A stretch of 64,000 bases of DNA, taken from the IMG/VR virus record IMGVR_UViG_3300009108_000480, one strand, 5' to 3'. Numbering within the stretch: position 1 is the stretch's first letter; every line of letters starts with the position of its first letter. The DNA is from a virus. Taxonomy: Duplodnaviria; Caudoviricetes. Made by a program: the position numbers and the translations under genes. The notes under the pieces were generated by a model. The model was not told the DNA's origin. It did no database searches and saw only the letters and a program-made list of their open reading frames with translations. Positions 1 through 64,000 of the stretch are shown piece after piece.

Positions 1-2
1 GA

Positions 3-500
3 GATTCGTGTACAAGATATTCAAATGCTGTATTGGATATAAAAACTAAACCCCCTATTATTAAAGAATCAAAAATATCACACGCACTTTATATTAATAA
101 ATTACCAGATACAACTTTTTTAAGCAAATTACCTGGCATAATATCAGCTGACGTATGTGCAGGTAAAAAAGTCGACGAAAATTTATTACAATACTTAGAT
201 TATTTTTTTATTTCCGACGAAGATGCATTTGCTGATATTACTACAATGGCTAAACTTACAAAAGGTTGGATAATATTACATACAAATAAAAGTAGTGTAA
301 TTTCAGACGGAACAACTGAAAAAAAATATAAACTAGACAACTCTTTATTTGTACCAAATAGTAATATACTTGGTGCTGGCGATATGTTTGCTAGTTGTTT
401 TTTATACGCCATACATACAAATAGAGAAGTTGTTGAAGCTGTGTCATATGCACACGAAACAACAAGTAAATTAATAAAAAAAGAAAATGAAAAAATATAA
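3..500 (+). CDS. PfkB/ribokinase-family sugar kinase, C-terminal part (5' truncated by window)
   Basis: Frame is open from position 3; PfkB C-terminal signature NILGAGDMFAS. Confidence 0.7.
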   Translation, partial: DSCTRYSNAVLDIKTKPPIIKESKISHALYINKLPDTTFLSKLPGIISADVCAGKKVDENLLQYLDYFFISDEDAFADITTMAKLTKGWIILHTNKSSVISDGTTEKKYKLDNSLFVPNSNILGAGDMFASCFLYAIHTNREVVEAVSYAHETTSKLIKKENEKI

Positions 501-1641
501 TTTATTATTACCAATCGCAGGCAAGGCTCAAAGATTTATTGATGCTGGTTATAGAATGCCCAAACCTTTAATACTTGCTAAAAACAAACACGTAATTGAT
601 TGGGCATTAGATTCAGTTGATTTATCTCAATGTAATTTAATTTTTATAGTAAGAGTAGATCATATCTATAACTTTTCAATTGATAAAATTTTAAAACAAA
701 AGTTTGGAAATGATATTACAATAGTTACAATAGATAAAGTAACTCGAGGTGCTCTTGAAACTTGTACACTTGCTAAAGAACATATTAGTAACGATTTACC
801 TTTAATAATATACACACCGGATGTTCATTTTGGACCACAATTTAATCCAAATAGTATAGACAAAGATGCCGATGGATTCCTTTTAACATTTACAGCTAAC
901 AGTCCTGATCACAGTTATTCTGATTACAACGAAGATGGTATAGTAACAAAAGTGGTTGAAAAAGAAGTCATATCTAAAGAAGCCAACGTAGGTTTATACT
1001 ATTTCCGTACAGGAAAAATGTTTTTACAATATGCAAAAGAAATGATTGACAATAATATTTTAGTTAGAAATGAATTTTATATTGCACCTATATATAACTT
1101 AATGATACGAGATGAATTAAAAGTTACAGCACACAATACAGAAAAAATGCACGTACTTGGAACACCTGCACAATTTGAATTCTTTGTAGACAAAGTTATA
1201 AACAGATTTGGTTCTAAACCAATTGCATTAGCAAGTGATCACTCAGGTTTTGACGCTAAAGCCATTACTATAAAAATATTACAAGAAAAAGGAATTCCTG
1301 TTATTGACGTTGGAACTTTTACAGACAAGGCTTGTGACTATGCTGATTATGTTTCACAAGTAACAGCATTAATTAATAAAAATGATTGCAGTCATGGTAT
1401 ATCTTTCTGTCGCTCAGGACAAGGTGCTAATATTGCCGCTAATAAAGTTAAGGGCATAATTTCTGGTTTAACTTTTGATGAATATACTGCGGAATATGCC
1501 GTAAAACATAATTGTTGTAATCACTTTTCAGTTCCATCAAAATATGTTAATAAGAGAATGCTTACAAAAATGATAGAAATTTGGTTAAACACTTCTTTTG
1601 ATGGTGGAAGACACTTTACAAGACTTAATAAGTTATTATGA
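487..1641 (+). CDS. Sugar nucleotidyltransferase fused to C-terminal ribose-5-phosphate isomerase B (RpiB) domain
   Basis: N-terminal LLPIAGKAQRF..GY..PKPLI (NTP_transferase); C-terminal IALASDHSGF, DYADY, FCRSGQG..IAANKVKGI, FDGGRH (RpiB motifs). Confidence 0.85.
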   Translation: MKKYNLLLPIAGKAQRFIDAGYRMPKPLILAKNKHVIDWALDSVDLSQCNLIFIVRVDHIYNFSIDKILKQKFGNDITIVTIDKVTRGALETCTLAKEHISNDLPLIIYTPDVHFGPQFNPNSIDKDADGFLLTFTANSPDHSYSDYNEDGIVTKVVEKEVISKEANVGLYYFRTGKMFLQYAKEMIDNNILVRNEFYIAPIYNLMIRDELKVTAHNTEKMHVLGTPAQFEFFVDKVINRFGSKPIALASDHSGFDAKAITIKILQEKGIPVIDVGTFTDKACDYADYVSQVTALINKNDCSHGISFCRSGQGANIAANKVKGIISGLTFDEYTAEYAVKHNCCNHFSVPSKYVNKRMLTKMIEIWLNTSFDGGRHFTRLNKLL

Positions 1642-2270
1642 TCATAAACTCAGATAAAAAATATGTTTTTGTCTGCGTTCCAAAAACTGCAACAACTTCT
1701 CTACACAAATTTTTAGTAAAAGCTGACAATATGCCAATAAAAAAAGTTAAAAACGAATGGGCTGGCGATAAATGGCATTGGCCAATGTCAAATATAATCA
1801 ACGAATATCAAAATTTAAATTTTAAAGAGTATTATAAATTTGCTTTTCATAGAAATCCATGGGACAGACTTGTATCATCATTAATAGAATTTACATCCGA
1901 TAAAGGACACATAACAACATGGGCAAAAGAGTTATGTAATTATAAAAATTTTGAAGAATTTATATTAGATTTACCAAATAGTCAATGGAAAGACGAAATA
2001 CATTTTCAACCAACAACATATTATACGTATAGCAATGGCAAAAAGATTGTAGATTTTATAGGACGATACGATAATATGCAAACAGACTTACAAAAAGTGT
2101 TTAAAAAAATTGAGTGTAGCATTCAAGCATTTAATTCAGGACGAAAATGGAGAAAGGCTAACAGAGACAAAAATTATAAAAAATATTATACTAACGACAA
2201 AATGATTAACATCGTAGGCGATTTATTTCATGAAGATATAGTAACATTTGGAGATAAATTTGATGACTGA
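1638..2270 (+). CDS. Sulfotransferase family 2 protein
   Basis: FVCVPKTATTSL 5'-PSB loop, RNPWDRLVSS 3'-PB motif, HFQP, DFIGRYDNM. Confidence 0.8.
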   Translation: MIINSDKKYVFVCVPKTATTSLHKFLVKADNMPIKKVKNEWAGDKWHWPMSNIINEYQNLNFKEYYKFAFHRNPWDRLVSSLIEFTSDKGHITTWAKELCNYKNFEEFILDLPNSQWKDEIHFQPTTYYTYSNGKKIVDFIGRYDNMQTDLQKVFKKIECSIQAFNSGRKWRKANRDKNYKKYYTNDKMINIVGDLFHEDIVTFGDKFDD

Positions 2271-3036
2271 TTGTATTTTACTATCTCACGTGTTTATTAA
2301 CAAAGATGAACAGCATAAAATTGATGCTGTTAATTTTACTGTACAACATTGGCGTAGACATAACCCTAATGCATATATTATACTAGTAGGACATGGTGAA
2401 ATTCCAAAAGAAAGCAAAGAATATGTTGATTGTTTTATTTGGAGACAACAAATAGAAGAAAAAGATATTAATGTTGGACATCCTTACTGTATTAATCTTG
2501 GATTGGATCATGCTAAAGAAAAAGGATTTGAAAAAATATTAAAATCGAGAGCAGATACAATACATTTAATAGAAGATATCTCTATATTCAGTAATAATCT
2601 TTTAAAAGATAAAAAAATATTAATAACACAACAAACTAATATTGATCGTATGGAAATGGGAGACCTTTTTATGTATGGCAATTTAAAATTTCTTAAAAAA
2701 TGTTGGAACATTAACACATGGTACCCAACTAAAACAGGATTAACTAGTTTAGCAAAAAACTTTTTCAATTTATGCAAAGAAGATAATTGGCGAGATGCAT
2801 TAATTAACAATACATCTTTTGTTAACATTTTTAATCTTAAATGGATTGATTTTAGAGCAAATTGGACAGAATTAAAAGATATGCAAGAACAAATGTTACA
2901 AAATAAATTAATAAACTTTGAAAAGTATTTGTGGGGATCAAAAGAACAATGGCACGTATGGAATAAAGAAGGAAATCTAATTTATACACATCCTAAAATA
3001 GGTAAAATAACTACAGAAAAGGATTGGCCTATATGA
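2263..3036 (+). CDS. Hypothetical protein, possibly GT-A glycosyltransferase-like
   Basis: ATG at 2263 overlaps upstream stop; ILKSRAD motif and GDLFMYG resemble GT-A-like phage proteins. Confidence 0.4.
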   Translation: MTDCILLSHVFINKDEQHKIDAVNFTVQHWRRHNPNAYIILVGHGEIPKESKEYVDCFIWRQQIEEKDINVGHPYCINLGLDHAKEKGFEKILKSRADTIHLIEDISIFSNNLLKDKKILITQQTNIDRMEMGDLFMYGNLKFLKKCWNINTWYPTKTGLTSLAKNFFNLCKEDNWRDALINNTSFVNIFNLKWIDFRANWTELKDMQEQMLQNKLINFEKYLWGSKEQWHVWNKEGNLIYTHPKIGKITTEKDWPI

Positions 3037-3758
3037 TAGCAGTTTGCGTTTCTGGAATATCAAGTTTTACACCAGAATATGAAAAGGTTATAGAATTACA
3101 AAGAAAAGTTTTTCCTTACGACTTCTTCTTTCAACAATGGGAAGGTTATCCAAAGCCTAATGTTCCTAATTGTTTATTTGTTCCTGAGCCTAAATGGGAT
3201 TATCATGTTATGGAAGACGTAAAAGTAAAGCCTGACTGTAATATTTTTAGAAGATATACTAAAAAGCCTGACGGGAAAATGTATAGAAAAAAAAGATTAT
3301 ATACACAATTTAAACACTCTGCAAATCAACAACTTGCACACGCACATTTAGTTGCAAGTTTACCTGAAAAATATAAAACAATAATAAGATTAAGATTTGA
3401 TACACTAGTTTCTACAAAAGTTGACTTTGCTCCTTATATTAAATTAGCAGAAGAAGGCTGGGTTATAGGTTTTGATTGTGGACAAGCACCAGGTGGTAAT
3501 CCTGGTCCTGGTCATAAACTAGAAGAACAACCACAGAATTTACAACCATGGAGAATATGGGATCATATTCAATTCCACCCAAGAGATCGATTAAAAAATG
3601 TTTTAGAAATGAAAGAAAAGCAAGAATTAAATGGGTCTGAATGGGGTTGGTATCAAATATATGCTTATCAATTTAATAATATGAAATATAAAAATGTATT
3701 TGGTGGTGAATCAATTGTTAAATGGACCAAACAACCATTGCAATGGAATACATTTTAA
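3033..3758 (+). CDS. Hypothetical protein, possibly glycosyltransferase-like
   Basis: ATGA overlap at 3033; IIRLRFD motif. Confidence 0.4.
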   Translation: MIAVCVSGISSFTPEYEKVIELQRKVFPYDFFFQQWEGYPKPNVPNCLFVPEPKWDYHVMEDVKVKPDCNIFRRYTKKPDGKMYRKKRLYTQFKHSANQQLAHAHLVASLPEKYKTIIRLRFDTLVSTKVDFAPYIKLAEEGWVIGFDCGQAPGGNPGPGHKLEEQPQNLQPWRIWDHIQFHPRDRLKNVLEMKEKQELNGSEWGWYQIYAYQFNNMKYKNVFGGESIVKWTKQPLQWNTF

Positions 3759-3771
3759 GTTATAATAAATC

Positions 3772-4176
3772 ATGGGACAAATAGAAGATTTACAAACAAA
3801 AGGTTTTGGCTCTCATGGTGGCTTGGTAAACATATACCATGGAGAAATAGAACCGTTAGGTAAAAGAGTCCTTGTAGAAGGTATGCAATTTGGAGAAACT
3901 AAAACTAAAGGTGGACTTATTTTAGTTGATGACGATGGAGCGACTCGAGGCATACACCCACGATGGGCTAAAGTTTATGCTATTGGAAAAAGACAAGAAG
4001 ATGTTAAAGTAGGTGAATGGATTTTAATATCTCATGGCAGATGGTCCCGTGCTCTTATACTTGTTGACAAAAATAATATTAAACATGAAATAAGAATGAT
4101 TGATGAAGACGACATTCTTATGATATCAGATGATGAGCCAGAACATAACACAAAATTTTCCGAATATTCCAAATAA
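3772..4176 (+). CDS. groES: GroES-like co-chaperonin
   Basis: IEPLGKRVLV...ETKTKGGLIL mobile loop, KVYAIG, VKVGEWIL. Confidence 0.8.
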   Translation: MGQIEDLQTKGFGSHGGLVNIYHGEIEPLGKRVLVEGMQFGETKTKGGLILVDDDGATRGIHPRWAKVYAIGKRQEDVKVGEWILISHGRWSRALILVDKNNIKHEIRMIDEDDILMISDDEPEHNTKFSEYSK

Positions 4177-4399
4177 ATTTGAATGTGGACAATGTGGTAT
4201 ACACTTTGACAAAGCTACATATTGGTTTGATTCCTTATACGCCGCCAATTGGCCTATAAGAGAAATAATTCCTTTTTGTAGTCCTAAATGTGTACAAGAA
4301 TGGTATGAAAAAACAGGTGCAATTGATTGGCCTTTACGTGAACCAAAAGATTATCCTAAAGAACAAAGCTGGAAACCTACACAACAAATATTTCCATGA
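4130..4399 (+). CDS. Small Cys-rich (CxxC...CxxxC) protein
   Basis: CGQC and CSPKC pairs, zinc-finger-like. Confidence 0.45.
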   Translation: MMSQNITQNFPNIPNKFECGQCGIHFDKATYWFDSLYAANWPIREIIPFCSPKCVQEWYEKTGAIDWPLREPKDYPKEQSWKPTQQIFP

Positions 4400-4767
4400 A
4401 AAGTATTATAATTGATGTTAAAAAAATTGTTACTCTAGCTGAAATAGGACTAGGTGCTGAACGTCCATTAAACAAAGAAAAACGTTATTGGATTAAAAAA
4501 CTTTCCAAACAAAAAAACCAAAAACCTATCCTAGTATCACAAATTAAAGATTCAAACTATTATATATTATGTGATGGTTGGCATAGACTACAAGCAGTTT
4601 TAAAACAAAAGAAACGAATAATTAGAGGTATTCCTATACCAATTAAAGCAGGATTACAACTTGCAAGAGCAAACAAGATTCTCCGAGACGTTGATAAGGA
4701 TTTTAACTACAAATTAAAGGTATCTGGTATTATTAACGACTGGGCTCAAGATCAAATTGACAAATAA
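4396..4767 (+). CDS. ParB/Srx N-terminal-like domain protein
   Basis: KPILV...YILCDGWHRLQA motif. Confidence 0.65.
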   Translation: MKSIIIDVKKIVTLAEIGLGAERPLNKEKRYWIKKLSKQKNQKPILVSQIKDSNYYILCDGWHRLQAVLKQKKRIIRGIPIPIKAGLQLARANKILRDVDKDFNYKLKVSGIINDWAQDQIDK

Positions 4768-4785
4768 CAATAACTTGTATATTAT
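4757..4785 (+). promoter_or_regulatory. Sigma70-type promoter of clamp loader gene
   Basis: TTGACA (4757-4762), 17 nt, TATTAT (4780-4785); ATG 6 nt later. Confidence 0.7.
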
Positions 4786-4791
4786 TAGTAA

Positions 4792-5721
4792 ATGAAAGAA
4801 CTTTGGGTAGAAAAGTATAGACCAAAAACATTAAAAGAATATGTAGTTCGTGACGATGCACAACGACAACAAATACAATCTTGGATTACTGACAAAGCAA
4901 TTCCACATTTATTATTAAGTGGTGCTCCGGGTGTAGGTAAAACTACATTAGCAAAAGTATTGTTTAACGAACTTGAAGTAAGTGGTTATGATATATTAGA
5001 AATAAATGCTTCAAGAGAAAATAGTGTGGATACTGTTAGAGAAAAAATTAATAACTTTGTACAAATTATGCCATTTGGTGCATACAAATATGTATTACTA
5101 GATGAAGCAGATTATATGAGTCCAAATGGACAAGCGGCATTACGTGGTGTAATGGAAACATATCACACATCAGCAAGATTTATAATAACTTGCAATTATC
5201 CAAATAGAATTATTCCAGCATTACATAGTAGATGTCAAGGTTTCCATATGGAAGTAATTGATAAAACAGAATTTACAGCAAGAGTGGCAGAAATATTAAT
5301 TGCAGAACAAATGGAACCAGATTTAGAAACACTAGACACGTATGTTAAAGCAACATATCCAGATTTAAGAAAATGTATTAATATGATACAACAAAATTGC
5401 AGAGATGGCAAACTTATGCCACCAGCAAGTGGTGATAGTGGACAACAAGATTATAGATTACAAATGGTTGAATTGTTTAAAGCAGGTAAAATTAATGAGG
5501 CACGAAAACTTGTATGTGCTCAAGCAAGACCAGAAGAGTGTGAAGAGATATATAGATGGTTATATGACAATTTAGATATTATATCCAAAGACGAAGATCA
5601 ACAAGATAAAGCAGTACTAATTATTAAACAAGGATTAGTAGATCATTCATTTGTTGCAGACCCAGAAATTAATTTAGCAAGTGTTATGATTAAACTAGCA
5701 AGATTAAACAATGGGCAGTAA
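4792..5721 (+). CDS. Clamp loader AAA+ subunit (T4 gp44/RFC small subunit-like)
   Basis: LWVEKYRP, Walker A GAPGVGKT, LEINAS, DEAD Walker B, SRC motif. Confidence 0.95.
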   Translation: MKELWVEKYRPKTLKEYVVRDDAQRQQIQSWITDKAIPHLLLSGAPGVGKTTLAKVLFNELEVSGYDILEINASRENSVDTVREKINNFVQIMPFGAYKYVLLDEADYMSPNGQAALRGVMETYHTSARFIITCNYPNRIIPALHSRCQGFHMEVIDKTEFTARVAEILIAEQMEPDLETLDTYVKATYPDLRKCINMIQQNCRDGKLMPPASGDSGQQDYRLQMVELFKAGKINEARKLVCAQARPEECEEIYRWLYDNLDIISKDEDQQDKAVLIIKQGLVDHSFVADPEINLASVMIKLARLNNGQ

Positions 5722-5989
5722 ACATAACAAAAAACGATTTTTTTGCGTAAAATACAACATTAAACCCGATAAAAAGTTTGACGAATTTGTTGAACTATCA
5801 AAAAAGAAACTTGGTACAGGAAAAATGCTAGAATATACTGTAATATTAGATCTAGTAAATGAAAAGGTATTAAAGTGTGAACTTCCTGGTATACCTTTAT
5901 CCGAGAGGGATAATATTCCTTATGAAAAAGTAATTAATTACTACCGCAAGTACTATTCCGAAGCTATTAATCAGTTTTTAGCATCTTAG
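5711..5989 (+). CDS. Hypothetical protein
   Basis: Coupled ORF, no recognised motif. Confidence 0.6.
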   Translation: MGSKHNKKRFFCVKYNIKPDKKFDEFVELSKKKLGTGKMLEYTVILDLVNEKVLKCELPGIPLSERDNIPYEKVINYYRKYYSEAINQFLAS

Positions 5990-6012
5990 TTTAATCGCTA
6001 AATAATAACATT

Positions 6013-6492
6013 ATGCATGATGTACTCGATATAATCAAAAATATACAATCTTTGTACGCCGTAGGCCCTACTTTGGGCATATTGAAGGACTTTGAACGAG
6101 TTATAGACGAATTAGACGTTTATGTTTTTAAGAACTGGCAAGACGGAGAATTACTTACAGGACCAGTAGATCACAGACATTTTGTTGAATGTTCTTTTAT
6201 GTGGCCTGAAGATCAAATGCCTGATCCATCAGGAGGTAAACGATTATTAGATAGAGGTTGTAAAGTTACATTTGAAAAAGATACATTATTTAAACCAAGA
6301 GAAATTAAAGGACCAGAAGATTATCGACCAGGCACAGTAAAAGGTAAAATTGATGGACACGGAATTTGGGTCGTGAATATTAAAATGCCAAAAGAATTAA
6401 TTGGCAATTTAAAACATGGTAAAGATGACGTAGAAAGCCAAGACGAAACAGACATTATGCCTGATAATCTAAATACAGCAGATGCACTTTAA
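6013..6492 (+). CDS. Hypothetical phage protein
   Basis: Preceded by TAAATA box (5999-6004). Confidence 0.65.
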   Translation: MHDVLDIIKNIQSLYAVGPTLGILKDFERVIDELDVYVFKNWQDGELLTGPVDHRHFVECSFMWPEDQMPDPSGGKRLLDRGCKVTFEKDTLFKPREIKGPEDYRPGTVKGKIDGHGIWVVNIKMPKELIGNLKHGKDDVESQDETDIMPDNLNTADAL

Positions 6493-7222
6493 CGAAGGAT
6501 TAAAAGCCGGTGATTTAGAAGGCGTTGTAGATAAACGTTTTTCAGTAGATCAATATAAATCAAAAATGGGTGATGACAGGAACATTATGGTTCTTGCCTT
6601 CTCTGTTAGTGGCCTAGAACCTGCGAAAGATTTAGAACGTTTTGCAGAAACAGGATACAAAGAAATATTAGATGCAGACGCTACACCTGGAACAGTAATG
6701 GATGGCAAACATAGAGTATTTGTAGAATTTGCAAGAGTAGAAACAGTTGATCAACATATTATAAAATTTTTAGAAGATTTAAAAAAATTAACAAACATAG
6801 AAACATTTGAATTTACATATCATAAAAGATCAGTACCATTTGAAGCATCTGCAAAAAATTTAGCAGATGTATTACCAAGAACACCTATAGCATATACAAA
6901 AAAAGTTAATTCACTAAGATTAGGCGAAGTAAAAGATTTCTTTGACAAATTTGCTATGATGGAATTTAAATTAGACAACAATATTATTTCGATTAAAAAA
7001 CACGGAACAAAAGATACATTAAAATTTGAATTACATTCATATGGTGAGTCACAAATGATACTAAAAGAAGTTAAAGCATTTACTATTGATCAAGATGCCA
7101 TGGCAGAATGCATACACCTAACCAAATACTTTGGACCATATAATATTACCAAAACTACTGAGGACAGATTCGTTTTTTCTAAAGGACAAAACTCTGTTCT
7201 GTTAAGTAAGTACAAATGGTAA
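6482..7222 (+). CDS. Hypothetical phage protein
   Basis: Preceded by TAAATA box (6470-6475). Confidence 0.65.
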   Translation: MHFNEGLKAGDLEGVVDKRFSVDQYKSKMGDDRNIMVLAFSVSGLEPAKDLERFAETGYKEILDADATPGTVMDGKHRVFVEFARVETVDQHIIKFLEDLKKLTNIETFEFTYHKRSVPFEASAKNLADVLPRTPIAYTKKVNSLRLGEVKDFFDKFAMMEFKLDNNIISIKKHGTKDTLKFELHSYGESQMILKEVKAFTIDQDAMAECIHLTKYFGPYNITKTTEDRFVFSKGQNSVLLSKYKW

Positions 7223-7680
7223 GATTAAGCACAAATTTCACACTGGAAGAATTTACAAGAAGTCAAACCGCAATACGACAAAACATCGACAACACACCTA
7301 CCGAAGAACATATAGAAAATATGCAACTTCTATGTGAAATGGTCCTTCAGCCAGTTAGAAATCATTTTGGTCCAATAGCAATCAATTCGGGTTATAGAGG
7401 AGTAGTATTAAACAAAGCAATTGGAGGCTCTTGGAAATCTCAACATTGTGAAGGTAAAGCAGTTGATATTGAATGTCCAGGTACAGGTAATCGTTATGTA
7501 GCTGATTGGATTTCGGATAATTGTACCTTCGACCAAGTAATTCTTGAATTTCACACCCCAGGAATACCAGATTCGGGTTGGGTTCACGTTAGTTATAATC
7601 GTGGAGCAAACCGTATGCAACGTCTTAGAGCTGTAAAAGAGGACGGTAAAACAGTTTATAAAAACGGGCTCACAGAGTAG
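7216..7680 (+). CDS. Peptidase M15A endolysin-like protein
   Basis: LSTNFTLEEF, INSGYR, SQHCEGKAVD (H-x6-D), WVHVS zinc ligands. Confidence 0.9.
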   Translation: MVRLSTNFTLEEFTRSQTAIRQNIDNTPTEEHIENMQLLCEMVLQPVRNHFGPIAINSGYRGVVLNKAIGGSWKSQHCEGKAVDIECPGTGNRYVADWISDNCTFDQVILEFHTPGIPDSGWVHVSYNRGANRMQRLRAVKEDGKTVYKNGLTE

Positions 7681-7695
7681 TTAAATACATACATT

Positions 7696-8169
7696 ATGTT
7701 TGGACAAATAAGAATGGTTATTACCCTGGTTATGATCATGGGTATCGCAGGTGCAGGTATGTATGTTTTCAAATTGAGAGCAGACAACGCCGTTCTTAAA
7801 ACAAATCAAATAAAACTAGAACAAAGTATTGAGTCGCAAACTAAACTATTAGAACAACAAAAAGCAGATTTTGAAGCAATCCTTGAAAGCAATAAAAAAT
7901 TAAACGAATTAATACAAACATTTAAAAAAGATTTAGAAGATTTAGATAAAAGATTTACCAAAAAGAACAGAGATGTTGGAAAACTAGCAATAGACAGAAC
8001 AAAAGCAGTTGAAAGAATTATAAACAAAGGTGCCAAAAATGCTCAAAGATGTATTGAGTTGGCTTCAGGCGCCGAACACACAGAAGCAGAATTAAAAGCA
8101 ACTTTAAAATCGGAGATAAACCCGGAATGCCCGGCGTTAGCAAACCCAAGTTATGTACCATATCAATAA
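7696..8169 (+). CDS. Rz-like inner-membrane spanin
   Basis: N-terminal TM helix, long coiled coil, C-terminal Cys; follows endolysin and overlaps a lipoprotein gene. Confidence 0.7.
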   Translation: MFGQIRMVITLVMIMGIAGAGMYVFKLRADNAVLKTNQIKLEQSIESQTKLLEQQKADFEAILESNKKLNELIQTFKKDLEDLDKRFTKKNRDVGKLAIDRTKAVERIINKGAKNAQRCIELASGAEHTEAELKATLKSEINPECPALANPSYVPYQ

Positions 8170-8518
8170 AATATTTGCAGTAGCACTAATTATTTTCCTT
8201 ACTAGTTGCAGTATTGGTGGTGAAAAGAAAATTAAAATATTTCAAGTAGAAGAACCTAGAAAAAATCTAGATTATCCAATGCCAACTGCATTACAACTTG
8301 AAGAAATTAAATGGATTATTATTACAAGTGAAAATGCAGAAGAAGTATTTGCTAAACTAGAAGCGGCAGGAATTGATCCTGTACTATTTGGAGTAACAGA
8401 TAAAGATTTTCAAGTACTTGCTAAAAACTTTGCACAGATAAGACAAAAATTACAAGAAACAACTAACTTACTAGAAGAATACAAAAAATATTACGAGACA
8501 GATGAGAATTCTAACTAA
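8153..8518 (+). CDS. Rz1-like outer-membrane spanin lipoprotein
   Basis: Signal peptide ending in lipobox LTSC; overlaps i-spanin 3' end. Confidence 0.7.
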   Translation: MYHINKIFAVALIIFLTSCSIGGEKKIKIFQVEEPRKNLDYPMPTALQLEEIKWIIITSENAEEVFAKLEAAGIDPVLFGVTDKDFQVLAKNFAQIRQKLQETTNLLEEYKKYYETDENSN

Positions 8519-8708
8519 CATATGGTATTGGATTGTAGGTTATCCTGCAGAACTGACTTATTGGTTTGAAGGAAGTGAAACTACATTACAAGTTCGTAAA
8601 TTTAAAGAAGTTAAACCTAACCATATTACATTTAAAAATATGGAAACTGAAAAATACGTTGTTGTTAAATCAGATCAACCAATCAAATATATTATAAGAG
8701 AAGAATAA
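8502..8708 (+). CDS. Hypothetical protein
   Basis: Coupled ORF. Confidence 0.55.
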   Translation: MRILTNIWYWIVGYPAELTYWFEGSETTLQVRKFKEVKPNHITFKNMETEKYVVVKSDQPIKYIIREE

Positions 8709-9145
8709 TGTACGAATACAGATGTAAAGTATTAAAAGTAATAGACGGAGATACTGTTGATATTGATATCGACTTAGGTTTTGGTACGTGGATACGCAAT
8801 GAACGTGTTAGAATCATGGGCATAGACACACCCGAATCTAGAACAAGCAATGACATAGAAAAGAAGTTTGGATTAGCGGCTAAAAGTAGATTACAAGAGT
8901 TATTAGGTGAGACTGCTATTCTAAAAACACAGGTAAACAAAAAAGGCGAAGACATGAAGGGTAAGTTTGGACGAATCTTAGGAAATTTTGCAACTGAAGA
9001 CGGTCATAGTTGTGCAGATATACTTTGTGAAGAAGGCCATGCAGTAGCTTATTTTGGTGGTGCTAAAGAAGATGTACAGAAACAACACATTAAAAATAGA
9101 AAAAAACTTGTTAAACAAGGTATTGTAGAAGGCGCAATAGAATAA
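8708..9145 (+). CDS. Thermonuclease (SNase-like) family nuclease
   Basis: KVIDGDT, RVRIMGIDTPE, GKFGRILG motifs. Confidence 0.9.
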   Translation: MYEYRCKVLKVIDGDTVDIDIDLGFGTWIRNERVRIMGIDTPESRTSNDIEKKFGLAAKSRLQELLGETAILKTQVNKKGEDMKGKFGRILGNFATEDGHSCADILCEEGHAVAYFGGAKEDVQKQHIKNRKKLVKQGIVEGAIE

Positions 9146-9176
9146 ATATACGCATATAACTTAAAAAGGAAAAAAA

Positions 9177-9767
9177 ATGGAATTTATAATAGCACTTGCA
9201 ATGAAATTTTGGCAATGGACGTTAGTGATTGTTTTTATTCTAATAGGTTGGCTTATAAACGTATTAGATAAAAGAAAGCCACCTAAAGTAGAATTTACAT
9301 ATAAAGAATTTCCGCATATGCAACCATTAAAAATATCTACAAAAGGTATAGGATTTTTTAAAGGTATATTAATGTGGATATTATCAACAAGAAACTGGAC
9401 TGTCACAAAAGATTGGAACTACAACATAAACGGAACTGATTACGTGATACCTGCAGGATTTACATTTGATGGTGCAAGTATTCCAAAATTCCTAAGAACT
9501 TTTTTCTCTCCGGTTGGAGTATTATTAATGGGTGGACTTGTACACGACTACGGTTACAAGTATGCAACACTATTAAAGAAAAATAAAAAAGATACTATTG
9601 GCATTAAAGATCAAAAATGGATGGATAAAACATTCAGAGATATTAACATTTATGTTAACGGATTTTATACTATGAACTACTTGTCATATTGGTCATTAAG
9701 ACTTGGCGGTTTTATGGCATGGAACGGTCATAGAAAAAGAAATGCTAAAATCGAGAGCTTAAAATAA
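9177..9767 (+). CDS. DUF1353-like protein with N-terminal membrane anchor
   Basis: IPAGFTFDGASIP...LVHDYGY motif. Confidence 0.7.
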   Translation: MEFIIALAMKFWQWTLVIVFILIGWLINVLDKRKPPKVEFTYKEFPHMQPLKISTKGIGFFKGILMWILSTRNWTVTKDWNYNINGTDYVIPAGFTFDGASIPKFLRTFFSPVGVLLMGGLVHDYGYKYATLLKKNKKDTIGIKDQKWMDKTFRDINIYVNGFYTMNYLSYWSLRLGGFMAWNGHRKRNAKIESLK

Positions 9768-10090
9768 TGGCTGATGATTTAATTAAAGTTAAAAAAACAA
9801 CAGAAGAATACGAAGTACAAAAAAGCGACCTTATTCCTGATACTGGTGAAGACGCACCTACATGGTATAATAAATTAGCAGGTCTTATTGACAAGTTTAG
9901 AGTTATTCCTCGAATGGTGATGTTGGCTTACATCTTTGCTTTTTACACATCAGTAAAATGGTTTATGGGACTAACAGATCCAACCAATGCTCAAGCTATG
10001 TTTATATCAACAATAGTTGGTGCCGGCGCGGCATTCTTTGGACTATATGTCGGTAAACCGGGTGCAACACTTCCAAAAAACAAAAAATAA
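9767..10090 (+). CDS. Two-TM membrane protein, candidate holin
   Basis: Two hydrophobic segments, basic C-terminus, near the lysis genes. Confidence 0.4.
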   Translation: MADDLIKVKKTTEEYEVQKSDLIPDTGEDAPTWYNKLAGLIDKFRVIPRMVMLAYIFAFYTSVKWFMGLTDPTNAQAMFISTIVGAGAAFFGLYVGKPGATLPKNKK

Positions 10091-10100
10091 TTACCAAAAG

Positions 10101-10128
10101 TTGACAATTCACAGATCCGTAATATAAT
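10101..10128 (+). promoter_or_regulatory. Sigma70-type promoter of dnaJ-def-clpA block
   Basis: TTGACA (10101-10106), 16 nt, TATAAT (10123-10128). Confidence 0.7.
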
Positions 10129-10139
10129 AATTACTATAA

Positions 10140-10985
10140 ATGAAGAATTATTATAATATACTAGGTGTGTCAGAAAATGCATCTGACAAACAAATTAAAC
10201 AGGCTTTTAAAAAATTAGCAAAAGAACATCACCCAGATCGTGGAGGGGATACAACAAAATTTAAAGAAGCTAATGAAGCCTACGACACATTAAAAAATTC
10301 TAGTAAAAAACAAGAATATGATACTATAAGAAAATACGGCCAAAATAGTGGTGGACAAGGAGGAAACTTTCATTTTACTTCTGGTGACTTCTTTGGTGAA
10401 GATATGTTTGAGAATTTCTTTTCTGGTTTTGGTGGACCTAATGTACGAACAAGAACTTTTAGAACACGACAACAACATAATAAAAGTATAAACGTAAGAA
10501 TGTCTATATCAATTAAAGAAGCAATGAACACCTTAGAAAAAACTATATCATATAGACTACCTTCAAACAAAGAAGAATTTGCCACAGTAAAAATTCCAGC
10601 TGGTGTACAACATGGTATAACATTCAAATACAAAGGTATGGGAGATGATTCAATAAAAAATATGCCACGTGGTGATTTATTAGTACAAATGAGTGTTCTT
10701 GATTCTGATGGCTATACAAGAAAAGGAAACGATTTATATACAGATAAAACTATAAATTGTTTTCAAGCAATACGAGGACTTGAATTAAAATTAAAAACAT
10801 TAACTGATACTATTATTAAAATACAAGTACCACCTGCTACACAACCCGGAACTTTGATCCTTTGTAAAGGACAAGGTATGCCCATACACAAGACGTTAAA
10901 TATTAGAGGAAATCTATATGTGAGAATAAACATTATAATACCGGAACTTTCACAAACAGATTTAAACAAAATAAAAAATTTATGA
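10140..10985 (+). CDS. dnaJ: Class II J-domain chaperone (DnaJ/CbpA-like, no zinc finger)
   Basis: YYNILGV, HHPDRGG, G/F-rich linker, C-terminal GDLLV and G.GMP...GNLYV. Confidence 0.9.
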   Translation: MKNYYNILGVSENASDKQIKQAFKKLAKEHHPDRGGDTTKFKEANEAYDTLKNSSKKQEYDTIRKYGQNSGGQGGNFHFTSGDFFGEDMFENFFSGFGGPNVRTRTFRTRQQHNKSINVRMSISIKEAMNTLEKTISYRLPSNKEEFATVKIPAGVQHGITFKYKGMGDDSIKNMPRGDLLVQMSVLDSDGYTRKGNDLYTDKTINCFQAIRGLELKLKTLTDTIIKIQVPPATQPGTLILCKGQGMPIHKTLNIRGNLYVRINIIIPELSQTDLNKIKNL

Positions 10986-11512
10986 TTTCAATATTGCAAT
11001 ATCCACATAAAGCATTAACGGAAGTAAGTACTCCGTTTGACATTAAAAACGATAAACTTCTTGATTACGATGATATTGAAAAATTTGAAAACGATATGAT
11101 TAATTTAATGATAAATGCTCGAGGTTTGGGATTAGCGGCAAATCAAATAGGCGTTACCAAGCGATTCTTTGCATTTGGACACGAGTCGTTTGACAAAATG
11201 CAAAAACCTGTTATAATATGGAATCCATCGATAGTTCGAGAAAGTGAAGAAAAAACGTTGGATGAAGAAGGATGTTTAAGTTTTTTAGGAGTATTTGTAA
11301 AAATAGAAAGACCTAAAAGAGTTACAGTAAAATGGGAGAACAAAAAAGGAGAAACTTTAATGCAACATTTAGATGGTATGGAAAGTAAATGCTTTCAACA
11401 TGAACTTGATCATCTAAACGGTATTACATTTAATACTAAAGTATCTAAACTTCGATGGGATATGGCAGTTAAAAAATTAGAAAAAAAAATTAATGCAACG
11501 CAAAGAGTATAA
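10982..11512 (+). CDS. def: Peptide deformylase
   Basis: GLGLAANQIG, EGCLS, QHELDH motifs. Confidence 0.95.
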   Translation: MISILQYPHKALTEVSTPFDIKNDKLLDYDDIEKFENDMINLMINARGLGLAANQIGVTKRFFAFGHESFDKMQKPVIIWNPSIVRESEEKTLDEEGCLSFLGVFVKIERPKRVTVKWENKKGETLMQHLDGMESKCFQHELDHLNGITFNTKVSKLRWDMAVKKLEKKINATQRV

Positions 11513-11711
11513 TGCTATGGAAGATGAATTTGGATTTAACGATATAAGTGAAGCAGACTATAACAAATTGAGAGCTAAAGAACAAAAGAAAAGTATGCCA
11601 CAAACAAGGAAAGTAAAAAGAAGAAAAAAGAAAAAGAAAATTAATCACTTTAAAGGATTAGGTGGCGGTGGTAGCAGAGGACCTTGGCCAAAAATTGGAG
11701 GAACAGACTAA
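11493..11711 (+). CDS. Small basic hypothetical protein
   Basis: Lys/Arg-rich; bridges def and clpA with overlapping ends. Confidence 0.45.
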   Translation: MQRKEYNAMEDEFGFNDISEADYNKLRAKEQKKSMPQTRKVKRRKKKKKINHFKGLGGGGSRGPWPKIGGTD

Positions 11712-14053
11712 TGCTTGAAGCTAATGAATCATTAGAAAACATATTTACAAATTCTGTAAACGAAGCAGAAAAACGAAAACACGAATACGTTACAATTGAA
11801 CACGTACTATTAGCATTAATCAAGGACAAAGATATTGGTACCACATTATCAGAATTTAAAATTAATGTTGGACAAATGATTAAAGACGTTGAAGATTATC
11901 TTGATACAAAATGTACAGACATTATTTCAAAATCAACTAAACCTATAGCACCACGAAAAACTGCATCATTAGAAAGATTAATGAACAGAGCATTTACTCA
12001 AGCATTATTTCAAGGTAGACAAGATGTTACTTCTGTAGATATATTAATCAGTATATTTGCTGAAAAGAAAAGTTATGGTTCATTTTTCTTAAAAAAACAC
12101 AAAGTTAATAAACAAGACTTAATGGATCTAGTATCTACCGAAACTATATTAGACGAAGGTATGGCGGCTATGGGTGGACCTGGCCCTGGAATGATTGGCG
12201 TTGAACAAAAACTACGACCAAACCAAGCAGATAGAATATTAAAAAACTATACTGAGAATTTAAATCAAAAATATTTTGATAAAAAAATTGATCCTGTAAT
12301 AGGACGAATAGAAGAAACTAATCAACTAAAACAAATTCTAGCAAGAAGAAATAAAAATAATGTATTAATAGTAGGTGACCCTGGTGTAGGTAAAACGGCA
12401 CTAATCGAAGGACTTGCAAGACGTATCGCTAAAAATAAAGAAGATATTCCAGAATATTTAAAAAATCATATCGTATATAGTTTAGATGTAAACTCTTTAA
12501 TAGCAGGATCTAAATTTAGAGGAGACTTTGAAGAAAGATTAAAACTTGTTTTAAATGCATTAGATCAAAAAGGCAAAACAGTATTACACATCGATGAAGC
12601 ACATATGATGGTAGGTGCTGGTGCTACTGGAAGTGGTAACAGTATGGATATGGCTAATATGATTAAACCTGCACTAATGAAGGGTAATATAAAAGTAATT
12701 GCATCTACTACTTGGGAAGAGTATAGAAAATTCTTTGAAAAAGATAGAGCATTAATGAGAAGATTCCAAAGATTACAAATAGGTGAACCTTCAAATGAAA
12801 CTGCGGTTAAAATATTAAAAGGTGTTAAACAATACTATGAACAATTTCATAAATGTACTATAACCGATGATGCTTGTGAAGACGCAGTAGAATATACATC
12901 AAAATTTGTTACAGATAAAAAATTGCCTGATAAAGCAATTGACATTATTGACGTGGCGTGTGCAAGATTAAGATTAAACGGAATTAAAGATGGCAAAATA
13001 GACCATGAAGAAATAATACATGAAATATCTGCTACAACAGGTATATCAATTGAGCAACTGTCACAAAAACAAGCAACAAGTTTAAAAACATTAGAAGAAA
13101 AAATGAAACTGCAAATATTTGGACAAGATAAAGCACTTAATACTATTATCGATAGAATATTAGTTGCAAGAGCAGGATTAAAAACTTTAAACAAACCTGT
13201 TGGATCATTTTTATTTTTAGGACCTACGGGTTGTGGTAAAACTGAAACTGCAAAACAATTAGCAAAAACTTTAGGTGTTGAACTATTAAGATTTGATATG
13301 TCAGAATATCAAGAGAAACATTCTATTGCAAAACTAATTGGCTCACCTCCAGGTTATGTAGGCTACGAAGATACTACAATGGGTGGTGGTATGTTTATAA
13401 ATGAAATAGAAAAAAATCCACACGCGGTTGTATTATTTGATGAAGTAGAAAAAGCACATCGTGATGTATCCAATATGCTATTACAAGTTATGGATTATGG
13501 AAGTGTTACTGGTTCCAACGGTAAAAAAGCAGATTGTAGAAATATTACACTTATCATGACTTCAAATTTAGGTGCAGAAGAAATGGAAAGAGAAAGTATT
13601 GGTTTTGGACCAAGCGAAAGAACCGGCGAAGATGATACCGCTTTGAAAAAATTCTTTCCTCCAGAATTTAGAAATAGACTAGATGCAACAGTTAAATTTG
13701 TTAAACTAGCAAAAGAAACAATGAAATTAATTGTTAAGAAATTCTTACTAGAATTAAATGCAATGACCGTAGAGAAAAATGTAGAAGTTAATGCTAATGA
13801 TGAAGCTATTGAATTTTTAATTAAAAAAGGATTTAATGCTAAAATGGGAGCAAGACCTTTACAAAGAGTTATAGACGAAGAAATTAAGAAACCTTTATCT
13901 AGAATGATACTATTTGGTGAATTAACAGAAGGTGGTAGAGTTGCCGTTAGTTTATCTAACGATGTCGTACCAAAACTAAAAGTACAATTTAAAGCACCGA
14001 TTATAACAAATCAATTTAAACCAAAAAAAGAAAATGCGAAAACATCACAATAA
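11711..14053 (+). CDS. clpA: ClpA-type ATP-dependent Clp protease ATPase subunit
   Basis: Clp N-domain (HEYVTIEHVLLAL), Walker A GDPGVGKT and GPTGCGKT, no ClpB middle domain, IGF loop (SIGFG); TAATG-coupled start at 11711. Confidence 0.92.
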   Translation: MLEANESLENIFTNSVNEAEKRKHEYVTIEHVLLALIKDKDIGTTLSEFKINVGQMIKDVEDYLDTKCTDIISKSTKPIAPRKTASLERLMNRAFTQALFQGRQDVTSVDILISIFAEKKSYGSFFLKKHKVNKQDLMDLVSTETILDEGMAAMGGPGPGMIGVEQKLRPNQADRILKNYTENLNQKYFDKKIDPVIGRIEETNQLKQILARRNKNNVLIVGDPGVGKTALIEGLARRIAKNKEDIPEYLKNHIVYSLDVNSLIAGSKFRGDFEERLKLVLNALDQKGKTVLHIDEAHMMVGAGATGSGNSMDMANMIKPALMKGNIKVIASTTWEEYRKFFEKDRALMRRFQRLQIGEPSNETAVKILKGVKQYYEQFHKCTITDDACEDAVEYTSKFVTDKKLPDKAIDIIDVACARLRLNGIKDGKIDHEEIIHEISATTGISIEQLSQKQATSLKTLEEKMKLQIFGQDKALNTIIDRILVARAGLKTLNKPVGSFLFLGPTGCGKTETAKQLAKTLGVELLRFDMSEYQEKHSIAKLIGSPPGYVGYEDTTMGGGMFINEIEKNPHAVVLFDEVEKAHRDVSNMLLQVMDYGSVTGSNGKKADCRNITLIMTSNLGAEEMERESIGFGPSERTGEDDTALKKFFPPEFRNRLDATVKFVKLAKETMKLIVKKFLLELNAMTVEKNVEVNANDEAIEFLIKKGFNAKMGARPLQRVIDEEIKKPLSRMILFGELTEGGRVAVSLSNDVVPKLKVQFKAPIITNQFKPKKENAKTSQ

Positions 14054-14693
14054 ATTATACTATCAAAAATACGGATTTAAAAGCATATTCAAAATGCCTT
14101 ATGCAAGTAAACTATATCCTACTACTGATGAAAACTTATATCGTTTAGTAAAAATGTATAAAATATCTGCAACCGATTTTGATATGAATATAGCCAAAAT
14201 AGCAAAATTTATTTTAGATTATAGAACACAAATGAAATTTAGAATACAACAAAAATATGTAATTTTTTATACAAGCGAACCTTTAGCAAAAAAAATTGTA
14301 AATGAATTTTGGAATGACTGGTATGGGTCTGAATCTGTTAATCCAAAATATAATAAATTAGGCAAAAACTCAGTAGGTTGTAAAAGATTACCTCATGGTA
14401 AATTTCAATATCAAATACATCTTAAAAAAGATGTGCATCAACACATTACAGATTCAGAAAAACAAAGTTTATGGAGACTATTAGAAAATAATGAAAACGA
14501 CTGTTTAGTATCAAACAAATATGTATTAGATTATTTAATTGGCAAATATCCTCATTGTTACCATGGATATTTTTATGTGAGCGAAGAAAAAATGCTAACT
14601 CCTATCTATATGATAGCACAAAAAGGTATTGACAAAGTAATAAAATTTGTCGCAATAAAAAATGGACGCAATAAGAAAACTAAAAAAACATAA
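14034..14693 (+). CDS. Hypothetical protein
   Basis: Coupled ORF. Confidence 0.6.
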   Translation: MRKHHNKLYYQKYGFKSIFKMPYASKLYPTTDENLYRLVKMYKISATDFDMNIAKIAKFILDYRTQMKFRIQQKYVIFYTSEPLAKKIVNEFWNDWYGSESVNPKYNKLGKNSVGCKRLPHGKFQYQIHLKKDVHQHITDSEKQSLWRLLENNENDCLVSNKYVLDYLIGKYPHCYHGYFYVSEEKMLTPIYMIAQKGIDKVIKFVAIKNGRNKKTKKT

Positions 14694-14958
14694 TATATTC
14701 AAACAAAATTCGATTGTATTATCTACTATAGAAAAATCCTGGATGGGAGAACCTATCCAAGTAAAAGCACATCTTATTGTCAAGCAATTAAGAAAAAATG
14801 ATTGTATTTGCGAAGAATATAATGAAGCAGATGGTAAAGCATACAAAATTAAATACCTTGATATTACTACAATAGATGGAATGAATCCTAATGAATTAGC
14901 CGCTGTATATGGGTTGGTTCCTAAAACTGAAAGATTCGGCAAACGCAAAAACCAATAA
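14662..14958 (+). CDS. Hypothetical protein
   Basis: Coupled ORF. Confidence 0.55.
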   Translation: MDAIRKLKKHNIFKQNSIVLSTIEKSWMGEPIQVKAHLIVKQLRKNDCICEEYNEADGKAYKIKYLDITTIDGMNPNELAAVYGLVPKTERFGKRKNQ

Positions 14959-14967
14959 ATAACAATA

Positions 14968-15546
14968 ATGGCACAGACAAGCACAACATTATTATCAAAT
15001 AAAACGCATAAAGCGGATATTACAGGCACAGATATCAGTTTTACTGCAACAGGTACTGAATATAAAATTAGTGCAACTAGCACTAGTCTTGGCAATCTTG
15101 CACAATACGATTTAATTACAGTAACCGGTACTACAAATAATAATTCAACTTTTACTGTAAAAAGTGTTGCAAGTGACGGTTTATCAATTATTGTTGAAGA
15201 AATTGTTACAACAGAAACAGCCGATGGCTCAACAACGTATACTATTGATAATACAGGATTTGTTAGTGCTAAAGCAAAAGGTGATGGCTATTATTCACAA
15301 GTAGATGGTGTACATACTGTGGCATACAAAGTAGATGCTACACTTACAGGATCAATTAAAATGCAAGGTACACTTGCTTCTACTCCTACTGAAGAAGATT
15401 GGTTTGATATTTCAGGCACTACATTTACAACAGATCAAAGCACTTTAATTAGCTCAAATAATTTTACAGGAAATTTTGTATATGTTAGAGCTAAAGCAAC
15501 ATCAACTACTGCTGGTTCTATTACATCAATTCAGTTAAATTCTTAA
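14968..15546 (+). CDS. Thr/Ser-rich beta-strand protein, possible virion structural protein
   Basis: TAAATA box 6 nt before ATG; T/S/G-rich composition. Confidence 0.5.
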   Translation: MAQTSTTLLSNKTHKADITGTDISFTATGTEYKISATSTSLGNLAQYDLITVTGTTNNNSTFTVKSVASDGLSIIVEEIVTTETADGSTTYTIDNTGFVSAKAKGDGYYSQVDGVHTVAYKVDATLTGSIKMQGTLASTPTEEDWFDISGTTFTTDQSTLISSNNFTGNFVYVRAKATSTTAGSITSIQLNS

Positions 15547-15620
15547 TTTTTACCCACAATTACCAAAAACACCAGACGTAAGTCATTGAATTACATAGGT
15601 CTTTTTAAGACCTACTTTGG

Positions 15621-15648
15621 TTGACTTCTACCAAAAGTATAGTATTAT
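15621..15648 (+). promoter_or_regulatory. Sigma70-type promoter of S8 protease gene
   Basis: TTGACT (15621-15626), 16 nt, TATTAT (15643-15648); the track's TTG start is this -35 box. Confidence 0.6.
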
Positions 15649-15656
15649 TATACTAT

Positions 15657-18600
15657 ATGATTAACGCAAAGTTAAGGAAGATTTTATTAAGCACAGCTCT
15701 TGCTACGACTCTATCAGCTTGTGGAGGCGGTGGCGGTGGTTCTGGTGCTGGTGTTGTAAATGATTTTGTTCAAGGTGATTTATCTAATTTATCAGGATCA
15801 AGTTCTATTGTAAGTTCTTATTCAAGTTTATTATCAAATTTCCAATCAACTATTTCAAGTGGAAACTATTCTAGTTTACAAGCAGTATTAACAGGACCCG
15901 ATGCAGATGATATAGAGACAGCAAATACACTATTATCAATGTTAAACCAAGCAGAAACACTTTGGTCTCAAACAGAAGATTTAATATCAAGTAAAGACGA
16001 TTCAACAAAATATACAATATATAATTCTAATTCATATAAAGAAGCATACGCGGCCATGATTTATTTGAGAGATCATGTTAAACCTATTATACAAAAAGTA
16101 TCAAATGGTAATGCAGTATCTCTAACAGAATACAATTTGGTTGCAAAAGAAGATAAAGCACAAGAAATTATTAATACAGAAAAAGATACAACTGCAACAA
16201 GTTATGCTGAAACTAAAAAAATTAAAAGTACAGAAACAGTAAGTGGTACATCTACAGTTTCAACAGTTGATACAGTAGGTACTGCTGAAGCATCAACTTC
16301 AACAAGTGACTGGACAACTGTAAATGCTGGTGGTGGACAAGAAACAAGAACAATTACAATTACTACTCCAAATTACCGAACTACTACAACAACACCTTGT
16401 ACAATAGTTAGAAAAACTTTATTAAATGGTACAACAGTTGATAGTGCCTGTACATATGGAACACCGGTTGTTTCTACAATAGCTTTAGATCCAACAGTAG
16501 AAACTTCAACAGAAACTAGAGAAGGTGACAATCCAGTAATAACATCAGAAACTCTTGAAGCTACGGTTAATACAGTTACTGAAACCAACGATCAATATGT
16601 TGTGACAAATTATGCAGATGCAGAAGATACAAATACAACTACTGCAAACGGAACTGCGGTTACTACAACTGCAAACAGAGATGTTGTTACAGATGTTGAT
16701 AATGGTGACAACACTACGACAAGAACAACCGTAAGATATGTTGATACTACAATTACTACACCAGTCACAACTACGGTAACAAGAACAAGAACTTACACAG
16801 ATATTACAAAACAAAATTCTAGAACAATTACAACTACAACACCACAAACAAAGGTTACATATAAAGACGGTACATCAGAAACTATTTCAGGTACTGCAAC
16901 AGTAGTGACAAGTGATTGGACAGTTAATACAATTAGTACTGCTACAAGAACAGAAGAACTACCAGTTAGTGAAACAACTGCTAATACAGTTTCTACTTCA
17001 AGTAATTCAGGTACACAAATTGCACAGGTTACAATTTCAAACGCATACACAGATCAAGATACAACACTAGGTACAAAAACAGAAAATATGTCTACAGTTG
17101 TAAATGATCACAAAACAACTGAATACAATACAAACCACGGATTGAATACTATAAATGCCGCAGATGCTTATGCAAAAGGATGGACAGGTAAAGGTGCAGT
17201 ATTAGGAATAATTGATACATACCAACAAACTGATCACCCAGAATTAAGTGGCAAATATAAATGGTACAATGATTATACAAGATATGATAATACAGTATCT
17301 ACATCAGGCAATACACAAGTTCACGGTACACACGTTGCAGGTATTATAGCAGGTAAAAAAAATAATACAGGAAATCACGGTGTGGCGTTTGATGCCGAAT
17401 TAGTTGGTGCCAACGTTGACTATTATGGATATGGTGGTATTTCAAAAAGTTATGCTCAACAGGCATTACATGATTTTGCAAAATTAAAAGATCCAAATGG
17501 CGAAAATTTAAACATTGTCGCAGTTAATATGAGTTGGAATACTCCAACATTGTTTACTAATGGACAAGGTAGTACAGTAACTCAATTAGGAGATGGCACA
17601 TATAACGCATCAGAAATTACTTCAAAAATGGACAATGGTGATGGAAATGCAAAATATTATAAAGTAGCAACTGACAACGATATTATTTTAGTAAACTCTG
17701 CAGGTAACTATGGATTCAATCACTCAGGTGATCCCGGTATTTGGGCAGTAGAAGTAGATGCAAGTGGAAACCTTATATTAGGTGGCAAAATGATTATTGT
17801 AGGTAACTGGGATAACGGAACAATTGCAGGTAATAAAGCAGGTCACGTATGTTTAGACATTTCTAATAATGCTTGTAATGACCAATACAAAGTTTCAGAC
17901 TTTTATATTTTAGCACCAGGTAATCTTATCAATAGTTCTGTTCCAACTCATTTAGGTGGCAATGGATATATGAATATGTCTGGTACTAGTATGGCGGCAC
18001 CACACGTAACTGGAGCATTTGGTGTAATAAATCAAATGTGGCCACACATGAAAGGTGACAATCTTGTTAAACTTATATTGTCTACTGCAAATAAAAATAT
18101 ATATGGTTATAATGTAAACACACACGGACAAGGTTTATTAGATTTAAGTGAAGCAACAAAACCACAAGGTGCAACAGGTATTCCAACAACAGGTAGAACA
18201 AACGGACCAATTATAAATGTATATGGAACATATTTTGCAACTGGTACTGCGTTGCCAAGTAATTTAGCAAATTTAAAAGTAATGATATTGGATGAATATG
18301 AAAGAGATTATTATCTAAATTTAGGATCAAGTTTTTCAGTTAAAGATATGAGAAAAGTATCTGATATAGATATGATGATGAATGGACACACATATCTTCC
18401 AATTCAATCTATGTACGGAAATTTTGCACAAGGTGGCAATTATGATTTAGGATATATGAACTTTGGTATATACTCAGGTGAAAATGGAAATGGAGACTTT
18501 TCAGCAAATATAGGTAAAAACTTTATGTTAAGTAATAAATTTAAATTAAAAACATCAATTGGACAAATGAATGAACAAGACAACTGGTTAGGTAACTCTT

Positions 18601-19268
18601 CAAGTGGTGCATTAGCAGTTGGTGATAATAACATTACAAATTTTGGACAAATAGGTATTGAATATCAATTAGGTAACAATGTGTTAAGTTTTGATTATTC
18701 AAAAGGTTATACAGATGTTAATACAACTGATAATAGTTTAATAACAGGATTTGATAACATTGAAACAGAATCTATGAAACTAGCATATGAAGTACACAAG
18801 GATCAAAATAATTCTTGGGGATTCTCATTATCAACACCAAGTCATATTACAAATGGTACAATGAATTTAACGGTTCCTGAATCAAGAACATTAGATGGTG
18901 ATGTTAATTATACAACTATCGAATCTGATATGAGTCCTTCTAAAATTGAAAAAGATATTGGATTCTTTTATAATCACACACCAACAAATGATATGGATGC
19001 ATCTTGGAACTTTAAAGCAGAATACAGACAAGATATTGCTGGACAAGATGGACACGATGGTGTTAGTTTAGGATTTAACTATGTTAAAAAATTACACACA
19101 AATTGTAAATTTTTATGGATGAAAAATCCAAAATGTTACGAAAAAGATGGCAAAACTTTAAAAGCAAATTTATACGGTGACAGCAGAAATAATAATTCAA
19201 TAGCATTAACACACGGATTAGTTTACGATTTAGAAACAGACAAATTCGTTCCAATTAAAAAGAAATAA
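15657..19268 (+). CDS. Lipoprotein S8 (subtilisin) serine protease with Thr-rich stalk and C-terminal beta-barrel-like region
   Basis: Lipobox LSAC then poly-Gly; triad GIIDT, HGTHVAG, GTSMAAPHV; oxyanion NSAGN; alternating aromatic strands in C-terminal third. Confidence 0.88.
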   Translation: MINAKLRKILLSTALATTLSACGGGGGGSGAGVVNDFVQGDLSNLSGSSSIVSSYSSLLSNFQSTISSGNYSSLQAVLTGPDADDIETANTLLSMLNQAETLWSQTEDLISSKDDSTKYTIYNSNSYKEAYAAMIYLRDHVKPIIQKVSNGNAVSLTEYNLVAKEDKAQEIINTEKDTTATSYAETKKIKSTETVSGTSTVSTVDTVGTAEASTSTSDWTTVNAGGGQETRTITITTPNYRTTTTTPCTIVRKTLLNGTTVDSACTYGTPVVSTIALDPTVETSTETREGDNPVITSETLEATVNTVTETNDQYVVTNYADAEDTNTTTANGTAVTTTANRDVVTDVDNGDNTTTRTTVRYVDTTITTPVTTTVTRTRTYTDITKQNSRTITTTTPQTKVTYKDGTSETISGTATVVTSDWTVNTISTATRTEELPVSETTANTVSTSSNSGTQIAQVTISNAYTDQDTTLGTKTENMSTVVNDHKTTEYNTNHGLNTINAADAYAKGWTGKGAVLGIIDTYQQTDHPELSGKYKWYNDYTRYDNTVSTSGNTQVHGTHVAGIIAGKKNNTGNHGVAFDAELVGANVDYYGYGGISKSYAQQALHDFAKLKDPNGENLNIVAVNMSWNTPTLFTNGQGSTVTQLGDGTYNASEITSKMDNGDGNAKYYKVATDNDIILVNSAGNYGFNHSGDPGIWAVEVDASGNLILGGKMIIVGNWDNGTIAGNKAGHVCLDISNNACNDQYKVSDFYILAPGNLINSSVPTHLGGNGYMNMSGTSMAAPHVTGAFGVINQMWPHMKGDNLVKLILSTANKNIYGYNVNTHGQGLLDLSEATKPQGATGIPTTGRTNGPIINVYGTYFATGTALPSNLANLKVMILDEYERDYYLNLGSSFSVKDMRKVSDIDMMMNGHTYLPIQSMYGNFAQGGNYDLGYMNFGIYSGENGNGDFSANIGKNFMLSNKFKLKTSIGQMNEQDNWLGNSSSGALAVGDNNITNFGQIGIEYQLGNNVLSFDYSKGYTDVNTTDNSLITGFDNIETESMKLAYEVHKDQNNSWGFSLSTPSHITNGTMNLTVPESRTLDGDVNYTTIESDMSPSKIEKDIGFFYNHTPTNDMDASWNFKAEYRQDIAGQDGHDGVSLGFNYVKKLHTNCKFLWMKNPKCYEKDGKTLKANLYGDSRNNNSIALTHGLVYDLETDKFVPIKKK

Positions 19269-19269
19269 C

Positions 19270-19464
19270 ATGGATCAAGTTGAAATCGTTTGCACAGAGA
19301 ATGGTAAAATCAAAACTGCAGACGTATTATCACATACTGACAAATATTTAAAAGTAGTTGTAGAAGGTACTCAAATAACTATAGAACTATTCAGAAACGA
19401 TGTAAATAAATCATATATAGGACATAAGTCCGGATTGGAATTTACATGGAAACCGAAAAATTAA
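19270..19464 (+). CDS. Hypothetical protein
   Basis: Coupled ORF. Confidence 0.55.
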   Translation: MDQVEIVCTENGKIKTADVLSHTDKYLKVVVEGTQITIELFRNDVNKSYIGHKSGLEFTWKPKN

Positions 19465-20006
19465 CATTTAAAATTGAATTGTCTTCAACATATTGGGACA
19501 CACCCCCAATAGCAGAAATAAAACTTAATAAATCAAGCGATAAAACAATCACCGATGTTGATAATAAAAATCTCTTTGATTATGATTCTAACAAACCTAT
19601 ACTTAACATTGATAATTCATATTTCAAAAATGAAATTACTAGTACAAAAAATAAACCAACTATAATTACATTTGAACACGAACTTGAACACAATAAATCA
19701 TACGATTTTATTATAAAGAGAACTAACAAAACTCCCAAGCAAACTATTGTTGAAGATGGCAAAATTGTTAAAGACCAAGCATTACATATCGGTCAAATAA
19801 CAATTGATGAAATTGATATAGGAGCATTAGTATACGAAGGTATATATAGACCAGAATATCCTGAACCATGGGCATCACAACAAGCAAAAGCAGGTAACAA
19901 ATTGCCTGAGACCTTTAAAAATGTAACTGAAATGGGTCATAACGGATCTTGGACATTCACATTCACTTCTCCCTTTTATATGTGGTTACTTGAGAACCTT
20001 TACTAA
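19446..20006 (+). CDS. Hypothetical protein
   Basis: Coupled ORF. Confidence 0.6.
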   Translation: METEKLTFKIELSSTYWDTPPIAEIKLNKSSDKTITDVDNKNLFDYDSNKPILNIDNSYFKNEITSTKNKPTIITFEHELEHNKSYDFIIKRTNKTPKQTIVEDGKIVKDQALHIGQITIDEIDIGALVYEGIYRPEYPEPWASQQAKAGNKLPETFKNVTEMGHNGSWTFTFTSPFYMWLLENLY

Positions 20007-20018
20007 TAAATATGCTTA

Positions 20019-20387
20019 ATGAGAGCATATCAATTCATAACAGAAGCACAAGACTCTGACGCAGTAAACGAGCTAGACTCGTACATAATGAATAACGAAG
20101 ATTTATATCGTAGACGTTTTATGCCTATTATTGAAAACATTAAAAGAAAAATGAGAAGAGGTATATACGACCATGAAAAAGTAATTAAATTATGGATGTA
20201 CCTTGTAGATGATGCGGCCAGAGAATATGTTAAAGAATTTGGCACACCAGATCAAGATGTTAAAGATATGTTTCCAAAAGAAACTAGATTAAAAGTTGCT
20301 CAAGTAATAGCAGATAGAGAAAAGGAAAATATAGAAAAAGGCGAATACGATGTTGTTAAAGGAACTGTTTCTCAAAGAGGACGGTAG
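20019..20387 (+). CDS. Hypothetical protein with capsid-targeting-like N-terminus
   Basis: MRAYQFITEA; TAAATA 6 nt before ATG. Confidence 0.6.
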   Translation: MRAYQFITEAQDSDAVNELDSYIMNNEDLYRRRFMPIIENIKRKMRRGIYDHEKVIKLWMYLVDDAAREYVKEFGTPDQDVKDMFPKETRLKVAQVIADREKENIEKGEYDVVKGTVSQRGR

Positions 20388-21519
20388 GGCAACAGCCGTT
20401 TTTGCTTTTGGCCGATTTAATCCTCCCACAATAGGACACCAAAAATTAATTGAACTGGTCCAAGCCCAGGCTAAAAAAGTTAATGGCAAAGGATTTATTT
20501 TTCTATCTCATACACAAAACGCAAAAAAAGATCCACTTTCTTTTAATCAAAAGTTAGCATATCTACGAACTTTAATAAATGATCCAGATTTAGAAATTGG
20601 ACATAGTGAAGCAAATACAGTCATAAAAGCATTACAAGTTATTGAAGCACAAGGCAGAACAAGAGTTATAATGGTTGCTGGTAGTGATAGAGTAATGGAA
20701 TTTGATAAACTGTTAAAACAATATAATGGCAAACCAGATCAAAAAGGCAACGAACTTTATAATTTTGATTTTGTAGATGTTATAAGTGCTGGAGAAAGAG
20801 ATCCAGACGCAGAAGGTATATCAGGTGCTTCGGCATCTAAGGCAAGAGAGTTTGCACAAAACGATGATTTTGCAAATTTTTCTAAAATTGTAATGGGCGG
20901 TACAAAAAGTAAAACAATTTACCAAATGATTCAAAATGCTATGGGTGTAAAAGTTGCAATGAACAACGAAAAGTTGTACAATGAACAAATGGAAAATAAA
21001 CCTATAGTGTATATAGATATGGATGGAGTATTAGCTGATTTCTTTGGAGGCGTGGAAAAACTATATGGCGTAGAACATTGGAAACAATTAACATCAGATA
21101 AAACAAAAGATTTAAAACAAGAAGTAATTAATCGAATTACTGGCACTGACTTTTTTGCAACACTCCCAGAATTTCCAAATGCTGATCAATTAATTACTTT
21201 GGTTAAAAAATTTACTGGAGGTTCGTTTTCTATTCTAACATCACCACTACGGGGTGATCATGAAGTTTCGTCAAAATACAAAAAACTATGGATTGAACAA
21301 CATATTGAAAAACCAGATGAAACTATTATTACTGGAAGAAAAGAATCATACGCAAAAGACAAAGCATCAGGTACACCAAATATACTAATTGACGACAGAC
21401 CAGTTAATATTGAACGTTGGCAAGGGGCAGGCGGATATGGAATTTTATACCAAGCGAATAGAGATCCATTAAGTAAAGTACAACAAGCACTTGACAACTA
21501 TGGACAAAACGATCAATAA
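20350..21519 (+). CDS. HIGH-type nucleotidyltransferase (cytidyltransferase-like) fused to HAD 5'(3')-deoxyribonucleotidase-like domain
   Basis: FGRFNPPTIGH, AGSDR, SASKAR; C-terminal DMDGVLADF, ILTSP, ILIDDR. Confidence 0.85.
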   Translation: MLLKELFLKEDGRATAVFAFGRFNPPTIGHQKLIELVQAQAKKVNGKGFIFLSHTQNAKKDPLSFNQKLAYLRTLINDPDLEIGHSEANTVIKALQVIEAQGRTRVIMVAGSDRVMEFDKLLKQYNGKPDQKGNELYNFDFVDVISAGERDPDAEGISGASASKAREFAQNDDFANFSKIVMGGTKSKTIYQMIQNAMGVKVAMNNEKLYNEQMENKPIVYIDMDGVLADFFGGVEKLYGVEHWKQLTSDKTKDLKQEVINRITGTDFFATLPEFPNADQLITLVKKFTGGSFSILTSPLRGDHEVSSKYKKLWIEQHIEKPDETIITGRKESYAKDKASGTPNILIDDRPVNIERWQGAGGYGILYQANRDPLSKVQQALDNYGQNDQ

Positions 21520-22693
21520 ACATTTCTGCATTCAGCCCTTTATAAACGTAACTACAAGAATTACCGGAAATCACAACGTCTGTTGTAATACTACATTTAA
21601 AGACAGCAATATAAAAAAACAAACTTCATACGATTTTTTTAATTCCGATAAAGTTAAAAAAATGAGAAATGACTTGTTAAATGGTAAAAGATTAGCTGAT
21701 TGCCGTTTATGTCAATATCAAGAAAAAAGTGGACATCATAGTCATAGACAAAAATATAATGAATACTATTTTATTAAAAACAAACAATCCTCTGATTATT
21801 ATAAAAATATTGTAGAAAAATTACATATTAATACTTTGCAAAGACCTTTATATGTTGATATACATATTAGTAACCTATGCAATTTAAAATGTTTAACTTG
21901 CAACGAACGTGATAGCAGTATGTTTCATGCTGAAAACAAAATATTAGGTATTAGTGAGGCTCCTAACACAAATTATACAAAATTTGTAGTAGATACTGTT
22001 GATGCAATTAAGGAAATAATACATCCAAGATTATTGTTTTTAGATATACGAGGTGGAGAAACTTTAATGGTTCCCGAAATAAAAAAAGTCTTATCTACTA
22101 TTCCTAACGATATTGCAAAAAATATTACTTTAAAAATACAAACAAATGGAACAATCTTTCCTGATAAAACCTGGGTATCAATATTCAAAAAATTTAAAAA
22201 TACCAAAGTAAATGTAAGTATCGATGCATATAAAGATGCTAACACTTACATAAGATATCCTTCCGATTGGCAAAAAATATTAAACACAATAGAATATTTA
22301 AAACAACAAAATATTAAATTTATTATAAACACAGTAGTATCTAATCTTAATATATTAAAACTAGACAAATTGCTTAACTGGATAAAAGAAAAAAAATATT
22401 TAAATTACTTCTATATACTAGATGCTCCATTACATTATAGACCTACAAATTTACCAAAACAAATCTTAAAATTAGCAGGTAAACGATTATCTAATATAAG
22501 CAAAGACTTTACTAACAAAGAAATAACTAAAGCAATTGATCAATTAATAGATATGTGCTATAACACAAATAACTTTAACATTAAAAATTGGCAAACATTT
22601 TGCAAAGAAGTACATATAAGAGATAAACATCGAAACAATAATATATTAAATACATTACCCGAACTAGAAGGACATCTTAATGCCAAAATTTGA
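21491..22693 (+). CDS. Radical SAM protein with N-terminal SPASM/twitch-like domain
   Basis: CIQPF...VCC, CxxC, CNLKCLTC, GGET. Confidence 0.85.
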   Translation: MTTMDKTINKHFCIQPFINVTTRITGNHNVCCNTTFKDSNIKKQTSYDFFNSDKVKKMRNDLLNGKRLADCRLCQYQEKSGHHSHRQKYNEYYFIKNKQSSDYYKNIVEKLHINTLQRPLYVDIHISNLCNLKCLTCNERDSSMFHAENKILGISEAPNTNYTKFVVDTVDAIKEIIHPRLLFLDIRGGETLMVPEIKKVLSTIPNDIAKNITLKIQTNGTIFPDKTWVSIFKKFKNTKVNVSIDAYKDANTYIRYPSDWQKILNTIEYLKQQNIKFIINTVVSNLNILKLDKLLNWIKEKKYLNYFYILDAPLHYRPTNLPKQILKLAGKRLSNISKDFTNKEITKAIDQLIDMCYNTNNFNIKNWQTFCKEVHIRDKHRNNNILNTLPELEGHLNAKI

Positions 22694-22850
22694 AGGAATC
22701 AATAAAAATTATTCATCCGATAAAGAATATAAAAAATCAACACAAGAAGAACGTGATCGTATGATGAAAGAATTTCTTGCCAAAGGTGGCAAAATACAAA
22801 AAATACCTTCTAAAGTAACAAAACAAATGATAGAAAAGGGTAAGTTTTAA
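22680..22850 (+). CDS. 56-aa protein with SutA RNAP-binding-like motif (not in ORF track)
   Basis: My translation: MPKFEGINKNYSSDKEYKKSTQEERDRMMKEFLAKGGKIQKIPSKVTKQMIEKGKF; fills gap exactly. Confidence 0.65.
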   Translation: MPKFEGINKNYSSDKEYKKSTQEERDRMMKEFLAKGGKIQKIPSKVTKQMIEKGKF

Positions 22851-22881
22851 AAGCATCTACCTAAAAATAAATACTGATATA

Positions 22882-23427
22882 ATGAATATCAGGAACCTAA
22901 TTAACCAAATTGACCAAATAGAAGAGACTAAAGCACACTATATACAGTCTAAACTACCCTATGGTCTTACAGATCTAGTGCCTGTAATGAGTAAGGACAC
23001 ACTAGACTATCATTATGGCAAACTATATAAAGGCTATGTAGATAAAGCTAACAAAAGTGAGGGCGGTGACTTCCAAATAGCAGGTGCATTCTTACACAGT
23101 TTATATTTTCCTCAATTTAAAGCTCCTGCAGGAGCTAACAGGCCAACTGGTGTTTCTAACGAATTTATAAATGATTTTGACAAGTTTAAAGAAGAATTTA
23201 CAAAAGCGGCAATGGGCATCCAAGGTTCAGGTTGGATCTATATGGATACAAGTGGTACAATTAAAACAATTAAAAATCATAAAGTTGTAAAAAATATTGC
23301 ACTATTAGTCGACTGGTGGGAACACGCATGGGCACTTGACTATCAAGCTGACAAGACAAAGTACCTAGTAAATACTTGGAAGATAATAAATTGGGACGTA
23401 GTTAACGATAGGATTAACGCAAAATGA
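22882..23427 (+). CDS. sod: Fe/Mn superoxide dismutase
   Basis: LPYG..DLVP.MS..TLDYH, LHSLYF, GIQGSGW, DWWEHAW; all four metal ligands appear present. Confidence 0.9.
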   Translation: MNIRNLINQIDQIEETKAHYIQSKLPYGLTDLVPVMSKDTLDYHYGKLYKGYVDKANKSEGGDFQIAGAFLHSLYFPQFKAPAGANRPTGVSNEFINDFDKFKEEFTKAAMGIQGSGWIYMDTSGTIKTIKNHKVVKNIALLVDWWEHAWALDYQADKTKYLVNTWKIINWDVVNDRINAK

Positions 23428-24032
23428 GAGCAAATGAATTTTTAGAAGGTCCACATGATCCTTATCAGTATAAAGCAATATTTTTTGCTGGCTCCCCAGG
23501 TGCAGGTAAAACATATGTTGCTAGAAAATTAGCAGGTGTATTCCAAGGATTAAAACAAGTGAACATGGATATTATTTTTAAACATCTTATGACAAGAAAA
23601 AACTTATCATGGAAAATGCCTCCAGAAGAAGAACCTGAACGAGAAAAACAAAGACAAAGATCAAAAGAATTAGTTACTAAACAACAACAATCATTATCTG
23701 ACAGTGGATTGGGTTTGCTAATAGATTCTACAGGTAGAATAGCTGGAACTGTTAGACGTATTAAAGACGAGTTAGAAGATAAAGGATATGAAACAACAAT
23801 GATATTTGTAACCACAGATTTACAAACTGCTTTACGCAGAAATAAAGAAAGAGAACGTACACTACCAGATAAACTTATACATCAAAATTTTGATATTATA
23901 GACCAAAGGTTGGGAGAATATCAACGTATGTTTAATGACGTACACGTTATTAATAATTCTGATATTGAACAAGATTCAATGCCTAAACAACTTGTACAAG
24001 TTGAAAAAAATATAAGGAAATTTTTACAATGA
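23424..24032 (+). CDS. P-loop kinase (zeta toxin/AAA_33-like)
   Basis: FFAGSPGAGKT, LLIDST, ALRRNKERERT lid. Confidence 0.75.
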   Translation: MRANEFLEGPHDPYQYKAIFFAGSPGAGKTYVARKLAGVFQGLKQVNMDIIFKHLMTRKNLSWKMPPEEEPEREKQRQRSKELVTKQQQSLSDSGLGLLIDSTGRIAGTVRRIKDELEDKGYETTMIFVTTDLQTALRRNKERERTLPDKLIHQNFDIIDQRLGEYQRMFNDVHVINNSDIEQDSMPKQLVQVEKNIRKFLQ

Positions 24033-24277
24033 AAAAACTATTATGGCCATTAATAATGTTAAAGAATATAGTAGATCCTAATTACTGGGCAAATAAAATA
24101 GGCAATAAAACAGGTGCATATGATAAAGCACATAACAGTAAACTTGCACAATGGTCGCGTAGCCTTACAGGATGGAAATGGTGGGCATGGCAAATAGGTG
24201 GTGGTTTAGTATTTGTTGTTGTAATAGAGATGTTATTAAATTTTATAGGCCTTAGTATGTTGCCATGGAGATGGTAG
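24029..24277 (+). CDS. Small membrane protein
   Basis: C-terminal TM helix, Trp-rich. Confidence 0.55.
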   Translation: MKKLLWPLIMLKNIVDPNYWANKIGNKTGAYDKAHNSKLAQWSRSLTGWKWWAWQIGGGLVFVVVIEMLLNFIGLSMLPWRW

Positions 24278-24649
24278 ATGAAAAAACTGTTACTAACTTT
24301 ATTTTTTATATTATTTGCGTTTCCAGTATACGCATTAGAATTATTAATGGCACATAATCCTGCTTGTCATATTTGTGAAAGATTTATTAACGAAGTTGCA
24401 GTAGACTACAATGATTCTGATATAGCTAAAAAGCTACCATTGATAATTATTAGTGTATATGCACAACCCGAGTGGTTTAAACAAGCATATGCTGAAAATA
24501 GAATTAAAAAAATTAGAGGAACACCTACGTTTATAATATGGAATGGTAGAAAAGAATTAGGTAGAATTGTAGGATATCAAAGTAAAGGAAGATTTTACAG
24601 TAGACTTACAGAATTATTTCCTAAAGACTACTTTGAGGAGAAACAATGA
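24278..24649 (+). CDS. Secreted thioredoxin-fold protein (SoxS-like)
   Basis: Signal peptide, CHIC, GTPTF cis-Pro loop, ELGRIVGY. Confidence 0.75.
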   Translation: MKKLLLTLFFILFAFPVYALELLMAHNPACHICERFINEVAVDYNDSDIAKKLPLIIISVYAQPEWFKQAYAENRIKKIRGTPTFIIWNGRKELGRIVGYQSKGRFYSRLTELFPKDYFEEKQ

Positions 24650-24894
24650 AAATAAATGAAATCATGGGTGAATGGGTAATAATGCCTCAGTCAATTAAAC
24701 CTATGGGTTTAATACGCAAAAAAGGTACTGGTCCAAATAATAGATTTGATTTTAAAAACAAATACAACAACAAAGCAAACGAAGTTGAAAAAGAAGATGC
24801 CATGGGCGTCGGTACTATTACAAAACAAAACACTACAAAAGATGTTAAACCGGGCGAAACACAACGACAATTAAAAAAATTACACCTTAGATAA
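24646..24894 (+). CDS. Small protein with capsid-targeting-like N-terminus
   Basis: MKINEIMGE. Confidence 0.55.
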   Translation: MKINEIMGEWVIMPQSIKPMGLIRKKGTGPNNRFDFKNKYNNKANEVEKEDAMGVGTITKQNTTKDVKPGETQRQLKKLHLR

Positions 24895-24911
24895 TCCAAA
24901 TAATTACACAT

Positions 24912-25598
24912 ATGCGATATATTTTATGCGTTAGTTTTAAATATAAACCTTATAAAAAAACTTGTAATGTCCAAATATTTTCAAATAATTGTATGTTAGA
25001 TGACTTTGAATTACAAAACAAAAAAGTACATCTAAGATATATTGAATTAGACGAAAATGCAATTGGTAACGACTTAACTTTTAAAATTTATAACGATGAT
25101 AACAACTACTCAAATGGCTTCATGACAAAATGGGCCAAAATAAAAATACATAATGTTGTATTACTACCTAAAGCTCTGTTTAATGTAAACAAAATGAAAT
25201 TAATTAAAAATAGATTAAAATTAAAATGGCGTAGAATTATGGGAGAAGAAACGTGGCATCAAATTAATTGGCAAACCGATTCAAAAATATTTCCTCTACC
25301 TGATAGGGAAAAATCACATAAATTACAAAAGTCACATAAATGGCAAATTTATTGGCCCGGTTGTAGATACCCTTATATTAAAAGCAAACTACATGATAAA
25401 GTATTTGAAAATTACTATAATAAATGGATTGGAGAATCTTGCCAAATTATAATGAAAGTAATTAAAAAACACAATTTGCTTATTTTTGTGCCTCCAGCTA
25501 CAAAACGTTTAATAGGTTATTTTTCTATTGCTAGTCTATTAGGCATCACTCCATACATAAATATATATAATGAAAATAAACGAAGTCATAATGCGTGA
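24912..25598 (+). CDS. Hypothetical protein
   Basis: 228-aa ORF, no motif recognised. Confidence 0.55.
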   Translation: MRYILCVSFKYKPYKKTCNVQIFSNNCMLDDFELQNKKVHLRYIELDENAIGNDLTFKIYNDDNNYSNGFMTKWAKIKIHNVVLLPKALFNVNKMKLIKNRLKLKWRRIMGEETWHQINWQTDSKIFPLPDREKSHKLQKSHKWQIYWPGCRYPYIKSKLHDKVFENYYNKWIGESCQIIMKVIKKHNLLIFVPPATKRLIGYFSIASLLGITPYINIYNENKRSHNA

Positions 25599-25851
25599 AT
25601 ATGCAACTGCGGGCGCCACTTCGGCTGGCAATATAGCGGCAGTTGTAAGTCCACATATAGCTATAGGTAAAGACCGTGGCAATAAAGCATATACAGGTAC
25701 ACCAGGACGTTCAGGTACTAAAGCACCAAGACTACCTAAAATAGTACAACCCAAAAATCCAGACGGTTCAGCCAAAGGTGCACAAACAGGCAAACTAGGA
25801 AAAGATGTTAGCTTGTTTGGTGGACCATTGGTTAAGAGGAGTTACCCATAA
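25570..25851 (+). CDS. Small Gly/Ala/Lys-rich protein with capsid-targeting-like N-terminus
   Basis: MKINEVIMRE; TAAATA 6 nt before ATG. Confidence 0.6.
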   Translation: MKINEVIMREYATAGATSAGNIAAVVSPHIAIGKDRGNKAYTGTPGRSGTKAPRLPKIVQPKNPDGSAKGAQTGKLGKDVSLFGGPLVKRSYP

Positions 25852-26258
25852 TGAGAGCACAAGAATTTACAGAAGGTGCAGATTTTTTAGGATACAAATA
25901 TAATGCTCCTACAAGAACATGGGAATTTCCAGATGGTTTTGAAACGCAAACTGGACATTTAAGTAATCATAGTGTAAGGGAAATTCTAGACGCATTAGGA
26001 TTAGATTCAAATTTTGAGGACGCAGGTCCAATTGAAGTAGACAAATTTATAAACATATCTACTGCATGGTTAAAGAAAAATCTTGACAAACCATCAGCAG
26101 ATGTTCCAACAACAGTTGATAAATCCGGAGGCGGAGCAACTATGATAAGTGGTGGCAGACCTGAGGGTTGGATAAACAAAATGGTTATGACATTTAATAA
26201 AGAAGCAAGAAGAATTAAACAAGCACACCCAGATTTAACACACGTGGCATTTGCATAA
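25851..26258 (+). CDS. Hypothetical protein with capsid-targeting-like N-terminus
   Basis: MRAQEFTEG; TAATG coupling. Confidence 0.6.
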   Translation: MRAQEFTEGADFLGYKYNAPTRTWEFPDGFETQTGHLSNHSVREILDALGLDSNFEDAGPIEVDKFINISTAWLKKNLDKPSADVPTTVDKSGGGATMISGGRPEGWINKMVMTFNKEARRIKQAHPDLTHVAFA

Positions 26259-28201
26259 TGAGATTAAAAGAAATTAACAAACCTATAAAAGAATATCGAA
26301 ACGTAGTTATTCCAAAAGATGAGGCACATTATAGAGAACTGATGAAACATCTCCAAGACATGGAATTAGATCCTGTGAATAGACGTGATGAAAAACTTAT
26401 GGCAGAAATACGAAGAAGAAGAATGGAACTAAGAAACTGGGCAGAAAAAAATATAAAAAGAGAATCACAACCTGATGTAGGTGCCGAAAGAGCAGATGCG
26501 GCTAGAGGTATGTGGGCATCAAGTAAAGAAATACAATCAAGATTTAAAACTTGGCAAGACTTTATGAATTCAGAAGATTTTGATGAATGGTTAGATGACA
26601 AGTTTAGAGAAGACATGATTCCAAATAATATGCCGGGTAATATTGGTGACTATGCTCATGAAAAATCTACAGGTAAACTTGTAAGAATAGTTGACTATAC
26701 AGATGACGATGAAGGCATTTACACAATATCTTACGGTGAGGGTCAAGGCGAAACAGATGTGACTGCAGGAGATTTAGAATTTATAGATCCAACTGTACAT
26801 CAAGACTTAGATGACAAAATATTAGACAAAGAAGTTGATGAAGGCTTTATAGGAAAGAAACCAGAATACACTGATTTTTTACAAAACAAATTAGAAAAAG
26901 CTATGCAAGAATACGATACCCCAGAAAAAAAAGCACAACGTGATGCGTTGATGAAACAATATCTTGCTAAAGGTGGTTCAGTTGAAAAAATACCAGCTGG
27001 TCAAAAAGCATTTGTTGGTAAAAAGTTAAAACCAGCATATAGAAAAGATAACGGAACACCTATTACAAGTCCAGGAAGTGATGAATCAGTAAAAGAATTA
27101 GATGACAAAGAAAGAACTATCTCTACTATCAAACACAGTTCTGATAAGGATGTTGCGTTTTTTGACAAGATGATGAAACGATATGGACCTAAACTGATGG
27201 AACTGATAATCGATTATAGTCATATCAACAATGATCAAAAAAAGGCAGAAAAATTAAAAAAATGGGGTAGGGAGGATGATGTATACTTGTCAGACTACTA
27301 CAATCAACTGTTTCATGTAGACGAAGACCTTATTAGTATGCTCATGTCAGCGGCAGATAACAATCCTAAATTAATAGATTTCTTCTATGACAAAGTGGAA
27401 CAGGCCAAAAAGGCAGGACAGTTTGCAAAAACTTCAAGGTTACCAGATCCTGACCAGACAGAAGAATCAGCAGTACAAGAAGACGCACCATTTGATGGAA
27501 AAGGTATATTACAAAGAGCAGTTTTTAATAAATGGATATCAGCAGAAGAATGGTATCATTTAAAAGATGAATGGCAAGATGCGGCTCGAGAATTAGAACA
27601 AAGATATAGTGATTGGCCAGACGGAGAAGGGTTTGGATCATCGGATCATAATTTTGCAATTAGAGATTTAATGAGTATAGTAGGATACGAATTTGATGAC
27701 CAAGACACTAGTGGTAAATTTGTTGTAACTAAAATGCCAGAGAAATTAGAAAAATTAGGTATAACAAACGTAAGAATGAAAGGCGAACCTGTTGCAACAG
27801 AGGCAGAGCAAAATGAAGATACAGAAGCAACTTTATTAGGTAAAGCTGAAGCTTCTTTAATGCACGGATTAGAAATGGCCCAGGCTGTACTTAAAAAAAA
27901 TTATGGCATGGCAGAAGTTCAGGCTAAAGTTATTTCAGAAAATTGGCCACCTTTAATTGATAAAATTAAAAATGTATACAAAACAACCGAACAAAATCAA
28001 GATGGTTTACAACCAGTTGATTTAAAAAGATTAGGTCAAACAGAACCTAAAATATATGTTCATAAAGATGGCAAAACAATAATGATACCAAAAAGAAAGC
28101 ACAACGAGTATCTTGCGAAAGGATGGAAAAAATCGGCATTAAGGGCTGAGACTTCATACGAGTCAAAACTTGCCGAAATGTTAAAACAACGTCTTAAATA
28201 A
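26258..28201 (+). CDS. Large acidic mosaic protein, candidate internal head protein, with SutA-like motif
   Basis: MRLKEI start; QRDALMKQYLAKGGSVEKIP; short domains joined by Glu-rich linkers. Confidence 0.6.
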   Translation: MRLKEINKPIKEYRNVVIPKDEAHYRELMKHLQDMELDPVNRRDEKLMAEIRRRRMELRNWAEKNIKRESQPDVGAERADAARGMWASSKEIQSRFKTWQDFMNSEDFDEWLDDKFREDMIPNNMPGNIGDYAHEKSTGKLVRIVDYTDDDEGIYTISYGEGQGETDVTAGDLEFIDPTVHQDLDDKILDKEVDEGFIGKKPEYTDFLQNKLEKAMQEYDTPEKKAQRDALMKQYLAKGGSVEKIPAGQKAFVGKKLKPAYRKDNGTPITSPGSDESVKELDDKERTISTIKHSSDKDVAFFDKMMKRYGPKLMELIIDYSHINNDQKKAEKLKKWGREDDVYLSDYYNQLFHVDEDLISMLMSAADNNPKLIDFFYDKVEQAKKAGQFAKTSRLPDPDQTEESAVQEDAPFDGKGILQRAVFNKWISAEEWYHLKDEWQDAARELEQRYSDWPDGEGFGSSDHNFAIRDLMSIVGYEFDDQDTSGKFVVTKMPEKLEKLGITNVRMKGEPVATEAEQNEDTEATLLGKAEASLMHGLEMAQAVLKKNYGMAEVQAKVISENWPPLIDKIKNVYKTTEQNQDGLQPVDLKRLGQTEPKIYVHKDGKTIMIPKRKHNEYLAKGWKKSALRAETSYESKLAEMLKQRLK

Positions 28202-28213
28202 TCACGAATCTAT

Positions 28214-28221
28214 TATAAATA
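28214..28221 (+). promoter_or_regulatory. T4-type late promoter (TATAAATA)
   Basis: Exact T4 late consensus; TAAATA core recurs at similar distance before at least 13 genes. Confidence 0.7.
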
Positions 28222-28227
28222 TTCAAT

Positions 28228-29061
28228 ATGGCACGTAAAAAACCTTACACAGATAATTTTGCAGACTTGGTTGCTCGTTTGAACGCAATGAGCAATATGA
28301 CTCCTGAACAAGAACGAAAATCTTTGTTGGAATCCGCTAGTGCTGAACCAAGACTATTAGATGAAAAAGATGTTAGCCTAGCAGATATTGCCAAATTAGC
28401 TGGAATTAAAGAATACGTTGATCCAGTAAAAGTTTCTAAAAAAGCAAAAAAATTAGTTGAGGAAATTACCAAACCAGAACCAACATCTAGTATTACTAAA
28501 GCAATAAAAGAATCCGATGCTGATGATTCAATATCAGCAGGTATTAAAAAAGCAGTAACAGAAGAAACTAAAAGATTAGACAAAATTACAGAGCTTGAAT
28601 CACAATTGGCAGAATTAAAAGCACAAGAAAAAGAAGATGCAACTTTAGATGATAAAACATTTAGAGAAAGATTTGTTTCAGAAATAACTGAGTACGTAAA
28701 AAAAGCCGAAGGAACTGAATTAGCAGAACTTTACAATAAGTTTTCAATGAATGAAGTAGAGTTACAAGAAAAAAACTTCTTAATTAAAACACCAGAAACA
28801 AAAGAAGTTATTGCTGATGCAGAGGCAAAAGAAGCAGAAGCTAACGCAGAAGTTGTACAAGAAAAAGAACCTAAAGCAGAAGAACCAGCAATCGAAGAAC
28901 CAGCAATCGAAGAACCAGCAATCGAAGAACCAGCAATCGAAGAACCAGCTGTGGAAATGGATGCTGTTCAACCAGAAGTAGAAATTCCAACAAAAGACAA
29001 ATTTACAAACGACTTGGATCCTGCACCAAAGGCTCCAAAAACTGAATCTACGAAAAAATAA
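28228..29061 (+). CDS. Acidic coiled-coil protein with EEPAI repeats, possible head core/scaffold-like protein
   Basis: Perfect TATAAATA (28214-28221) 6 nt before ATG; Glu/Ala/Lys-rich. Confidence 0.5.
   Translation: MARKKPYTDNFADLVARLNAMSNMTPEQERKSLLESASAEPRLLDEKDVSLADIAKLAGIKEYVDPVKVSKKAKKLVEEITKPEPTSSITKAIKESDADDSISAGIKKAVTEETKRLDKITELESQLAELKAQEKEDATLDDKTFRERFVSEITEYVKKAEGTELAELYNKFSMNEVELQEKNFLIKTPETKEVIADAEAKEAEANAEVVQEKEPKAEEPAIEEPAIEEPAIEEPAIEEPAVEMDAVQPEVEIPTKDKFTNDLDPAPKAPKTESTKK
28879..28953 (+). repeat. Coding 15-bp tandem repeat GAAGAACCAGCAATC, 4 perfect copies plus 1 degenerate
   Basis: Directly visible; encodes (EEPAI)4 EEPAV. Confidence 0.95.
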
Positions 29062-29080
29062 TTTCCAATAAATACCTAGT

Positions 29081-29326
29081 ATGTCTGAACTAGAACAACA
29101 TTTACCTTACAACTATAAACAATATCTCGATGATGTTACCAAAATGCGTCAAAGAGGACATATTGCTACAGGTGAACAAACAGCACATCCACAATCAGCA
29201 GGTTCTAGAGGATTAGCAAAGGCTGAAGATTTTATAAATTCTCCAAATCAAATAATGAAGGATAACGACATTACTGAAGTAAATCCTGAATTAGCACGTA
29301 TCAAAAAATTATCTGGTTTAATCTAA
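29081..29326 (+). CDS. Hypothetical protein
   Basis: TAAATA 6 nt before ATG; ends ELARIKKLSGLI. Confidence 0.6.
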   Translation: MSELEQHLPYNYKQYLDDVTKMRQRGHIATGEQTAHPQSAGSRGLAKAEDFINSPNQIMKDNDITEVNPELARIKKLSGLI

Positions 29327-29336
29327 AAAAAACCAT

Positions 29337-29365
29337 TTGCTCTACTCTTAAAACTGTTATATACT
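29337..29365 (+). promoter_or_regulatory. Sigma70-type promoter of DNA polymerase operon
   Basis: TTGCTC (29337-29342), 17 nt, TATACT (29360-29365); AAGGA RBS before 29389. Confidence 0.6.
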
Positions 29366-29388
29366 ACTATTAACAACAAAGGAAATAT

Positions 29389-29646
29389 ATGGCAGTAAGA
29401 AACTTTAACGACGGCGAAAAACAAAAGCTAATCCAAATCATTTCTCAAGGATCACAAGTCCTAGGAGAAGTAGACGATCTTAAATCAGGATTAAGAGATA
29501 CAGTTAAATCAATAGCAGAGGAACTAGAATTAAAACCCGCATTGATTAACAAAGCGATTTCAATTGCTCATAAAGGAAATTATCAGAACTTGTCAGATGA
29601 TATGGACACTTTAGATTCCATATTAACGGCGGCAGGTAAGATATAG
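29389..29646 (+). CDS. Small helical DNA-binding protein (T4 DsbA/GapR-like)
   Basis: Size and pattern (DDLKSGLRDTVKSIAEELELKPALINKAISIAHK) resemble that family. Confidence 0.5.
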   Translation: MAVRNFNDGEKQKLIQIISQGSQVLGEVDDLKSGLRDTVKSIAEELELKPALINKAISIAHKGNYQNLSDDMDTLDSILTAAGKI

Positions 29647-29927
29647 TGTATCGTTTACTCAAAGAATTTTGGGTAAACAGTTATAAAACGGACCAAGTTG
29701 CTTTTTGGAATGAGCTGTTATCTGTAATTGTAACAATTATGGGTTCCTGTATTTTAACATTTACCTCACCACACCCAACAATGCATTATGTATTTCCATT
29801 GTACTTGCTAGGCTCTAGTACTTTGTGTTATGCTAGTTGGAGAAGAAGAAGCATTTGGATTGTAACTTTATCCGGATGGTTTACATTAATGAATATAATA
29901 GGAAATTATAGAGTATTTTTACTATGA
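29646..29927 (+). CDS. Small multi-TM membrane protein
   Basis: GTG start, three hydrophobic segments. Confidence 0.55.
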   Translation: MYRLLKEFWVNSYKTDQVAFWNELLSVIVTIMGSCILTFTSPHPTMHYVFPLYLLGSSTLCYASWRRRSIWIVTLSGWFTLMNIIGNYRVFLL

Positions 29928-32587
29928 GTTACATAGACGCTTTATATAAAAAAGATGAAGACAAAGTATATGTAGTTGAAAGAAACTCTAAAGGTAAAAG
30001 AATTTTTGTAGACTATGATGCTAGATATGTATTCTATTATCCAGACTCTAGAGGTAAGCATAGATCTATGACTGGACTATCATTACAAAAAGTACAATGT
30101 AGAACTTCAAAAGAATTCATTAAAGAGCAACGGATAAGATCCAATAAAACTCTTTATGAACAAGATATCAATCCAGTGTTTAGATGTTTGGAAGAAAATT
30201 ATCTAGGCAAGGAAACTCCTAAACTGAACACTATGTTTTTTGATATCGAGGTGGATTTTGATCCTGAAAAGGGTTATGCCACAACTGACGATCCGTTTAT
30301 GCCCATTACTGCCATTAGTTGTTATATGAGCTGGACGGATCAGTTAGTTACTTTTGCACTAGTACCTAAAACACTATCTACACAAGATGCTAAAATGCAA
30401 ACAGAACGATTCTCTAACTGTATGTTATTTCAAAAAGAAAAAGATATGTTAGATGCATTTCTTACACTAGTTGAAGAAGCAGATGTTATATCAGGTTGGA
30501 ACTCTGAAGGATATGATATTCCATACACAGTAGGTAGAATACAAAAAGTATTAAGTTCCGATGATACAAGACGTTTATGTTTTTGGGGTGAGAAGCCCAA
30601 GAAAAGAACATTTGAAAAATATGGTAGAGAACAATTAAGTTATGATTTAGTTGGACGAGTACACTTAGACTTATTAGAATTATATAGAAAATACACATAT
30701 GAGGAAAGACATTCATTTAGATTAGATGCAATTGGTGAACACGAACTAGGTGAGAAAAAAACTGTTTACGAAGGATCATTAGATTCACTTTATAAAAATG
30801 ACTTCGGATTGTTTATAGAATACAACAGACAAGACTGTAATCTACTTGCTAAACTAGAAAAAAAATTAAAATTTATTGAACTTGCCAACGAAATTGCACA
30901 CCAAAATACTGTGTTGCTACAAACAACAATGGGTGCAGTTGCAGTAACTGAACAAGCAATAGTTAATGAAGCACATAGACGTGGCATGATTGTTCAAGGT
31001 AGACGTTATAGAAAAGAAGGAGAAGAAGTACAAACGGCGGCAGGTGCTTATGTGGCAACTCCAAAAAAAGGAATGCATAATTGGATAGGATCAATGGATA
31101 TTAATTCACTATATCCTTCAGTTATTAGAGCATTGAATATGGGACCTGAAACTATTGTGGGACAAATAAGACCTGTAATAACATCAGCAGAAATAAACAG
31201 AGCTAAATTTCAAAAAAAATCATTTGCGGCGGCTTGGGAAGGACAATTTGGTAGTTGGGAATATCAAGCAGTAATGAAACAAGATAAAGGTACTGAACTT
31301 ATTGTAGATTGGGCTGATGATACATCTGTAAGAATGTCAGCGGCACAATTATATGATATTATATTTGATGGCAAAAACAAATGGATGTTAAGTGCTAATG
31401 GTACAATATTTACATATGAGTTTGAAGCAATTATTCCAGGCTTATTAAAACGTTGGTATACTGAAAGACAAGAAATGCAACGTAAAATGGATGCTTGTGG
31501 TGAAAACGAAATTGAAAGATCATTTTGGGATAAAAGACAACTTGTTAAAAAAATTAATTTAAACAGTTTATATGGAGCACTTTTAAATCCAGGTTGTAGA
31601 TTTTTTGACATAAGAATTGGACAATCAGTAACATTAACAGGTCGATGCATTACAAAACATATGGCGGCAAAAGTAAATGACATTGTTGCGGGCAAATATG
31701 ATCATTCTGGCCAATCTATAATATATGGAGATACAGATTCAGTTTATTTTACTGCACATAAAACTTTAAAAAATGATATTGACGCAGGCAAAATTACTTG
31801 GAATAAAGATTCAGTAATTGCTTTATATGATAAAATTGCAGAGGAAATGAATACAACATTTACAGGTTATATGACTAAAGCATTTCATTGCCCAAATACT
31901 CGTGGCTCTATTATTAAAGCAGGTAGAGAACTTGTAGCAATTAAAGGTTTGTTTATTACAAAGAAAAGATATGCAGTACTGTATTATGATAGAGAAGGTG
32001 AACGTGTAGATAATGCAGGTAGAGAGGGCAAAGTGAAAGCTATGGGATTAGATTTAAAAAGATCAGATACTCCTGTATTTGTTCAAGATTTTTTAAGTGA
32101 AATACTGTATATGGTATTAACAGGTAAAACTGAAGAGCAAGTATTAGAAGCAATTACAAATTTTAGAGCAGAATTTAAAGCAAAACCAGGTTGGCAAAAA
32201 GGATCTCCTAAACGAGCAAATAACGTAACCAAGTATACTGAATTAGAAAAGAAACAAGGCAAAGCAAATATGCCAGGACACATACGAGCAAGTATGAATT
32301 GGAATAATTGCAAACAAATGTATAATGACAAATACTCATTGCCAATTACAGATGGTGCAAAAGTAATTGTATGTAAACTTAAAAACAATCCATTAGGATA
32401 TACATCTGTTGCATACCCTACAGATGAATTACGTATTCCACAATGGTTCCAAGAATTGCCATTTGATAACGAAGCAATGGAACAAACTATACTAGATGGC
32501 AAACTAGATAATTTAATTGGTGTATTAGACTGGGATATACAAAGCACTGAAACCAGTAATACATTCAACAAACTTTTTGAAATCTAA
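29924..32587 (+). CDS. Family B DNA polymerase with 3'-5' exonuclease (T4 gp43-like)
   Basis: Exo FFDIEVD, WNSEGYDIPY, YNRQD; Pol SMDINSLYPS, KINLNSLYG, YGDTDS; no intein or intron. Confidence 0.97.
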   Translation: MSYIDALYKKDEDKVYVVERNSKGKRIFVDYDARYVFYYPDSRGKHRSMTGLSLQKVQCRTSKEFIKEQRIRSNKTLYEQDINPVFRCLEENYLGKETPKLNTMFFDIEVDFDPEKGYATTDDPFMPITAISCYMSWTDQLVTFALVPKTLSTQDAKMQTERFSNCMLFQKEKDMLDAFLTLVEEADVISGWNSEGYDIPYTVGRIQKVLSSDDTRRLCFWGEKPKKRTFEKYGREQLSYDLVGRVHLDLLELYRKYTYEERHSFRLDAIGEHELGEKKTVYEGSLDSLYKNDFGLFIEYNRQDCNLLAKLEKKLKFIELANEIAHQNTVLLQTTMGAVAVTEQAIVNEAHRRGMIVQGRRYRKEGEEVQTAAGAYVATPKKGMHNWIGSMDINSLYPSVIRALNMGPETIVGQIRPVITSAEINRAKFQKKSFAAAWEGQFGSWEYQAVMKQDKGTELIVDWADDTSVRMSAAQLYDIIFDGKNKWMLSANGTIFTYEFEAIIPGLLKRWYTERQEMQRKMDACGENEIERSFWDKRQLVKKINLNSLYGALLNPGCRFFDIRIGQSVTLTGRCITKHMAAKVNDIVAGKYDHSGQSIIYGDTDSVYFTAHKTLKNDIDAGKITWNKDSVIALYDKIAEEMNTTFTGYMTKAFHCPNTRGSIIKAGRELVAIKGLFITKKRYAVLYYDREGERVDNAGREGKVKAMGLDLKRSDTPVFVQDFLSEILYMVLTGKTEEQVLEAITNFRAEFKAKPGWQKGSPKRANNVTKYTELEKKQGKANMPGHIRASMNWNNCKQMYNDKYSLPITDGAKVIVCKLKNNPLGYTSVAYPTDELRIPQWFQELPFDNEAMEQTILDGKLDNLIGVLDWDIQSTETSNTFNKLFEI

Positions 32588-32595
32588 ATAACTGT

Positions 32596-33393
32596 ATGTT
32601 AAGCATAGAAGAAATAAAACTGTTAAAAGAAAAACTACAAAAACTTAAAGGTACAGATTGGGAAAAGTTTTTAAAAGAACAAATACAAATTTTAACAGAT
32701 GTGGAATTGGCTGTTGATGCTAATAATCAAGACACAATTGATCGATTAGATAAAACATTAGATTGGTTTAGACGAGATTTAAAAATAAAAAGAGAACAAC
32801 CTATGTTTGATCCAATATTAAGGGGAGCTATAACAAGAAAAATATTCCAATTTGCTAAAACTAATATCTATAATAGTCTTGAAATTGGTCCTGGTACAGG
32901 TATGTTTTCTAAAGACTTTAGAGCATGGCGATTAAATTATTTTCTTGAAGTACTGCCTGAACTAGAAGCAAAAATACGAAGAAGATTTCCTCCACCTCAT
33001 CAAAAATATCTTAAATTTTATCTAACACGCAATACTGAATGTTCAAATATTCCACAAGGTTCTTGCAATCTTGTGTTTAGCTGGGATACCTTTGTATTCT
33101 TTACACAACAACACATACAACAATACCTACACGACATTAAAAGAGTATTAATACCAGGTGGTTATTGTTTTATACATTATGCAGATTGCCATTTTGATTA
33201 TGATTTACACGAAGCAAAAAGAGGTTATTGGAACTACAATACCAAAAGTGAAATGGAAAAAATTATTAAAGAAGAAGGTTATGAAATTGTGGAAATGAAA
33301 CAATTTAAACCAGGAGCCAATTATGCCATATTTAAAAAACCTGGTAAACAAAATCCAGCAGTGTATAAAATAAATGAAATTACTATTGATTAA
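32596..33393 (+). CDS. Class I SAM-dependent methyltransferase
   Basis: SLEIGPGTG motif I, LVFSWDTF, RVLIPGG. Confidence 0.85.
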   Translation: MLSIEEIKLLKEKLQKLKGTDWEKFLKEQIQILTDVELAVDANNQDTIDRLDKTLDWFRRDLKIKREQPMFDPILRGAITRKIFQFAKTNIYNSLEIGPGTGMFSKDFRAWRLNYFLEVLPELEAKIRRRFPPPHQKYLKFYLTRNTECSNIPQGSCNLVFSWDTFVFFTQQHIQQYLHDIKRVLIPGGYCFIHYADCHFDYDLHEAKRGYWNYNTKSEMEKIIKEEGYEIVEMKQFKPGANYAIFKKPGKQNPAVYKINEITID

Positions 33394-33414
33394 TTTAACA
33401 AAGGAGTATACAAT
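33386..33414 (+). promoter_or_regulatory. Sigma70-type promoter of clamp/TGT-like operon
   Basis: TTGATT (33386-33391), 17 nt, TACAAT (33409-33414); ATG 6 nt later. Confidence 0.55.
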
Positions 33415-33420
33415 TAACAT

Positions 33421-34158
33421 ATGAAAGATATCTTACAAGACATAGTTAAGCACACGCATGGACTAGGATTTTTAGATCTTGTCAAAATTTCCGGAGATGG
33501 TAGTGAAACTGCTATTGATTCAATGGCAGAAGACAGATCAGTTATCTTGCAAGGAACCTTTAACAAACCACAATCAGAAATGACTGGTACGTTTGGTATG
33601 CCTCAATTGAATAAATTAGATATTCACTTGAAGTGTCCTGAATATCAAGAAAAAGCAAAAATAACTGTAACAAAAGGCAACAGAAATAGTGCTGAAGTTC
33701 CAACAGGAATTCATTTTGAAAACGAAAAGGGAGACTTCAAAAACGATTACAGATTTATGAATGCTGAAATTATCAACGAAAAACTTAAAACAGTTAAGTT
33801 TAAGGGAGTTAAATGGGACGTTGAAATTGAACCAACCGTGGCGAGTGTACAAAGGTTTAACTTTCAATCTATTGCAAATACAGAACATAATTCTTTTGTT
33901 GTTAGAACAGAGAACAATAACCTGATATTTTCATTTGGTGATCAAGCATCACATGGTGGAGAATTTGTTTTTGCAAAAGGAGTGAAAGGAACTCTAAATA
34001 AAGGATGGAGTTGGCCTGTAGCACAGGTATTGCAAATACTGAAACTGTCGGATTCAGCAAAAGTTATATTACATTTCTCAAACGAAGGAGCAATGATGGT
34101 AACGGTTGATTCGGGGTTAGGCAAGTATCAATATATAATTCCAGCCCAGGCGCAATAA
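33421..34158 (+). CDS. Probable DNA sliding clamp (gp45-like)
   Basis: 245 aa, alternating beta/alpha pattern in two halves, next to polB; clamp loader present in window. Confidence 0.55.
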   Translation: MKDILQDIVKHTHGLGFLDLVKISGDGSETAIDSMAEDRSVILQGTFNKPQSEMTGTFGMPQLNKLDIHLKCPEYQEKAKITVTKGNRNSAEVPTGIHFENEKGDFKNDYRFMNAEIINEKLKTVKFKGVKWDVEIEPTVASVQRFNFQSIANTEHNSFVVRTENNNLIFSFGDQASHGGEFVFAKGVKGTLNKGWSWPVAQVLQILKLSDSAKVILHFSNEGAMMVTVDSGLGKYQYIIPAQAQ

Positions 34159-35600
34159 TGGCAGAATATCGGCAAGAACATTTAGGCAAATTTAACAGAA
34201 ACTTTGCAGTGTTCTTGCCTGCAATTTCAAATTTTTACAATACATTTATATCCAGACAACGAACTACCAAAGGTAAACACATTCCAAAGGATAGAATTCC
34301 AAAAGGTTTTGATCAAGACGTTGAAGGTTTAAACTTCATTAATCCAGATAAAGGTTATTTTACATATCCAACTGCATTATATTCGGCAGGACACGCCTGT
34401 TTAGATATGGATAAAGTTACAGATAGAGATTCTATGTGTGTAAACAGAGATAGAAAGTTTAGCACAATAGTAGGTGATTCTGGTGGATATCAAATAGCAA
34501 AAGGTGTTATACAATTCGATTGGAAAGATTTCGAAGGAAATAAAGCAAATGCAGTTAGAAACAATATACTAAACTGGTTAGAACTTACATCAGATTGGGC
34601 AATGACATTAGACGTTCCAACTTGGGCGGCAGATGACTTAAACAAAGGAAAATCAGGATTAAACAGTTTTGAGGATTGTTTAAATGCTACAAAATTTAAT
34701 AATGATTACTTCCAAAAAAATAGACTTGGACAAACAAAATTCTTAAACGTACTACAAGGTGATGATTGGGAAACTGGAACAATTTGGTATGATCAAATGA
34801 AAAACTATAAGTTTGAAGGTTGGGCATTTGGTGGTATTAATATGTGTGATATGGAAATATTACTTAAAAGACTAATTGTAATGAGAGACGAAAAGCAATT
34901 AGACGGCAAAGATTGGATTCACATATTAGGCACATCACAATTAGACTGGGCTTGTTTCTTAACACAAATACAAAGACAACTAAAAAAACATATTAATCCA
35001 AATGTTACAATAAGTTTTGATTCAGCATCGGCATTTTTATCAGTTGCAAATGGATTAACATATACTCAAAATGTGTTTACTCCAAAACGATTTTCTTACA
35101 TTATGGATAAAGCACCAGATGACAAAAGATTAAAAGGATCTGATATTCCATTTCCATTTCAAAGTGCAATTGGTGATAGATTAACAATGGGAGATATTTG
35201 TAGGTATGGCGAAGGAGACCTAAATAAGAATAACAAAGAAGGTAAAACTGCTTGGGACAGTTTTAGCTATTGTTTATTAATGGCTCATAGTGTTTATAAT
35301 CATATTAAAGCAGTACAAGTTGCAAATGATTTAAATGATATTGAAAGTGTGGTACATAAACCACAAGTTAAACATTGGAGAAAAACTAAAGGACAAGACA
35401 ATACAGACGAATTTAGCAATTTTGTTCCAAGAAACATCTTATATTTTAATACATTAGTCGAAGAAGTGTTTACTTCTGAGAACCCAATGGAAGTTATTAA
35501 CAATGCTAAAAGTTTTCTAGCAGATATACGAGGTACACGATGGGCAAGACATACAGGGGGAGGAAAAGGTAAAAATAACTTTAGTTCATTATTTGAATAG
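34158..35600 (+). CDS. tRNA-guanine transglycosylase-fold protein, DpdA-like DNA base-exchange enzyme
   Basis: TGT motifs in order: GDSGGYQ, TLDVP, VLQG, AFGG, HILG, SFDS. Confidence 0.82.
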   Translation: MAEYRQEHLGKFNRNFAVFLPAISNFYNTFISRQRTTKGKHIPKDRIPKGFDQDVEGLNFINPDKGYFTYPTALYSAGHACLDMDKVTDRDSMCVNRDRKFSTIVGDSGGYQIAKGVIQFDWKDFEGNKANAVRNNILNWLELTSDWAMTLDVPTWAADDLNKGKSGLNSFEDCLNATKFNNDYFQKNRLGQTKFLNVLQGDDWETGTIWYDQMKNYKFEGWAFGGINMCDMEILLKRLIVMRDEKQLDGKDWIHILGTSQLDWACFLTQIQRQLKKHINPNVTISFDSASAFLSVANGLTYTQNVFTPKRFSYIMDKAPDDKRLKGSDIPFPFQSAIGDRLTMGDICRYGEGDLNKNNKEGKTAWDSFSYCLLMAHSVYNHIKAVQVANDLNDIESVVHKPQVKHWRKTKGQDNTDEFSNFVPRNILYFNTLVEEVFTSENPMEVINNAKSFLADIRGTRWARHTGGGKGKNNFSSLFE

Positions 35601-35608
35601 GAGGATAT

Positions 35609-35848
35609 ATGACAGGTAAAGACAATTATCAAAAACATTTAAACCGACGCAAAGATAAAAAACTAAAAAAACTACTAGATCATCACGATTATCTAAATAG
35701 AAAAACCAAAGAATTAGACAAAGAACGAGGACATGGTGACAGAAGTGAAGAAAGCAAACAACTACTTTTAAGATTAAAAAAAACCAAATTAGCAATTAAA
35801 GACGAAATTACAAGAGTTACCGAAGAATTAAGCAAACTTACCAAATGA
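35609..35848 (+). CDS. DUF465/YdcH-like small coiled-coil protein
   Basis: H..L...L...LLRLKKTKLAIKDEI. Confidence 0.6.
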   Translation: MTGKDNYQKHLNRRKDKKLKKLLDHHDYLNRKTKELDKERGHGDRSEESKQLLLRLKKTKLAIKDEITRVTEELSKLTK

Positions 35849-35855
35849 AAATAGT

Positions 35856-35883
35856 TTGACAAAATAAAAGGATATGCTATAAT
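35856..35883 (+). promoter_or_regulatory. Sigma70 promoter with extended -10
   Basis: TTGACA (35856-35861), TGc-TATAAT (35878-35883); overlaps track ATG, so the real start is probably 35891. Confidence 0.7.
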
Positions 35884-35890
35884 GCAAGTA

Positions 35891-36427
35891 ATGGAAAGAG
35901 ATTACAAAACCGGTGTAAAAAAAGATATTACAGTTTTCTCAGGTGTGGAAATTGAACACACACCAGCATATGGAAAACAAACATTATTTCTTGCTCGTAA
36001 TGATTTAACATTTGATCAAATACAAGAATGTGCTGTTATGGTGAATGCTGAAGCAATTTATTATGGTGCAAATAGAAGCTATATGCACAGCCAATTCATG
36101 CAAGTACCACAAATTATGAAATTTTTAGAACATGGTTATTATGTAACCGTAGATTATCCTTTTGAATTACACCAACTAGTTAGTCAAAAATTTGCATTGG
36201 TTTGGAAACATGAAAAGTTTATTCCATTTTGTTCAATTATAATGCCAGACTCAGAAGAAGATACATCATTATATTTTAAAATTGATGACGTTGATTTTAA
36301 TAAAACAAATCCCGGTGTATGGACAATGAGTATAAAAGACTTTAAAGATAAAGCAGGATTTACTAAATGGGATGATTATAAAAAAGATGAACCAATAGAG
36401 GAGAGTAAAATATGGTCAATGAGATGA
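35891..36427 (+). CDS. Hypothetical protein in the deazaguanine cluster
   Basis: ORF between TGT-like and QueD-like genes. Confidence 0.6.
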   Translation: MERDYKTGVKKDITVFSGVEIEHTPAYGKQTLFLARNDLTFDQIQECAVMVNAEAIYYGANRSYMHSQFMQVPQIMKFLEHGYYVTVDYPFELHQLVSQKFALVWKHEKFIPFCSIIMPDSEEDTSLYFKIDDVDFNKTNPGVWTMSIKDFKDKAGFTKWDDYKKDEPIEESKIWSMR

Positions 36428-36903
36428 AAAGCGAAGAATTAAGTATCAGTCAATTAGATGCAATAAGAGATAATGAATTAAACGAACAAAGAAATCAAGC
36501 ATTAAAGGAACGAGCAGGTAAGGCATCTAAAATGATTTGGGTAACCTTTCGTAAAGAAGGTATGCACAAATACCCAGCGGCATTAGAAGATCCAAAGTTA
36601 AAAACAGGTGATGAATATGACGTATCATTTTTAGGATATCCGCATAGGCATACATTTCATTTTAAAGTTGCAATAGAAGTATTTCATGATGATAGAGATA
36701 TTGAATTTATACAATTCCAAAGATGGATTTTAAGTTTATATAGTCAAGGCACTTTACAAAACGATTTTAAAAGTTGTGAAATGATGTCAGATGATTTATA
36801 CATTCAAATAACAAAAAAATATCCAGGCAGAAAAATTGAAATAGACGTTTCTGAAGATGGAGAAAATGGATCACACGCAGTTTATGAAAGAAATAACATT
36901 TAA
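36412..36903 (+). CDS. QueD-like T-fold protein (DpdL-like)
   Basis: FLGYPHRHTFHF, SCEMM, VSEDGENG T-fold motifs. Confidence 0.75.
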   Translation: MVNEMKSEELSISQLDAIRDNELNEQRNQALKERAGKASKMIWVTFRKEGMHKYPAALEDPKLKTGDEYDVSFLGYPHRHTFHFKVAIEVFHDDRDIEFIQFQRWILSLYSQGTLQNDFKSCEMMSDDLYIQITKKYPGRKIEIDVSEDGENGSHAVYERNNI

Positions 36904-37204
36904 AGAAAAAAGAGCAACAACAAGAATGGGTTATCTACCAATAGGTGGAGGAGGCTTAAATGCATCTTATACATTTGTAGATGCCGTTGCAAATATCTGT
37001 GCCACTGCAGGTAACCTAGGTATGATATATGGCAAAGATTTTATTTGGGCATATCATGGATATGACGCCGATAATGACGATTGTATTACACTAATGGTTA
37101 AAGAAGAAAAGTATGAAACTTTTTTACATTTAGCACTTAAAAATGATCACAAAATTAAGCATACCCAAAATGGTGATGCTATACTAGTTAAGTCATCTAA
37201 ATAA
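36884..37204 (+). CDS. Hypothetical protein
   Basis: Coupled ORF. Confidence 0.55.
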   Translation: MKEITFKEKRATTRMGYLPIGGGGLNASYTFVDAVANICATAGNLGMIYGKDFIWAYHGYDADNDDCITLMVKEEKYETFLHLALKNDHKIKHTQNGDAILVKSSK

Positions 37205-37209
37205 CATGA

Positions 37210-38367
37210 ATGTCACGCAAACTACTAGACAAAAATTTCTGTGTATTACCTTGGACAGGTTTTCAACTAGAACCTAACGGTATAGTAAAAAACTGCATCA
37301 TTGCTGAAGATACTATTGGCAATATACATCAAAATAGCATAGAAAACATTCTTCAATCAAAAAAGAATCTTGAGATTAAAACTCAAATGCTAAACAAAGA
37401 ATTTCCAAGTAATTGTAAAGGTTGCTATTTTCAAGAAGAAAATCGAGCAAAAAGTTTTGAAAGTATTAGTAGTCGACTATATTATGCAAAAGAATTAGGT
37501 CCGCACATTAGCAATAACTTATTAGATGATAAAAATAACTTTGATTTAAGTCATGTAGATCTTAGATGGAACAATAAATGCAATCAAGCCTGTGTTTATT
37601 GTAACTCTGATTACAGTAGTAAATGGGCACAAGAATTAAACATTAAACAAAAATTTGAAAAGAAAAATGTTGAAAAAGTAAAACAATATGTCTTTAAAAA
37701 TATTAAAAAATTAAAAAACATTTATCTTGCTGGAGGTGAACCTTTGCTTATGAACGATAATAAGGAGTTTCTAGAATTATTATTAAAACAAAATCCTGAT
37801 ATCCATTTAAGAGTAAACACAAATTTAAGTTCTACAGGAACAGGAGTGTTTCAATTGTTATGTCAGTTTAAAAATGTTCATTGGACTATAAGCATAGAAT
37901 CCATAGAAGAAGAATATGAATATATTAGATACCATAGTTCCTGGAATACTTTTTTAAAAAATTTACAACACATACAAACACTTAATCATAGAATTAGTTT
38001 TAATATGTTACATTTTATTCTAAACTATAAAAGCATTTTTAATTGCGTTGACTATTTAAAATCGTTAGGCTTTCACAACAATAATTTTATAATTGGACCA
38101 CTGTATGGACCTTTATTTTTGAACATTAAACATTTACCACAAAAAATATTAAATGAAGTTATTAATATTCTTAAAACCAAAATTAACGAAAAACCAGGAT
38201 TTTACCTACAAAATAGTTTGGAAAATATACTGAAGTATTTGACTGAACCCAATTTTTATGCTAATATAGAACTAGTACGTAGTAGAATAAAAAAAATGGA
38301 TGAGAGACGAAATTTAAATAGTAGGAAAATATTTCCAAAATTATATAAGGAAATGTTTAATGAGTAA
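37210..38367 (+). CDS. Radical SAM protein with N-terminal SPASM/twitch-like domain
   Basis: CVLPW, CKGC, CNQACVYC, AGGEP. Confidence 0.88.
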   Translation: MSRKLLDKNFCVLPWTGFQLEPNGIVKNCIIAEDTIGNIHQNSIENILQSKKNLEIKTQMLNKEFPSNCKGCYFQEENRAKSFESISSRLYYAKELGPHISNNLLDDKNNFDLSHVDLRWNNKCNQACVYCNSDYSSKWAQELNIKQKFEKKNVEKVKQYVFKNIKKLKNIYLAGGEPLLMNDNKEFLELLLKQNPDIHLRVNTNLSSTGTGVFQLLCQFKNVHWTISIESIEEEYEYIRYHSSWNTFLKNLQHIQTLNHRISFNMLHFILNYKSIFNCVDYLKSLGFHNNNFIIGPLYGPLFLNIKHLPQKILNEVINILKTKINEKPGFYLQNSLENILKYLTEPNFYANIELVRSRIKKMDERRNLNSRKIFPKLYKEMFNE

Positions 38368-38527
38368 ATGTAATTGTGGAAGATCACCTACAGGACTTTG
38401 TGTTGGTTGGCATTCTTTAACTGAAGAAAAATATAAAGAAAAGAAAAAGAAATATGAAAAAATGGAAGAAGAAAAAAAGAAAAAGAATCCCTTTCATGCA
38501 AGAGCAATTGATGGGTTTGGAGAGTAA
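38360..38527 (+). CDS. 55-aa CDGSH-like iron-sulfur/zinc-finger protein (not in ORF track)
   Basis: My translation: MSKCNCGRSPTGLCVGWHSLTEEKYKEKKKK...; fills gap exactly. Confidence 0.65.
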   Translation: MSKCNCGRSPTGLCVGWHSLTEEKYKEKKKKYEKMEEEKKKKNPFHARAIDGFGE

Positions 38528-39700
38528 ATGAAAATATTTTACATGGGCCTAGAGCCATACGAAGGCAGATATACATTACAATTAACTGATTGGACTGAAC
38601 GGGCTTTCAAAAATAGAGGTATCGATTATGTTATAGTACCTGGTACTACTATCGATGATTCCAAAGCAATTGTAACAGGACAAGTATTAGATGCACATGG
38701 ACGTTCATATTTTGGTATGAGTCAAATGATGAATTTAGTACAAATGATGAAAGCTGGTGAAATTACATCAAATGATATTATATTTTTTGAAGATATGTTT
38801 CAACCAGGTATAGAATCGTTACCATACATTATGAATCAATCACCAGCAGAATTTAGACCAAAAGTTTGGATAAGATGTTTAGCACAATCAATTGATCCTG
38901 ATGATTTTATACACGTATGGGATATGAGCAAATGGATGAGCTTATATGAAGCGATGTGCAATGAATTTGTAACAGGTGTATTAGCAACTAATGAAGAAAT
39001 GGTTGCACATATGAAAATTGCAAATTGGAAAGCACCAATTTATAACATATCAGGATTAAGTTTTGGCAAAGAAGAAGTACAAAATAGAGTAAAAGATATT
39101 AAACCTTTTGAAGAACGAACAATGCGAGTTGTTTTTGGTGCAAGATGGGATCAAGAAAAACAACCAGGTTTCTTTATGGATATGATTGACCATTGGCAAC
39201 AAAATAAAAAATTGCCTCCAGTTGAATTTTGTATCTGCGTAGGTGGACCTTTAAGAAGTAATAACAAAGTATATGTAGACAGGGCAAGACGAATGGAAAA
39301 AGAAGGCACACTTACAATATATGAAAATTTAAAAAAGAATCAATATTACAACATACTTGCAGATTCAAGAGTATTATTTAATTGTGCGTTACAAGATTGG
39401 ACATCCAATACTGTATCAGAAGCAGATTCATTAGGTTGTAATGTACTATTTCCAGCATACAGAACATTTCCTGAAGTTTTTGCAAACGACGAAACAAGAA
39501 TGTATGTTCCGTGGAGTGGCAGAGATGCAATGGAAAAACTAAAAGTATTATTAATGAAACCATCCCCTAGTATGGGTCAAATATCTGATTGGACTGACGG
39601 TACAATAGACAGAATGATTGACATTATGACAGGCACGGGAGAACAATGGAGAAGAGATGGAAAACACTACAGAACACCAGTTTCCGAATCTAAATATTAA
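38528..39700 (+). CDS. GT-B fold glycosyltransferase (GT4-like)
   Basis: ARWDQEKQPGF, SRVLFNCALQDWTSNTVSEA..LGC (E-x7-E-like region). Confidence 0.75.
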   Translation: MKIFYMGLEPYEGRYTLQLTDWTERAFKNRGIDYVIVPGTTIDDSKAIVTGQVLDAHGRSYFGMSQMMNLVQMMKAGEITSNDIIFFEDMFQPGIESLPYIMNQSPAEFRPKVWIRCLAQSIDPDDFIHVWDMSKWMSLYEAMCNEFVTGVLATNEEMVAHMKIANWKAPIYNISGLSFGKEEVQNRVKDIKPFEERTMRVVFGARWDQEKQPGFFMDMIDHWQQNKKLPPVEFCICVGGPLRSNNKVYVDRARRMEKEGTLTIYENLKKNQYYNILADSRVLFNCALQDWTSNTVSEADSLGCNVLFPAYRTFPEVFANDETRMYVPWSGRDAMEKLKVLLMKPSPSMGQISDWTDGTIDRMIDIMTGTGEQWRRDGKHYRTPVSESKY

Positions 39701-40691
39701 ACCAATTGGATCCTGTGTATTAGTAACAGGAGGAGCTGGATATATTGGCTCACACACCTGTAAAATATTAAAGAAAAATGGATTCACTCCAATAACTATT
39801 GATAGACATATTGAAAGGTTTGGTCATGCAACATTTGGCCCACATTTTCAAGTTGACCTACCTAAAAATCAAAGTTATCTAAACGAAATAATTAAAAGAT
39901 ACGATATACAATCTTGCATACACTTTGCTGGTAGTGCCTCAGTTGGTGAATCTGTAAAAGATCCAAGCAAGTATTATAAAAATAATGTAATAACTACAAT
40001 GGCTCTGCTTGATCAATTAGTACAAAATAATATTAAAACATTTATATTTTCATCAAGTGCGGCTGTATATGGCGATCCCGGAAATCGAAAATGTAGAGAA
40101 GATCGCGGACCAAATCCAATTAACCCATATGGTGTTACAAAATTAATAGTAGAAAGAATGCTTATGGATTATAAAACAGCATATGGCATTTCATCGGTAA
40201 GTTTAAGATATTTTAATGCCGCAGGTGCTGATCCAGAGGAAGAAATTGGAGAATCAAGAACCAAAGAAACTCATTTAATTCCATTGGCCATTAACGCATC
40301 AAGACAATTAAAAACATTTTATATAAATGGCGATAAATTTCCTACAGAAGATGGAACGTGTGTAAGAGATTATGTTCATGTTATGGACCTAGCCGACGCA
40401 CACATTAAGGCTTTAAATTATGCAAATAAAAATTCAGTATGTGAACAAATTAATTTAGGATCAGGTATACCTATTTCTAACAAACAATTATTAGACATCA
40501 TACAAAAACATACCGGTAAAATGGACATAATTGTAAGAGATGGTAGACAAGGAGATCCGGCATATCTTGTAGCTGATATTTTCAAAGCTAAAAAAATATT
40601 AAATTGGTCTCCTACACAAAGTTCTATTGACAATATAGTGGCAACTGCTGTAAAATGGTATAATAAAATACATAAAAAAGAAATACAATAA
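39657..40691 (+). CDS. galE: UDP-glucose 4-epimerase
   Basis: VLVTGGAGYIGSH, SSSAAVYG, YGVTK, LRYFNAAGA, GTCVRDYVHV. Confidence 0.92.
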   Translation: MENTTEHQFPNLNIKPIGSCVLVTGGAGYIGSHTCKILKKNGFTPITIDRHIERFGHATFGPHFQVDLPKNQSYLNEIIKRYDIQSCIHFAGSASVGESVKDPSKYYKNNVITTMALLDQLVQNNIKTFIFSSSAAVYGDPGNRKCREDRGPNPINPYGVTKLIVERMLMDYKTAYGISSVSLRYFNAAGADPEEEIGESRTKETHLIPLAINASRQLKTFYINGDKFPTEDGTCVRDYVHVMDLADAHIKALNYANKNSVCEQINLGSGIPISNKQLLDIIQKHTGKMDIIVRDGRQGDPAYLVADIFKAKKILNWSPTQSSIDNIVATAVKWYNKIHKKEIQ

Positions 40692-41404
40692 TGGATGATA
40701 CATTAAAAGATAGTTGGGATAATACACATGATCCAATTAGCAAACAAATAAAACAAAGAATTAAAAAAGCAGGAAAAAGATTTCACTGTAATGATAATAT
40801 TTCTGAATACATTGAAGATGGTGATTTAGAACAATTACAAGCAGAAGTACAAGAAAAATTACAAGGTGTATTAGAAAGTCTTGTAATTGATACAGAAAAC
40901 GATCACAATACACAGGAAACTGCAAAACGTGTCGCTAAAATGTATGTACAAGAAACATTTGGTGGCAGATATAAACCGTTTCCGAGAGTTACAAGTTTTC
41001 CTAATGTGGGTTACAAGAGTATGTACACTAGTGGTCCAATTAGTATTAAGTCAACGTGTGCTCACCATTTACAAAATATTGTAGGTAATGCTTGGGTAGG
41101 TATTATTCCAACTGGCAAAGTTATTGGTTTGAGTAAGTTTAACAGAATTATACATCACATTGTAGAAAGACCACAGATACAAGAAGAAATGACAACACAA
41201 ATTGCTGATGCATTAAAAGAATACGCACACACAACTCATATTGCAGTAGTAGTTAAAGCAGAACATCATTGTATGACACACAGAGGCGTAAGAGAACAGG
41301 AATCTGATATGACAACTGCAATTATGTTAGGTGCATTTAAAGATGACCCAGCAACTAGAGATGAATTTTATAAAATTTGCATGAGCATGAAGGGCCATGC
41401 ATAA
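40691..41404 (+). CDS. folE: GTP cyclohydrolase I
   Basis: TAKRVAKMY, STCAHH, GLSKFNR, PQIQEEMT, AEHHCM..RGV. Confidence 0.95.
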   Translation: MDDTLKDSWDNTHDPISKQIKQRIKKAGKRFHCNDNISEYIEDGDLEQLQAEVQEKLQGVLESLVIDTENDHNTQETAKRVAKMYVQETFGGRYKPFPRVTSFPNVGYKSMYTSGPISIKSTCAHHLQNIVGNAWVGIIPTGKVIGLSKFNRIIHHIVERPQIQEEMTTQIADALKEYAHTTHIAVVVKAEHHCMTHRGVREQESDMTTAIMLGAFKDDPATRDEFYKICMSMKGHA

Positions 41405-42063
41405 TGAATAATGAACTTCGAAAGAGGTCATTTATAGAGTTAGACGTAGAAATCGATTTCGAAAAACTTTTACAAGAGTATCATATCATAGACAAGAAGT
41501 ATGCTTTCCACAATTACAATACAAATTACTGGGCAGTAAGAAAAAAATATGCTAAAAGTTGGTCTGGTGTATGCCTGACAAGTTCTGATGGAAGTCTATA
41601 CACTGATCTACATGAAAATAGACGAGATATTCCTTTTATAGATACAGAAATAAAAAAACATTGTCCATACATTTACAAATTAATAAAAGATCTAGGCGGC
41701 GACAAATGTAGTGCAAGAATCATGAGGATTTCCCCAAAAGAATCTTTAGTATGGCATAGCCACGTGCAAGAGCACGGACAAGAAGAGAATCAACTTACAG
41801 TGCAAATACCTATAATAGTACCAAAACAATTTGAATATTGTGTGGTTAACAAGAACGAATTTAAATGGTACAAAAGATTTTTTAGACCTTCATGGTTTAA
41901 AAATGCCGAATGCAAAAGACTTGAGACGGGTAAAGCATATATTTTCAATTCCTATCATTACCATAATGTATATAATCATAGCAACGAATATAGAATAACG
42001 TTAATGTTATATCTTGACTTACGAAACCCAACAGTTTATAATTTGGTACAAAGAAGTTTATGA
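41404..42063 (+). CDS. Asp/Asn beta-hydroxylase-like 2OG-Fe(II) oxygenase
   Basis: ARIMRISP...WHSH, GKAYIFN...HNVYN.S.EYRITL. Confidence 0.7.
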   Translation: MNNELRKRSFIELDVEIDFEKLLQEYHIIDKKYAFHNYNTNYWAVRKKYAKSWSGVCLTSSDGSLYTDLHENRRDIPFIDTEIKKHCPYIYKLIKDLGGDKCSARIMRISPKESLVWHSHVQEHGQEENQLTVQIPIIVPKQFEYCVVNKNEFKWYKRFFRPSWFKNAECKRLETGKAYIFNSYHYHNVYNHSNEYRITLMLYLDLRNPTVYNLVQRSL

Positions 42064-42266
42064 AAAAAGGAAAAAAATTAACATTTAAGAAAAAAGTATG
42101 GAAAATTTTAGATGGAACTTATAAAAGACCTATAGATCAAGAAGACGTTGATAGACTAGTAGCGGCAGTACAACAAGAAATAATGTTAGATACTAGAGAT
42201 GTGGAAACGATGGACGCAATTAATGATGGTAAAATAGACTGGAGCGGAAATGCCACCAAAAAGTAA
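42060..42266 (+). CDS. Hypothetical protein
   Basis: Coupled ORF. Confidence 0.5.
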   Translation: MKKGKKLTFKKKVWKILDGTYKRPIDQEDVDRLVAAVQQEIMLDTRDVETMDAINDGKIDWSGNATKK

Positions 42267-42603
42267 AAAAGAATTATTAAAAGATTTAAAAAATGTACAA
42301 GAAAATACTAAAGTAATGGATCAATACGATCAAGCACAAGATTTAGATGGAGGTATGAGTAGTTGGACTTATAATATGGGAGAATTAAACACAGGTACAA
42401 CTGTAACCACGGCAAGCGTAGGTTCATTAGATGATGGACTTGATGTAAAATTTGACGTAAGTGATGGTTTATATCAACCAAGTTTTGACTTTGATGATGA
42501 AAAATTAAGAAAAAAATATCCAGCATTACAAGATGCTCATGAACATTACCAAAATATAAAACAAATGTGCGAAACTAGAGAACGAGAAGAAGATGGAAAT
42601 TAA
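42250..42603 (+). CDS. Hypothetical protein
   Basis: Coupled ORF. Confidence 0.55.
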   Translation: MPPKSKKELLKDLKNVQENTKVMDQYDQAQDLDGGMSSWTYNMGELNTGTTVTTASVGSLDDGLDVKFDVSDGLYQPSFDFDDEKLRKKYPALQDAHEHYQNIKQMCETREREEDGN

Positions 42604-42850
42604 AGATTTATTAGAAGATGTTAAAGCATATCGTAATACAATGGTTGCTAGAAATTTCCCACATCAAGAAATTACAAACCTTATTATAAAATGGGATCAA
42701 AAACTTCTAGAAGATACACCCGAATACAAACAACGTAAAGAAAGAGAAGCAAAGGAAAAACAGTTAGAAGAATTTAAAAAAAGAGAACAAGAAGAACAAG
42801 AAAATTTAGAAAAAATAGCCAAAGAAGCAAGAGAGGAAGATGCGTCTTAA
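42593..42850 (+). CDS. Hypothetical charged coiled-coil protein
   Basis: Coupled ORF. Confidence 0.5.
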   Translation: MEIKDLLEDVKAYRNTMVARNFPHQEITNLIIKWDQKLLEDTPEYKQRKEREAKEKQLEEFKKREQEEQENLEKIAKEAREEDAS

Positions 42851-43889
42851 TACTGAACTTAAATTAAATTATGCAGATGTTTTGTTACAACCAAAACGTT
42901 CAACATTATCTTCTCGAAAAGATGTTGACATAGAAAGAACATTTACATTTCAAAATTCAAAAGAAACTTATACGTGTGTTCCTATTGTAGCATCTAATAT
43001 GGATGGCGTTGGTACATTTAGTATGGCTAAAGTATTACAGGAATATAAAATGATGACTGTAATAACAAAAACAACAACACCTGAGCAATGGAAACAAGCC
43101 GTAGGACAAGGAATAAAATTAAAATACATATCTGTATGTACAGGTACAGGAAAACTTTGGGATAAAGACGCAGAAGATTATGCCACAATGCAACAAATAT
43201 TAAAAAGTTATCCAGATGTTAAATTTATTACAATTGACGTTGCAAATGGGTATCATGAAAATTATGTAGACTTTGTCGAAAAAGTAAGAGAAGAGTTTCC
43301 TGACAAAACTATAATTGCAGGTAACGTTGTTACTGCAGAAATGGTTGAGCAATTAATTATTAGTGGTGCTGATGTAGTAAAAATTGGTATAGGACCAGGA
43401 TCAGTATGTACAACAAGAACAATGGCTGGTGTAGGTGTTCCACAATTTTCAGCGGTAGTAGAATGTGCTGATGCGGCCAACGGTGTTGGAGGACACATAA
43501 TGGCTGATGGTGGTTGTGTAGAACCAGGTGATGTAGCAAAAGCATTTGGTGGCGGTGCACATTTTGTTATGCTAGGTGGTATGTTAGCAGGACACAATGA
43601 ATCAGAGTTGCCAGTTGTAGATGGAGAAAGAGAATTTTATGGTATGAGTTCTGATAGAGCAAGAGAAATACACGGTAAAAGAAAAGATGGATATAGAGGT
43701 AACGAAGGACGAAGAGTATTTTTACCTGACAGAGGACCTGTATCAGAAACAATTGAAGATATGTTAGGTGGAGTAAGATCCGCTTGTACATATATTGGTG
43801 CAAGAAGATTAAAGGATATACCTAAATGTGCAAGTTTTGTTAGAACAAACAATCCAATTAATAAAGTTTACGACCAATACGAAGATTAA
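42840..43889 (+). CDS. guaC: GMP reductase
   Basis: DVLLQPKRS, ASNMDGVG, IDVANG, GIGPGSVCTTR, MADGG, FYGMSS; lacks CBS domains; GuaC-type SACTYIGA. Confidence 0.93.
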   Translation: MRLNTELKLNYADVLLQPKRSTLSSRKDVDIERTFTFQNSKETYTCVPIVASNMDGVGTFSMAKVLQEYKMMTVITKTTTPEQWKQAVGQGIKLKYISVCTGTGKLWDKDAEDYATMQQILKSYPDVKFITIDVANGYHENYVDFVEKVREEFPDKTIIAGNVVTAEMVEQLIISGADVVKIGIGPGSVCTTRTMAGVGVPQFSAVVECADAANGVGGHIMADGGCVEPGDVAKAFGGGAHFVMLGGMLAGHNESELPVVDGEREFYGMSSDRAREIHGKRKDGYRGNEGRRVFLPDRGPVSETIEDMLGGVRSACTYIGARRLKDIPKCASFVRTNNPINKVYDQYED

Positions 43890-43902
43890 TTAAATATCAT
43901 GA

Positions 43903-45054
43903 ATGATACCGAACAAAAATACATTCTGCGTTGCACCTTTTAATAGTCTTTATGTAGGTCCAACTGGCAGTATTACCCCTTGTTGTCTTTTCGACAAACC
44001 AACAAAATATAAATTTCACGAAACTGAAGACTATTATCATTCTAAAGATCTGAATAAAGTAAGAAATAATTTAATTAACGGTATTAAAGATACCAACTGT
44101 ATTGCGTGTTGGAAACAAGAAGAAGCTAATGGTGATTCATTAAGATTAATATTAAACAGAACTGTTGGAAAAGATATTACTCAAGCAATTAATAATTTAG
44201 ATACAAAAAATATAAAAAGTTTTGACTTACAGCTTGGAAATTTATGTAATTTAAAATGCGTTATGTGTTCACCAAAGTGGAGTAGTCAAATACTTGCTGA
44301 GATAAACATAAATCAAGAAATGAAAAAATTTTATAAACATGGCAATTTGAAACAAAACGAATTTAATTGGCCAAAAGAAAACGATTTTGCAAAATGGTGT
44401 GAAAAATTTTTACCACAAAGTATACATATCAAATTAACTGGGGGCGAACCCTTCATAAATCCGTGGCTGTTCAAAACATTAGAAAACATACCAACAAGTC
44501 AAAAAGAAAAATGTATTCTTCACTTTACTACAAACCTAACAATAATTAATGACAAAATATTAAACATACTTAAAAAATTTAAAGAAACATGGATTAGTGT
44601 ATCTGTTGATGGCATAGAAGATACTTTTGAATATATTAGATTTGGCCATACTTGGAATGCTATTAAAAAAAATATAGACACATTATTAAATGTTAAAGAA
44701 AACATAAAATTATCAATTAACTGTGTAATACAAGCACCAATACTACCTAATATTGTTAATATGGTAAATTATTTTGATACTAAAAAAATAAAAATAAGAC
44801 CTATTATACTAACATCACCAAAAAAACTAACACTTTCTTCTTTAAAAGAACAATTTAAAAATAATATTATAAAAGATCTACAAAATTATAAAGGATATAA
44901 TCAAGAATTTATTGACGTTGTTAAATCAGTAATTAAAGATAATATAAATCACGACAATGAATTAGCTCAAGAATGTGTGCATTACCTAGATAATATTGAC
45001 AAAATACGAAACACTAATTTTAAAAACATTATTCCGGTTGATTGTTTTATATGA
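43903..45054 (+). CDS. Radical SAM protein with N-terminal SPASM/twitch-like domain
   Basis: CVAPF...PCC, CIAC, CNLKCVMC, TGGEP. Confidence 0.88.
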   Translation: MIPNKNTFCVAPFNSLYVGPTGSITPCCLFDKPTKYKFHETEDYYHSKDLNKVRNNLINGIKDTNCIACWKQEEANGDSLRLILNRTVGKDITQAINNLDTKNIKSFDLQLGNLCNLKCVMCSPKWSSQILAEININQEMKKFYKHGNLKQNEFNWPKENDFAKWCEKFLPQSIHIKLTGGEPFINPWLFKTLENIPTSQKEKCILHFTTNLTIINDKILNILKKFKETWISVSVDGIEDTFEYIRFGHTWNAIKKNIDTLLNVKENIKLSINCVIQAPILPNIVNMVNYFDTKKIKIRPIILTSPKKLTLSSLKEQFKNNIIKDLQNYKGYNQEFIDVVKSVIKDNINHDNELAQECVHYLDNIDKIRNTNFKNIIPVDCFI

Positions 45055-45743
45055 GAGACATAGGCATTTATTATAAAAGTTCTACTTGCGGTATGTTCCT
45101 ATTATATTATATTTTAGGATCAGATCAAAAATTTAATGTGACTTCACGTAATCAAGATCTTAACTATGGTACTAATAAAAAATTAATGACCTCGATGTTC
45201 TATACACAATTTAAACCTAAAAAATATGGCGAGTGGATTAGTGGTGAATATTGGCCAGATAATTTGTTTGCTGACAACCATTTACCAAAATTTTATTACT
45301 TTCAAATACACGATTTTGCTCCACACCAAGATTTTAAAGAAAAATTTCGAATAAATGACTTATATAAAAAACTCGACTGCATAAAAATTAATCCTTATGT
45401 TGCTGATGATAGCAAATGGTTTAAACTAATGTTCTATAAAAGATCTGGATCATTTCATGATTTCCCAAAACAAAATTTTACTTTTAAAGAATTTTACCAA
45501 CGATTTAAATTTGTATTATCAAGAAGTAAAGGCTCCAAATTAGATTGGTGTGATTATAGCTTTGATATCTTAAAATTTTTAGTGGATAAAGAAGAAAGAC
45601 AACGTTTATGTGATTATATAGGTATTACAATGAACGAAAGGATGGAGGAATTTTTAAATTATTATATAAAGGCTCATGAAGAATGGCTACTTAAAAAATT
45701 ATATAGTGATGATGTAAAACGACCAACTGGAGTAATAAAATAA
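45051..45743 (+). CDS. Hypothetical protein, paralog A of tandem pair
   Basis: MRDIGIYYKSSTCGMF... near-identical ends to next gene. Confidence 0.65.
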   Translation: MRDIGIYYKSSTCGMFLLYYILGSDQKFNVTSRNQDLNYGTNKKLMTSMFYTQFKPKKYGEWISGEYWPDNLFADNHLPKFYYFQIHDFAPHQDFKEKFRINDLYKKLDCIKINPYVADDSKWFKLMFYKRSGSFHDFPKQNFTFKEFYQRFKFVLSRSKGSKLDWCDYSFDILKFLVDKEERQRLCDYIGITMNERMEEFLNYYIKAHEEWLLKKLYSDDVKRPTGVIK

Positions 45744-46564
45744 TGAAAGATATAGGCATTTATTATAAAAGTACTTGTTGTGGTATGTTTGTATTGTATT
45801 ACATATTAGGTTCAGACCAAAAATTTAACGTAACTGCACGTAATAAAGAACTTGACTACGGTACTAATAAAAAATTAATGAACTATATGTTCTACAAACA
45901 ATTTCAAAAAACGCAAAAAACCAAAGGCATAACTGGTTGGACTAATGATGCCGAAAGGAAAGACCACAAAAATCGAGTTGGGAATTGGAAAGATGGAAAA
46001 TGGTGGAGCAATTGGACTAGTAAAGAATACTGGCCAGATAACACATTTAAAGACAATGATTTACCAAAACTTTGGTATTTTCAACTTCACGATAACGTAG
46101 AAAAACAAAGTGTTGAGTATTGGGATTACAGACAGAAAACAGAAGAAGAAATAAAAATAATTAGGGATTATAAAAATATTGATTGTATTAAACTTAATCC
46201 TTATGTTACGGATAAAAGAAAATGGTATAAAATGCAATATGCTAAAAGAACCGGAAGTTGTGGGAATATTCCAAAAAAAAATCCTACTTTTAAAAAAGTG
46301 CGTGATACTTATATAGATGGTTGGATTAAAGGTAATGGTGGAGCAACATGGCCATCTAAGTTAGATTGGTGTGATTATAACTTTGACATTCTTAAATTTT
46401 TAGTAGATAAAGAAGAAAGACAGCGTCTATGCGATTACCTTGGCATTACAATAAACGAAAGAATGGAAGAATTTTTAGTACATTATCTAGAATGCCACCC
46501 CGAAAAATTACTTAAAAAATTATACGGATCTGAAGTAGAAAGACCTATTGGTAAAACCATTTAA
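45743..46564 (+). CDS. Hypothetical protein, paralog B of tandem pair
   Basis: MKDIGIYYKSTCCGMF... Confidence 0.65.
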   Translation: MKDIGIYYKSTCCGMFVLYYILGSDQKFNVTARNKELDYGTNKKLMNYMFYKQFQKTQKTKGITGWTNDAERKDHKNRVGNWKDGKWWSNWTSKEYWPDNTFKDNDLPKLWYFQLHDNVEKQSVEYWDYRQKTEEEIKIIRDYKNIDCIKLNPYVTDKRKWYKMQYAKRTGSCGNIPKKNPTFKKVRDTYIDGWIKGNGGATWPSKLDWCDYNFDILKFLVDKEERQRLCDYLGITINERMEEFLVHYLECHPEKLLKKLYGSEVERPIGKTI

Positions 46565-46581
46565 TTAAACTTAAAAGTGTA

Positions 46582-46610
46582 TTGATTTAATTCACAAATT
46601 GTCGTACAAT
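46582..46610 (+). promoter_or_regulatory. Sigma70-type promoter of yhhQ-like gene
   Basis: TTGATT (46582-46587), 17 nt, TACAAT (46605-46610); AGGAGG RBS before 46643. Confidence 0.7.
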
Positions 46611-46642
46611 AGTGAACATTTAATAATATCCTAGGAGGATTA

Positions 46643-47305
46643 ATGTTAGATTTATTAAAAAACGTAGACAAAAGTATGCTGTGGAAACTTGTAGCACTTC
46701 ACGTTATCGTGATTACAGTTTCAAACGGTTTAGTAAACATTCCTGTAGAAATACTTGGAGTTAAACTAACCTGGGCGGCATTCACTTTCCCTTTAGTAGT
46801 AATAGCAACTGACTTAACAGTCAGACTATTGGGTAAAACGATAGCACGGTCTACAATTGCAATAGCCTATCCACTTGCGATCATTGGATCCATTTTGGTA
46901 GTGCTGGCAGAAGGAGCACCTCAATCAGTTGCGTTAAGAATTGGTTTTGCAAGTGCGACTGCGTATGCAATTGGAACTTTGCTAGATGTATATGTCTTCC
47001 AATGGCTGAGAGAAAATTATTCAGCTTGGTGGTTAGCACCTGCAGTATCAACTGTGGTAGCAAACATAATTGACACATACACATTCTTCTTTACAGCATT
47101 CTCAGGTGGCGCCAACGAGTATATGGCGGCTAACTGGGCAGAAATTGCCGGTTCACAAACTGTATTAAAAATTATGGTTGGTTTGATAGTATTCTTACCA
47201 GCTTATGGTTTATTACTTAGACATTTGTCGGGTAAATTTAAAGTTAGTGCAACTGTACAAAAAGCATTTAAAGATGCAAGTAAAGACCTAGTAAAATCAA
47301 AATAA
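46643..47305 (+). CDS. yhhQ: YhhQ/VUT-family queuosine precursor (preQ0/preQ1) transporter
   Basis: SN.LV.IP, TWAAFTFP...TDLTVR, RI..AS..AY..G.LLD, ST..ANIIDT. Confidence 0.9.
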   Translation: MLDLLKNVDKSMLWKLVALHVIVITVSNGLVNIPVEILGVKLTWAAFTFPLVVIATDLTVRLLGKTIARSTIAIAYPLAIIGSILVVLAEGAPQSVALRIGFASATAYAIGTLLDVYVFQWLRENYSAWWLAPAVSTVVANIIDTYTFFFTAFSGGANEYMAANWAEIAGSQTVLKIMVGLIVFLPAYGLLLRHLSGKFKVSATVQKAFKDASKDLVKSK

Positions 47306-47318
47306 AATTGATTTATTT

Positions 47319-47360
47319 TCAATAGGGGGTATTTTTTTACCCCCTGTTGATATTTCATTT
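47319..47360 (+). terminator. Probable intrinsic terminator after yhhQ-like gene
   Basis: 13-bp stem TCAATAGGGGGTA / TACCCCCTGTTGA (one G-U), T6 loop, T-rich tail. Confidence 0.7.
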
Positions 47361-47370
47361 AAATATTGGT

Positions 47371-48333
47371 ATGAATTTCTTAATACTAACTCCTGACGGC
47401 GTCGGTTCTACCATTTTACAAAGACTTTTAACAATGACATTTTCGTTAGAGAACGTTAATGCCGTTAATACCCACGAATTAACTAACAGAATACTATTAG
47501 AAGATAATATTGCTGTACATGATAAAAGATTTATAGGTTCACGATGGAAACAAATGTATGCACAATCGTTGCCCGAAATAGAAAGTATTATAAGACAATC
47601 TTCAAAAGATACAAATATTATAAGCAGAGTTGCCAAATATCATTTAGATAATAGATCAGAACATTTAGGAGAATCTAAAGAACTTGTTACTAATTTTTAT
47701 AAATTTTTAAATGAAGTATACGATAAAAAAATAATGTGCGTAAGAAATAATATTTTTGAATACGCATTGAGTTGGAGTATACGAGAGGAATCTGGAATAT
47801 TAAATGTATATAATAGAGATGACAAACAAAAAGTATTTAAAGTTAAATCGGTTAAAGAAGATTTTTTCGAAAAAAAATGTCAACAATACCTTAATTATAC
47901 GTACTGGGTAAAAGATAACTTTCCTGATGTTATTGAAATTGCTTATGAGGATGTAATTACTAATTCCGACAAAATATTAGAACAACTAACTGGATTTAAA
48001 AATACATATAAAAATAACTTTAAACTAGAATTATCGAGAATTTTAAAAATTGAATACGAAACATTTAACGCTCTCATGACTAGCAAAAAACTAACCAAAT
48101 ATACCAATAAAGAATTAGGTGCGTTAGTACAATATAAAAGATATACAAAAAAACTAGTAGACGAAAACAAAATAATGAACCAACCAATTAAAAACACTAC
48201 ACTATACGATAAGCGAAGACAAATTAAAAATTTTAATAACTGTCTAAGAAAATTCGAGTCTTTTGCTAAAAATCATAACTGGATTGATACTTCTAATGCA
48301 ACATATGATTTTTGGCATGATAAAAAATTATAA
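47371..48333 (+). CDS. Sulfotransferase-like P-loop protein
   Basis: LILTPDGVGSTILQRLL, CVRNNIFEYALSW, IAYED; start moved to ATG 47371 behind TAAATA (47360-47365). Confidence 0.55.
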   Translation: MNFLILTPDGVGSTILQRLLTMTFSLENVNAVNTHELTNRILLEDNIAVHDKRFIGSRWKQMYAQSLPEIESIIRQSSKDTNIISRVAKYHLDNRSEHLGESKELVTNFYKFLNEVYDKKIMCVRNNIFEYALSWSIREESGILNVYNRDDKQKVFKVKSVKEDFFEKKCQQYLNYTYWVKDNFPDVIEIAYEDVITNSDKILEQLTGFKNTYKNNFKLELSRILKIEYETFNALMTSKKLTKYTNKELGALVQYKRYTKKLVDENKIMNQPIKNTTLYDKRRQIKNFNNCLRKFESFAKNHNWIDTSNATYDFWHDKKL

Positions 48334-49118
48334 TGAAAAACCGATTTAGTATAGACAATTACAAAGACCCTTTTAGGGTAGCAACTAAAGTTAATTATAG
48401 TGGAGAGTACTCTAGTACAGACGATCCTAAACATACCAAAGAATTTCATGCAAGACATCTTGAACATTTTAACAACTATCCTAAAAAAGTTTATTACCAA
48501 TATAATTCGAAAGGCTTTAGGGATAATGAATGGCCTGATGATTTATCTAATGTTATATGGTGCGTTGGTGATAGTTTTACATTAGGTTGTGGACAACCAC
48601 AAAACGAATCTTGGCCTGCATTACTGGAAAAAATTACTAATAAAAGATGTATAAATTTAGGACAGGATGGTGCCAGTAATGATACTATTGCCCTTAGAGT
48701 ACAAGCAATTGAAAAAACATATAACCCTAAACTAATAGTAATAATGTGGTCTTATCTTCATAGACGAAGAGTCAATGGCATAGATCAATTACATGATAAA
48801 AACGATTTTGGGGATAACGCCGATATTAAAAACTTTTTAAAGAACTATGAAGCAGTGAATTCACTACCAACAAAAATAATACATCTAGCAATACCTCTTT
48901 CTACATATAACGATATTAACGAGGAGAATAGACAATCTGAAAAAACAGCTTATGATAATGAGATTTCAGAAACAATTAAAAAGAAAATATTATTTTTAAT
49001 GAAAAACAATGTAACTGAAGTAAAACAATTAGATTTTAGTCGTGATGGACGACATTTTGATATTAAAACTAGTTTGGGTGTAGCACACTTAATTAACAAA
49101 AAAATTAATGATAGATAA
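48333..49118 (+). CDS. SGNH/GDSL hydrolase-like protein
   Basis: CVGDSFT block I, NLGQDGASN block II, DGRH block V. Confidence 0.7.
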   Translation: MKNRFSIDNYKDPFRVATKVNYSGEYSSTDDPKHTKEFHARHLEHFNNYPKKVYYQYNSKGFRDNEWPDDLSNVIWCVGDSFTLGCGQPQNESWPALLEKITNKRCINLGQDGASNDTIALRVQAIEKTYNPKLIVIMWSYLHRRRVNGIDQLHDKNDFGDNADIKNFLKNYEAVNSLPTKIIHLAIPLSTYNDINEENRQSEKTAYDNEISETIKKKILFLMKNNVTEVKQLDFSRDGRHFDIKTSLGVAHLINKKINDR

Positions 49119-49836
49119 ACCACAAATTTTTATAATGTATGGATCTGGAATGTTTGGAACATTTATAGCTGGACTATTTTCTCATCATCCAGATGCCAAC
49201 ATAGTTCTATCAGAAGAAATTGAAGGAGATGAATATAAACTTAATGCACATCATAGTTATAAAAAACAAATAAATTTATTTCACAACGAAAATGATTACG
49301 AAAAAATTAGTAATATGAACAACAATGAACTGTCAAAATTTTTTGATCAATTTAATAAAAAAAATATTGGTATACATAGAATGGCAACTTATGATTTTGC
49401 TACATTACCTTATGAAAAATACTTTAAAAATTATGTAAAAATCCTAGTAATTTGTAAAGAAAAAGAAAGACTAAAATATGCACGAAGACACGTAGAAGTT
49501 GGAGGATATCATCCTCGAGTTTACCTTGAATTTTGGTATAAACAAATTAAAAAACCTATTAAGGAATTACCAGAATACTTTATAAAAGGTATGAATATAA
49601 AACAACGATGTAAATTTATCGAAGAAGAAACAAATCGGTATTTAAAAAAAGATATATTTGATCCTAAACACGACATAATGTTTGATCCTGATAACGTACA
49701 ATATGTAAACAAGTTGCAAAAATTAGTCAATGATAGTTGTAAAATATTAAATATTAAAACTTTTAATTTACCAAAACAAAAAATTGAAAAATTTATAGAA
49801 AAAAATAAAATATACTTTGACAAAACATTGAAATAA
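49108..49836 (+). CDS. Hypothetical protein (degenerate sulfotransferase-like N-terminus)
   Basis: IFIMYGSGMFGTFIAGL. Confidence 0.45.
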   Translation: MIDKPQIFIMYGSGMFGTFIAGLFSHHPDANIVLSEEIEGDEYKLNAHHSYKKQINLFHNENDYEKISNMNNNELSKFFDQFNKKNIGIHRMATYDFATLPYEKYFKNYVKILVICKEKERLKYARRHVEVGGYHPRVYLEFWYKQIKKPIKELPEYFIKGMNIKQRCKFIEEETNRYLKKDIFDPKHDIMFDPDNVQYVNKLQKLVNDSCKILNIKTFNLPKQKIEKFIEKNKIYFDKTLK

Positions 49837-49845
49837 TTATATAAT
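49817..49845 (+). promoter_or_regulatory. Consensus sigma70 promoter
   Basis: TTGACA (49817-49822), 17 nt, TATAAT (49840-49845); ATG 6 nt later. Confidence 0.85.
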
Positions 49846-49851
49846 AACACT

Positions 49852-50241
49852 ATGTCGAATATAGCAGGAAAAATTTGGGGATCTACAGAACTTATCCTAG
49901 CAAATAGTTCACTTGAATTTCACAGAATAGATTTTAAAAAAGGTGGTGTGTGTTCTAAGCACAAACACAAATACAAATGGAATGGTTTTTATTGTATGTC
50001 GGGAAAAATGAAAATCCGCATATGGCAAACAGCATATGATCTAGTTGATGAAACAATATTAGAACCCGGAAATTTTACCGCAGTTAAACCTGGACTATAC
50101 CATTCCTTTGAGGGTTTACAAGATGGAGTTGCTTTTGAATTATATTGGGCAAATTTTGATCACAGCGATATTGAAAGAGAATCTGTAGGCCATCTTAAAG
50201 AAAGAGACAACGTGGTTAGACTCGACAAGAAGAAAAGATAA
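49852..50241 (+). CDS. Cupin-domain protein
   Basis: CSKHKHKYKWNGFYCMSG, VKPGLYHSF. Confidence 0.75.
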   Translation: MSNIAGKIWGSTELILANSSLEFHRIDFKKGGVCSKHKHKYKWNGFYCMSGKMKIRIWQTAYDLVDETILEPGNFTAVKPGLYHSFEGLQDGVAFELYWANFDHSDIERESVGHLKERDNVVRLDKKKR

Positions 50242-50348
50242 TGTCTGATGAAATGGAAAAGAAAATTAATGGTAATTGGACCATTAAAGAAATAATAGAA
50301 GCCATGAAAACATTATGTCCAGAAGCCTGGATTGACCAATCTAAATAA
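50241..50348 (+). CDS. 35-aa hypothetical protein (not in ORF track)
   Basis: TAATG coupling; MSDEMEKKINGNWTIKEIIEAMKTLCPEAWIDQSK. Confidence 0.45.
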   Translation: MSDEMEKKINGNWTIKEIIEAMKTLCPEAWIDQSK

Positions 50349-50360
50349 TTATAGTATAAT
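50332..50360 (+). promoter_or_regulatory. Sigma70-type promoter of queE
   Basis: TTGACC (50332-50337), 17 nt, TATAAT (50355-50360); ATG 5 nt later. Confidence 0.75.
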
Positions 50361-50365
50361 ATAAT

Positions 50366-51253
50366 ATGGAGAAAATTAGGTACTCTGAAATATTTAGAAG
50401 CATACAAGGTGAGGGTCGTTTTGCAGGCGTACCAAGTGTATTTTTTAGAACATTTGGTTGTAATTTTCACTGTCATGGATTTGGACAAGGCAGAGATAAA
50501 AGCAAATGGCTTAAACCAGAAGAAATGCCATATGCTACAATGGATCTTACAAATATTAAACACGTTAAAGACTTACCAGTAGTAGACATTGGTTGTGATG
50601 CTAGTGCCAGTTGGGCGGCAAGATACAAACATCTTGTAGATTGGGATCCGGTTGATGTTATTGCTAAAAAAATATTAAGTCATACACCAGAAGGCAAGTG
50701 GATTTCTTCTACCGGACAAGACATACATCTTGTTATAACAGGTGGCGAACCCTTAATGTGGCAAAGACAATTAGAAGCATTAATAAGACAACCTGAATTT
50801 CGTTTCATAAAAAATATTACATTTGAAACTAATTGTACACAACCATGGAAAGATAATTTTGACAAATTTATGCACGGTTTAACTGCTGGTGATTATACAA
50901 AACATCCAGTTCACGTAACTTGGTCTACATCACCTAAACTATCTATATCAGGAGAGCATTGGGCAAAAGCAATACGTCCTGAAGTTGCTTACCAATATTC
51001 ACAAATACCAAACACACATTTATACTTTAAATTTGTGGTAATGGATGAACAAGATATAGAAGAAGTTGATTTAGCAAGAAAGGCTTTTTCTGACAAAGGA
51101 ATAGAAGCTGACATATATCTTATGCCACTAGGAGCAACGTTAGAAGGACAGGCAAAAACTGGTAGACAAGTAGCGGAAATTTGTTTAAAATATGGATATA
51201 AGTTTTCGCCAAGATTACACGTAGATTTGTTTGGTAATAAATGGGGAACTTAA
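50366..51253 (+). CDS. queE: 7-carboxy-7-deazaguanine synthase (radical SAM)
   Basis: YSEIFRSIQGEG...GVPSVFFR..GCN, VITGGEP, FETN, SPKL, KFVV, IYLMP, SPRLH. Confidence 0.92.
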   Translation: MEKIRYSEIFRSIQGEGRFAGVPSVFFRTFGCNFHCHGFGQGRDKSKWLKPEEMPYATMDLTNIKHVKDLPVVDIGCDASASWAARYKHLVDWDPVDVIAKKILSHTPEGKWISSTGQDIHLVITGGEPLMWQRQLEALIRQPEFRFIKNITFETNCTQPWKDNFDKFMHGLTAGDYTKHPVHVTWSTSPKLSISGEHWAKAIRPEVAYQYSQIPNTHLYFKFVVMDEQDIEEVDLARKAFSDKGIEADIYLMPLGATLEGQAKTGRQVAEICLKYGYKFSPRLHVDLFGNKWGT

Positions 51254-51266
51254 CAAGGAGAATAAC

Positions 51267-51317
51267 ATGGAAATTATAATAGTAGTAGCAGTAGTTTTAT
51301 TATTAGGTATATTTTAA
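51267..51317 (+). CDS. 16-aa hydrophobic microprotein (not in ORF track)
   Basis: AAGGAG RBS; MEIIIVVAVVLLLGIF. Confidence 0.45.
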   Translation: MEIIIVVAVVLLLGIF

Positions 51318-51319
51318 TA

Positions 51320-51640
51320 ATGAAAATAAAAAAGACAACAAAATCAAAAGCTAAGAAAACTAAAACTCAAGGCAAAAGCGAGGAACCTTGGGTTAAGGTT
51401 CTAAACATGAATGTTAATCCAGAAAATCCAAGAAATGGTTTTTTTGAATTGGATTGGAATAAAGAATTTGTCAATAATTTACAACAACATGGATATCAAG
51501 GGGATAGCGAAGAACAAATAGTCGACAAATGGTTTCAAACTCTCTGTAGAACAATCGGCAACGAACAAGGTATTGATGTTTCAGGATCTGGTTATGTTCA
51601 AATAAACAGAAGAGACGACGGAAAAACGGAAGTTTCTTAA
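51320..51640 (+). CDS. Hypothetical phage protein
   Basis: Coupled ORF. Confidence 0.6.
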   Translation: MKIKKTTKSKAKKTKTQGKSEEPWVKVLNMNVNPENPRNGFFELDWNKEFVNNLQQHGYQGDSEEQIVDKWFQTLCRTIGNEQGIDVSGSGYVQINRRDDGKTEVS

Positions 51641-51642
51641 AC

Positions 51643-52629
51643 ATGACTCATATATTAATAGACACGGCAAATACTTTTTTCCGTGCTAGGCACGTTATTC
51701 GTGGTGATACTAGCGAGAAAATAGGTATGGCTATTCATATTACTATGAATTCTATTAAAAAAGCATGGGCAGATTTTAATGGTTCTCATCTTATATTTTG
51801 TTTAGAAGGACGTAGTTGGCGTAAGGATCATTACGCACCTTATAAAAGAAATAGAAAAGAAACATTTGAAGCAATGAGTGATAAAGAAAAAGAAGAAAAT
51901 AAAATATTTTGGGAGTGCTATGATGACCTTACTAATTTTATTAAAACAAAAACAAATGCAACAGTATTACAAAACTCACGTGCCGAAGCAGACGATTTAA
52001 TTGCACGTTGGATAGATAAACATCCAAACGATAAACACGTTATTTTAAGCACTGATAAAGATTTAAATCAACTTGTAAAAGAAAATGTTAAACAATACAA
52101 TGGGATTACAGAAACAACTATTACACACAAAGGATGGTTTGACAACAAAGGCAACAAAATAATAGATAAAAAAACTGAATTACCTAAAGATGCACCGGAT
52201 ATAGAATGGATAATATTTGAAAAATCTATGAGGGGTGATCCTTCCGATAATATTTTTAGTGCATATCCGGGTGTAAGAACAAAAGGTACTAAAAACAAAA
52301 TAGGATTAAAAGAAGCATTTGGAGATAGACAAGCAAAAGGTTATACATGGAATAATTTAATGCTAACAAAATGGGTAGATCATGAAGGAAAAGAACACAG
52401 AGTTATGGACGATTATGAAAGAAATAAATTATTAGTTGATTTACACGCACAACCAGAAGCTATTGTAGAAGAACTTGATCAAACGATTGCACAGGCTAAG
52501 GCAGAAAATAAAAGTGTAGAACAAGTTGGAATCAGATTCATGAGGTTCTGTGCCAAGTATGATTTAAATAAAATTAGTGAACAGGCTCAATTGTATGTGG
52601 AGCCATTTAATGCGAGGTTAAGTGCATGA
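51643..52629 (+). CDS. T4 RNase H-like 5'-3' exonuclease (FEN-like)
   Basis: ILIDTAN, W R..Y.PYK.NR, EADDLIA, STDKD, GD.SDNI. Confidence 0.9.
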   Translation: MTHILIDTANTFFRARHVIRGDTSEKIGMAIHITMNSIKKAWADFNGSHLIFCLEGRSWRKDHYAPYKRNRKETFEAMSDKEKEENKIFWECYDDLTNFIKTKTNATVLQNSRAEADDLIARWIDKHPNDKHVILSTDKDLNQLVKENVKQYNGITETTITHKGWFDNKGNKIIDKKTELPKDAPDIEWIIFEKSMRGDPSDNIFSAYPGVRTKGTKNKIGLKEAFGDRQAKGYTWNNLMLTKWVDHEGKEHRVMDDYERNKLLVDLHAQPEAIVEELDQTIAQAKAENKSVEQVGIRFMRFCAKYDLNKISEQAQLYVEPFNARLSA

Positions 52630-53156
52630 CAGTAAGAGCGAAAACACTTGTTAAAGATAAATTTTGGATAGTTGAGCAAAACGGCCAAAAATTAGGAACC
52701 CTGCAAAAAAAAGAAGATGATGGTTGGATCTTCTTAAGCAAACAAGATAAAAGACAAGTTTATCATACACAAGAAAGCCTGTTCACAAAGTTTGGATTTA
52801 ATATTTTTGAAAACAATCAATCTGTACCTAAAGAAATAAAAGAACAAGAAAAATTTGTAAACAAATGGGACGTAAAACACGCAGAAAACTTTGAGGTTCA
52901 CGGATATCCTTGTTCACAAAAACCTTATAATCCATTATGGAACGTACAAAAAGGATTACCTTTATATACAAAAACACCTAAATCTAAAAGTATGTTTTGT
53001 GCAGGCTATTATATTGTAAAATTTGAAACTGTAAATTGGCGTAAAGCATATTGTCCAAAAATAATTACATTACAACGATATCCTTACAAAGGACCAATTA
53101 AATCAAAAACAGAAATGGTTGCACAATTAAATGAAGCACTCAAAAATTCAGACTAA
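52626..53156 (+). CDS. Hypothetical phage protein
   Basis: Coupled ORF. Confidence 0.6.
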   Translation: MTVRAKTLVKDKFWIVEQNGQKLGTLQKKEDDGWIFLSKQDKRQVYHTQESLFTKFGFNIFENNQSVPKEIKEQEKFVNKWDVKHAENFEVHGYPCSQKPYNPLWNVQKGLPLYTKTPKSKSMFCAGYYIVKFETVNWRKAYCPKIITLQRYPYKGPIKSKTEMVAQLNEALKNSD

Positions 53157-53382
53157 ACCAATTGAAAATTTACTAGGTAGAATACGTACTCTACGTCAAA
53201 AGGGAACCAGTGATATTCGTATAACTGCTCGAGAGGCTGATCAATTAGCAGATTCCTTAACACAAGTAATGACTAGACTTGTTACAATACAAGAAGAAAT
53301 AATTGAAGCATTAAAAACTGCTCAAGAGGCCAAAACTATCAATATCGAAATGGATGGTGGTACCTTTGATAGCAAAAAATAA
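53131..53382 (+). CDS. Hypothetical protein
   Basis: Coupled ORF ending MDGGTF. Confidence 0.55.
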   Translation: MKHSKIQTKPIENLLGRIRTLRQKGTSDIRITAREADQLADSLTQVMTRLVTIQEEIIEALKTAQEAKTINIEMDGGTFDSKK

Positions 53383-53905
53383 AAAAATTACAATAATAAA
53401 ACCTACTGCTTTATACAAGTGGGCAAAAAATTTTAAAAGAATTCAAGATAAATTCTACGACAACAAATATAAATTAAGAAGATTACAACAAATTGAAGAT
53501 TTTATTACTTTAAATAATTATAAACAAATACATCATATTGAAGAAGTACATTTAGATATTAATATTCCAACTGTAAAATTTGTAGACAATATTAAACAAG
53601 CAGAACTATTACTGGTCACACACCAAGGATACTCAAGATACCCTTGTACGGGCATTATAGAGCAAATAAACACCTGGTTAAACAACTGTGATAACATTTA
53701 TTTGTGTTTAAACAGACATTATCTTAACATTGATAACAAAAAAATACCCTTAAAACTACCTACTGACTACCAACAAGCAATAACAAGTTGGCTAAAACAA
53801 TCATTGCCAAACAATACAGTTGTAGATTTAAGCAAAAACTATACTGACTATGGTTTAAATTTTACTTGGAGTGTTCCTGATCGACATTACTTTATAAGCA
53901 AATGA
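53354..53905 (+). CDS. Hypothetical protein
   Basis: Coupled ORF. Confidence 0.55.
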   Translation: MVVPLIAKNKKITIIKPTALYKWAKNFKRIQDKFYDNKYKLRRLQQIEDFITLNNYKQIHHIEEVHLDINIPTVKFVDNIKQAELLLVTHQGYSRYPCTGIIEQINTWLNNCDNIYLCLNRHYLNIDNKKIPLKLPTDYQQAITSWLKQSLPNNTVVDLSKNYTDYGLNFTWSVPDRHYFISK

Positions 53906-54579
53906 AAAAATTAATAGAACATTTTACTGATTATCCTATGATTAATACTGATCAACACAATTATAGAAGATATCGTATGGGTAGACTTAAACATGAATTA
54001 TGGTTAAGAAATCGTAAAAACAAAAACAAAATAATAATAGATGAATATGACAAATTTATTATTGATAAATTACAAAAAGGCAAAACTTGTATATTTGGTA
54101 GTGCTGGATATTACTTAGAAGAACTAATTCCTAATCTTACAGTTATCGAACAATGGCCAATTGTCAAAACATTTTATCCAAAAGCACAAATAATAAATGA
54201 CAGGTCTGAAATAGCAAAAATTAACGGTAGAATATTTGATAATTTTATTGTCATAAACAATAGAGGAGATATTTGGTGTGAACTTTCGGTTGTTGAGAAC
54301 CATATTTCTAAATATGTAAAAGCTATGAAACCTAATTGTTTATTTTTTTATAGTTTTAGAGACACACAAATTGTTGACTGGAATCGTTTAACTATTGATC
54401 ATAAAGTATACTTTGAAACTTTTGCAAAACATATTGAAAAAACATATAACCTAAAATTACTATGGAAAAATATTAAATTCATAACTAAAATAAAAGATGG
54501 AAATGGCAATTATGATATACTTGAAAATCCAGATACAACAAACGGCAACATAAAGTTTTTATTCCAATACAATGCATAA
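53902..54579 (+). CDS. Hypothetical protein, possibly degenerate methyltransferase fold
   Basis: TCIFGSAGYY loop; weak. Confidence 0.4.
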   Translation: MKKLIEHFTDYPMINTDQHNYRRYRMGRLKHELWLRNRKNKNKIIIDEYDKFIIDKLQKGKTCIFGSAGYYLEELIPNLTVIEQWPIVKTFYPKAQIINDRSEIAKINGRIFDNFIVINNRGDIWCELSVVENHISKYVKAMKPNCLFFYSFRDTQIVDWNRLTIDHKVYFETFAKHIEKTYNLKLLWKNIKFITKIKDGNGNYDILENPDTTNGNIKFLFQYNA

Positions 54580-55153
54580 TATAATTTTATTTCGTGGTGG
54601 TATGTGTGGTGATTTAATACTAGGTATGATTAACAAAGATTACCTACATACACATGGACCAACTGAAATTGAGGATTCTGTTTGCAACCAATATAAAATT
54701 AAAACAGATCGTCAAATAATGAAGAAATTTTTTAGATATTCTAATGAAGAAAAAGAAGAATACTTTAAAAAATTTGAAAATAATGACTCCGAATATACAT
54801 TGTCACACGATACAGATTTTTGCCTTACAAAAAAGAAAAATACCATACAAATTATTTGTTCAGATAGCTCTATGTTTCAAAAATGTGCTACCCGTTTTGA
54901 AAAAAAACATCGTGACATAGTAATTGAAGAAGCAAAAAAATATATTGAAAATACTGCCAACACATTCGTTGAAAATTATGCGAACAGTTTACAACAATGG
55001 CAAGATACTTTTAAATTTTCTAATACATTTGACATTAAAAACATCGGTACAAGTCAATTTCCTGACGACGTGTTTAATAACTTTCAAATCAAAGACAAAA
55101 CCTGGTCGTTGCAAATTTATAACACATGGTTGAATAAGCCTATAAATCTTTAA
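54572..55153 (+). CDS. Hypothetical protein (degenerate sulfotransferase-like N-terminus)
   Basis: IILFRGGMCGDLILGMI. Confidence 0.45.
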   Translation: MHNIILFRGGMCGDLILGMINKDYLHTHGPTEIEDSVCNQYKIKTDRQIMKKFFRYSNEEKEEYFKKFENNDSEYTLSHDTDFCLTKKKNTIQIICSDSSMFQKCATRFEKKHRDIVIEEAKKYIENTANTFVENYANSLQQWQDTFKFSNTFDIKNIGTSQFPDDVFNNFQIKDKTWSLQIYNTWLNKPINL

Positions 55154-55206
55154 CTAACTTTTGTTTTTCGTCCATTAATAGTTTCTGGTAAATACAACTA
55201 GTAATT

Positions 55207-55494
55207 ATGAGCAGACCGAAACCAACAGTCTTACTTCAGTACTCCAATAAGGAAACATATAAATTGGACGAAGTTCTTGCGGCAGAAGGTATATGGGCCG
55301 TGTTTTATGACGGTAAACCTATTAATTTAAAATCATCTAGTTTGGTTGCTAATTACCCAGGACCTAAGTACAAAAAAGTTTCATTTTCAAATCCAGGACA
55401 CGCAGAAAACTTGGTTAAAAAACTTAATACCATGCATAAGACAGACAAGTTTGCGGTGTATCTTTTAAAAACAGGCGACAAATTCACTAGATAA
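55207..55494 (+). CDS. Hypothetical phage protein
   Basis: MSRPKPTVLL; TAAATA at 55189-55194. Confidence 0.65.
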   Translation: MSRPKPTVLLQYSNKETYKLDEVLAAEGIWAVFYDGKPINLKSSSLVANYPGPKYKKVSFSNPGHAENLVKKLNTMHKTDKFAVYLLKTGDKFTR

Positions 55495-55502
55495 TTAAGT
55501 GT

Positions 55503-55898
55503 ATGGACGTAAAGACGGCATACACTCGAACCTTCCTAATGCTCAAGGAAGAACCGTTGCACGAAGAAAGTATTAAGACTGCATACTTCACTTGGTGGCA
55601 AAATGTCCGTGAATCTTACCAAGCACGTTCATTAAGACTTACAAAAATAGGCTATGAATGGATACAATCCTTAGATATTAAAGTTTACGAAATTAAATTT
55701 CCAGCAAAAATTATATTCACTCCACAAACCTTTCTTTGGTTGGATGAATTCGTGGATTGTCCGTATTATGTAGATAAAAAACAAATAGTAGTAACCATGG
55801 AAAAAATGGCATTACAGCTCATGATGTTTGCTGGAGATGTCACAAAATACGGGTTAGCACGGGCAATGAGCAAGGCAGATGAGCAAAAAACCCAATAA
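55503..55898 (+). CDS. Hypothetical phage protein
   Basis: Clean ORF. Confidence 0.6.
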   Translation: MDVKTAYTRTFLMLKEEPLHEESIKTAYFTWWQNVRESYQARSLRLTKIGYEWIQSLDIKVYEIKFPAKIIFTPQTFLWLDEFVDCPYYVDKKQIVVTMEKMALQLMMFAGDVTKYGLARAMSKADEQKTQ

Positions 55899-55928
55899 AA
55901 TAGCGACTTTTTAGCCATAATTACCAGG

Positions 55929-55956
55929 TTGACGCATTATAATAGTATGTTATTAT
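55929..55956 (+). promoter_or_regulatory. Sigma70-type promoter of MoxR-vWA operon
   Basis: TTGACG (55929-55934), TGt-TATTAT (55951-55956); GAGGAG RBS. Confidence 0.65.
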
Positions 55957-55992
55957 AGTATTATAACAATTAAACGAGGAGCTATAGACAAA

Positions 55993-57099
55993 ATGGCAAG
56001 AGCAAAACAAACAGATAAACAAGCAGTAGGATCACAAAATAGAACGGTTACGCCTAATGAAGCGAAACTGGCACTAGAACACTGCATTAAATTACAAAGA
56101 CCAATAATGATGTGGGGAGCACCAGGTATTGGTAAATCAGACATAGTTAAACAAATTGCAGATTCTCAAAAAAGAGAAGTTATTGATATTAGACTTCCTT
56201 TATGGGAACCAACAGATATTAAGGGTATTCCTTATTATAACGCAAAAGAAAATAATATGGTATGGGCCGCACCGGCTGAATTACCAGTAGATGTAAAATC
56301 AACATCAATTATTTTCTTAGATGAATTAAATTCGGCGGCACCGGCAGTACAGGCGGCGGCGTACCAACTTATATTAAACAGAAGAGTTGGACAATATAAA
56401 CTGCCCGACGGTGTTTCAATTGTAGCGGCTGGTAACAGAGATGCTGACAAAGGTGTCACTTACAGAATGCCGGCTCCATTAGCCAACAGATTTGTTCACA
56501 TAGAATTAAGAGTAGACTACGACGACTGGATGGAATGGGCAACATTTAATCATATTCATCCTGATGTTGTAGGTTATGTGACATTTGCAAAACAAGATTT
56601 ATATGATTTTGATCCAAAAGGATCATCAAGATCTTTCGCAACTCCAAGATCATGGAGTTTCGTATCACAACTTCTATCAGATGACCTGCCAGAAAGTACG
56701 CTCACTGACCTCGTTGCAGGCGCAGTAGGAGAAGGATTGGCCGTTAAGTTTATGAATCACCGTAAGGTGAGCGGCCAACTTCCTAATCCATCTGATATAT
56801 TGAGCGGTAAAGTTAAAGATTTAAAATGCAAAGAAATATCAGCGATGTATTCTTTAACTGTTTCATTGTGTTATGAATTACAACAAGCACATGAAAAGAA
56901 AACAAAAAACTGGAACGAACAAGCAGACAGATTCTTTCACTACATGATGGACAACTTTGAAACAGAGTTAGTTGTTATGGGTGCCAAGATTGCTTTGACA
57001 AACTATAAACTTCCGTTCGATCCTAGCAAACTAAAATCTTTTGATAGGTTCCATAAGAAGTTTGGCAAATATGTCATAACTGCTATGGAGTCTAAATGA
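55993..57099 (+). CDS. MoxR-like AAA+ ATPase (AAA_5)
   Basis: WGAPGIGKS, FLDELN, AAGNR, PLANRF, TPRSW. Confidence 0.9.
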   Translation: MARAKQTDKQAVGSQNRTVTPNEAKLALEHCIKLQRPIMMWGAPGIGKSDIVKQIADSQKREVIDIRLPLWEPTDIKGIPYYNAKENNMVWAAPAELPVDVKSTSIIFLDELNSAAPAVQAAAYQLILNRRVGQYKLPDGVSIVAAGNRDADKGVTYRMPAPLANRFVHIELRVDYDDWMEWATFNHIHPDVVGYVTFAKQDLYDFDPKGSSRSFATPRSWSFVSQLLSDDLPESTLTDLVAGAVGEGLAVKFMNHRKVSGQLPNPSDILSGKVKDLKCKEISAMYSLTVSLCYELQQAHEKKTKNWNEQADRFFHYMMDNFETELVVMGAKIALTNYKLPFDPSKLKSFDRFHKKFGKYVITAMESK

Positions 57100-58319
57100 C
57101 CGCAACAGATCAACAAATTGTAGACAAACTAGTTACCGCAAGGATTGCCTTACTTTTAAAACATCCGTTTTTTGGCAACCTTGCAACTAGATTAAAATTA
57201 GTTAACGCAGATAATTGGATACCAACTGCTGGTACTGATGGCAGAAATTTTTATTACAATACTAAATTTATAGATAAACTTACACCAAAACAAGCAGAGT
57301 TTTTATTTGGTCACGAAGTTCTACATAATGTATTTGAACATATGTTAGTTAGACAAGGTAATAGGCAACCAACATTATGGAATATTGCGGCGGATTATGC
57401 CGTTAATCAAATACTTGTTGAAAGCAAAATTGGTGAGATGCCAACAGGTAGTAATAAAGGTTTTCAGGATGACAAATATAAAGATTGGCCTGCAGAAAAA
57501 ATATATGATGAATTATATAAAACTGCAAAAAAGAATGGTAAAAAAGTAATAGAAAAATTAGGTAAACTTATTGATGAACATATCGATTGGGACAAAGGTC
57601 TAGGAAAGAATGGAAAAGGAAAAGATAAAAAAGATGGAAAAGGACAACCTGTTTATACAAAAGACGAATTAAAGAAAATTAGAGATGAAGTTAAAGAAGC
57701 AATGATAAGTGCCGCACAAAGTACAGGTGCAGGTAGCTTACCTGGTGCAATACAAAAAATGGTTGCTGAATTAACAGAACCAAAAATGGATTGGAGAGAA
57801 ATAATCCAACAACAAATTTTAAGTACAATGAAATCGGATTATACTTGGATGAGACCTAGTAGAAAAGCATGGCATACATCTGCTATACTACCAGGACAAA
57901 ACAATGATCAAATGATTGATATATGTTTGGCTATTGATGCTTCTGGTTCAATATCAGACCAACAATGCAAAGAATTTTTAACAGAAGTTAAAAACATAAT
58001 GGATCAATATAAAGACTTTAGAATACATCTTTGGACATTTGATACCAAAGTATTCAATCCAAAAGTGTTTACACCCGATAATGCACAAGAACTATTAGAC
58101 TATAAATTAGGTTCAGGTGGTGGTACAGAGTTTGAATGTAATTGGGATTATATGAAAGAACAAGGTATTGTACCTAAGAAATTTATAATGTTTACAGATG
58201 GCTGGCCTTTTGATAGCTGGGGAGATGAAAATTATTGCGATACTATATTTCTAATTAATAACGAATACGACAGAAACATAGAAGCACCATTTGGAATGAC
58301 GGTGCAATATGAAGATTAA
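57096..58319 (+). CDS. Metallopeptidase-like domain plus vWA domain (DUF2201-like)
   Basis: TAGTDG, HEVLH, WNIAADYAVN; MIDAS DASGS, GGGTEF, FTDG. Confidence 0.88.
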   Translation: MTATDQQIVDKLVTARIALLLKHPFFGNLATRLKLVNADNWIPTAGTDGRNFYYNTKFIDKLTPKQAEFLFGHEVLHNVFEHMLVRQGNRQPTLWNIAADYAVNQILVESKIGEMPTGSNKGFQDDKYKDWPAEKIYDELYKTAKKNGKKVIEKLGKLIDEHIDWDKGLGKNGKGKDKKDGKGQPVYTKDELKKIRDEVKEAMISAAQSTGAGSLPGAIQKMVAELTEPKMDWREIIQQQILSTMKSDYTWMRPSRKAWHTSAILPGQNNDQMIDICLAIDASGSISDQQCKEFLTEVKNIMDQYKDFRIHLWTFDTKVFNPKVFTPDNAQELLDYKLGSGGGTEFECNWDYMKEQGIVPKKFIMFTDGWPFDSWGDENYCDTIFLINNEYDRNIEAPFGMTVQYED

Positions 58320-58575
58320 TCCAAAAAACTTTTACCAAAGAGAACTAGATATATTACCACCACATTTTGTTAATACTGTGGTAAGAGCTTCAGATAATGA
58401 CATTCACAAAATGAGAACTTGGATATATGAACATTGTTCAGGTCGGTATTCAATTACCAAAGACGTAATATTTGACAAAGACAAATCTAAATCTGTTACA
58501 GTACTTGGTTTTGAAGATCCAGGAGACCTTATTCTATTCTCTTTGAGTGGAATGACTCAAATACCCCAAAATTAA
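58309..58575 (+). CDS. Hypothetical protein
   Basis: Coupled ORF. Confidence 0.55.
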   Translation: MKINPKNFYQRELDILPPHFVNTVVRASDNDIHKMRTWIYEHCSGRYSITKDVIFDKDKSKSVTVLGFEDPGDLILFSLSGMTQIPQN

Positions 58576-58578
58576 CTG

Positions 58579-58607
58579 TTGCTTTATATAATTAATATTA
58601 GTATAAT
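58579..58607 (+). promoter_or_regulatory. Sigma70-type promoter
   Basis: TTGCTT (58579-58584), 17 nt, TATAAT (58602-58607); AGGAG RBS before 58653. Confidence 0.65.
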
Positions 58608-58652
58608 ATGCGTATATATTAAATACTAATTGCAATTAGGAGAAAAAAATAA

Positions 58653-58991
58653 ATGGCAACAAAGAAAAGTAAACTAAAAAAAGCATCCAAGACTACTACG
58701 GCACAACCAACTGTGGCGGCTGGTGCTTTACCTCAGCCTGATCCTAGTGCTTTATCAATTGGTGACTTAAAAAACTTGACAGCTATATTAGATGTAGCTT
58801 CAAGCAGAGGTGCATTTAGAGCCAGTGAAATGGCAGGTGTAGGATTAATGTATAATAAACTTCAAGCATTTTTGGCTAAGGTAGCACCACCTGAACCTAA
58901 AAAAGAAGGAACACCTACAACCGGAACGGCACCAACACAAACACCAACACAAACACAAGCACCAGTATCAAAAGGTATAGGGGAGATATAA
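58653..58991 (+). CDS. Hypothetical phage protein
   Basis: Good RBS; IDVASSRGAF-type core with low-complexity tails. Confidence 0.65.
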   Translation: MATKKSKLKKASKTTTAQPTVAAGALPQPDPSALSIGDLKNLTAILDVASSRGAFRASEMAGVGLMYNKLQAFLAKVAPPEPKKEGTPTTGTAPTQTPTQTQAPVSKGIGEI

Positions 58992-59000
58992 GGAGAAAAT

Positions 59001-59537
59001 ATGGCAAAATTAATGAACATAAACGAAACAGTGATGCCATTGGGTCCTGGTACAGGAGCAACAGGAGGTCAAGCCGATGGACCACGAAGACATTTTAAAC
59101 ATATTGGAGAACTTAAAGATGGTGGAGCAAAAGTAGTAATTGTTTATAGAACTGTACCAAATGAACCAAATAACTGTTTAGTAGTAGGTACAAAGTTTTT
59201 ACCTAATGTATATCATGATTCACTAATGAAAGCAGTAGAATCCGATGGTGGACAAGCAGAAAAAGAATTTGGTGTTTTTCTGTCTAGACAAACATTTCCA
59301 GATGGAACTAATATGTTGCAACTATTACACAACGACAACTATATCAAAAAGTTTGCAACTAAAGATATTATTGTAACTTTTGGTGCAACTGCAGATGGAA
59401 GAATAGCACTTGATAAACTAAACACCCAAATTGCAAAAGATCTGGGTGTAAAAGTGTCTGAATTGGCAGTAGCTGATGATACACCGATGGCAGAGACAAT
59501 AACCAAAACGTCTGATGCCAAAAAAACCAAAAAATAA
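59001..59537 (+). CDS. Hypothetical phage protein
   Basis: AAGGAG RBS. Confidence 0.65.
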   Translation: MAKLMNINETVMPLGPGTGATGGQADGPRRHFKHIGELKDGGAKVVIVYRTVPNEPNNCLVVGTKFLPNVYHDSLMKAVESDGGQAEKEFGVFLSRQTFPDGTNMLQLLHNDNYIKKFATKDIIVTFGATADGRIALDKLNTQIAKDLGVKVSELAVADDTPMAETITKTSDAKKTKK

Positions 59538-59850
59538 ATCCTGGATATCGTTAACTAAAGGTTTTGTAAAAGGGTGGCCTGAAGTATTAGAAGGTCTCTC
59601 TTTTACAAATATGCCTGTAAAGTATCTAATATACGTTAATATACTTCTTAAAAACAATCTTACAATACATTACGATGTTGAAAAAGAACTAAAAACTAAA
59701 AAACAAGATCGTATCGCTAGTTTTTTAAAAGATACTATAGAAAAAAATTATTTTAAAATAAAAACAGTTGATTTAAAATTTAATATTCCACTGTTAAAAC
59801 AAGATATAGAATCAAAAACTTCTTCTGTACTTGGTAAAACATTTAAATAA
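59515..59850 (+). CDS. Hypothetical protein
   Basis: Coupled ORF. Confidence 0.55.
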   Translation: MPKKPKNKSWISLTKGFVKGWPEVLEGLSFTNMPVKYLIYVNILLKNNLTIHYDVEKELKTKKQDRIASFLKDTIEKNYFKIKTVDLKFNIPLLKQDIESKTSSVLGKTFK

Positions 59851-59855
59851 TTTGA

Positions 59856-60500
59856 ATGAAAGCATTTTCTAAAAAGTTTTTTATATTAACTGCTCATCCT
59901 GAAGATATGGAAGTAGGTTGTGGAGGATTAGTAGCAAAAATTCTCGCCCATGGCGGATCAGTAACAAACTTAATAATGGTACAACCGGCGGCAGAAGAGC
60001 ATCCAAAAAGAAATCAAGAAGTTGTTAAAAAAGAATTAACAAATAGTAATGCAATTTTAAAACATAAAACTATAATATATGATACTCCACTACACAACAA
60101 CCATAGACCAAATTTAACTCTTACTAATAATGTAATTACTGACGTTGAAAAAATTGCAAAAAGACATGACATTTTAATTAGTCATTGGCAGGAAGATCAC
60201 CATCAAGACCATCAAACTTGTCACAAAATTGCAAGAAGTATAGCAAGAAAAAACTTTGAACAATTTTGGTGTATGGACGAAACACCTTACAATTTACATT
60301 ATAAAAATTTTAAATGCAATTTATATATTGATATTAGTGATTACATTAATACAAAACGTAAAAGTATTGAAGCATATAACTCATATTTTTCTGATAGTGC
60401 TATAAATCAAATAATTAATTACAACAAATATCGAGGCGAGTTTTTAGGATCAAACAAAATTGCAGAAACATTTCAAATAATGTTTAAAAAAGACGTATGA
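59856..60500 (+). CDS. PIG-L/LmbE-family N-acetyl-sugar deacetylase
   Basis: TAHPEDMEVGCGG, HWQEDHHQDH. Confidence 0.85.
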   Translation: MKAFSKKFFILTAHPEDMEVGCGGLVAKILAHGGSVTNLIMVQPAAEEHPKRNQEVVKKELTNSNAILKHKTIIYDTPLHNNHRPNLTLTNNVITDVEKIAKRHDILISHWQEDHHQDHQTCHKIARSIARKNFEQFWCMDETPYNLHYKNFKCNLYIDISDYINTKRKSIEAYNSYFSDSAINQIINYNKYRGEFLGSNKIAETFQIMFKKDV

Positions 60501-61498
60501 GAATATTAGTATTAGGTGGATATGGATTTATTGGTAGTCATATTTGTCAACAATTAAAAAAAGACAATCATATTATTGGTGTAGTTGATTGTTATCATCA
60601 ATATTATACATTTCCTAATTGGGAATACCAACCTATATTATCACAAAGAAAAGAAATTACACAAACCGATAAAGAATATATTGGACAAATTGAAAATTTA
60701 CAATTCATGGAACAAGCGTTTGAAGATTTTAAACCCGACAGAGTTATTCACGTTGCAACCTATCCAAATGCAAAAATGGTCAAAAGAAATGTAGCTGATG
60801 CTACGAACAATATGATTACTGCTACTTCATATATTTTAGACTTATGTGTAAAACATAAAGTTGAAAAAATTGTATATGCATCTAGCAGTATGGTATATGG
60901 AGAATTTAATAAACAAATACCTGACGAAAATGTAATACCTAAACCAAATACAGTCTATGGTTCGTATAAAAGACAAGGAGAAATTTTATGCAAAATTTGG
61001 CATCGACAACACGGATTAAACTATGTAATAATGAGACCTTCGGCAGTTTATGGTACTCGAGATACAGTAACAAGGGTGATTAGTCATTTATTAAAAAATG
61101 TATTAACTACCGGAACAATGACTGTGCAAGGACCTGATAATAAATTAGATTTTTCTAATGTGCTTGACGTAGCAGAATATTTTTCTTTAGTTTGTACAAA
61201 CGAAATTATAAATGAAACATTTAATTGTACAAGAGGATATGGTAGAAAAATTATTGAAGCGGCTGAAATAATAAAACAAAAACTAGGTACAGGAACAATT
61301 ATTACTAAACCACATGACGATTTTTATCCAAACAGAGATACACTTAATAGTGACAAAGCAAAGACTATGCTAAATTTTAATCCTACAATAGATATTGAAG
61401 AAGGTATCCCAAAATATATGAATTGGTTTTTAGGACAACCATTTTATTTTGAAAATTTAGATATTAATAAAAAGTTTCCGTTGGGTACAAAGATTTAA
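60497..61498 (+). CDS. NAD-dependent epimerase/dehydratase (extended SDR)
   Basis: LVLGGYGFIGSH, YASSSMVYG, YGSYK. Confidence 0.9.
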   Translation: MRILVLGGYGFIGSHICQQLKKDNHIIGVVDCYHQYYTFPNWEYQPILSQRKEITQTDKEYIGQIENLQFMEQAFEDFKPDRVIHVATYPNAKMVKRNVADATNNMITATSYILDLCVKHKVEKIVYASSSMVYGEFNKQIPDENVIPKPNTVYGSYKRQGEILCKIWHRQHGLNYVIMRPSAVYGTRDTVTRVISHLLKNVLTTGTMTVQGPDNKLDFSNVLDVAEYFSLVCTNEIINETFNCTRGYGRKIIEAAEIIKQKLGTGTIITKPHDDFYPNRDTLNSDKAKTMLNFNPTIDIEEGIPKYMNWFLGQPFYFENLDINKKFPLGTKI

Positions 61499-62792
61499 AT
61501 TTACTTCTACAAAAATCCCAAGTATAAGTTTGTAAAATTTTATCTTCATCATACGCACATTCTTTAACAAAATCTTTTGCATCTTTTGAACCACGTGCTA
61601 ACCATTTATGTTCCGTTGCCATCCATTTTTTTAATCTATAAGATGTTTCTACAGTAGGTTTACGTTCATTCCATAATATTAATTTTGAAACTTCTCTAAA
61701 TGCATTTTTCCATGCAGTATAATTGTCGGGTGTTAATAATGATGTACTAGCAATAATTGATATTACTTCATGTGGTTGTGATAATGTAAAATCTAAAATA
61801 TTATCATTAGCAGTAGCTAAACATAAACTTTTATTATAGATATTAATGTTAAATGTACCATAATCTAGATCTAATTCTTCTAAACGAGAATGAAAAATAT
61901 AATGTCTTTTTGTTAAGCATCTATCTATTGTATAATCAAACATAAATGTATCTGCTACAATACTTTTAGCAAATACGGCATAAAAATATTCTGTATTAGA
62001 CTGTTTAGCGGCTTCTTTGTATGCTTGACTTCTACCTTTAACATTTTTTACCCAATGTAATTTATTTTTTAAACTATATTTTTTAATATGAGCTTGTAAA
62101 ATATCAAAATTTTCTTGTTCAAAAGGCTCTCCATTTGAAATAAAAATAACATCAAAGCAATCTTTTTTGTTATTATCTTTTATTGTGTACAGTAAATTAT
62201 AATCATATAACTGTGTTCTAATATCTTGTAGAGCTTTACGAGGAATATAAAACGTTTTTCCTGCTAGATATATTTTTAAATCTTCCCAATACGATGGATA
62301 AAACATTTCTTCTTCTTCTCCAGTTTCATAATATCTAATATATTGTGAATTTGGAATTTTATTTTTTGGTAATGATTCAATAACATTACTTAAATTAAAT
62401 TCAACTGCTTCTACATCATTATCATATTTTAAATTTTCTGTATGATAATTTACGTGTTCAAAATCTCTTAAAAATTTTATATTTTGTGTTGTAAAAGATT
62501 TATGAAATAAAAACGTATCGCCTTCTTTTTGTGTTGGACAACTCCATGTGTGCAATTGTTTTGCTTCAAATTGTTCTGGTATATAATTAAAATCAAATTT
62601 TGTGTAATCTATTTTGCTACTTAACATCCACACATATTCAGTATTAGCTGATTCTATTATAACTTTACTTAAATCATAATAACTTTTTATAAAAGGCATT
62701 ACTTTAACATATGGAAAAACTTGTTTAATTTTGTTTATATTTTCTTTACTTTTTTTATTTTGAAAATTAATACAATAACAATCAAACGCCAT
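61464..62792 (-). CDS. Hypothetical protein, possibly glycosyltransferase-like
   Basis: VIFISNGEP...YFYAVFAK pattern occurring twice in degenerate form; 3' overlap with the epimerase. Confidence 0.5.
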   Translation of the reverse strand: MAFDCYCINFQNKKSKENINKIKQVFPYVKVMPFIKSYYDLSKVIIESANTEYVWMLSSKIDYTKFDFNYIPEQFEAKQLHTWSCPTQKEGDTFLFHKSFTTQNIKFLRDFEHVNYHTENLKYDNDVEAVEFNLSNVIESLPKNKIPNSQYIRYYETGEEEEMFYPSYWEDLKIYLAGKTFYIPRKALQDIRTQLYDYNLLYTIKDNNKKDCFDVIFISNGEPFEQENFDILQAHIKKYSLKNKLHWVKNVKGRSQAYKEAAKQSNTEYFYAVFAKSIVADTFMFDYTIDRCLTKRHYIFHSRLEELDLDYGTFNINIYNKSLCLATANDNILDFTLSQPHEVISIIASTSLLTPDNYTAWKNAFREVSKLILWNERKPTVETSYRLKKWMATEHKWLARGSKDAKDFVKECAYDEDKILQTYTWDFCRSKFKSLYPTETFY

Positions 62793-63876
62793 AAAATTCC
62801 TGAATACATTTACAAATGTATTTTACTTCTTCTTCTTTAAGATAAGGATAAATTGGCAACGAAATAACTTCTTTACAAAATGCTTCTGCTTTCCAATACC
62901 CATTAACTAATGGATCTTTTTTAAAAAAATATAACTCTGGCATAGGTTTTTTATAATGTACTTGCGTTTCAATACCTTTATTAGCTAAAAATATTTGTAA
63001 TTCATCTCTATTTTGCAATTTAAGTACTAGTTTGTGATTATTGCTTACTGTTTTTTCTGGTGTTTTAACACTATTAATATGCATTTTGTCAAACTCTTCT
63101 TCATACCATCGTCTAATCTTTGCTCTCTTTTTAAGTAACCCTTTATATTTTGAAAATAGAAAATTTAATATAGCGGCATGATCTTCAGATAATACAGAAT
63201 TGTATCCATGACTAATACGTATTGGTCCTGCTCCATGATAACGATATGCTCTAATAGCCTGAGCTTCTTCTAAAGTATCACATACTACCATTCCACCATT
63301 TCCAAATGCTGGTAAAGGTTTTGATGGTGCAAAACTTAATACACTAATATCACCTAATTTTCCTGATGGAATTTTTTTATAAAATGATCCTAACGATTGT
63401 GCGGCATCTTCTATTAATGGAATTTTTCTTTCTTCACAAAACGTTTTAAGCCGATCATAATTTGCTAAATTACCAAAAAGATTTACATATACTACTGCAT
63501 CAACTTTATTAATTGGTGTAAGTTGACCAATTTGACCATTTTCATCAATATCAATAAATTCAATACTTGCTCCGGTTCTTTTAATTGCTTCTGCAGTTGC
63601 CATAAAAGATACTGCTGGACATAAAACATTTTTACCAGGACCTATTCCTTTCGTCTTAAGAGCAAAATATAACGCATCAGTTCCACTACCAACTGCAACT
63701 GCATATTCTCTTTTTGTATATTTTGCAATACTAGTTTCAAGTTGTGCAACTTCACTAGTTAAAACATGACGACCAATTATCATATTACCACTCTTCCATA
63801 CTGCTTTGGCACGTCTTGTTATACGCCAACTAAAACTATCATACAATCTGTCTAATCCAGTAAATTTAATATTCAT
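62782..63876 (-). CDS. DegT/DnrJ/EryC1/StrS PLP-dependent sugar aminotransferase
   Basis: VGSGTDAL, IEDAAQSLG, SFAPSK.L..FGNGG, ISLPIYP. Confidence 0.92.
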   Translation of the reverse strand: MNIKFTGLDRLYDSFSWRITRRAKAVWKSGNMIIGRHVLTSEVAQLETSIAKYTKREYAVAVGSGTDALYFALKTKGIGPGKNVLCPAVSFMATAEAIKRTGASIEFIDIDENGQIGQLTPINKVDAVVYVNLFGNLANYDRLKTFCEERKIPLIEDAAQSLGSFYKKIPSGKLGDISVLSFAPSKPLPAFGNGGMVVCDTLEEAQAIRAYRYHGAGPIRISHGYNSVLSEDHAAILNFLFSKYKGLLKKRAKIRRWYEEEFDKMHINSVKTPEKTVSNNHKLVLKLQNRDELQIFLANKGIETQVHYKKPMPELYFFKKDPLVNGYWKAEAFCKEVISLPIYPYLKEEEVKYICKCIQEFYGV

Positions 63877-64000
63877 AAAATCCTAAAGTTTGTAATAATT
63901 TTTTATTTTCAAAAAGAGGTCCAAGATTATATCTATTTTGTTGATCATTAAATTCACTAAAAAATCTTTTATTATTCTTTCTACCATGCTCAGTGAATGG
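63866..64000 (-). CDS. C-terminal fragment of a gene running off the window
   Basis: Open frame ...FFSEFNDQQNRYNLGPLFENKKLLQTLGFYEY-stop, overlapping the DegT start. Confidence 0.5.
   Translation of the reverse strand, partial: PFTEHGRKNNKRFFSEFNDQQNRYNLGPLFENKKLLQTLGFYEY

Follow-up and report, generated by a model that had tools for sequence, protein, structure and literature searches.

The gene block and its shared leader

Between positions 20,019 and 28,201 of the window (the whole 64,000-nucleotide stretch analysed), an uncultured giant marine phage has eight genes that are unrelated except for an N-terminal tag, which resembles the capsid-targeting peptide of phage T4. The sequence-only reading of this DNA had listed these eight starts, and all are indeed present, each opening a real open reading frame (ORF). 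Their clustering within 8 kb is borne out by counting: a loose form of the leader pattern occurs in 8 of 13 ORFs within 20019-28201, whereas none of the 79 ORFs in the rest of the window has it (Fisher p = 1.4e-8). Four further loose matches in the window lie at internal ATGs, none of them a gene start. When a strict form, ^M[KR][AI][YNQ]?[EQ][FIVLM], was scanned on 2427 ATGs in six frames, five matched, all five being gene starts (20019, 23424, 24646, 25570 and 25851). The other three starts fit the loose form only (MLLKELFLKE at 20350, MNIRNLINQIDQIEE at 22882 and MRLKEINKPIKE at 26258), and all three still end in hydrophobic-x-Glu.

The leader comprises ~8-15 residues: M, K/R, x, x, E/Q (or E/Q/D), a hydrophobic residue and a final hydrophobic-x-Glu. 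The endings are I-T-E (20019), L-K-E (20350), I-E-E (22882), F-L-E (23424), M-G-E (24646), M-R-E (25570), F-T-E (25851) and I-K-E (26258); the kinase, 25851 and 25570 families keep the terminal Glu without exception. The tagged proteins fall in unrelated Pfam families or folds: a superoxide dismutase (SOD), a P-loop kinase, a HIGH nucleotidyltransferase-HAD protein and unknowns. The leader lies outside the conserved domains both in the SOD, which has ~17 extra residues relative to PDB SODs, and in the AF2 model of the 25851 protein. Inspection by eye of the 60 nt upstream of the eight starts, listed without formal alignment, revealed no obvious shared DNA sequence. It is the peptide pattern that is constrained, and not the sequence as such.

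The eight tagged genes, the ORF at 22680 and the three TAAATA boxes lie on the plus strand. TAAATA boxes stand at 20007..20012 (12 nt before the ATG of 20019), 22868..22873 (14 nt before the SOD gene ATG) and 25558..25563 (12 nt before the ATG of 25570). The first is similar to the late-promoter core of T4, TATAAATA. These T4-late-like boxes precede three sub-operons of the block, and three leader genes follow boxes as the sequence-only reading had noted. However, TAAATA at similar spacing also precedes ~10 other window genes, including clamp-loader-region and radical SAM genes without a known link to the head, and the box is therefore not specific to the leader set.

Tagged proteins and their untagged neighbours

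The enzyme identities proposed earlier hold against Pfam, PDB and PHROG. The gene at 20350..21519 encodes a 389-aa protein in which a HIGH-motif (NMNAT/cytidylyltransferase-like) nucleotidyltransferase is fused to an NT5C-type HAD 5'-nucleotidase, behind the Alt-type leader MLLKELFLKE. It matches Pfam PF01467 (24.6 bits against a cut-off of 21) and PF06941, as well as a PHROG cytidyltransferase (1e-53), and contains PPTIGH (HxGH motif). Its PDB matches are 5'(3')-deoxyribonucleotidases, while against the NCBIfam NMNAT equivalogs every score fell far under its cut-off. Its homolog in HTVC008M starts MKTLKELL.

The 181-aa protein at 22882..23427 is an Fe/Mn SOD, with PF00081 and PF02777 both above their cut-offs. 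Aligned to PDB 1ues, its residue 24 corresponds to residue 7, and the four metal-ligand positions (His, His, Asp, His) are conserved; its helical hairpin is shortened. The extra N-terminal residues, beginning MNIRNLINQIDQIEE, end in I-E-E. Among phage records, the nearest homolog is EST35_0261 of phage PA5oct, which starts MNDSIKKYISIAE. The next gene (23424..24032) encodes a P-loop kinase of 202 aa, assigned to the Zeta-toxin / PSTK / polynucleotide-kinase class (PF06414; PDB matches to PSTK and zeta/PezT), in which the leader MRANEFLE is followed by GPHDP. M1, E5 and E8 are kept in all 120 close variants compared, and positions 2, 3, 4, 6 and 7 vary.

The first tagged gene (20019..20387) encodes a 122-aa protein of unassigned function, in which the leader MRAYQFITE is followed by AQ; an ortholog starts MRANQFITE. 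No match was found in Pfam, PHROG or NCBIfam, and Atlas gives viral hypothetical clusters only. Two small proteins are basic: one of 82 aa and pI 10.0 at 24646..24894 (leader MKINEIMGE), with longer orthologs (215-247 aa) in related contigs, and one of 93 aa and pI 10.3 at 25570..25851, with the leader MKINEVIMRE followed by YATAGATSAGNIA. The 135-aa acidic protein at 25851..26258, without a known fold, has the leader MRAQEFTE followed by GADF. In its family (30 members, 41-94% identity), E8 is among eight invariant columns and the other leader positions vary within the pattern; its AF2 model has a pLDDT of 80.8, with residues 1-6 below 50, and a fold search gave no informative match.

The 25570 protein carries a copy of the predicted maturation site of the major capsid protein (MCP): a hydrophobic-x-E is followed by ATAGATSxGNIA, and the stretch after the Glu matches the N-terminal arm that T4-like MCPs have behind this predicted site. 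The MCP consensus, hydrophobic-x-E-x-ATAGATSxGN[IV]A, is found in Atu_ph07, in PA5oct and in 108 of 119 IMG/VR pattern matches from a first scan. We infer where the MCPs of these lineages are cleaved by comparison with T4 and from shifts in mass (121Q, 42.2 to 37 kDa; Bellamy, 51 to 45 kDa). For the 25570 protein, at least 1346 protein clusters were counted; within the family, a Glu stands two residues before ATAGAT in 101 of 101 sequences, with V/I/M/F at P3 in 98 of 101.

The block closes with a 647-aa mosaic acidic protein (26258..28201; leader MRLKEINKPIKE). It carries a 21-residue motif resembling the SutA RNA polymerase-binding domain (SutA-RBD) at residues 227-247, and its C-terminal tail YESKL..L.QRLK is also found in very divergent orthologs. 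It is possibly a polyprotein, by analogy with gp53, gp63, gp482 and gp483 of Atu_ph07, all of which migrate well below the size predicted for them.

Five leaderless genes are interspersed in the block, at 21500 (radical SAM), 22680, 24029 (membrane), 24278 (thioredoxin-like, with a signal peptide) and 24912. The 56-aa ORF at 22680..22850 has the clearest SutA-RBD-like motif, inside the cluster and untagged. It scored 27.2 bits against SutA-RBD PF20661, under the cut-off of 29.3, and 25.1 bits (E = 2.5e-5) against NCBIfam NF041490, whose cut-off is 145. We reject SutA membership, since this ORF lies under both cut-offs and the 647-aa protein has just the 21-residue motif; the likeness is to the RNA polymerase-binding segment, short of membership. 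The earlier proposal of a packaged SutA-like protein thus retains the motif copy in the leader-bearing 647-aa protein, but the best SutA-RBD match lies in an ORF without a leader.

Comparable leaders in T4 and other phages

In the T4 record, ipII and ipIII start MKTYQEFIAE, which confirms the IPIII leader quoted in the sequence-only reading, and alt starts MELITELFDE; gp22 starts MLKEQLIAE followed by AQ, gp67 MEGLIE followed by A, and gp21 MNEPQLLIE. Mullaney & Black 1996 reportedly concerns this T4 capsid targeting sequence (CTS). The CTS of IPI, IPII and IPIII and the N-terminal propeptide of Alt are removed by the gp21 prohead protease, which cleaves after L/I-x-E; for packaging, the 10 N-terminal residues of IPIII are enough (PMC9026906; PMC3012670).

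As with the T4 CTS, what the proteins of this block have in common is a short N-terminal peptide on otherwise unrelated proteins. The likeness extends to an M-K/R start, a mid Gln/Glu followed by a hydrophobic residue, and a hydrophobic-x-Glu end, in keeping with the gp21 rule; the leaders carry the L/I-x-Glu prohead-protease site, with F or M at P3 as a relaxed form of the T4 rule. MRAYQFITE pairs with MKTYQEFIAE, the 20019 leader being the nearest match both to IPII/IPIII and to the gp22 start, and MLLKELFLKE pairs with MELITELFDE. The T4 cargo also includes an enzyme, Alt. There are differences as well: the leader here is often 8-9 residues long rather than 10, with F or M frequent at P3, and the cargo is mainly of the metabolic or stress-enzyme type (an SOD, a nucleotidyltransferase-nucleotidase and a kinase), in place of small basic anti-restriction proteins. 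This phage is a marine jumbo phage of roughly the 400-kb class, distant kin of T4 and known from sequence alone.

The cultured Agrobacterium jumbo phage Atu_ph07, whose polB is a near relative of this phage's, has a published virion proteome (Attai et al. 2018, PMC6102473). Its 822 ORFs were searched with ^M[KR]..[EQDN][LIFVM].{1,3}E, and virion proteins were mapped by exact mass. Twenty-two ORFs match, of which 18 are in the virion proteome (Fisher p = 2e-9, OR 18). Because the virions were only PEG-purified and the proteome also includes replication enzymes (PMC6102473), this detection falls short of proving encapsidation. Eleven adjacent genes, gp53-gp63, share the start M[RK]W.[QD]L.E, and each product was detected in virions by mass spectrometry (MS). 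One of these, gp53, which is also among the 18, has a part homologous to the kinase behind a Glu-Gly junction, as here; the kinase junction aligns with the internal SEVTE-G site of gp53, where the leader-like peptide also occurs internally, at domain junctions. The gp53 protein is found mostly in a ~20-kDa gel band against a predicted 87 kDa. In Atu_ph07, unlike in our block, the kinase forms a single domain within an 87-kDa polyprotein, and the cargo apparently consists mostly of Alt-like ADP-ribosyltransferase paralogs, judged from an N-terminal YRGM motif by eye, without a domain search. The leader is apparently not described in PMC6102473, since the term 'N-terminal' is absent from its main text.

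Right after the portal gene, in the place of T4 gp67/68, Atu_ph07 gp199 starts MKLTELFNPLTE-SYYDP; directly after the portal gene of PA5oct, a small MS-detected protein starts MKINDIITE-GYYNP. Both leader junctions resemble the kinase junction E-GPHDP. The SOD homolog of PA5oct carries the GenBank note 'ESI-MS/MS', indicating detection by virion mass spectrometry; since few PA5oct genes bear the leader, this detection could be carry-over. A gp21-family protease is found in Atu_ph07 (gp204), in PA5oct and in a low-GC jumbo phage fragment (G006). The protease, scaffold and MCP genes of the present phage are located outside the window. The head region is absent from the related IMG/VR fragments. 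A walk from contig to contig through metagenome data ended in a 4537-aa gene.

Purified particles of the cyanophages S-CREM2, S-CRM01 and S-TIM5 contain the same enzyme classes, and cytidylyltransferase and kinases are 'frequently detected' in T4-like cyanophage virions, according to the parts of PMC10665884 used here. Its authors proposed that virion enzymes are delivered to the host; for S-CREM2, co-purification could not be excluded by the authors (PMC10665884). Those parts of the paper describe no targeting signal, in contrast to the leader here. The homolog of the 20350 protein in cyanophage P-TIM68 starts MKSFTSFFTE, a further likeness, whereas the cyanophage enzymes have an extra N-terminal region of 70-95 residues. 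In the phiKZ-like giant phages (phiKZ, 201phi2-1, SPN3US), which have ejection and inner-body proteins, a T4 gp21 homolog trims many proteins inside the head, cutting after a short Glu-ending motif (PMC9026906). In contrast to this block, several Glu-ending sites lie inside longer propeptide regions in phiKZ and SPN3US, and a common 10-residue N-terminal address is not described in PMC9026906.

Readings of the leader

Taken by analogy with T4, the shared N-terminus is probably a T4-type capsid-targeting propeptide, and the leader set would belong with the known T4 capsid-targeting kind. Since eight starts carry a tag like that used for T4 head loading, the enzymes probably travel within the phage particle. 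The leader of 8-15 residues would bind the prohead's scaffold core during assembly and thereby bring the attached protein inside. A gp21-family prohead protease, assumed from the relatives, would then cut after the terminal Glu and free the mature protein inside the head. In addition to the nucleotidyltransferase-nucleotidase, the SOD and the P-loop kinase, the cargo would comprise a pair of small basic proteins, another pair that is acidic and of unknown fold, and the 647-aa mosaic protein; one of the small basic proteins (25570) mimics the maturation site and N-arm of the capsid protein itself.

A narrower role deserves some weight, although we consider it unlikely: the leader may be a head-assembly propeptide on structural, assembly or trapped proteins that are loaded and trimmed but do nothing in the next host. 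The leader does occur on the post-portal core protein of PA5oct and Atu_ph07 and on the T4 scaffold proteins gp22 and gp67, and the mimicry of the MCP N-arm by the 25570 protein suggests a capsid-bound role. However, several tagged proteins are complete enzymes with intact catalytic motifs (SOD ligands, P-loop, HIGH), and enzyme cargo is conserved across distant phages. Tagged cargo in T4, namely Alt and IPI, can moreover be ejected and be active (PMC9026906).

Readings that take the leader away from the capsid appear less probable still. It is rather improbable that the leader serves as a cleavable propeptide with an inhibitory or regulatory role, or as a tag for some other destination, cut by a Glu-specific protease elsewhere. 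Only the hydrophobic-x-Glu ending is strictly conserved everywhere, which defines a protease site rather than an address; yet in Atu_ph07 the motif follows virion membership (18 of 22), it stands on core proteins of the head operon as well as at the site of MCP maturation, and a Pfam scan of the ORFs from ~15.6 to 29.6 kb found no other Glu-specific protease. We give little credence to an expression feature, in which A-rich 5' codons or an N-terminal peptide favour translation of late, possibly leaderless, mRNAs without any targeting. The genome is 31% GC, the leader codons are AAA, AGA, ATA, AAT and GAA, and with a TAAATA 12 nt away from the ATG there would be hardly any 5' UTR. Against this, the ~10 other TAAATA-preceded genes are without the pattern and most leader genes are without their own box; defined residues (E5, hydrophobic 6, terminal Glu) are kept while neighbouring positions are free to change, and the same peptide occurs inside gp53. 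The motif is short, but chance resemblance or gene paralogy (shared ancestry) is very improbable given the clustering, the unrelated folds and the orthologs that retain the pattern with different residues.

If the leader is a capsid-targeting propeptide, at least part of the cargo would exit along with the DNA and be active in a new host ahead of phage gene expression, as are T4 internal proteins and Alt; we infer this ejection by analogy. The proposal of an injected enzyme payload is strongly supported by comparison in one part, that the leader marks head-bound proteins (T4 leaders, the Atu_ph07 count, and homologs of three enzymes in relatives' virions); delivery ahead of any transcription would extrapolate from T4.

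More tentatively, marine T4-like and jumbo phages might share one portable cassette: a leader that ends in the hydrophobic-x-Glu site of capsid maturation, to which one family adds a copy of the capsid protein's new N-terminus. Such a cassette would load a swappable, ready-made counter-defence kit into the head, consisting of a NAD-salvage or RNA-repair-like set (nucleotidyltransferase, nucleotidase and kinase), a superoxide dismutase and an RNA polymerase-binding SutA-like segment. Should this prove true, the injected proteome of uncultured ocean phages would be readable from sequence alone.

A shared leader in the 20019-28201 block

All eight starts singled out by the sequence-only reading (20019, 20350, 22882, 23424, 24646, 25570, 25851 and 26258) open genuine ORFs. 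Under its looser pattern, leaders occur in 8 of 13 ORFs in 20019-28201 versus 0 of 79 elsewhere in the window (Fisher p = 1.4e-8), and the clustering it had reported is thus borne out. Of the 2427 ATGs in six frames, a strict pattern, ^M[KR][AI][YNQ]?[EQ][FIVLM], matched 5, every one a gene start within the block. Five leaderless genes lie among the tagged ones: those for a radical SAM enzyme, a 56-aa SutA-RBD-like ORF, a membrane protein and a signal-peptide thioredoxin-like protein, and gene 24912.

The leader is an add-on outside the folds of the tagged proteins, which include an Fe/Mn SOD (22882), a Zeta/PSTK-class P-loop kinase (23424) and a fusion of a HIGH nucleotidyltransferase with an NT5C nucleotidase (20350). 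The SOD aligns with solved SODs only from its residue 24 (residue 7 of 1ues), with ~17 extra N-terminal residues, and retains all four metal-ligand positions. For the 25851 protein, the AlphaFold model has a pLDDT of 80.8, with residues 1-6 below 50.

The 120 close variants of the kinase have a leader of the form M-[RK]-[IAL]-x-E-[IFL]-[TLIV]-E with GPHD after it, and M1, E5 and E8 are the same in all of them. In the 25851 family (30 members, 41-94% identity) the leader-final Glu is one of just eight invariant columns, and in the 25570 family a Glu stands two residues before ATAGAT in 101 of 101 members, with V, I, M or F at P3 in 98 of them. Orthologs in related contigs keep the pattern while changing the residues (MRANEFLE, MRINEILE, MKIKDITE). 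Conservation in these alignments is restricted to certain leader positions, as would be expected of a functional peptide signal.

Other origins of the common start were considered. Paralogy of the tagged genes was rejected in view of their unrelated folds. A secretion signal was rejected, as the leaders are charged and non-hydrophobic and the true signal-peptide genes, 24029 and 24278, do not carry the motif. A mobile DNA cassette or promoter module was likewise set aside: the 60 nt upstream of the eight starts, listed and compared by eye rather than formally aligned, show no obvious common sequence. The TAAATA boxes to which the sequence-only reading had drawn attention are present, but they also precede genes with no known head link.

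Such a box lies at a nearly constant 11-14 nt before the ATG at ~13 window gene starts (for example 6482, 14968, 20019, 25570, 28228, 29081, 37210, 43903 and 59856), with no Shine-Dalgarno between box and ATG. Should TAAATA act as a late promoter of the T4 type, the 5' UTR of the transcripts would be almost absent, giving leaderless or near-leaderless late mRNAs.

The peptide leaders of the window come in both T4 flavours, IP- or gp22-like (MRAYQFITE-AQ) and Alt-like (MLLKELFLKE). In the T4 record, ipII and ipIII start with MKTYQEFIAE and alt with MELITELFDE; gp22, gp67 and gp21 start with MLKEQLIAE-AQ, MEGLIE-A and MNEPQLLIE, respectively. An Asp at position 10 prevents processing in T4 and leaves targeting intact. 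The T4 prohead protease gp21 cleaves after L/I-x-E, the ten N-terminal residues of IPIII are enough to load foreign proteins into the T4 head, and within the capsid targeting sequence (CTS) residues 4 and 7 serve targeting and residues 8 and 10 processing (PMC9026906). The same review foresees the CTS as a possible general loading route for T4-like phages. Our search of the searchable literature found no description of the leader in jumbo, pelagic or cyanophage lineages, and the quantitative test in Agrobacterium phage Atu_ph07 and the capsid-site-mimicking family presented below may be new observations.

Leaders and virion proteins in related phages

The window has a GC content of ~31% and almost every gene on the + strand. 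Its family-B DNA polymerase (29924-32587) is 42-50% identical to its nearest relatives, in Sinorhizobium phage Phosso, Atu_ph07 and the Rak2/121Q jumbo myophages. Close IMG/VR relatives are fragments, and since CheckV rates those of 137 kb as ~29% complete, the genome should be roughly 400-470 kb. Megablast of the block against phage records gave no match, and PF03420 had no match in five related IMG/VR contigs. In the contig collection, 39 indexed blocks contain the identical kinase protein, which points to a lineage common in marine metagenomes; kinase homologs fall in 331 protein clusters. About 27 kb past the window end (L195:1-3821) lies the gene of a 4537-aa protein whose matches to CBM_5_12 and FG-GAP are faint; this gene comes after a radical-SAM/sugar-tailoring operon.

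To relate the leader to virion content, we used the whole genome of Atu_ph07, whose ORFs were assigned to the published virion proteome (Table S5, PMC6102473) by exact mass. The pattern ^M[KR]..[EQDN][LIFVM].{1,3}E occurs in 22 of 822 called ORFs, and 18 of these 22 belong to the virion proteome (odds ratio 18, p = 2e-9), although the virions were PEG-purified and detection in them does not prove encapsidation. The estimate is conservative, because ambiguous small masses inflate the background; two further motif-bearing virion proteins, gp43 and gp57, are absent from the ORF calls. Leader-bearing proteins of this phage include gp43, gp47, gp53-gp63, gp381, gp408, gp482, gp548 and gp672. The result provides a concrete, checkable rule by which a motif-bearing ORF predicts a virion protein.

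Eleven adjacent Atu_ph07 genes, gp53-gp63, start with M[RK]W.[QD]L.E or a close variant. Within gp53 (87 kDa) lies an internal domain homologous to the window kinase, preceded by SEVTE-G, which aligns with the EFLE-G junction of the window protein. This protein is found mostly in the gel band of ~20-kDa proteins, and gp63, gp482 and gp483 likewise migrate far below their predicted sizes (PMC6102473). The low gel sizes of all four are compatible with proteolytic processing. The leader is apparently not described in that paper, the main text of which does not contain the term 'N-terminal'.

Three other Atu_ph07 virion proteins (gp33, gp206 and gp594; records L019-L043) share a second N-terminal motif, M(S)..LRK[FY].NIL.ESY, which may represent a further kind of assembly tag. 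The tagged block is immediately preceded by a gene (15657-19268) for a lipoprotein-type S8 subtilase of 1203 aa that has a Thr-rich stalk, and the Atu_ph07 virion proteome includes a 139-kDa 'extracellular serine proteinase', gp329.

Among phage records, the closest match to the window SOD is EST35_0261 of phage PA5oct, at 41% identity and with its own N-extension, MNDSIKKYISIAE. Its GenBank entry bears the note 'ESI-MS/MS', which neighbouring genes do not; in the PA5oct paper this label marks proteins found in purified virions. Just a handful of ORFs bear the motif across the PA5oct genome, so that, as a second genome-wide test of the rule, this phage is informative for gp150 and the SOD only. 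The paper on MIJ3 does not mention SOD.

Leaders also stand on homologs in Pelagibacter phage HTVC008M (MKTLKELL...) and in P-TIM68 (MKSFTSFFTE), on the kinase of Methylophilales phage Melnitz (MKTFAELQE-GVYDP) and on a nucleotidyltransferase (MRAKDFIFEE) from another low-GC jumbo fragment. According to PMC10665884, the S-CREM2 virion contains a cytidylyltransferase, and kinases and cytidyltransferases are often detected in cyanophage virion proteomes; its authors caution that co-purification may play a part. We found no cytidylyltransferase or internal proteins in the Sullivan 2010 cyanophage paper. Bubblegram imaging of six jumbo phages revealed a phiKZ-like inner body only in the Rak2-like 121Q (PMC5646251), in agreement with a large internal protein load in the Rak2-like group.

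The 25570 family and the predicted capsid maturation site

A 73-aa PA5oct gene between those for the portal and the Peptidase_S77 (gp21-family) protease, a position occupied in T4 by gp67 and gp68, starts with MKINDIITE-GYYNP, and its product is MS-detected. Its Atu_ph07 equivalent, gp199, is a virion protein that starts with MKLTELFNPLTE-SYYDP.

After its leader Glu, the 93-aa basic protein at 25570 continues with YATAGATSAGNIA. The corresponding pattern, [AS]G[AS]T..GN[IV], has exactly one match each in the six-frame translations of Atu_ph07 and PA5oct, and both lie in the major capsid protein (MCP), right after L-M-E or L-V-E. In a first IMG/VR pattern scan, 108 of 119 matches were T4-like capsid proteins reading ...YL[SA]E[ST]-ATAGATSAGNVATLNRVILPVIRRVMP...GVQPM; in both IMG/VR scans, most of the remainder consisted of small proteins with a leader, or of modules after ...E[ST] at the C-terminus of larger proteins. 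T4 gp23 is cut after L63-T64-E65, and from the alignment with this cut, hydrophobic-x-E before ATAGATS is the predicted capsid maturation site. Published capsid mass shifts, from 42.2 to 37 kDa in 121Q and from 51 to 45 kDa in Bellamy, are consistent with this site. What the 25570 family copies is thus a site at which cleavage by the prohead protease is expected, and this supports reading the leader-final Glu as a cleavage site.

The family comprises at least 1346 protein clusters and corresponds to no Pfam family. Its members carry hydrophobic-x-E and then ATAGATSxGNIA, a motif that copies the N-terminal arm of T4-like MCPs, with a basic tail (...KSYTG.PG.SGTKAP...) after it. Some are small proteins on their own, preceded by a CTS-like leader, and others form the C-terminal module of larger proteins. 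Internal sites of this type occur in eight other records (L100, L101, L142, L177, L209, L224, L225 and L241), and the C-terminal end of Atu_ph07 gp53 is a degenerate version of the motif. This capsid-mimicking module constitutes an undescribed, very common phage protein family.

Possible cargo functions and their meaning

The kinase, NT5C phosphatase and nucleotidyltransferase are adjacent in HTVC008M (L002) and Melnitz (L003), and two of the three are fused in the window. Neighbours or fusions of this set, which extends to a ligase-like protein, are also found in L012:4969-6801 and in phage S-8S55 (L045), so that the arrangement spans different marine T4-like phages; one contig encodes a kinase fusion whose partner matches, at its N-terminus, a cyanophage protein with a KxDG ligase-type motif (by eye). 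The ligase-like protein carries an N-terminal THLEHxED motif, with KxDG in the S-8S55 copy (also by eye). These arrangements suggest that the four proteins may serve one pathway, either RNA end repair (end-healing) or NAD salvage, which would be of the NadR type. The NMNAT equivalog scores of the nucleotidyltransferase are far under the cut-offs.

A SutA-like protein had been proposed as part of the payload. The clearest SutA RNAP-binding-like motif lies in the leaderless 56-aa ORF, below the Pfam cut-off, and the tagged 647-aa protein (26258-28201) holds a copy spanning residues 227-247. The fold of the 25851 protein is confident, and comparison with PDB and the AlphaFold clusters gave nothing informative beyond a weak DUF1840-like resemblance; in the Atlas, it and the 20019 protein match viral hypothetical clusters only.

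The 647-aa protein and its two orthologs in related contigs (L010:14379-16505 and L013:3939-5903), 647-708 aa long, are only 15-41% identical, yet all three finish in the same C-terminal tail, YESKL..L.QRLK. By analogy with T4 Alt, which likewise undergoes C-terminal trimming, the tail could serve as a second element for processing or targeting. Within the cargo block, a PF13098 thioredoxin-like protein with a signal peptide (24278-24649) lies beside a small membrane protein, the pair representing phage-encoded periplasmic redox functions adjoining a SOD.

Were the leader to act as a capsid address, genome sequence would suffice to predict the cargo of this abundant and uncultured lineage of ocean phages. 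This would explain the recurring cytidylyltransferases and kinases in purified cyanophage particles, as well as the SOD in PA5oct virions. Pre-made enzymes of NAD/nucleotide metabolism and oxidative stress, possibly together with RNA polymerase binding, would then form a first-minute takeover or counter-defence layer.

Follow-up and report, generated by a model that had tools for sequence, protein, structure and literature searches.

The window analysed here is a 64-kb (64,000-nucleotide) stretch of DNA whose source is an uncultured marine giant phage. On its plus strand, a family B DNA polymerase gene (polB, 887 aa; 29924..32587; PF00136 E 1e-36, PF03104 E 2e-19) is followed by a class I SAM methyltransferase of 265 aa (32596..33393; Methyltransf_11/23/25), by a PCNA/gp45-like sliding clamp recognised by its fold (P0002, 245 aa; 33421..34158) and by a TGT-fold protein that we regard as a probable DpdA-type transglycosylase (P0001, 480 aa; 34158..35600). 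Across 87 related loci, gathered with a 10-sequence alignment of the TGT-like family, a clamp homolog comes after polB in 86, and the methyltransferase is found in 8, all of the closest clade. The earlier note had placed P0001 next to polB; polB does lie upstream, but not directly, as the methyltransferase gene separates it from the clamp gene. The TAATG coupling of clamp and P0001 described there is confirmed: the junction reads ...CAATAATGGCA, and base 34158 belongs to both the stop codon TAA and the start codon ATG. Apart from the closest clade, only locus L004 keeps this overlap, and it is weak evidence for clamp coupling. As a candidate clamp in Phosso we considered a 240-aa "virion structural protein" encoded upstream of the homolog there; it was rejected, and Phosso was left out of the synteny argument, because by blastp this protein matches the window gene at 14968-15546 and not the clamp.

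The genes that follow P0001 lie on the same strand. Directly downstream in 76 of the 87 loci is g181, a conserved 181-aa gene without a family assignment (35882..36427), and next to it in the window is a DpdL-like QueD paralog of 163 aa (36412..36903), which is present in 70 of the 87 loci and matches DpdL of phiST (CGPG_00067) by blastp with 33% over 118 aa and E 4e-14. Further along are GTP cyclohydrolase I (FolE, 40691..41404; PF01227 E 1e-47), a transporter of the YhhQ/Vut_1 family, the preQ0 transporter family (46643..47305; PF02592 E 9e-25), and a QueE-like radical SAM protein of 295 aa (50366..51253). The Pfam radical SAM signal of the latter is weak and below cut-off, and its blastp match in PA5oct (31%, E 6e-31) is annotated as a 7-carboxy-7-deazaguanine synthase. 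The replication block, with the deazaguanine genes inside it, closes with a 5'-3' exonuclease/FEN (RNase H) gene assigned by PF02739 (E 2e-20) and synteny (51643..52629). The order polB, clamp, TGT-like protein, g181, DpdL-like protein, glycosyltransferase (GT), FolE, QueE-like protein and FEN recurs in 80+ phage contigs at 50-90% identity. In Vibrio phage 2.275.O, the P0001 homolog is followed by QueF, YhhQ, QueC and FolE, so that the YhhQ ortholog adjoins QueF and QueC. Canonical QueD and QueC were not found among the window ORFs scanned, and the pathway and the base are therefore uncertain.

P0002 is recognisable by fold only, since searches of Pfam, NCBIfam, PHROGs and PDB sequences gave no match, including to gp45 or PCNA. 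Its AF2 model (pLDDT 91.4) retrieves PCNA and RFC-bound PCNA with Foldseek at E 3e-11 and TM 0.65-0.73. There are at least 500 matches at E<=0.001, and each of the 50 listed is a PCNA. The model thus matches a PCNA-like sliding clamp with a two-domain DNA-clamp fold.

For the AF2 model of P0001 (pLDDT 92.6), Foldseek finds 188 PDB matches at E<=0.001; every one of the 50 listed is a tRNA-guanine transglycosylase. VIA-align superposes the model on 2ash/1p0e with Z 19.3 and an rmsd of 4.5 A over 303 aligned residues. Judging from this model, we are confident that P0001 has the TGT fold, a (beta/alpha)8 barrel. Sequence searches of Pfam, NCBIfam, PHROGs and PDB sequences with P0001 returned no match; the PF01702 TGT model gave 0 matches to it at E<=1 and matches 3 of 55 P0001 homologs, at E values of at least 0.0045. 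As a calibration, the genomes of 9g, nt-1, phiST and HVTV-1, which encode DpdA1-4, give no PF01702 match either. A profile search of the PDB with P0001 reaches Z. mobilis TGT at E about 0.55, with the motifs co-linear.

In the 55 homologs, which extend down to 27% identity, the residues D107, S108, G110, D152, H255 and D288 are invariant. The motif DSGGYQ (residues 107-112; 34476..34493) contains the first three, and D107 aligns with Asp102 of Z. mobilis TGT and with the DSGG of DpdA2. MTLDVPT (149-155; 34602..34622), in which P154 is invariant along with D152, aligns with the Asp156 region of TGT and with CFDEIP of DpdA2, and HILG (255-258; 34920..34931), with invariant H255 and G258, aligns with HLLG of DpdA2. 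D288, the putative nucleophile, lies in FDSAS (287-291; 35016..35030), which aligns with ISYDS of DpdA2; its equivalence to Z. mobilis Asp280 is taken from motif position, not from a residue-level structural alignment. The earlier reading of a 480-aa TGT-fold protein with both Asp motifs (DSGGYQ at 107-112, F-D-S at 287-289) is upheld, the fold by AF2, Foldseek and VIA-align. So is its remark that there is no clear CxCxxC: motif inspection and the 55-homolog conservation reveal no CxCxxC...H zinc site, and in the corresponding region of P0001 only C348 (35/55) and H377 (47/55) are moderately conserved.

Within the DpdA enzymes, the nearest relative of the P0001 family is DpdA2. Profile-profile comparison with hhalign joins the two families with Prob 98.85% and E 4e-17 over 188 columns, from DSGG to ISYDS; the placement rests on such profile-profile probabilities, at 10-20% identity and about 190 alignable columns. 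Single-sequence cross-searches with phmmer between P0001 family and DpdA2 gave 0 and 1 marginal matches, and the P0001-family HMM found nothing in the nt-1 genome at E<=10. At the profile level, we suggest that the P0001 family is a large sister family of DpdA2 that has yet to be named, related by remote homology in the catalytic core only. Its similarity to DpdA3 (phiST CGPG_00065) is marginal, with 52.6% over 83 columns in hhalign and E 1.9e-3 for P0001 against M4SLA5 in Foldseek, and because DpdA3 also has 259 aa against 480, P0001 probably belongs to another subfamily. Comparison with DpdA1 (9g DpdA) gave an hhalign Prob of 0.3% and no HMM match in the 9g genome, and the HMM likewise found nothing at E<=10 in the genome of HVTV-1, which carries DpdA4 (HVTV1_69/DUF6610). 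HMMER searches connected the family with none of DpdA1-4. The family is large (over 7000 clusters at 90% identity, 950 at 50%), and it would represent a very abundant marine family of probable DpdA enzymes that standard annotation has overlooked.

P0001 ends in a disordered tail (residues 462-480; 35541..35597; pLDDT <50 in the otherwise 92.6 model), and the last residues of this tail, NNFSSLFE (473-480; 35574..35597), match the translated C-terminal peptide of polB, NTFNKLFEI (879-887; 32558..32584). Both are putative clamp-binding motifs. Among all six-frame ORFs of >=50 aa in the window, the motif occurs in polB, P0001 and one spurious antisense ORF only. In the last 60 aa of proteins from the related loci, the pattern N.Phi..PhiF is present in 74/83 polB (89%), 58/85 TGT-like proteins (68%) and 9/1706 other ORFs (0.5%), and it is absent from the clamp, g181, DpdL, GT, FolE, QueE and FEN proteins. 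The motifs of polB and of the TGT-like protein also change in step between lineages, with paired tails such as NTFGSLFSFD/NTFGSLFSFEE (locus L054), NTFNKLFDFE/NEFNKLFDFDD (L084), NNTDLFDW/NNNDLFGW (Vibrio 2.275.O, both terminal) and LDDLFDF/VNNLFDFS (L007, again terminal). Every close homolog of P0001 (120/120) has the motif in its last 12 residues. Of the distant family representatives, 36/114 show a loose Phi-x-x-[LFM]-F motif, compared with about 9% of shuffled tails, which means that tethering is not universal in the family. Many relatives have the motif internal to the tail, followed by an acidic extension with a conserved element around NPDDDxLRALEE.

In T4 and RB69, the hydrophobic peptide at the extreme C-terminus of the polymerase is the clamp-binding element, through which gp43 of T4 binds gp45, and the ligase of T4 was first identified as a client of gp45 through a loop resembling the gp43 C-terminus, before its binding was shown (PMC6212786). 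Coupling of P0001 to the clamp, as suggested in the earlier note, gains support from this analogy, from the disordered tail with its cognate polB peptide and from their co-variation, and we infer a physical interaction. Because its tail ends in the peptide of polB, P0001 probably rides the clamp and modifies DNA during copying. A predicted complex of three clamp subunits with P0001 residues 441-480, run without controls, scored 0.21 against a mark of 0.32 and counts neither way. It is also conceivable that a DpdA-type enzyme uses the peptide shared with polB to dock elsewhere (on the clamp loader, helicase or SSB) or for localisation or degradation: a motif limited to polB and the TGT-like protein implies a common partner and does not give its identity, and the second acidic element hints at further partners. 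We consider this unlikely, as the motifs resemble (SLFD, LFDF) the T4/RB69 polymerase peptide that binds the clamp (PMC6212786) and as the two genes that encode the motif have the clamp gene between them in 86/87 loci.

That P0001 acts on DNA and not on tRNA, as the earlier note also proposed, is supported by the sister relationship to DpdA2, by the replication block with DpdL-, FolE- and QueE-like genes in 80+ contigs, by the gene neighbours in 2.275.O and by PA5oct. This cultured relative carries a P0001 homolog that is 41% identical, and its DNA resists cutting at five G-containing restriction sites (PMC12191111). According to these published restriction data, PA5oct DNA behaves as G-modified, and Iyer et al. 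credit this phage with a deazaguanine synthesis/incorporation system (PMC7824862). We infer DNA to be the substrate. The substrate does not follow from the fold alone, and P0001 lacks the zinc site and has N- and C-terminal regions that do not align with DpdA2, as might be expected of a TGT-fold enzyme that deazaguanylates protein (like CBASS Cap10), exchanges bases in free nucleotides or acts as a DNA glycosylase without insertion; TGT-family enzymes remodelled for protein substrates do exist, according to a preprint (bioRxiv 10.1101/2025.04.06.647259). Such an activity appears improbable to us given that P0001 agrees exactly with DpdA2 in both catalytic aspartates and in the DSGG/HxLG/xDS motifs, that synteny with base-synthesis and replication genes is fixed and that PA5oct DNA behaves as G-modified. 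A phage enzyme for queuosine- or archaeosine-type modification of host or phage tRNA, to which the best structural matches (tRNA-modifying TGTs) and the bacterial TGT-like DSGGYQ would point, is very improbable in view of the missing Pfam TGT match and zinc motif, DpdA2 as the nearest sequence family, a gene position between clamp and DpdL/FolE inside the replication module and a tail motif in common with polB.

The TGT fold, the conserved catalytic residues, the homology to DpdA2, the synteny and the shared, co-varying tail motif lead us to favor, as a reasonably probable proposal, that P0001 is a DpdA-type DNA transglycosylase whose tail docks on the clamp and which modifies newly replicated DNA. 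By the TGT mechanism, with D107 and D288 as the aspartates, P0001 would excise guanine from double-stranded phage DNA and put a 7-deazaguanine base in its place. The neighbouring FolE, QueE-like and DpdL-like enzymes would supply this base, probably 7-deazaguanine, 7-carboxy-7-deazaguanine or a decorated derivative. NNFSSLFE of P0001 and NTFNKLFEI of polB may both dock in the hydrophobic pocket of the PCNA-like clamp, and clamp-bound P0001 would then slide along new DNA and modify it at the fork or closely behind it, before unmodified G is exposed to host nucleases.

In current descriptions, phages introduce 7-deazaguanines into their DNA by base exchange after replication, and we know of no explanation yet for the very high replacement in some phages, fast enough to escape restriction. 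A clamp-riding transglycosylase would provide a physical mechanism, namely a processive enzyme loaded at the fork, and would add a base-exchanging enzyme to the clients of the clamp; to our knowledge, the known T4/RB69 clamp clients include none that modifies DNA bases. We put forward more tentatively, as an idea that may well fail, that phage DpdA enzymes are tethered to clamps as a general design principle, with three sequence-unrelated subfamilies each bearing a peptide for their own clamp. The tail of the P0001 family, N-x-F-x-x-L-F, matches that of its polB. Many DpdA2 members have a clamp-motif-like peptide at the C-terminal end, and in T4-like phages this tail reads ...L-E-x-L/F-F-G, like the nt-1 gp43 tail TLESFFG. 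The 9g-type DpdA1 tails close on a clamp-motif-like peptide as well, a terminal Q-x-L-F in 9g-like phages, where the gene adjoins a beta-type clamp gene. If the idea holds, 7-deazaguanine exchange would be replication-coupled, as DNMT1-PCNA couples maintenance methylation, and how much of the G is replaced might depend on how strong the tail motif is.

Set beside known systems, P0001 shares its fold over residues 13-432 with the TGTs of Z. mobilis and T. maritima and with P. horikoshii ArcTGT (Z 18.6-19.3), and DSGG[FY]Q and the subsequent Asp/Gln motifs are co-linear. It differs from these bacterial and archaeal enzymes in its low identity (about 15%), in lacking CxCxxC...H and a PUA domain, in its C-terminal region, which is helical with a disordered tail, and in its place within the replication module. 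DpdA2 (Vibrio phages nt-1 and VH7D; Hutinet et al. 2019, 2023) has about 420-465 aa compared with 480 and inserts 7-deazaguanines (preQ0/preQ1) into DNA in E. coli (PMC10516641). Like P0001, it has a TGT-derived core in which the DSGG, xFDExP/xLDxP, LQG, HxLG and ISxDS motifs align, no Pfam TGT match and FolE/QueD-type genes beside it. The two families differ in their N- and C-terminal regions, outside the 188 core columns, and in their surroundings: DpdA2 occurs in T4-like myophages away from polB, whereas the P0001 family directly follows polB and clamp in PA5oct-like and marine jumbo phages. The accompanying pathway in the window has DpdL and, among the ORFs scanned, no QueC, instead of the preQ0/G+ pathway of DpdA2. 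In this accessory set (DpdL-like, FolE, QueE-like, no QueC) the window resembles Cellulophaga phage phiST, whose DpdA3 system comprises FolE, QueD, QueE, DpdL and DpdA3. In that system, dDG replaces 100% of G. The deazaguanine genes of phiST also adjoin polymerase genes, as in the window (PMC10516641). Finally, the T4/RB69 clamp clients (gp43, ligase, gp33 and gp55) carry a short hydrophobic peptide on a flexible terminus, as P0001 does, and the end of T4 gp43, ...SLDFLFG (PMC6212786), has a flavour like that of the P0001 and polB tails, x-L-F-D/E-F.

Structural models settle the identities of both members of the gene pair at 33421-35600. P0001, the 480-residue product of the downstream ORF (34158-35600, +), found no match in Pfam, NCBIfam, PHROGs or the PDB sequences; inspection of its translation bore out the earlier note's description of a protein with DSGGYQ (residues 107-112) and F-D-S (287-289) motifs and no CxCxxC zinc site. 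An AlphaFold2 model built on a 55-sequence alignment of homologs (27-52% identity) averages pLDDT 92.6 and shows residues 462-480 as a disordered tail. Foldseek returned 188 PDB matches at E<=0.001, all 50 listed being tRNA-guanine transglycosylases (TGTs), and VIA-align against TGT structures gave a Z of 19.3 over ~303 aligned residues spanning 13-432. Judged by this model, P0001 is almost certainly a TGT-fold enzyme, as had been claimed. D107, S108, G110, D152, P154, H255, G258 and D288 are invariant in the alignment, whose zinc-site region keeps one partly conserved Cys, one His and nothing else. A profile search of the PDB gave a weak match (E ~0.55) to Z. mobilis TGT, with the DSGG, Asp156 and Gln203/GG regions co-linear. 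The upstream product, P0002 (33421-34158, +; 245 aa), has a single library match, a PHROG of unknown function; its model (pLDDT 91.4) matches PCNA-type clamps (E 3e-11, TM ~0.7), in agreement with the proposed sliding clamp. Its PA5oct homolog, EST35_0314 (L001:6918-7664; 37% identity), carries the label 'structural protein, ESI-MS/MS', which denotes detection in the virion proteome, where a sliding clamp would be unexpected.

The TGT-like family is large, with >7000 clusters at 90% identity (most of them marine) and 950 at 50%. Its members from cultured phages, all of them labelled hypothetical, come from Vibrio phage 2.275.O, Sinorhizobium phage Phosso and the PA5oct group, the last at 41% identity. 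The family HMM gave no match in any of four DpdA-encoding phage genomes, those of nt-1 (DpdA2), phiST (DpdA3), 9g (DpdA1) or HVTV-1 (DpdA4). The Pfam TGT model likewise missed the known DpdAs in these genomes, so enzymes of this class typically lack a Pfam match, as P0001 does. Profile-profile comparison gave 98.85% against a 35-sequence DpdA2 alignment (E 4e-17; 188 columns, from DSGG via HxLG to ISxDS), 90% against nt-1 DpdA2 alone, 52.6% over 83 columns against phiST DpdA3 and 0.3% against 9g DpdA1. By these profile values, the P0001 family is a sister of DpdA2 rather than a strict-sense member: the core is co-linear in DSGG, HxLG and ISxDS, yet the family HMM is blind to nt-1 DpdA2. The DpdA2 subfamily places preQ0/preQ1 in DNA in E. 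coli (PMC10516641). We predict, with high probability, that P0001 acts as a DNA 7-deazaguanine transglycosylase of the DpdA type, its unnamed family being sister to DpdA2.

Gene context points the same way. Across 80 IMG/VR loci, metagenome contigs and PA5oct (50-90% identity), the recurring order, where the contig is long enough, is polB, clamp, TGT-like gene, a 181-aa gene, a DpdL-like QueD paralog, a GT-B-like glycosyltransferase gene, FolE, a QueE-like gene and a 5'-3' exonuclease gene. The DpdL-like protein of the window is 33% identical to its phiST counterpart, CGPG_00067. In Vibrio phage 2.275.O, polB, the clamp and the P0001 homolog are followed by QueF, YhhQ, QueC, an amidohydrolase and FolE; YhhQ is also present in the window, whose scanned ORFs include neither QueC nor a canonical QueD. 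Published restriction data show PA5oct DNA to resist cleavage at five G-containing sites (PMC12191111), and PA5oct has been credited with a deazaguanine synthesis/incorporation system by Iyer et al. (PMC7824862). Together with the DpdA2 relationship, this synteny, the 2.275.O neighbours and the PA5oct literature favor the earlier proposal that DNA, not tRNA, is the likely substrate. The 181-aa gene (35882-36427, +), which has no family match, is the next gene after the TGT-like one in 76 of 87 loci and precedes the DpdL-like gene, is a candidate extra component of the modification system. Paralogous radical SAM proteins, each with an N-terminal SPASM-like match, are encoded at 37210-38367 and 43903-45054 (+), and a GMP reductase/IMPDH-family gene (42840-43889) and a 2OG-oxygenase-like gene (41377-42063) also lie amid the deazaguanine genes; these four occur mostly within the closest clade.

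The clamp and TGT-like genes meet at CAATAATGGCA, where base 34158 both closes the TAA stop codon and opens the ATG start codon, so the TAATG coupling stands. polB (29924-32587, +; PF00136, PF03104) does lie upstream; its direct adjacency does not hold, since a class I SAM methyltransferase gene (32596-33393, +) intervenes. This gene is found there only in the closest clade (8/87 loci), and its product may act on DNA or on the deazaguanine base. polB is intact in the window; several relatives have it as two ORFs (PA5oct, L001:1611-6837; L024, L043, L056, L072), the break in PA5oct being due to a Hef-like homing endonuclease gene. Scans found no terminator-like site within 29000-37500 and no strong promoter-like site from the polB start to the P0001 end, making co-transcription plausible. 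A perfect sigma-70 consensus (35856-35883, +; TTGACA, 16 nt, TATAAT, TG extension; 12/12) occupies the gap just 5' of the 181-aa and DpdL-like genes, which may put the base-synthesis genes downstream in a transcription unit distinct from that of the pair.

Coupling to the replisome is suggested by a tail peptide common to polB (NTFNKLFEI) and P0001 (NNFSSLFE). Among window ORFs of at least 50 aa in six frames, the motif is confined to these two and one spurious antisense ORF. In related loci, N.Phi..PhiF falls within the last 60 residues of 74/83 polB and 58/85 TGT-like proteins, as against 9/1706 other + strand ORFs, and in none of the clamp, 181-aa, DpdL, glycosyltransferase, FolE, QueE or exonuclease proteins. 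The two tails vary in step between lineages: NTFGSLFSFD and NTFGSLFSFEE (polB and TGT-like, respectively) in L054, NTFNKLFDFE and NEFNKLFDFDD in L084, FNSLFSF-stop and FSSLFSFD in L006, LDDLFDF-stop and VNNLFDFS-stop in L007, and NNTDLFDW-stop and NNNDLFGW-stop in Vibrio 2.275.O. All 120 close P0001 homologs carry the motif within their last 12 residues, and about a third of 114 distant representatives carry a loose version (~9% in shuffled tails). Most relatives at 50-57% identity (L030-L097) add, after the polB-like motif, a ~30-aa acidic extension absent from P0001; its second conserved element, around D-F/L-x-N-P-D-D-D-x-L-R-A-L-E, may be another docking site.

T4 gp43 binds the gp45 clamp through its extreme C-terminus (…SLDFLFG), and resemblance of a loop to that peptide revealed T4 ligase as a further clamp client (PMC6212786). 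The P0001 tail resembles that of its own polB in the same manner, and P0001 is by that token probably a client of the clamp whose gene lies between the two. By this analogy and the co-variation, the tail would probably tether P0001 to the clamp, in line with the replisome coupling proposed earlier; that P0001 is both DpdA-type and tethered by its tail is predicted with rather less assurance, though still favored. In the literature library searched, the titles and abstracts retrieved on DpdA and clamps contain nothing on clamp binding by DpdA.

Similar peptides end members of other DpdA subfamilies. In the DpdA2 family, [FL]-x-x-[LFM]-F lies within the last 12 residues of 53/118 members (~45%, 1.5% expected); examples from T4-like myophage contigs (…SLEALFG, …DLENFFG, …TLDTFF) are putatively T4-type clamp-motif-like. 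In nt-1, where only ~0.1% of G is modified, gp43 (L101:454-3006) ends …TLESFFG and the DpdA2 tail is without a good clamp-type motif. The 9g DpdA1 gene (L102:3007-3960, -) directly adjoins a gene annotated as a replicative beta-type clamp, with a polymerase gene next, and its product ends …LQDLFDE. In this protein and in all ten relatives (40-100% identity; L103-L119), a variable linker leads to a terminal Q/x-x-L/F-F (…QDLFDE in 9g, and tails such as …QELF, …QRLF and …QGFF), putative peptides that resemble beta-clamp-binding motifs.

Follow-up and report, generated by a model that had tools for sequence, protein, structure and literature searches.

The Cellulophaga phage phiST encodes FolE, QueD, QueE, DpdL, and DpdA3, and the product measured for this system, dDG, accounts for 100% of G (Cui, Hutinet et al., NAR 2023, PMC10516641). 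The DpdL family was defined in the same work, and its function was proposed by prediction to be the decarboxylation of 7-carboxy-7-deazaguanine (CDG) to 7-deazaguanine (PMC10516641). The virion DNA of the Pseudomonas jumbo phage PA5oct is resistant to restriction enzymes with G-containing sites; the modification behind this resistance has not been identified (PMC12191111). Huimycin biosynthesis involves a glycosyltransferase (Pfam family PF13439) that adds a sugar to a methylated derivative of preQ0 (bioRxiv 10.64898/2026.04.15.718813). In line with the original prediction for the locus described here, which knew of none, a literature search turned up no paper on a glycosylated 7-deazaguanine in DNA. 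From its gene neighborhood, we lean toward reading this locus as the central part of a DpdL-type module by which the phage modifies its DNA with 7-deazaguanine, extended by a sugar-adding branch of its own that would transfer a UDP-sugar-derived sugar onto deazaguanine. If this is true, phage DNA bears a sugar-carrying purine for which we found no report in the literature.

The window is a 64,000-nt stretch of DNA from an uncultured marine phage (IMGVR_UViG_3300009108_000480). Region 36412–42063 contains eight tightly packed genes, all on the + strand, with the order and coordinates originally predicted. The series begins with a DpdL-type T-fold protein (36412–36903), a 115-aa ORF (36857–37204), an N-terminal-twitch radical SAM enzyme (37210–38367; NF033640, 264 bits vs a cutoff of 170; Pfam Radical_SAM and SPASM), and a 55-aa Cys-rich ORF (38360–38527). 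It continues with a GT-B/GT4-like glycosyltransferase (38528–39700), a UDP-glucose 4-epimerase (GalE, 39657–40691), GTP cyclohydrolase I (FolE, 40691–41404), and an Asp/Asn beta-hydroxylase-like cupin oxygenase (41377/41404–42063; Asp_Arg_Hydrox PF05118, 40.4 bits vs a cutoff of 22.6). The last four genes had been described as translationally coupled, and overlaps at each junction agree with this description. The glycosyltransferase and GalE genes share 44 nt, and no later ATG precedes the Rossmann motif; the GalE and FolE genes have one base in common; and a TAATG junction combines the FolE stop with an in-frame ATG of the oxygenase at 41404. An 8-nt overlap joins the radical SAM gene to the 55-aa ORF, which directly abuts the glycosyltransferase gene. 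The 115-aa ORF has no family in Pfam or PHROGs and is 69% conserved in a close relative (L099, ~80% identity).

Directly upstream of this region, the same strand encodes a 480-aa TGT-fold DpdA-like transglycosylase (34158–35600). A conserved 181-aa protein (35882–36427, +) sits between this gene and dpdL. It found no match in Pfam, PHROGs, NCBIfam, PDB, or Atlas, and it is present in 16 of 80 sampled IMG/VR loci as well as in ACP17 (ASD50402, 30% identity). The downstream flank, also on the + strand, codes for a GMP reductase (42840–43889; NF003470, 475 bits vs a cutoff of 397), a second N-twitch radical SAM enzyme (43903–45054; NF033640, 293 bits), a YhhQ/Vut_1 family transporter (46643–47305; PF02592, E 9e-25), and a QueE-like radical SAM enzyme of the 7-carboxy-7-deazaguanine synthase type (50366–51253). 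The GMP reductase, which may possibly serve as a sink for displaced guanine, is present in L099 and adjoins the glycosyltransferase in 6/80 loci. Members of the YhhQ family import queuosine precursors; the transporter is absent from L099.

The first gene of the region had been called QueD-like. The likeness to QueD holds, and a T-fold is predicted, but the protein belongs to DpdL (phrog_17812), the proposed CDG decarboxylase. An assignment as QueD proper is ruled out: residues 74–82 read LGYPHRHTF, which is the LxxxHRHxF motif of DpdL replacing the CxxxHGH of QueD, and the QueD HMM has no match here or anywhere else in the window. The protein also lacks the catalytic Cys of QueD and PTPS. It is 55% identical to the homolog from ACP17 and 53% identical to that from BUDD, and the family HMM matches gp040 of phiST with E 6e-21. 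DpdL is accompanied in the window by the TGT-fold protein, by FolE (PF01227, E 1e-47; phrog_2197), the enzyme for the first step of deazaguanine synthesis, and by the QueE-like enzyme. The latter shares 39% identity with the protein annotated as QueE in BUCT-ZZ01 and 31% with that of BUDD, and its N-terminal matches to QueE models score below cutoffs. No match to QueC was found among the window proteins scanned. GalE clears the curated equivalog cutoff of TIGR01179 (334.5 bits vs 262.3) and may prefer either UDP-Glc/Gal or UDP-GlcNAc/GalNAc.

The AF2 model of the glycosyltransferase (pLDDT 94.4, pTM 0.92) shows two Rossmann-like domains separated by a cleft, the arrangement of a GT-B fold. Foldseek retrieved PimA, BshA, and MshA at E ~1e-12, and VIA-align gave Z scores of 22.5–27 across ~300–350 residues of GT4 enzymes, with 6kih (Z 27.0), BshA 3mbo (26.1), and MshA 3c4q (25.9) as the best matches (321–340 residues). 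The window protein alone matches nothing in Pfam (E 0.01) or NCBIfam; its family members do match Glycos_transf_1 PF00534 (52/83) and PF13692 (36/83), and the family profile finds the GT4 structure WlaC 6eji with E 5e-4. In this family R206, E210, and K211 are invariant, the block around them is aligned to WlaC by the profile, and D290 and E298 are near-invariant (D-x7-E, cf. the E-x7-E motif). From the analogy to GT4 enzymes, we read these as putative donor-binding residues. Model, fold matches, alignments, and family profile thus agree with the GT-B call made originally and identify the protein, as modeled, as a real GT4-like glycosyltransferase with predicted transfer activity.

QTMAN glycosylates queuosine in animal tRNA. 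The Pfam domain PF12038, which we take to be the N-domain of this enzyme (QTMAN_N), matched 0/83 family members at E 0.01, and GTDC1 is absent among the best 30 Swiss-Prot fold matches of the glycosyltransferase, a result that leaves room for a distant relation. Among viral folds (BFVD), the best matches belong to its own family (E 4e-23 and 3e-18), and entries named DNA alpha-GT follow in 40th and 48th place (E 3e-8 to 5e-8). Members of the glycosyltransferase family are acidic proteins (median pI 5.7; pI 4.9 for the N-domain of the window copy) and are without the clamp-type C-terminal tail that both the polymerase and the TGT-like protein carry. Neither property speaks for DNA binding, though the TGT-like families of these loci are also acidic.

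The 480-aa TGT-like protein (W480) has no match in Pfam, including TGT PF01702, in NCBIfam, or in the PDB by sequence or profile. In a Foldseek search with its AF2 model (pLDDT 88.8), every one of the best 50 matches is a tRNA-guanine transglycosylase (probability 1.00, E 2e-8 to 1e-7). Since the TM-scores against TGT structures reach only 0.42–0.56, we regard this protein as a distant member of the superfamily. Within its family of 26 sequences, the motifs D107-S-G-G-x-Q112 (DSGGxQ) and D288 (FDxxS) are invariant. These catalytic Asp motifs align with HADSGGLQ and YDS of the ACP17-type TGT-like family, to which the family is related by hhalign with 95% probability (E 1.7e-8). We predict that this protein exchanges guanine for deazaguanine in DNA.

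Hundreds of phages carry a member of the glycosyltransferase family together with deazaguanine genes. DpdL occurs in 76 of the 80 sampled IMG/VR loci with a median gap to the glycosyltransferase of ~15 nt, and three of the four loci without it end at a contig edge. GalE lies ≤10 kb from the glycosyltransferase in 68 of the same 80 loci, directly adjacent in 55 of them, and the 80 loci also contain FolE (61), QueD (60), and QueE (51). Two different architectures occur, and both place a TGT-fold gene immediately upstream of dpdL. DpdL also adjoins distant members of the family (28–38% identity) from different phage backbones in 5/5 sampled cases. The backbones with this adjacency are T4-like, jumbo, and siphovirus-like with RecT and ParB, and the pairing recurs in six cultured lineages: PA5oct(-like), ACP17, BUDD/X1, Phosso, BCSR5, and BUCT-ZZ01. 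Further sugar-handling genes in these modules include a second glycosyltransferase (Z447) in 39/80 loci, a PIG-L-like deacetylase in BCSR5, and a short epimerase-like protein in PA5oct. When one genome was surveyed for each of 185,579 species of bacteria and archaea, the family appeared on only 8 MAG contigs, with the same deazaguanine context wherever the flanks are long enough. The family is phage-restricted. Homologs that are common in phages without TGT-like or que genes had been named as grounds against the original prediction; nearly all sampled glycosyltransferases instead stand beside DpdL in deazaguanine modules, usually followed by GalE.

DpdL phages without this glycosyltransferase all carry the small phiST-type DpdA3. 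An HMM of this type (six proteins; gp042/CGPG_00065 type) finds no match in the window or in any locus with the glycosyltransferase, and large TGT-fold proteins take the place of DpdA3 in these loci. Because the two enzymes are distributed in this way, the glycosyltransferase marks a system distinct from that for plain dDG. As a separate observation, the region of MA9V-3, a phage without the glycosyltransferase, contains a thyA2 gene.

What the analysis shows is which folds and families the parts belong to and that their linkage is conserved. On this basis, the following sequence of steps is proposed. CDG would be produced by FolE and the QueE-like enzyme together with a QueD activity; as the window lacks QueD, either the host or another part of the phage genome would supply this activity. 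According to the function proposed in the literature, DpdL would convert CDG to 7-deazaguanine, which the 480-aa TGT-fold protein would insert into phage DNA in exchange for guanine. The GT4-like enzyme would then place a sugar on the deazapurine, its presumed acceptor, with GalE as the source of a 4-epimerized UDP-hexose or UDP-HexNAc. Sugar transfer may occur before insertion, on the free base, as with HuiG from huimycin biosynthesis, or afterward on DNA, in the manner of the T4 glucosyltransferases. In either case, the outcome would be glycosylated 7-deazaguanine in virion DNA. One chemical argument counts against this proposal: 7-deazaguanine, the proposed product of DpdL, has no hydroxyl, and O-glycosylation would need another acceptor, namely the N2 amine, the CDG carboxylate, or a C-glycoside. 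We know of no retaining GT4 enzyme that forms C-glycosides.

FolE, a PTPS-like T-fold protein, and a GT4 enzyme also make up the gene logic of pteridine glycosides. This combination raises the question as to whether the glycosyltransferase acts outside DNA on a small molecule of the pathway. Its product could be a pterin or tetrahydropterin glycoside from the FolE/T-fold branch, comparable to cyanobacterial biopterin glucoside, or a free glycosylated deazapurine like huimycin, and the DNA would contain plain dDG or dCDG. The substrate of the huimycin glycosyltransferase is indeed a free base, the acceptor domain of the window enzyme is acidic, and the tetrahydrobiopterin glucosyltransferases 5zes and 9v0l match it with Z 24.1–24.5. 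These scores are, however, tied with those of dozens of other GT4 enzymes (Z 22.5–27), no sepiapterin reductase was seen, and DpdL is devoid of the PTPS cysteine. In addition, a TGT-fold enzyme for DNA or RNA base exchange and QueE accompany the glycosyltransferase in nearly all sampled loci, and the family is confined to phages; a lytic phage has an obvious use for a DNA product and none for a free metabolite. We therefore consider action on a small molecule unlikely.

Slightly less credible still is a role as an accessory or structural partner of the large TGT-fold enzymes, in which the protein would bind them or DpdL, or act on the enzyme, and modification would end with dDG, as it does in phiST. 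The presence of the glycosyltransferase does follow the type of transglycosylase, and DpdL and DpdA from ACP17 alone were inactive in E. coli (PMC10516641). Such a role would hardly account for putative donor-binding residues that are kept even where identity to the window protein falls to 28%, or for the nearby recurrence of GalE, second glycosyltransferase, deacetylase-like, and epimerase-like genes, which is sensible only if nucleotide sugars are consumed. Least probable of all is an unrelated target (a 5hmC or 5hoC base, a protein of the virion or host, or a glycan on the host surface), with the glycosyltransferase near the que genes only through their common membership in the replication module or the early genes. 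In favor of this reading are the many other sugar-tailoring genes of this phage, with seven radical SAM paralogs, and the pyrimidine targets of the phage DNA glycosyltransferases known so far. Against it, DpdL adjacency persists across unrelated T4-like, jumbo, and siphovirus-like backbones and at 28% identity, T4-type DNA alpha-GT homologs come no higher than 40th among viral folds, far below the enzyme's own family, and no thymidylate-synthase-like hydroxylase was seen adjoining the glycosyltransferase in any sampled locus.

For glycosylation of deazaguanine in DNA, the reading that we favor, the original prediction had invoked a handle installed by the oxygenase or a radical SAM enzyme. This step found no support in the comparison of loci. 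The oxygenase occurs in 0/80 loci and finds no match among 50,697 phage records, the radical SAM enzyme at 37210–38367 occurs in 1/80, and both are missing from L099, as is the second radical SAM enzyme. All three genes are insertions specific to this lineage, so the conserved core has to function in their absence. A comparison of the 80 loci and L099 revealed no conserved hydroxylase in that core, which also counts against the favored reading. The 55-aa ORF (CxCx2Sx4CxGxH, CNCGRSPTGLCVGWH) is Cys-rich and possibly encodes a small metal or Fe–S protein; its originally noted CDGSH likeness is by eye only, without a Pfam or PHROGs family. It occurs in 0/80 loci and came in along with the radical SAM gene beside it. 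As insertions peculiar to this phage, the two radical SAM enzymes, the Cys-rich ORF, and the oxygenase would at most tailor the product further.

Among known systems, the T-even phages (T4 alpha-GT and beta-GT) and RB69 with arabinosyl-5hoC offer the precedent of a phage GT-B enzyme that uses a nucleotide sugar on a non-canonical base against restriction, with phage sugar-nucleotide enzymes alongside. Their glycosyltransferases use pyrimidine hydroxyls made by thymidylate-synthase homologs, whereas the partner genes in the window would make a deazapurine and include no conserved hydroxyl-donor step; by fold rank, DNA alpha-GT homologs also fall far below the enzyme's own family. HuiG and QTMAN/GTDC1 are, like the window enzyme, of GT1/GT4 type, and transfer sugar onto a 7-deazaguanine derivative. 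HuiG differs in its free-base substrate and its bacterial secondary-metabolite cluster without a transglycosylase, and QTMAN differs in its N-domain and its need for the cyclopentenediol of queuosine. With phiST, the window shares FolE, a QueE-like enzyme, a DpdL bearing the LxxxHRHxF motif, an enzyme of the TGT superfamily adjoining DpdL, the lack of QueC among the proteins scanned, and replication genes nearby. In contrast, phiST has no such glycosyltransferase, no GalE annotated in its region, and a DpdA3 of 259 aa instead of the 480-aa TGT-fold protein; its product was measured, whereas that of the window system is predicted. PA5oct (EST35_0316 to EST35_0322) resembles the window in its W480-type protein (EST35_0316, 40.6% identity), its glycosyltransferase (HMM E 9e-39), and its DpdL (55% identity), a three-gene core that is followed by QueE and lies beside polB. 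It differs in its gene order (TGT-like, glycosyltransferase, DpdL) and in the short epimerase-like protein that it carries in place of GalE. PA5oct is also cultured, with DNA that resists G-site restriction enzymes (PMC12191111), and such cultured relatives with the glycosyltransferase make the proposal open to test.

The window has a GC content of about 31%, is coding nearly all on the plus strand and looks like part of a large phage genome. The B-family polymerase that it encodes is nearest to those of jumbo phages (Phosso, 50%; Atu_ph07 and 121Q-like phages, 42–44%). All the genes that the original prediction had listed between 36412 and 42063 are present as described, and the overlaps that it read as translational coupling are real. 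The series, on the plus strand throughout, opens with a DpdL-type, QueD-like T-fold protein of 163 residues (36412–36903). Its motif LGYPHRHTF conforms to LxxxHRHxF, the DpdL signature of Cui, Hutinet et al. (PMC10516641), and the protein is homologous to gp040 of Cellulophaga phage phiST. There follow a 115-residue protein without assigned family (36857–37204), an N-terminal-twitch radical SAM enzyme (37210–38367; NF033640, 264 bits), a cysteine-rich ORF of 55 residues (38360–38527), the candidate glycosyltransferase (GT, 390 residues, 38528–39700), GalE (39657–40691; TIGR01179, 334.5 bits against a cutoff of 262.3), FolE (40691–41404) and an Asp/Asn-hydroxylase-like cupin oxygenase (41404–42063), which scores above the cutoff of PF05118. 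Upstream and on the same strand lies a TGT-like protein of 480 residues, assigned by predicted fold (W480, 34158–35600). The downstream part of the module, also on the plus strand, holds a GMP reductase (42840–43889) and a second N-twitch radical SAM enzyme (starting at 43903); a YhhQ/Vut_1 transporter and a QueE-like enzyme are encoded downstream as well. Protein family scans found neither QueC nor QueD in the 64-kb window, and an HMM from 37 phage QueD sequences had no match anywhere in it. A class I SAM methyltransferase gene (32596–33393) sits between the polymerase gene and a putative clamp gene; just 3 of 80 related loci share it.

The assignment of the 390-residue protein as a glycosyltransferase, first made from the sequence, is confirmed by structural and profile matches. 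Taken alone, the protein matched no Pfam, PHROGs or NCBIfam model. Its AlphaFold model (pLDDT 94.4) adopts a GT-B fold that Foldseek matches to PimA, BshA, MshA and glycogen synthase (E ~1e-12), with VIA-align Z scores of 22.5–27 across ~300–350 residues. A profile of 83 family members matches GT4 structures (WlaC, E 5e-4), and Pfam Glycos_transf_1 is matched by 52 of the 83. Residues R206, E210 and K211 are invariant in the family and the pair D290-x7-E298 is near-invariant; by analogy with GT4 enzymes, we read these as probable donor-side residues. In a ranking of viral folds, generic GT1-family proteins come far below the protein's own family, and homologs of the T4-type DNA α-glucosyltransferase enter at rank 40 or lower. 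A relation to QTMAN gained no support, since the QTMAN_N Pfam model matched none of the 83 members.

Gene neighborhoods argue for a strong link between this GT and deazaguanine genes. Among 80 IMG/VR loci holding a GT relative at 61–70% identity, DpdL lies near the GT in 76, with a median gap of ~15 nt, and three of the four exceptions are truncated by a contig end. GalE is found near the GT in 68 loci (directly adjacent in 55), FolE in 61, QueD in 60 and QueE in 51. Two architectures recur: polB, clamp, W480-type TGT, (W181), DpdL, GT, GalE, FolE, (QueD), QueE, where W181 is a 181-residue protein encoded at 35882–36427 in the window; and QueE, FolE, exonuclease, second GT, ACP17-type TGT, DpdL, GT, GalE, QueD. 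DpdL also adjoins the GT in all five distant family members sampled (28–38% identity), whose backbones are quite different and include siphovirus-like contigs with RecT and ParB. The same adjacency is seen in the cultured phages BUCT-ZZ01, ACP17, BUDD/X1, Phosso, the PA5oct group and BCSR5. A scan of prokaryote genomes (one per species, 185,579 species) with a 12-sequence alignment found the GT in only 8 MAG contigs, all with the same phage context wherever the flanking sequence suffices. A GT common in phages devoid of TGT-like and que genes, which the original prediction had named as evidence against itself, is therefore not what we observe, because the GT is tied to DpdL and que genes in the 80 loci, the distant members and the cultured phages alike. 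A predicted complex of GT and DpdL scored 0.00, which is no verdict and counts neither way. One distant DpdL–GT pair (L097:1111–4620) adjoins a RES-domain gene, a resolvase gene and a W480-type TGT-like gene on the opposite strand, and its carrier may not be a phage but a plasmid or some other mobile element. UDG-family proteins are encoded near the pair in two distant siphovirus-like contigs (L084:7093–7587 and L086:9381–10607).

While the link between GT and deazaguanine genes is strong, the proposal that the oxygenase or a radical SAM enzyme makes the handle for the sugar is not supported. The cupin oxygenase occurs in none of the 80 loci, has no match among 50,697 phage records and has no homologs in cultured phages. 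Radical SAM enzymes occur in one of the 80 loci, with only remote matches in cultured phages. A closely related contig (L099, binned as a Rickettsiales MAG) is 75–85% identical to the window for most shared proteins. It encodes polB, clamp, TGT-like protein, W181, DpdL, the 115-residue ORF, GT, GalE and FolE, as well as GMP reductase, HGPRT, a cupin and QueE; it lacks the radical SAM gene with the 55-residue ORF, the oxygenase, and the block 43903–49836 including YhhQ. Compared with L099:7445–8001, 10886–11192 and 12229–13270, the window contains three insertions at 37210–38527, 41404–42840 and 43903–49836. Their cargo consists of the two N-twitch radical SAM enzymes, the cysteine-rich mini-ORF, the cupin oxygenase, YhhQ, a GDSL-like protein, a pair of 52%-identical paralogs (45042–45743 and 45743–46564) and unknowns, with HGPRT in L099 instead. 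Handle formation in general cannot depend on these insertions, although they may tailor the product of the window phage.

For W480 no family was found at the sequence level. Its structural model (pLDDT 88.8) retrieves tRNA-guanine transglycosylases in all of the best 50 Foldseek rows, DSGGxQ and a second Asp are invariant in its family, and profile comparison relates it to the TGT-like proteins of ACP17, BUDD and BUCT-ZZ01 (95% probability). ACP17-type and W480-type proteins are mutually exclusive among the loci and occupy the same slot. We dropped the name DpdA3 for the ACP17/BUDD/BUCT-ZZ01 family, since jackhmmer separates it from the phiST-type DpdA3. The polymerase ends in TFNKLFEI (32560–32587) and W480 in NFSSLFE (35570–35600), the latter on a disordered C-terminal tail (pLDDT <50 from residue 460), and the putative clamp gene lies immediately upstream of the W480 gene with one base shared. 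Tails and gene order together suggest a tethering of base exchange to the sliding clamp. Termini among relatives vary: NLFDFE, ELFD or TLFA in several, acidic tails in others. A clamp-tethered GT is not supported in the window, as the GT ends without such a tail and only 2 of 83 family members carry an LF[DE]-like one.

How, then, may the GT act? The best-supported reading is that it adds a sugar derived from a UDP-sugar to the deazapurine from the DpdL branch; folds, families and linkage are observed, while acceptor, stage and sugar are inferred. GalE would supply the 4-epimer of the sugar donor, and transfer would take place either on DNA or, ahead of insertion, on the free base. The acidic acceptor domain of the GT and the missing clamp-type tail weakly favor the free-base stage. 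As a test of DNA binding, pI and charge proved uninformative: the GT is acidic, and the TGT-like families are acidic too. The chief chemical difficulty is that 7-deazaguanine has no hydroxyl group and that no hydroxylase is conserved in the module. A candidate attachment point is the 2-amino group, which bears the sugar in huimycin. The glycosyltransferase HuiG (Pfam PF13439) uses UDP-GlcNAc to glycosylate a methylated derivative of preQ0 (bioRxiv 10.64898/2026.04.15.718813). Attachment could also involve the carboxylate of 7-carboxy-7-deazaguanine, should the activity of DpdL differ from or go beyond decarboxylation, or a C-glycosidic bond at C7 or C8. Tentatively, and with slightly less than even confidence, we propose that hexosylated (or HexNAc/HexN) 7-deazaguanine is present in the virion DNA of this phage and of many DpdL–GT phages, produced by a phage-only GT4 family together with distinct large TGT-fold transglycosylases, with radical SAM/oxygenase tailoring in the window phage.

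In unrelated lineages, the GT-bearing modules repeatedly contain genes for sugar handling: GalE, a second GT, and deacetylase-like and epimerase-like genes. The second, distantly related GT (~450 residues, weak Glycos_transf_1 matches; L001:9004–10347) occurs in 39 of the 80 loci, in one architecture directly upstream of the ACP17-type TGT gene, and hints at a disaccharide or two sugars. BCSR5 encodes a PIG-L/LmbE-like deacetylase between DpdL and GT (L093:13927–14634; E 4.7e-5, below the Pfam cutoff), an arrangement reminiscent of the GT4/deacetylase pairs MshA/MshB and BshA/BshB. In PA5oct, a 172-residue epimerase/dehydratase-like protein adjoins DpdL (EST35_0320, L087:10642–11160). In 16 of the 80 loci, and likewise in ACP17 (ASD50402), the only cultured phage matched by its HMM, W181 is conserved at its place between the TGT-like gene and DpdL; profile searches found no relatives in Pfam, PHROGs, NCBIfam or the PDB, nor were any found in the protein Atlas. 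The purine phosphoribosyltransferase HGPRT lies inside the module of relatives (L001:7087–7548; 5 of 80 loci). Guanine released from the DNA might be removed by GMP reductase in the window, or by HGPRT in the relatives, which could push the exchange to completion.

Literature searches (glycosylated deazaguanine in DNA; DpdA with glycosyltransferase; DpdL, DpdA3, ACP17, PA5oct) returned no such GT and no sugar-bearing deazapurine DNA, in agreement with the original prediction, whose author knew of no described glycosylated 7-deazaguanine in DNA. All DNA glycosylation in the literature searched is on pyrimidines. The eight known 7-deazaguanine DNA bases are all small; to our knowledge, glycosylated purines have not been described from any DNA, and a glycosylated 7-deazaguanine would be the first. 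Sugar-bearing deazapurines, if they exist, would add a class to the natural DNA bases and would bear on restriction and CRISPR evasion, type IV and END-type defenses, and the sequencing of environmental phage DNA. Members of the GT family are numerous, many of them from marine surveys: of 8,000 candidates scored as 90% clusters, 7,975 reach E ≤0.001, and there are 829 clusters at 50% identity. On these numbers the modification, if real, would have a wide ecological distribution. The missing GT may be a reason why DpdL and DpdA of ACP17 failed in E. coli. Direct tests of the hypothesis are within reach, as the core occurs in six cultured lineages, among them PA5oct, a candidate for therapy. The DNA of PA5oct resists restriction enzymes with G in their site (PMC12191111).

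DpdL also occurs without a GT inside 10–12 kb on either side, in the phiST group, RHph_I1_18, Ahp1, Bakedbeans, D479 and MA9V-3. In the phiST group, deoxy-7-deazaguanine (dDG) has been measured in place of all G (PMC10516641). Each of these six lineages encodes the small DpdA3 of the phiST type, and an HMM of this protein has no match in the window or in any GT-bearing locus. In GT-bearing loci the TGT-fold protein is of the larger ACP17 or W480 type, or in BCSR5 a weak TGT-like one; the larger size could reflect a bulkier substrate, or else a different complex. The original prediction did not foresee this partition. Because the DpdA type splits cleanly by GT presence, the GT is, as judged from gene content, a marker of a distinct system rather than an optional ornament of plain dDG: phiST combines a small DpdA3 with dDG and no GT, whereas the GT-bearing loci combine larger TGT-fold proteins with the GT.
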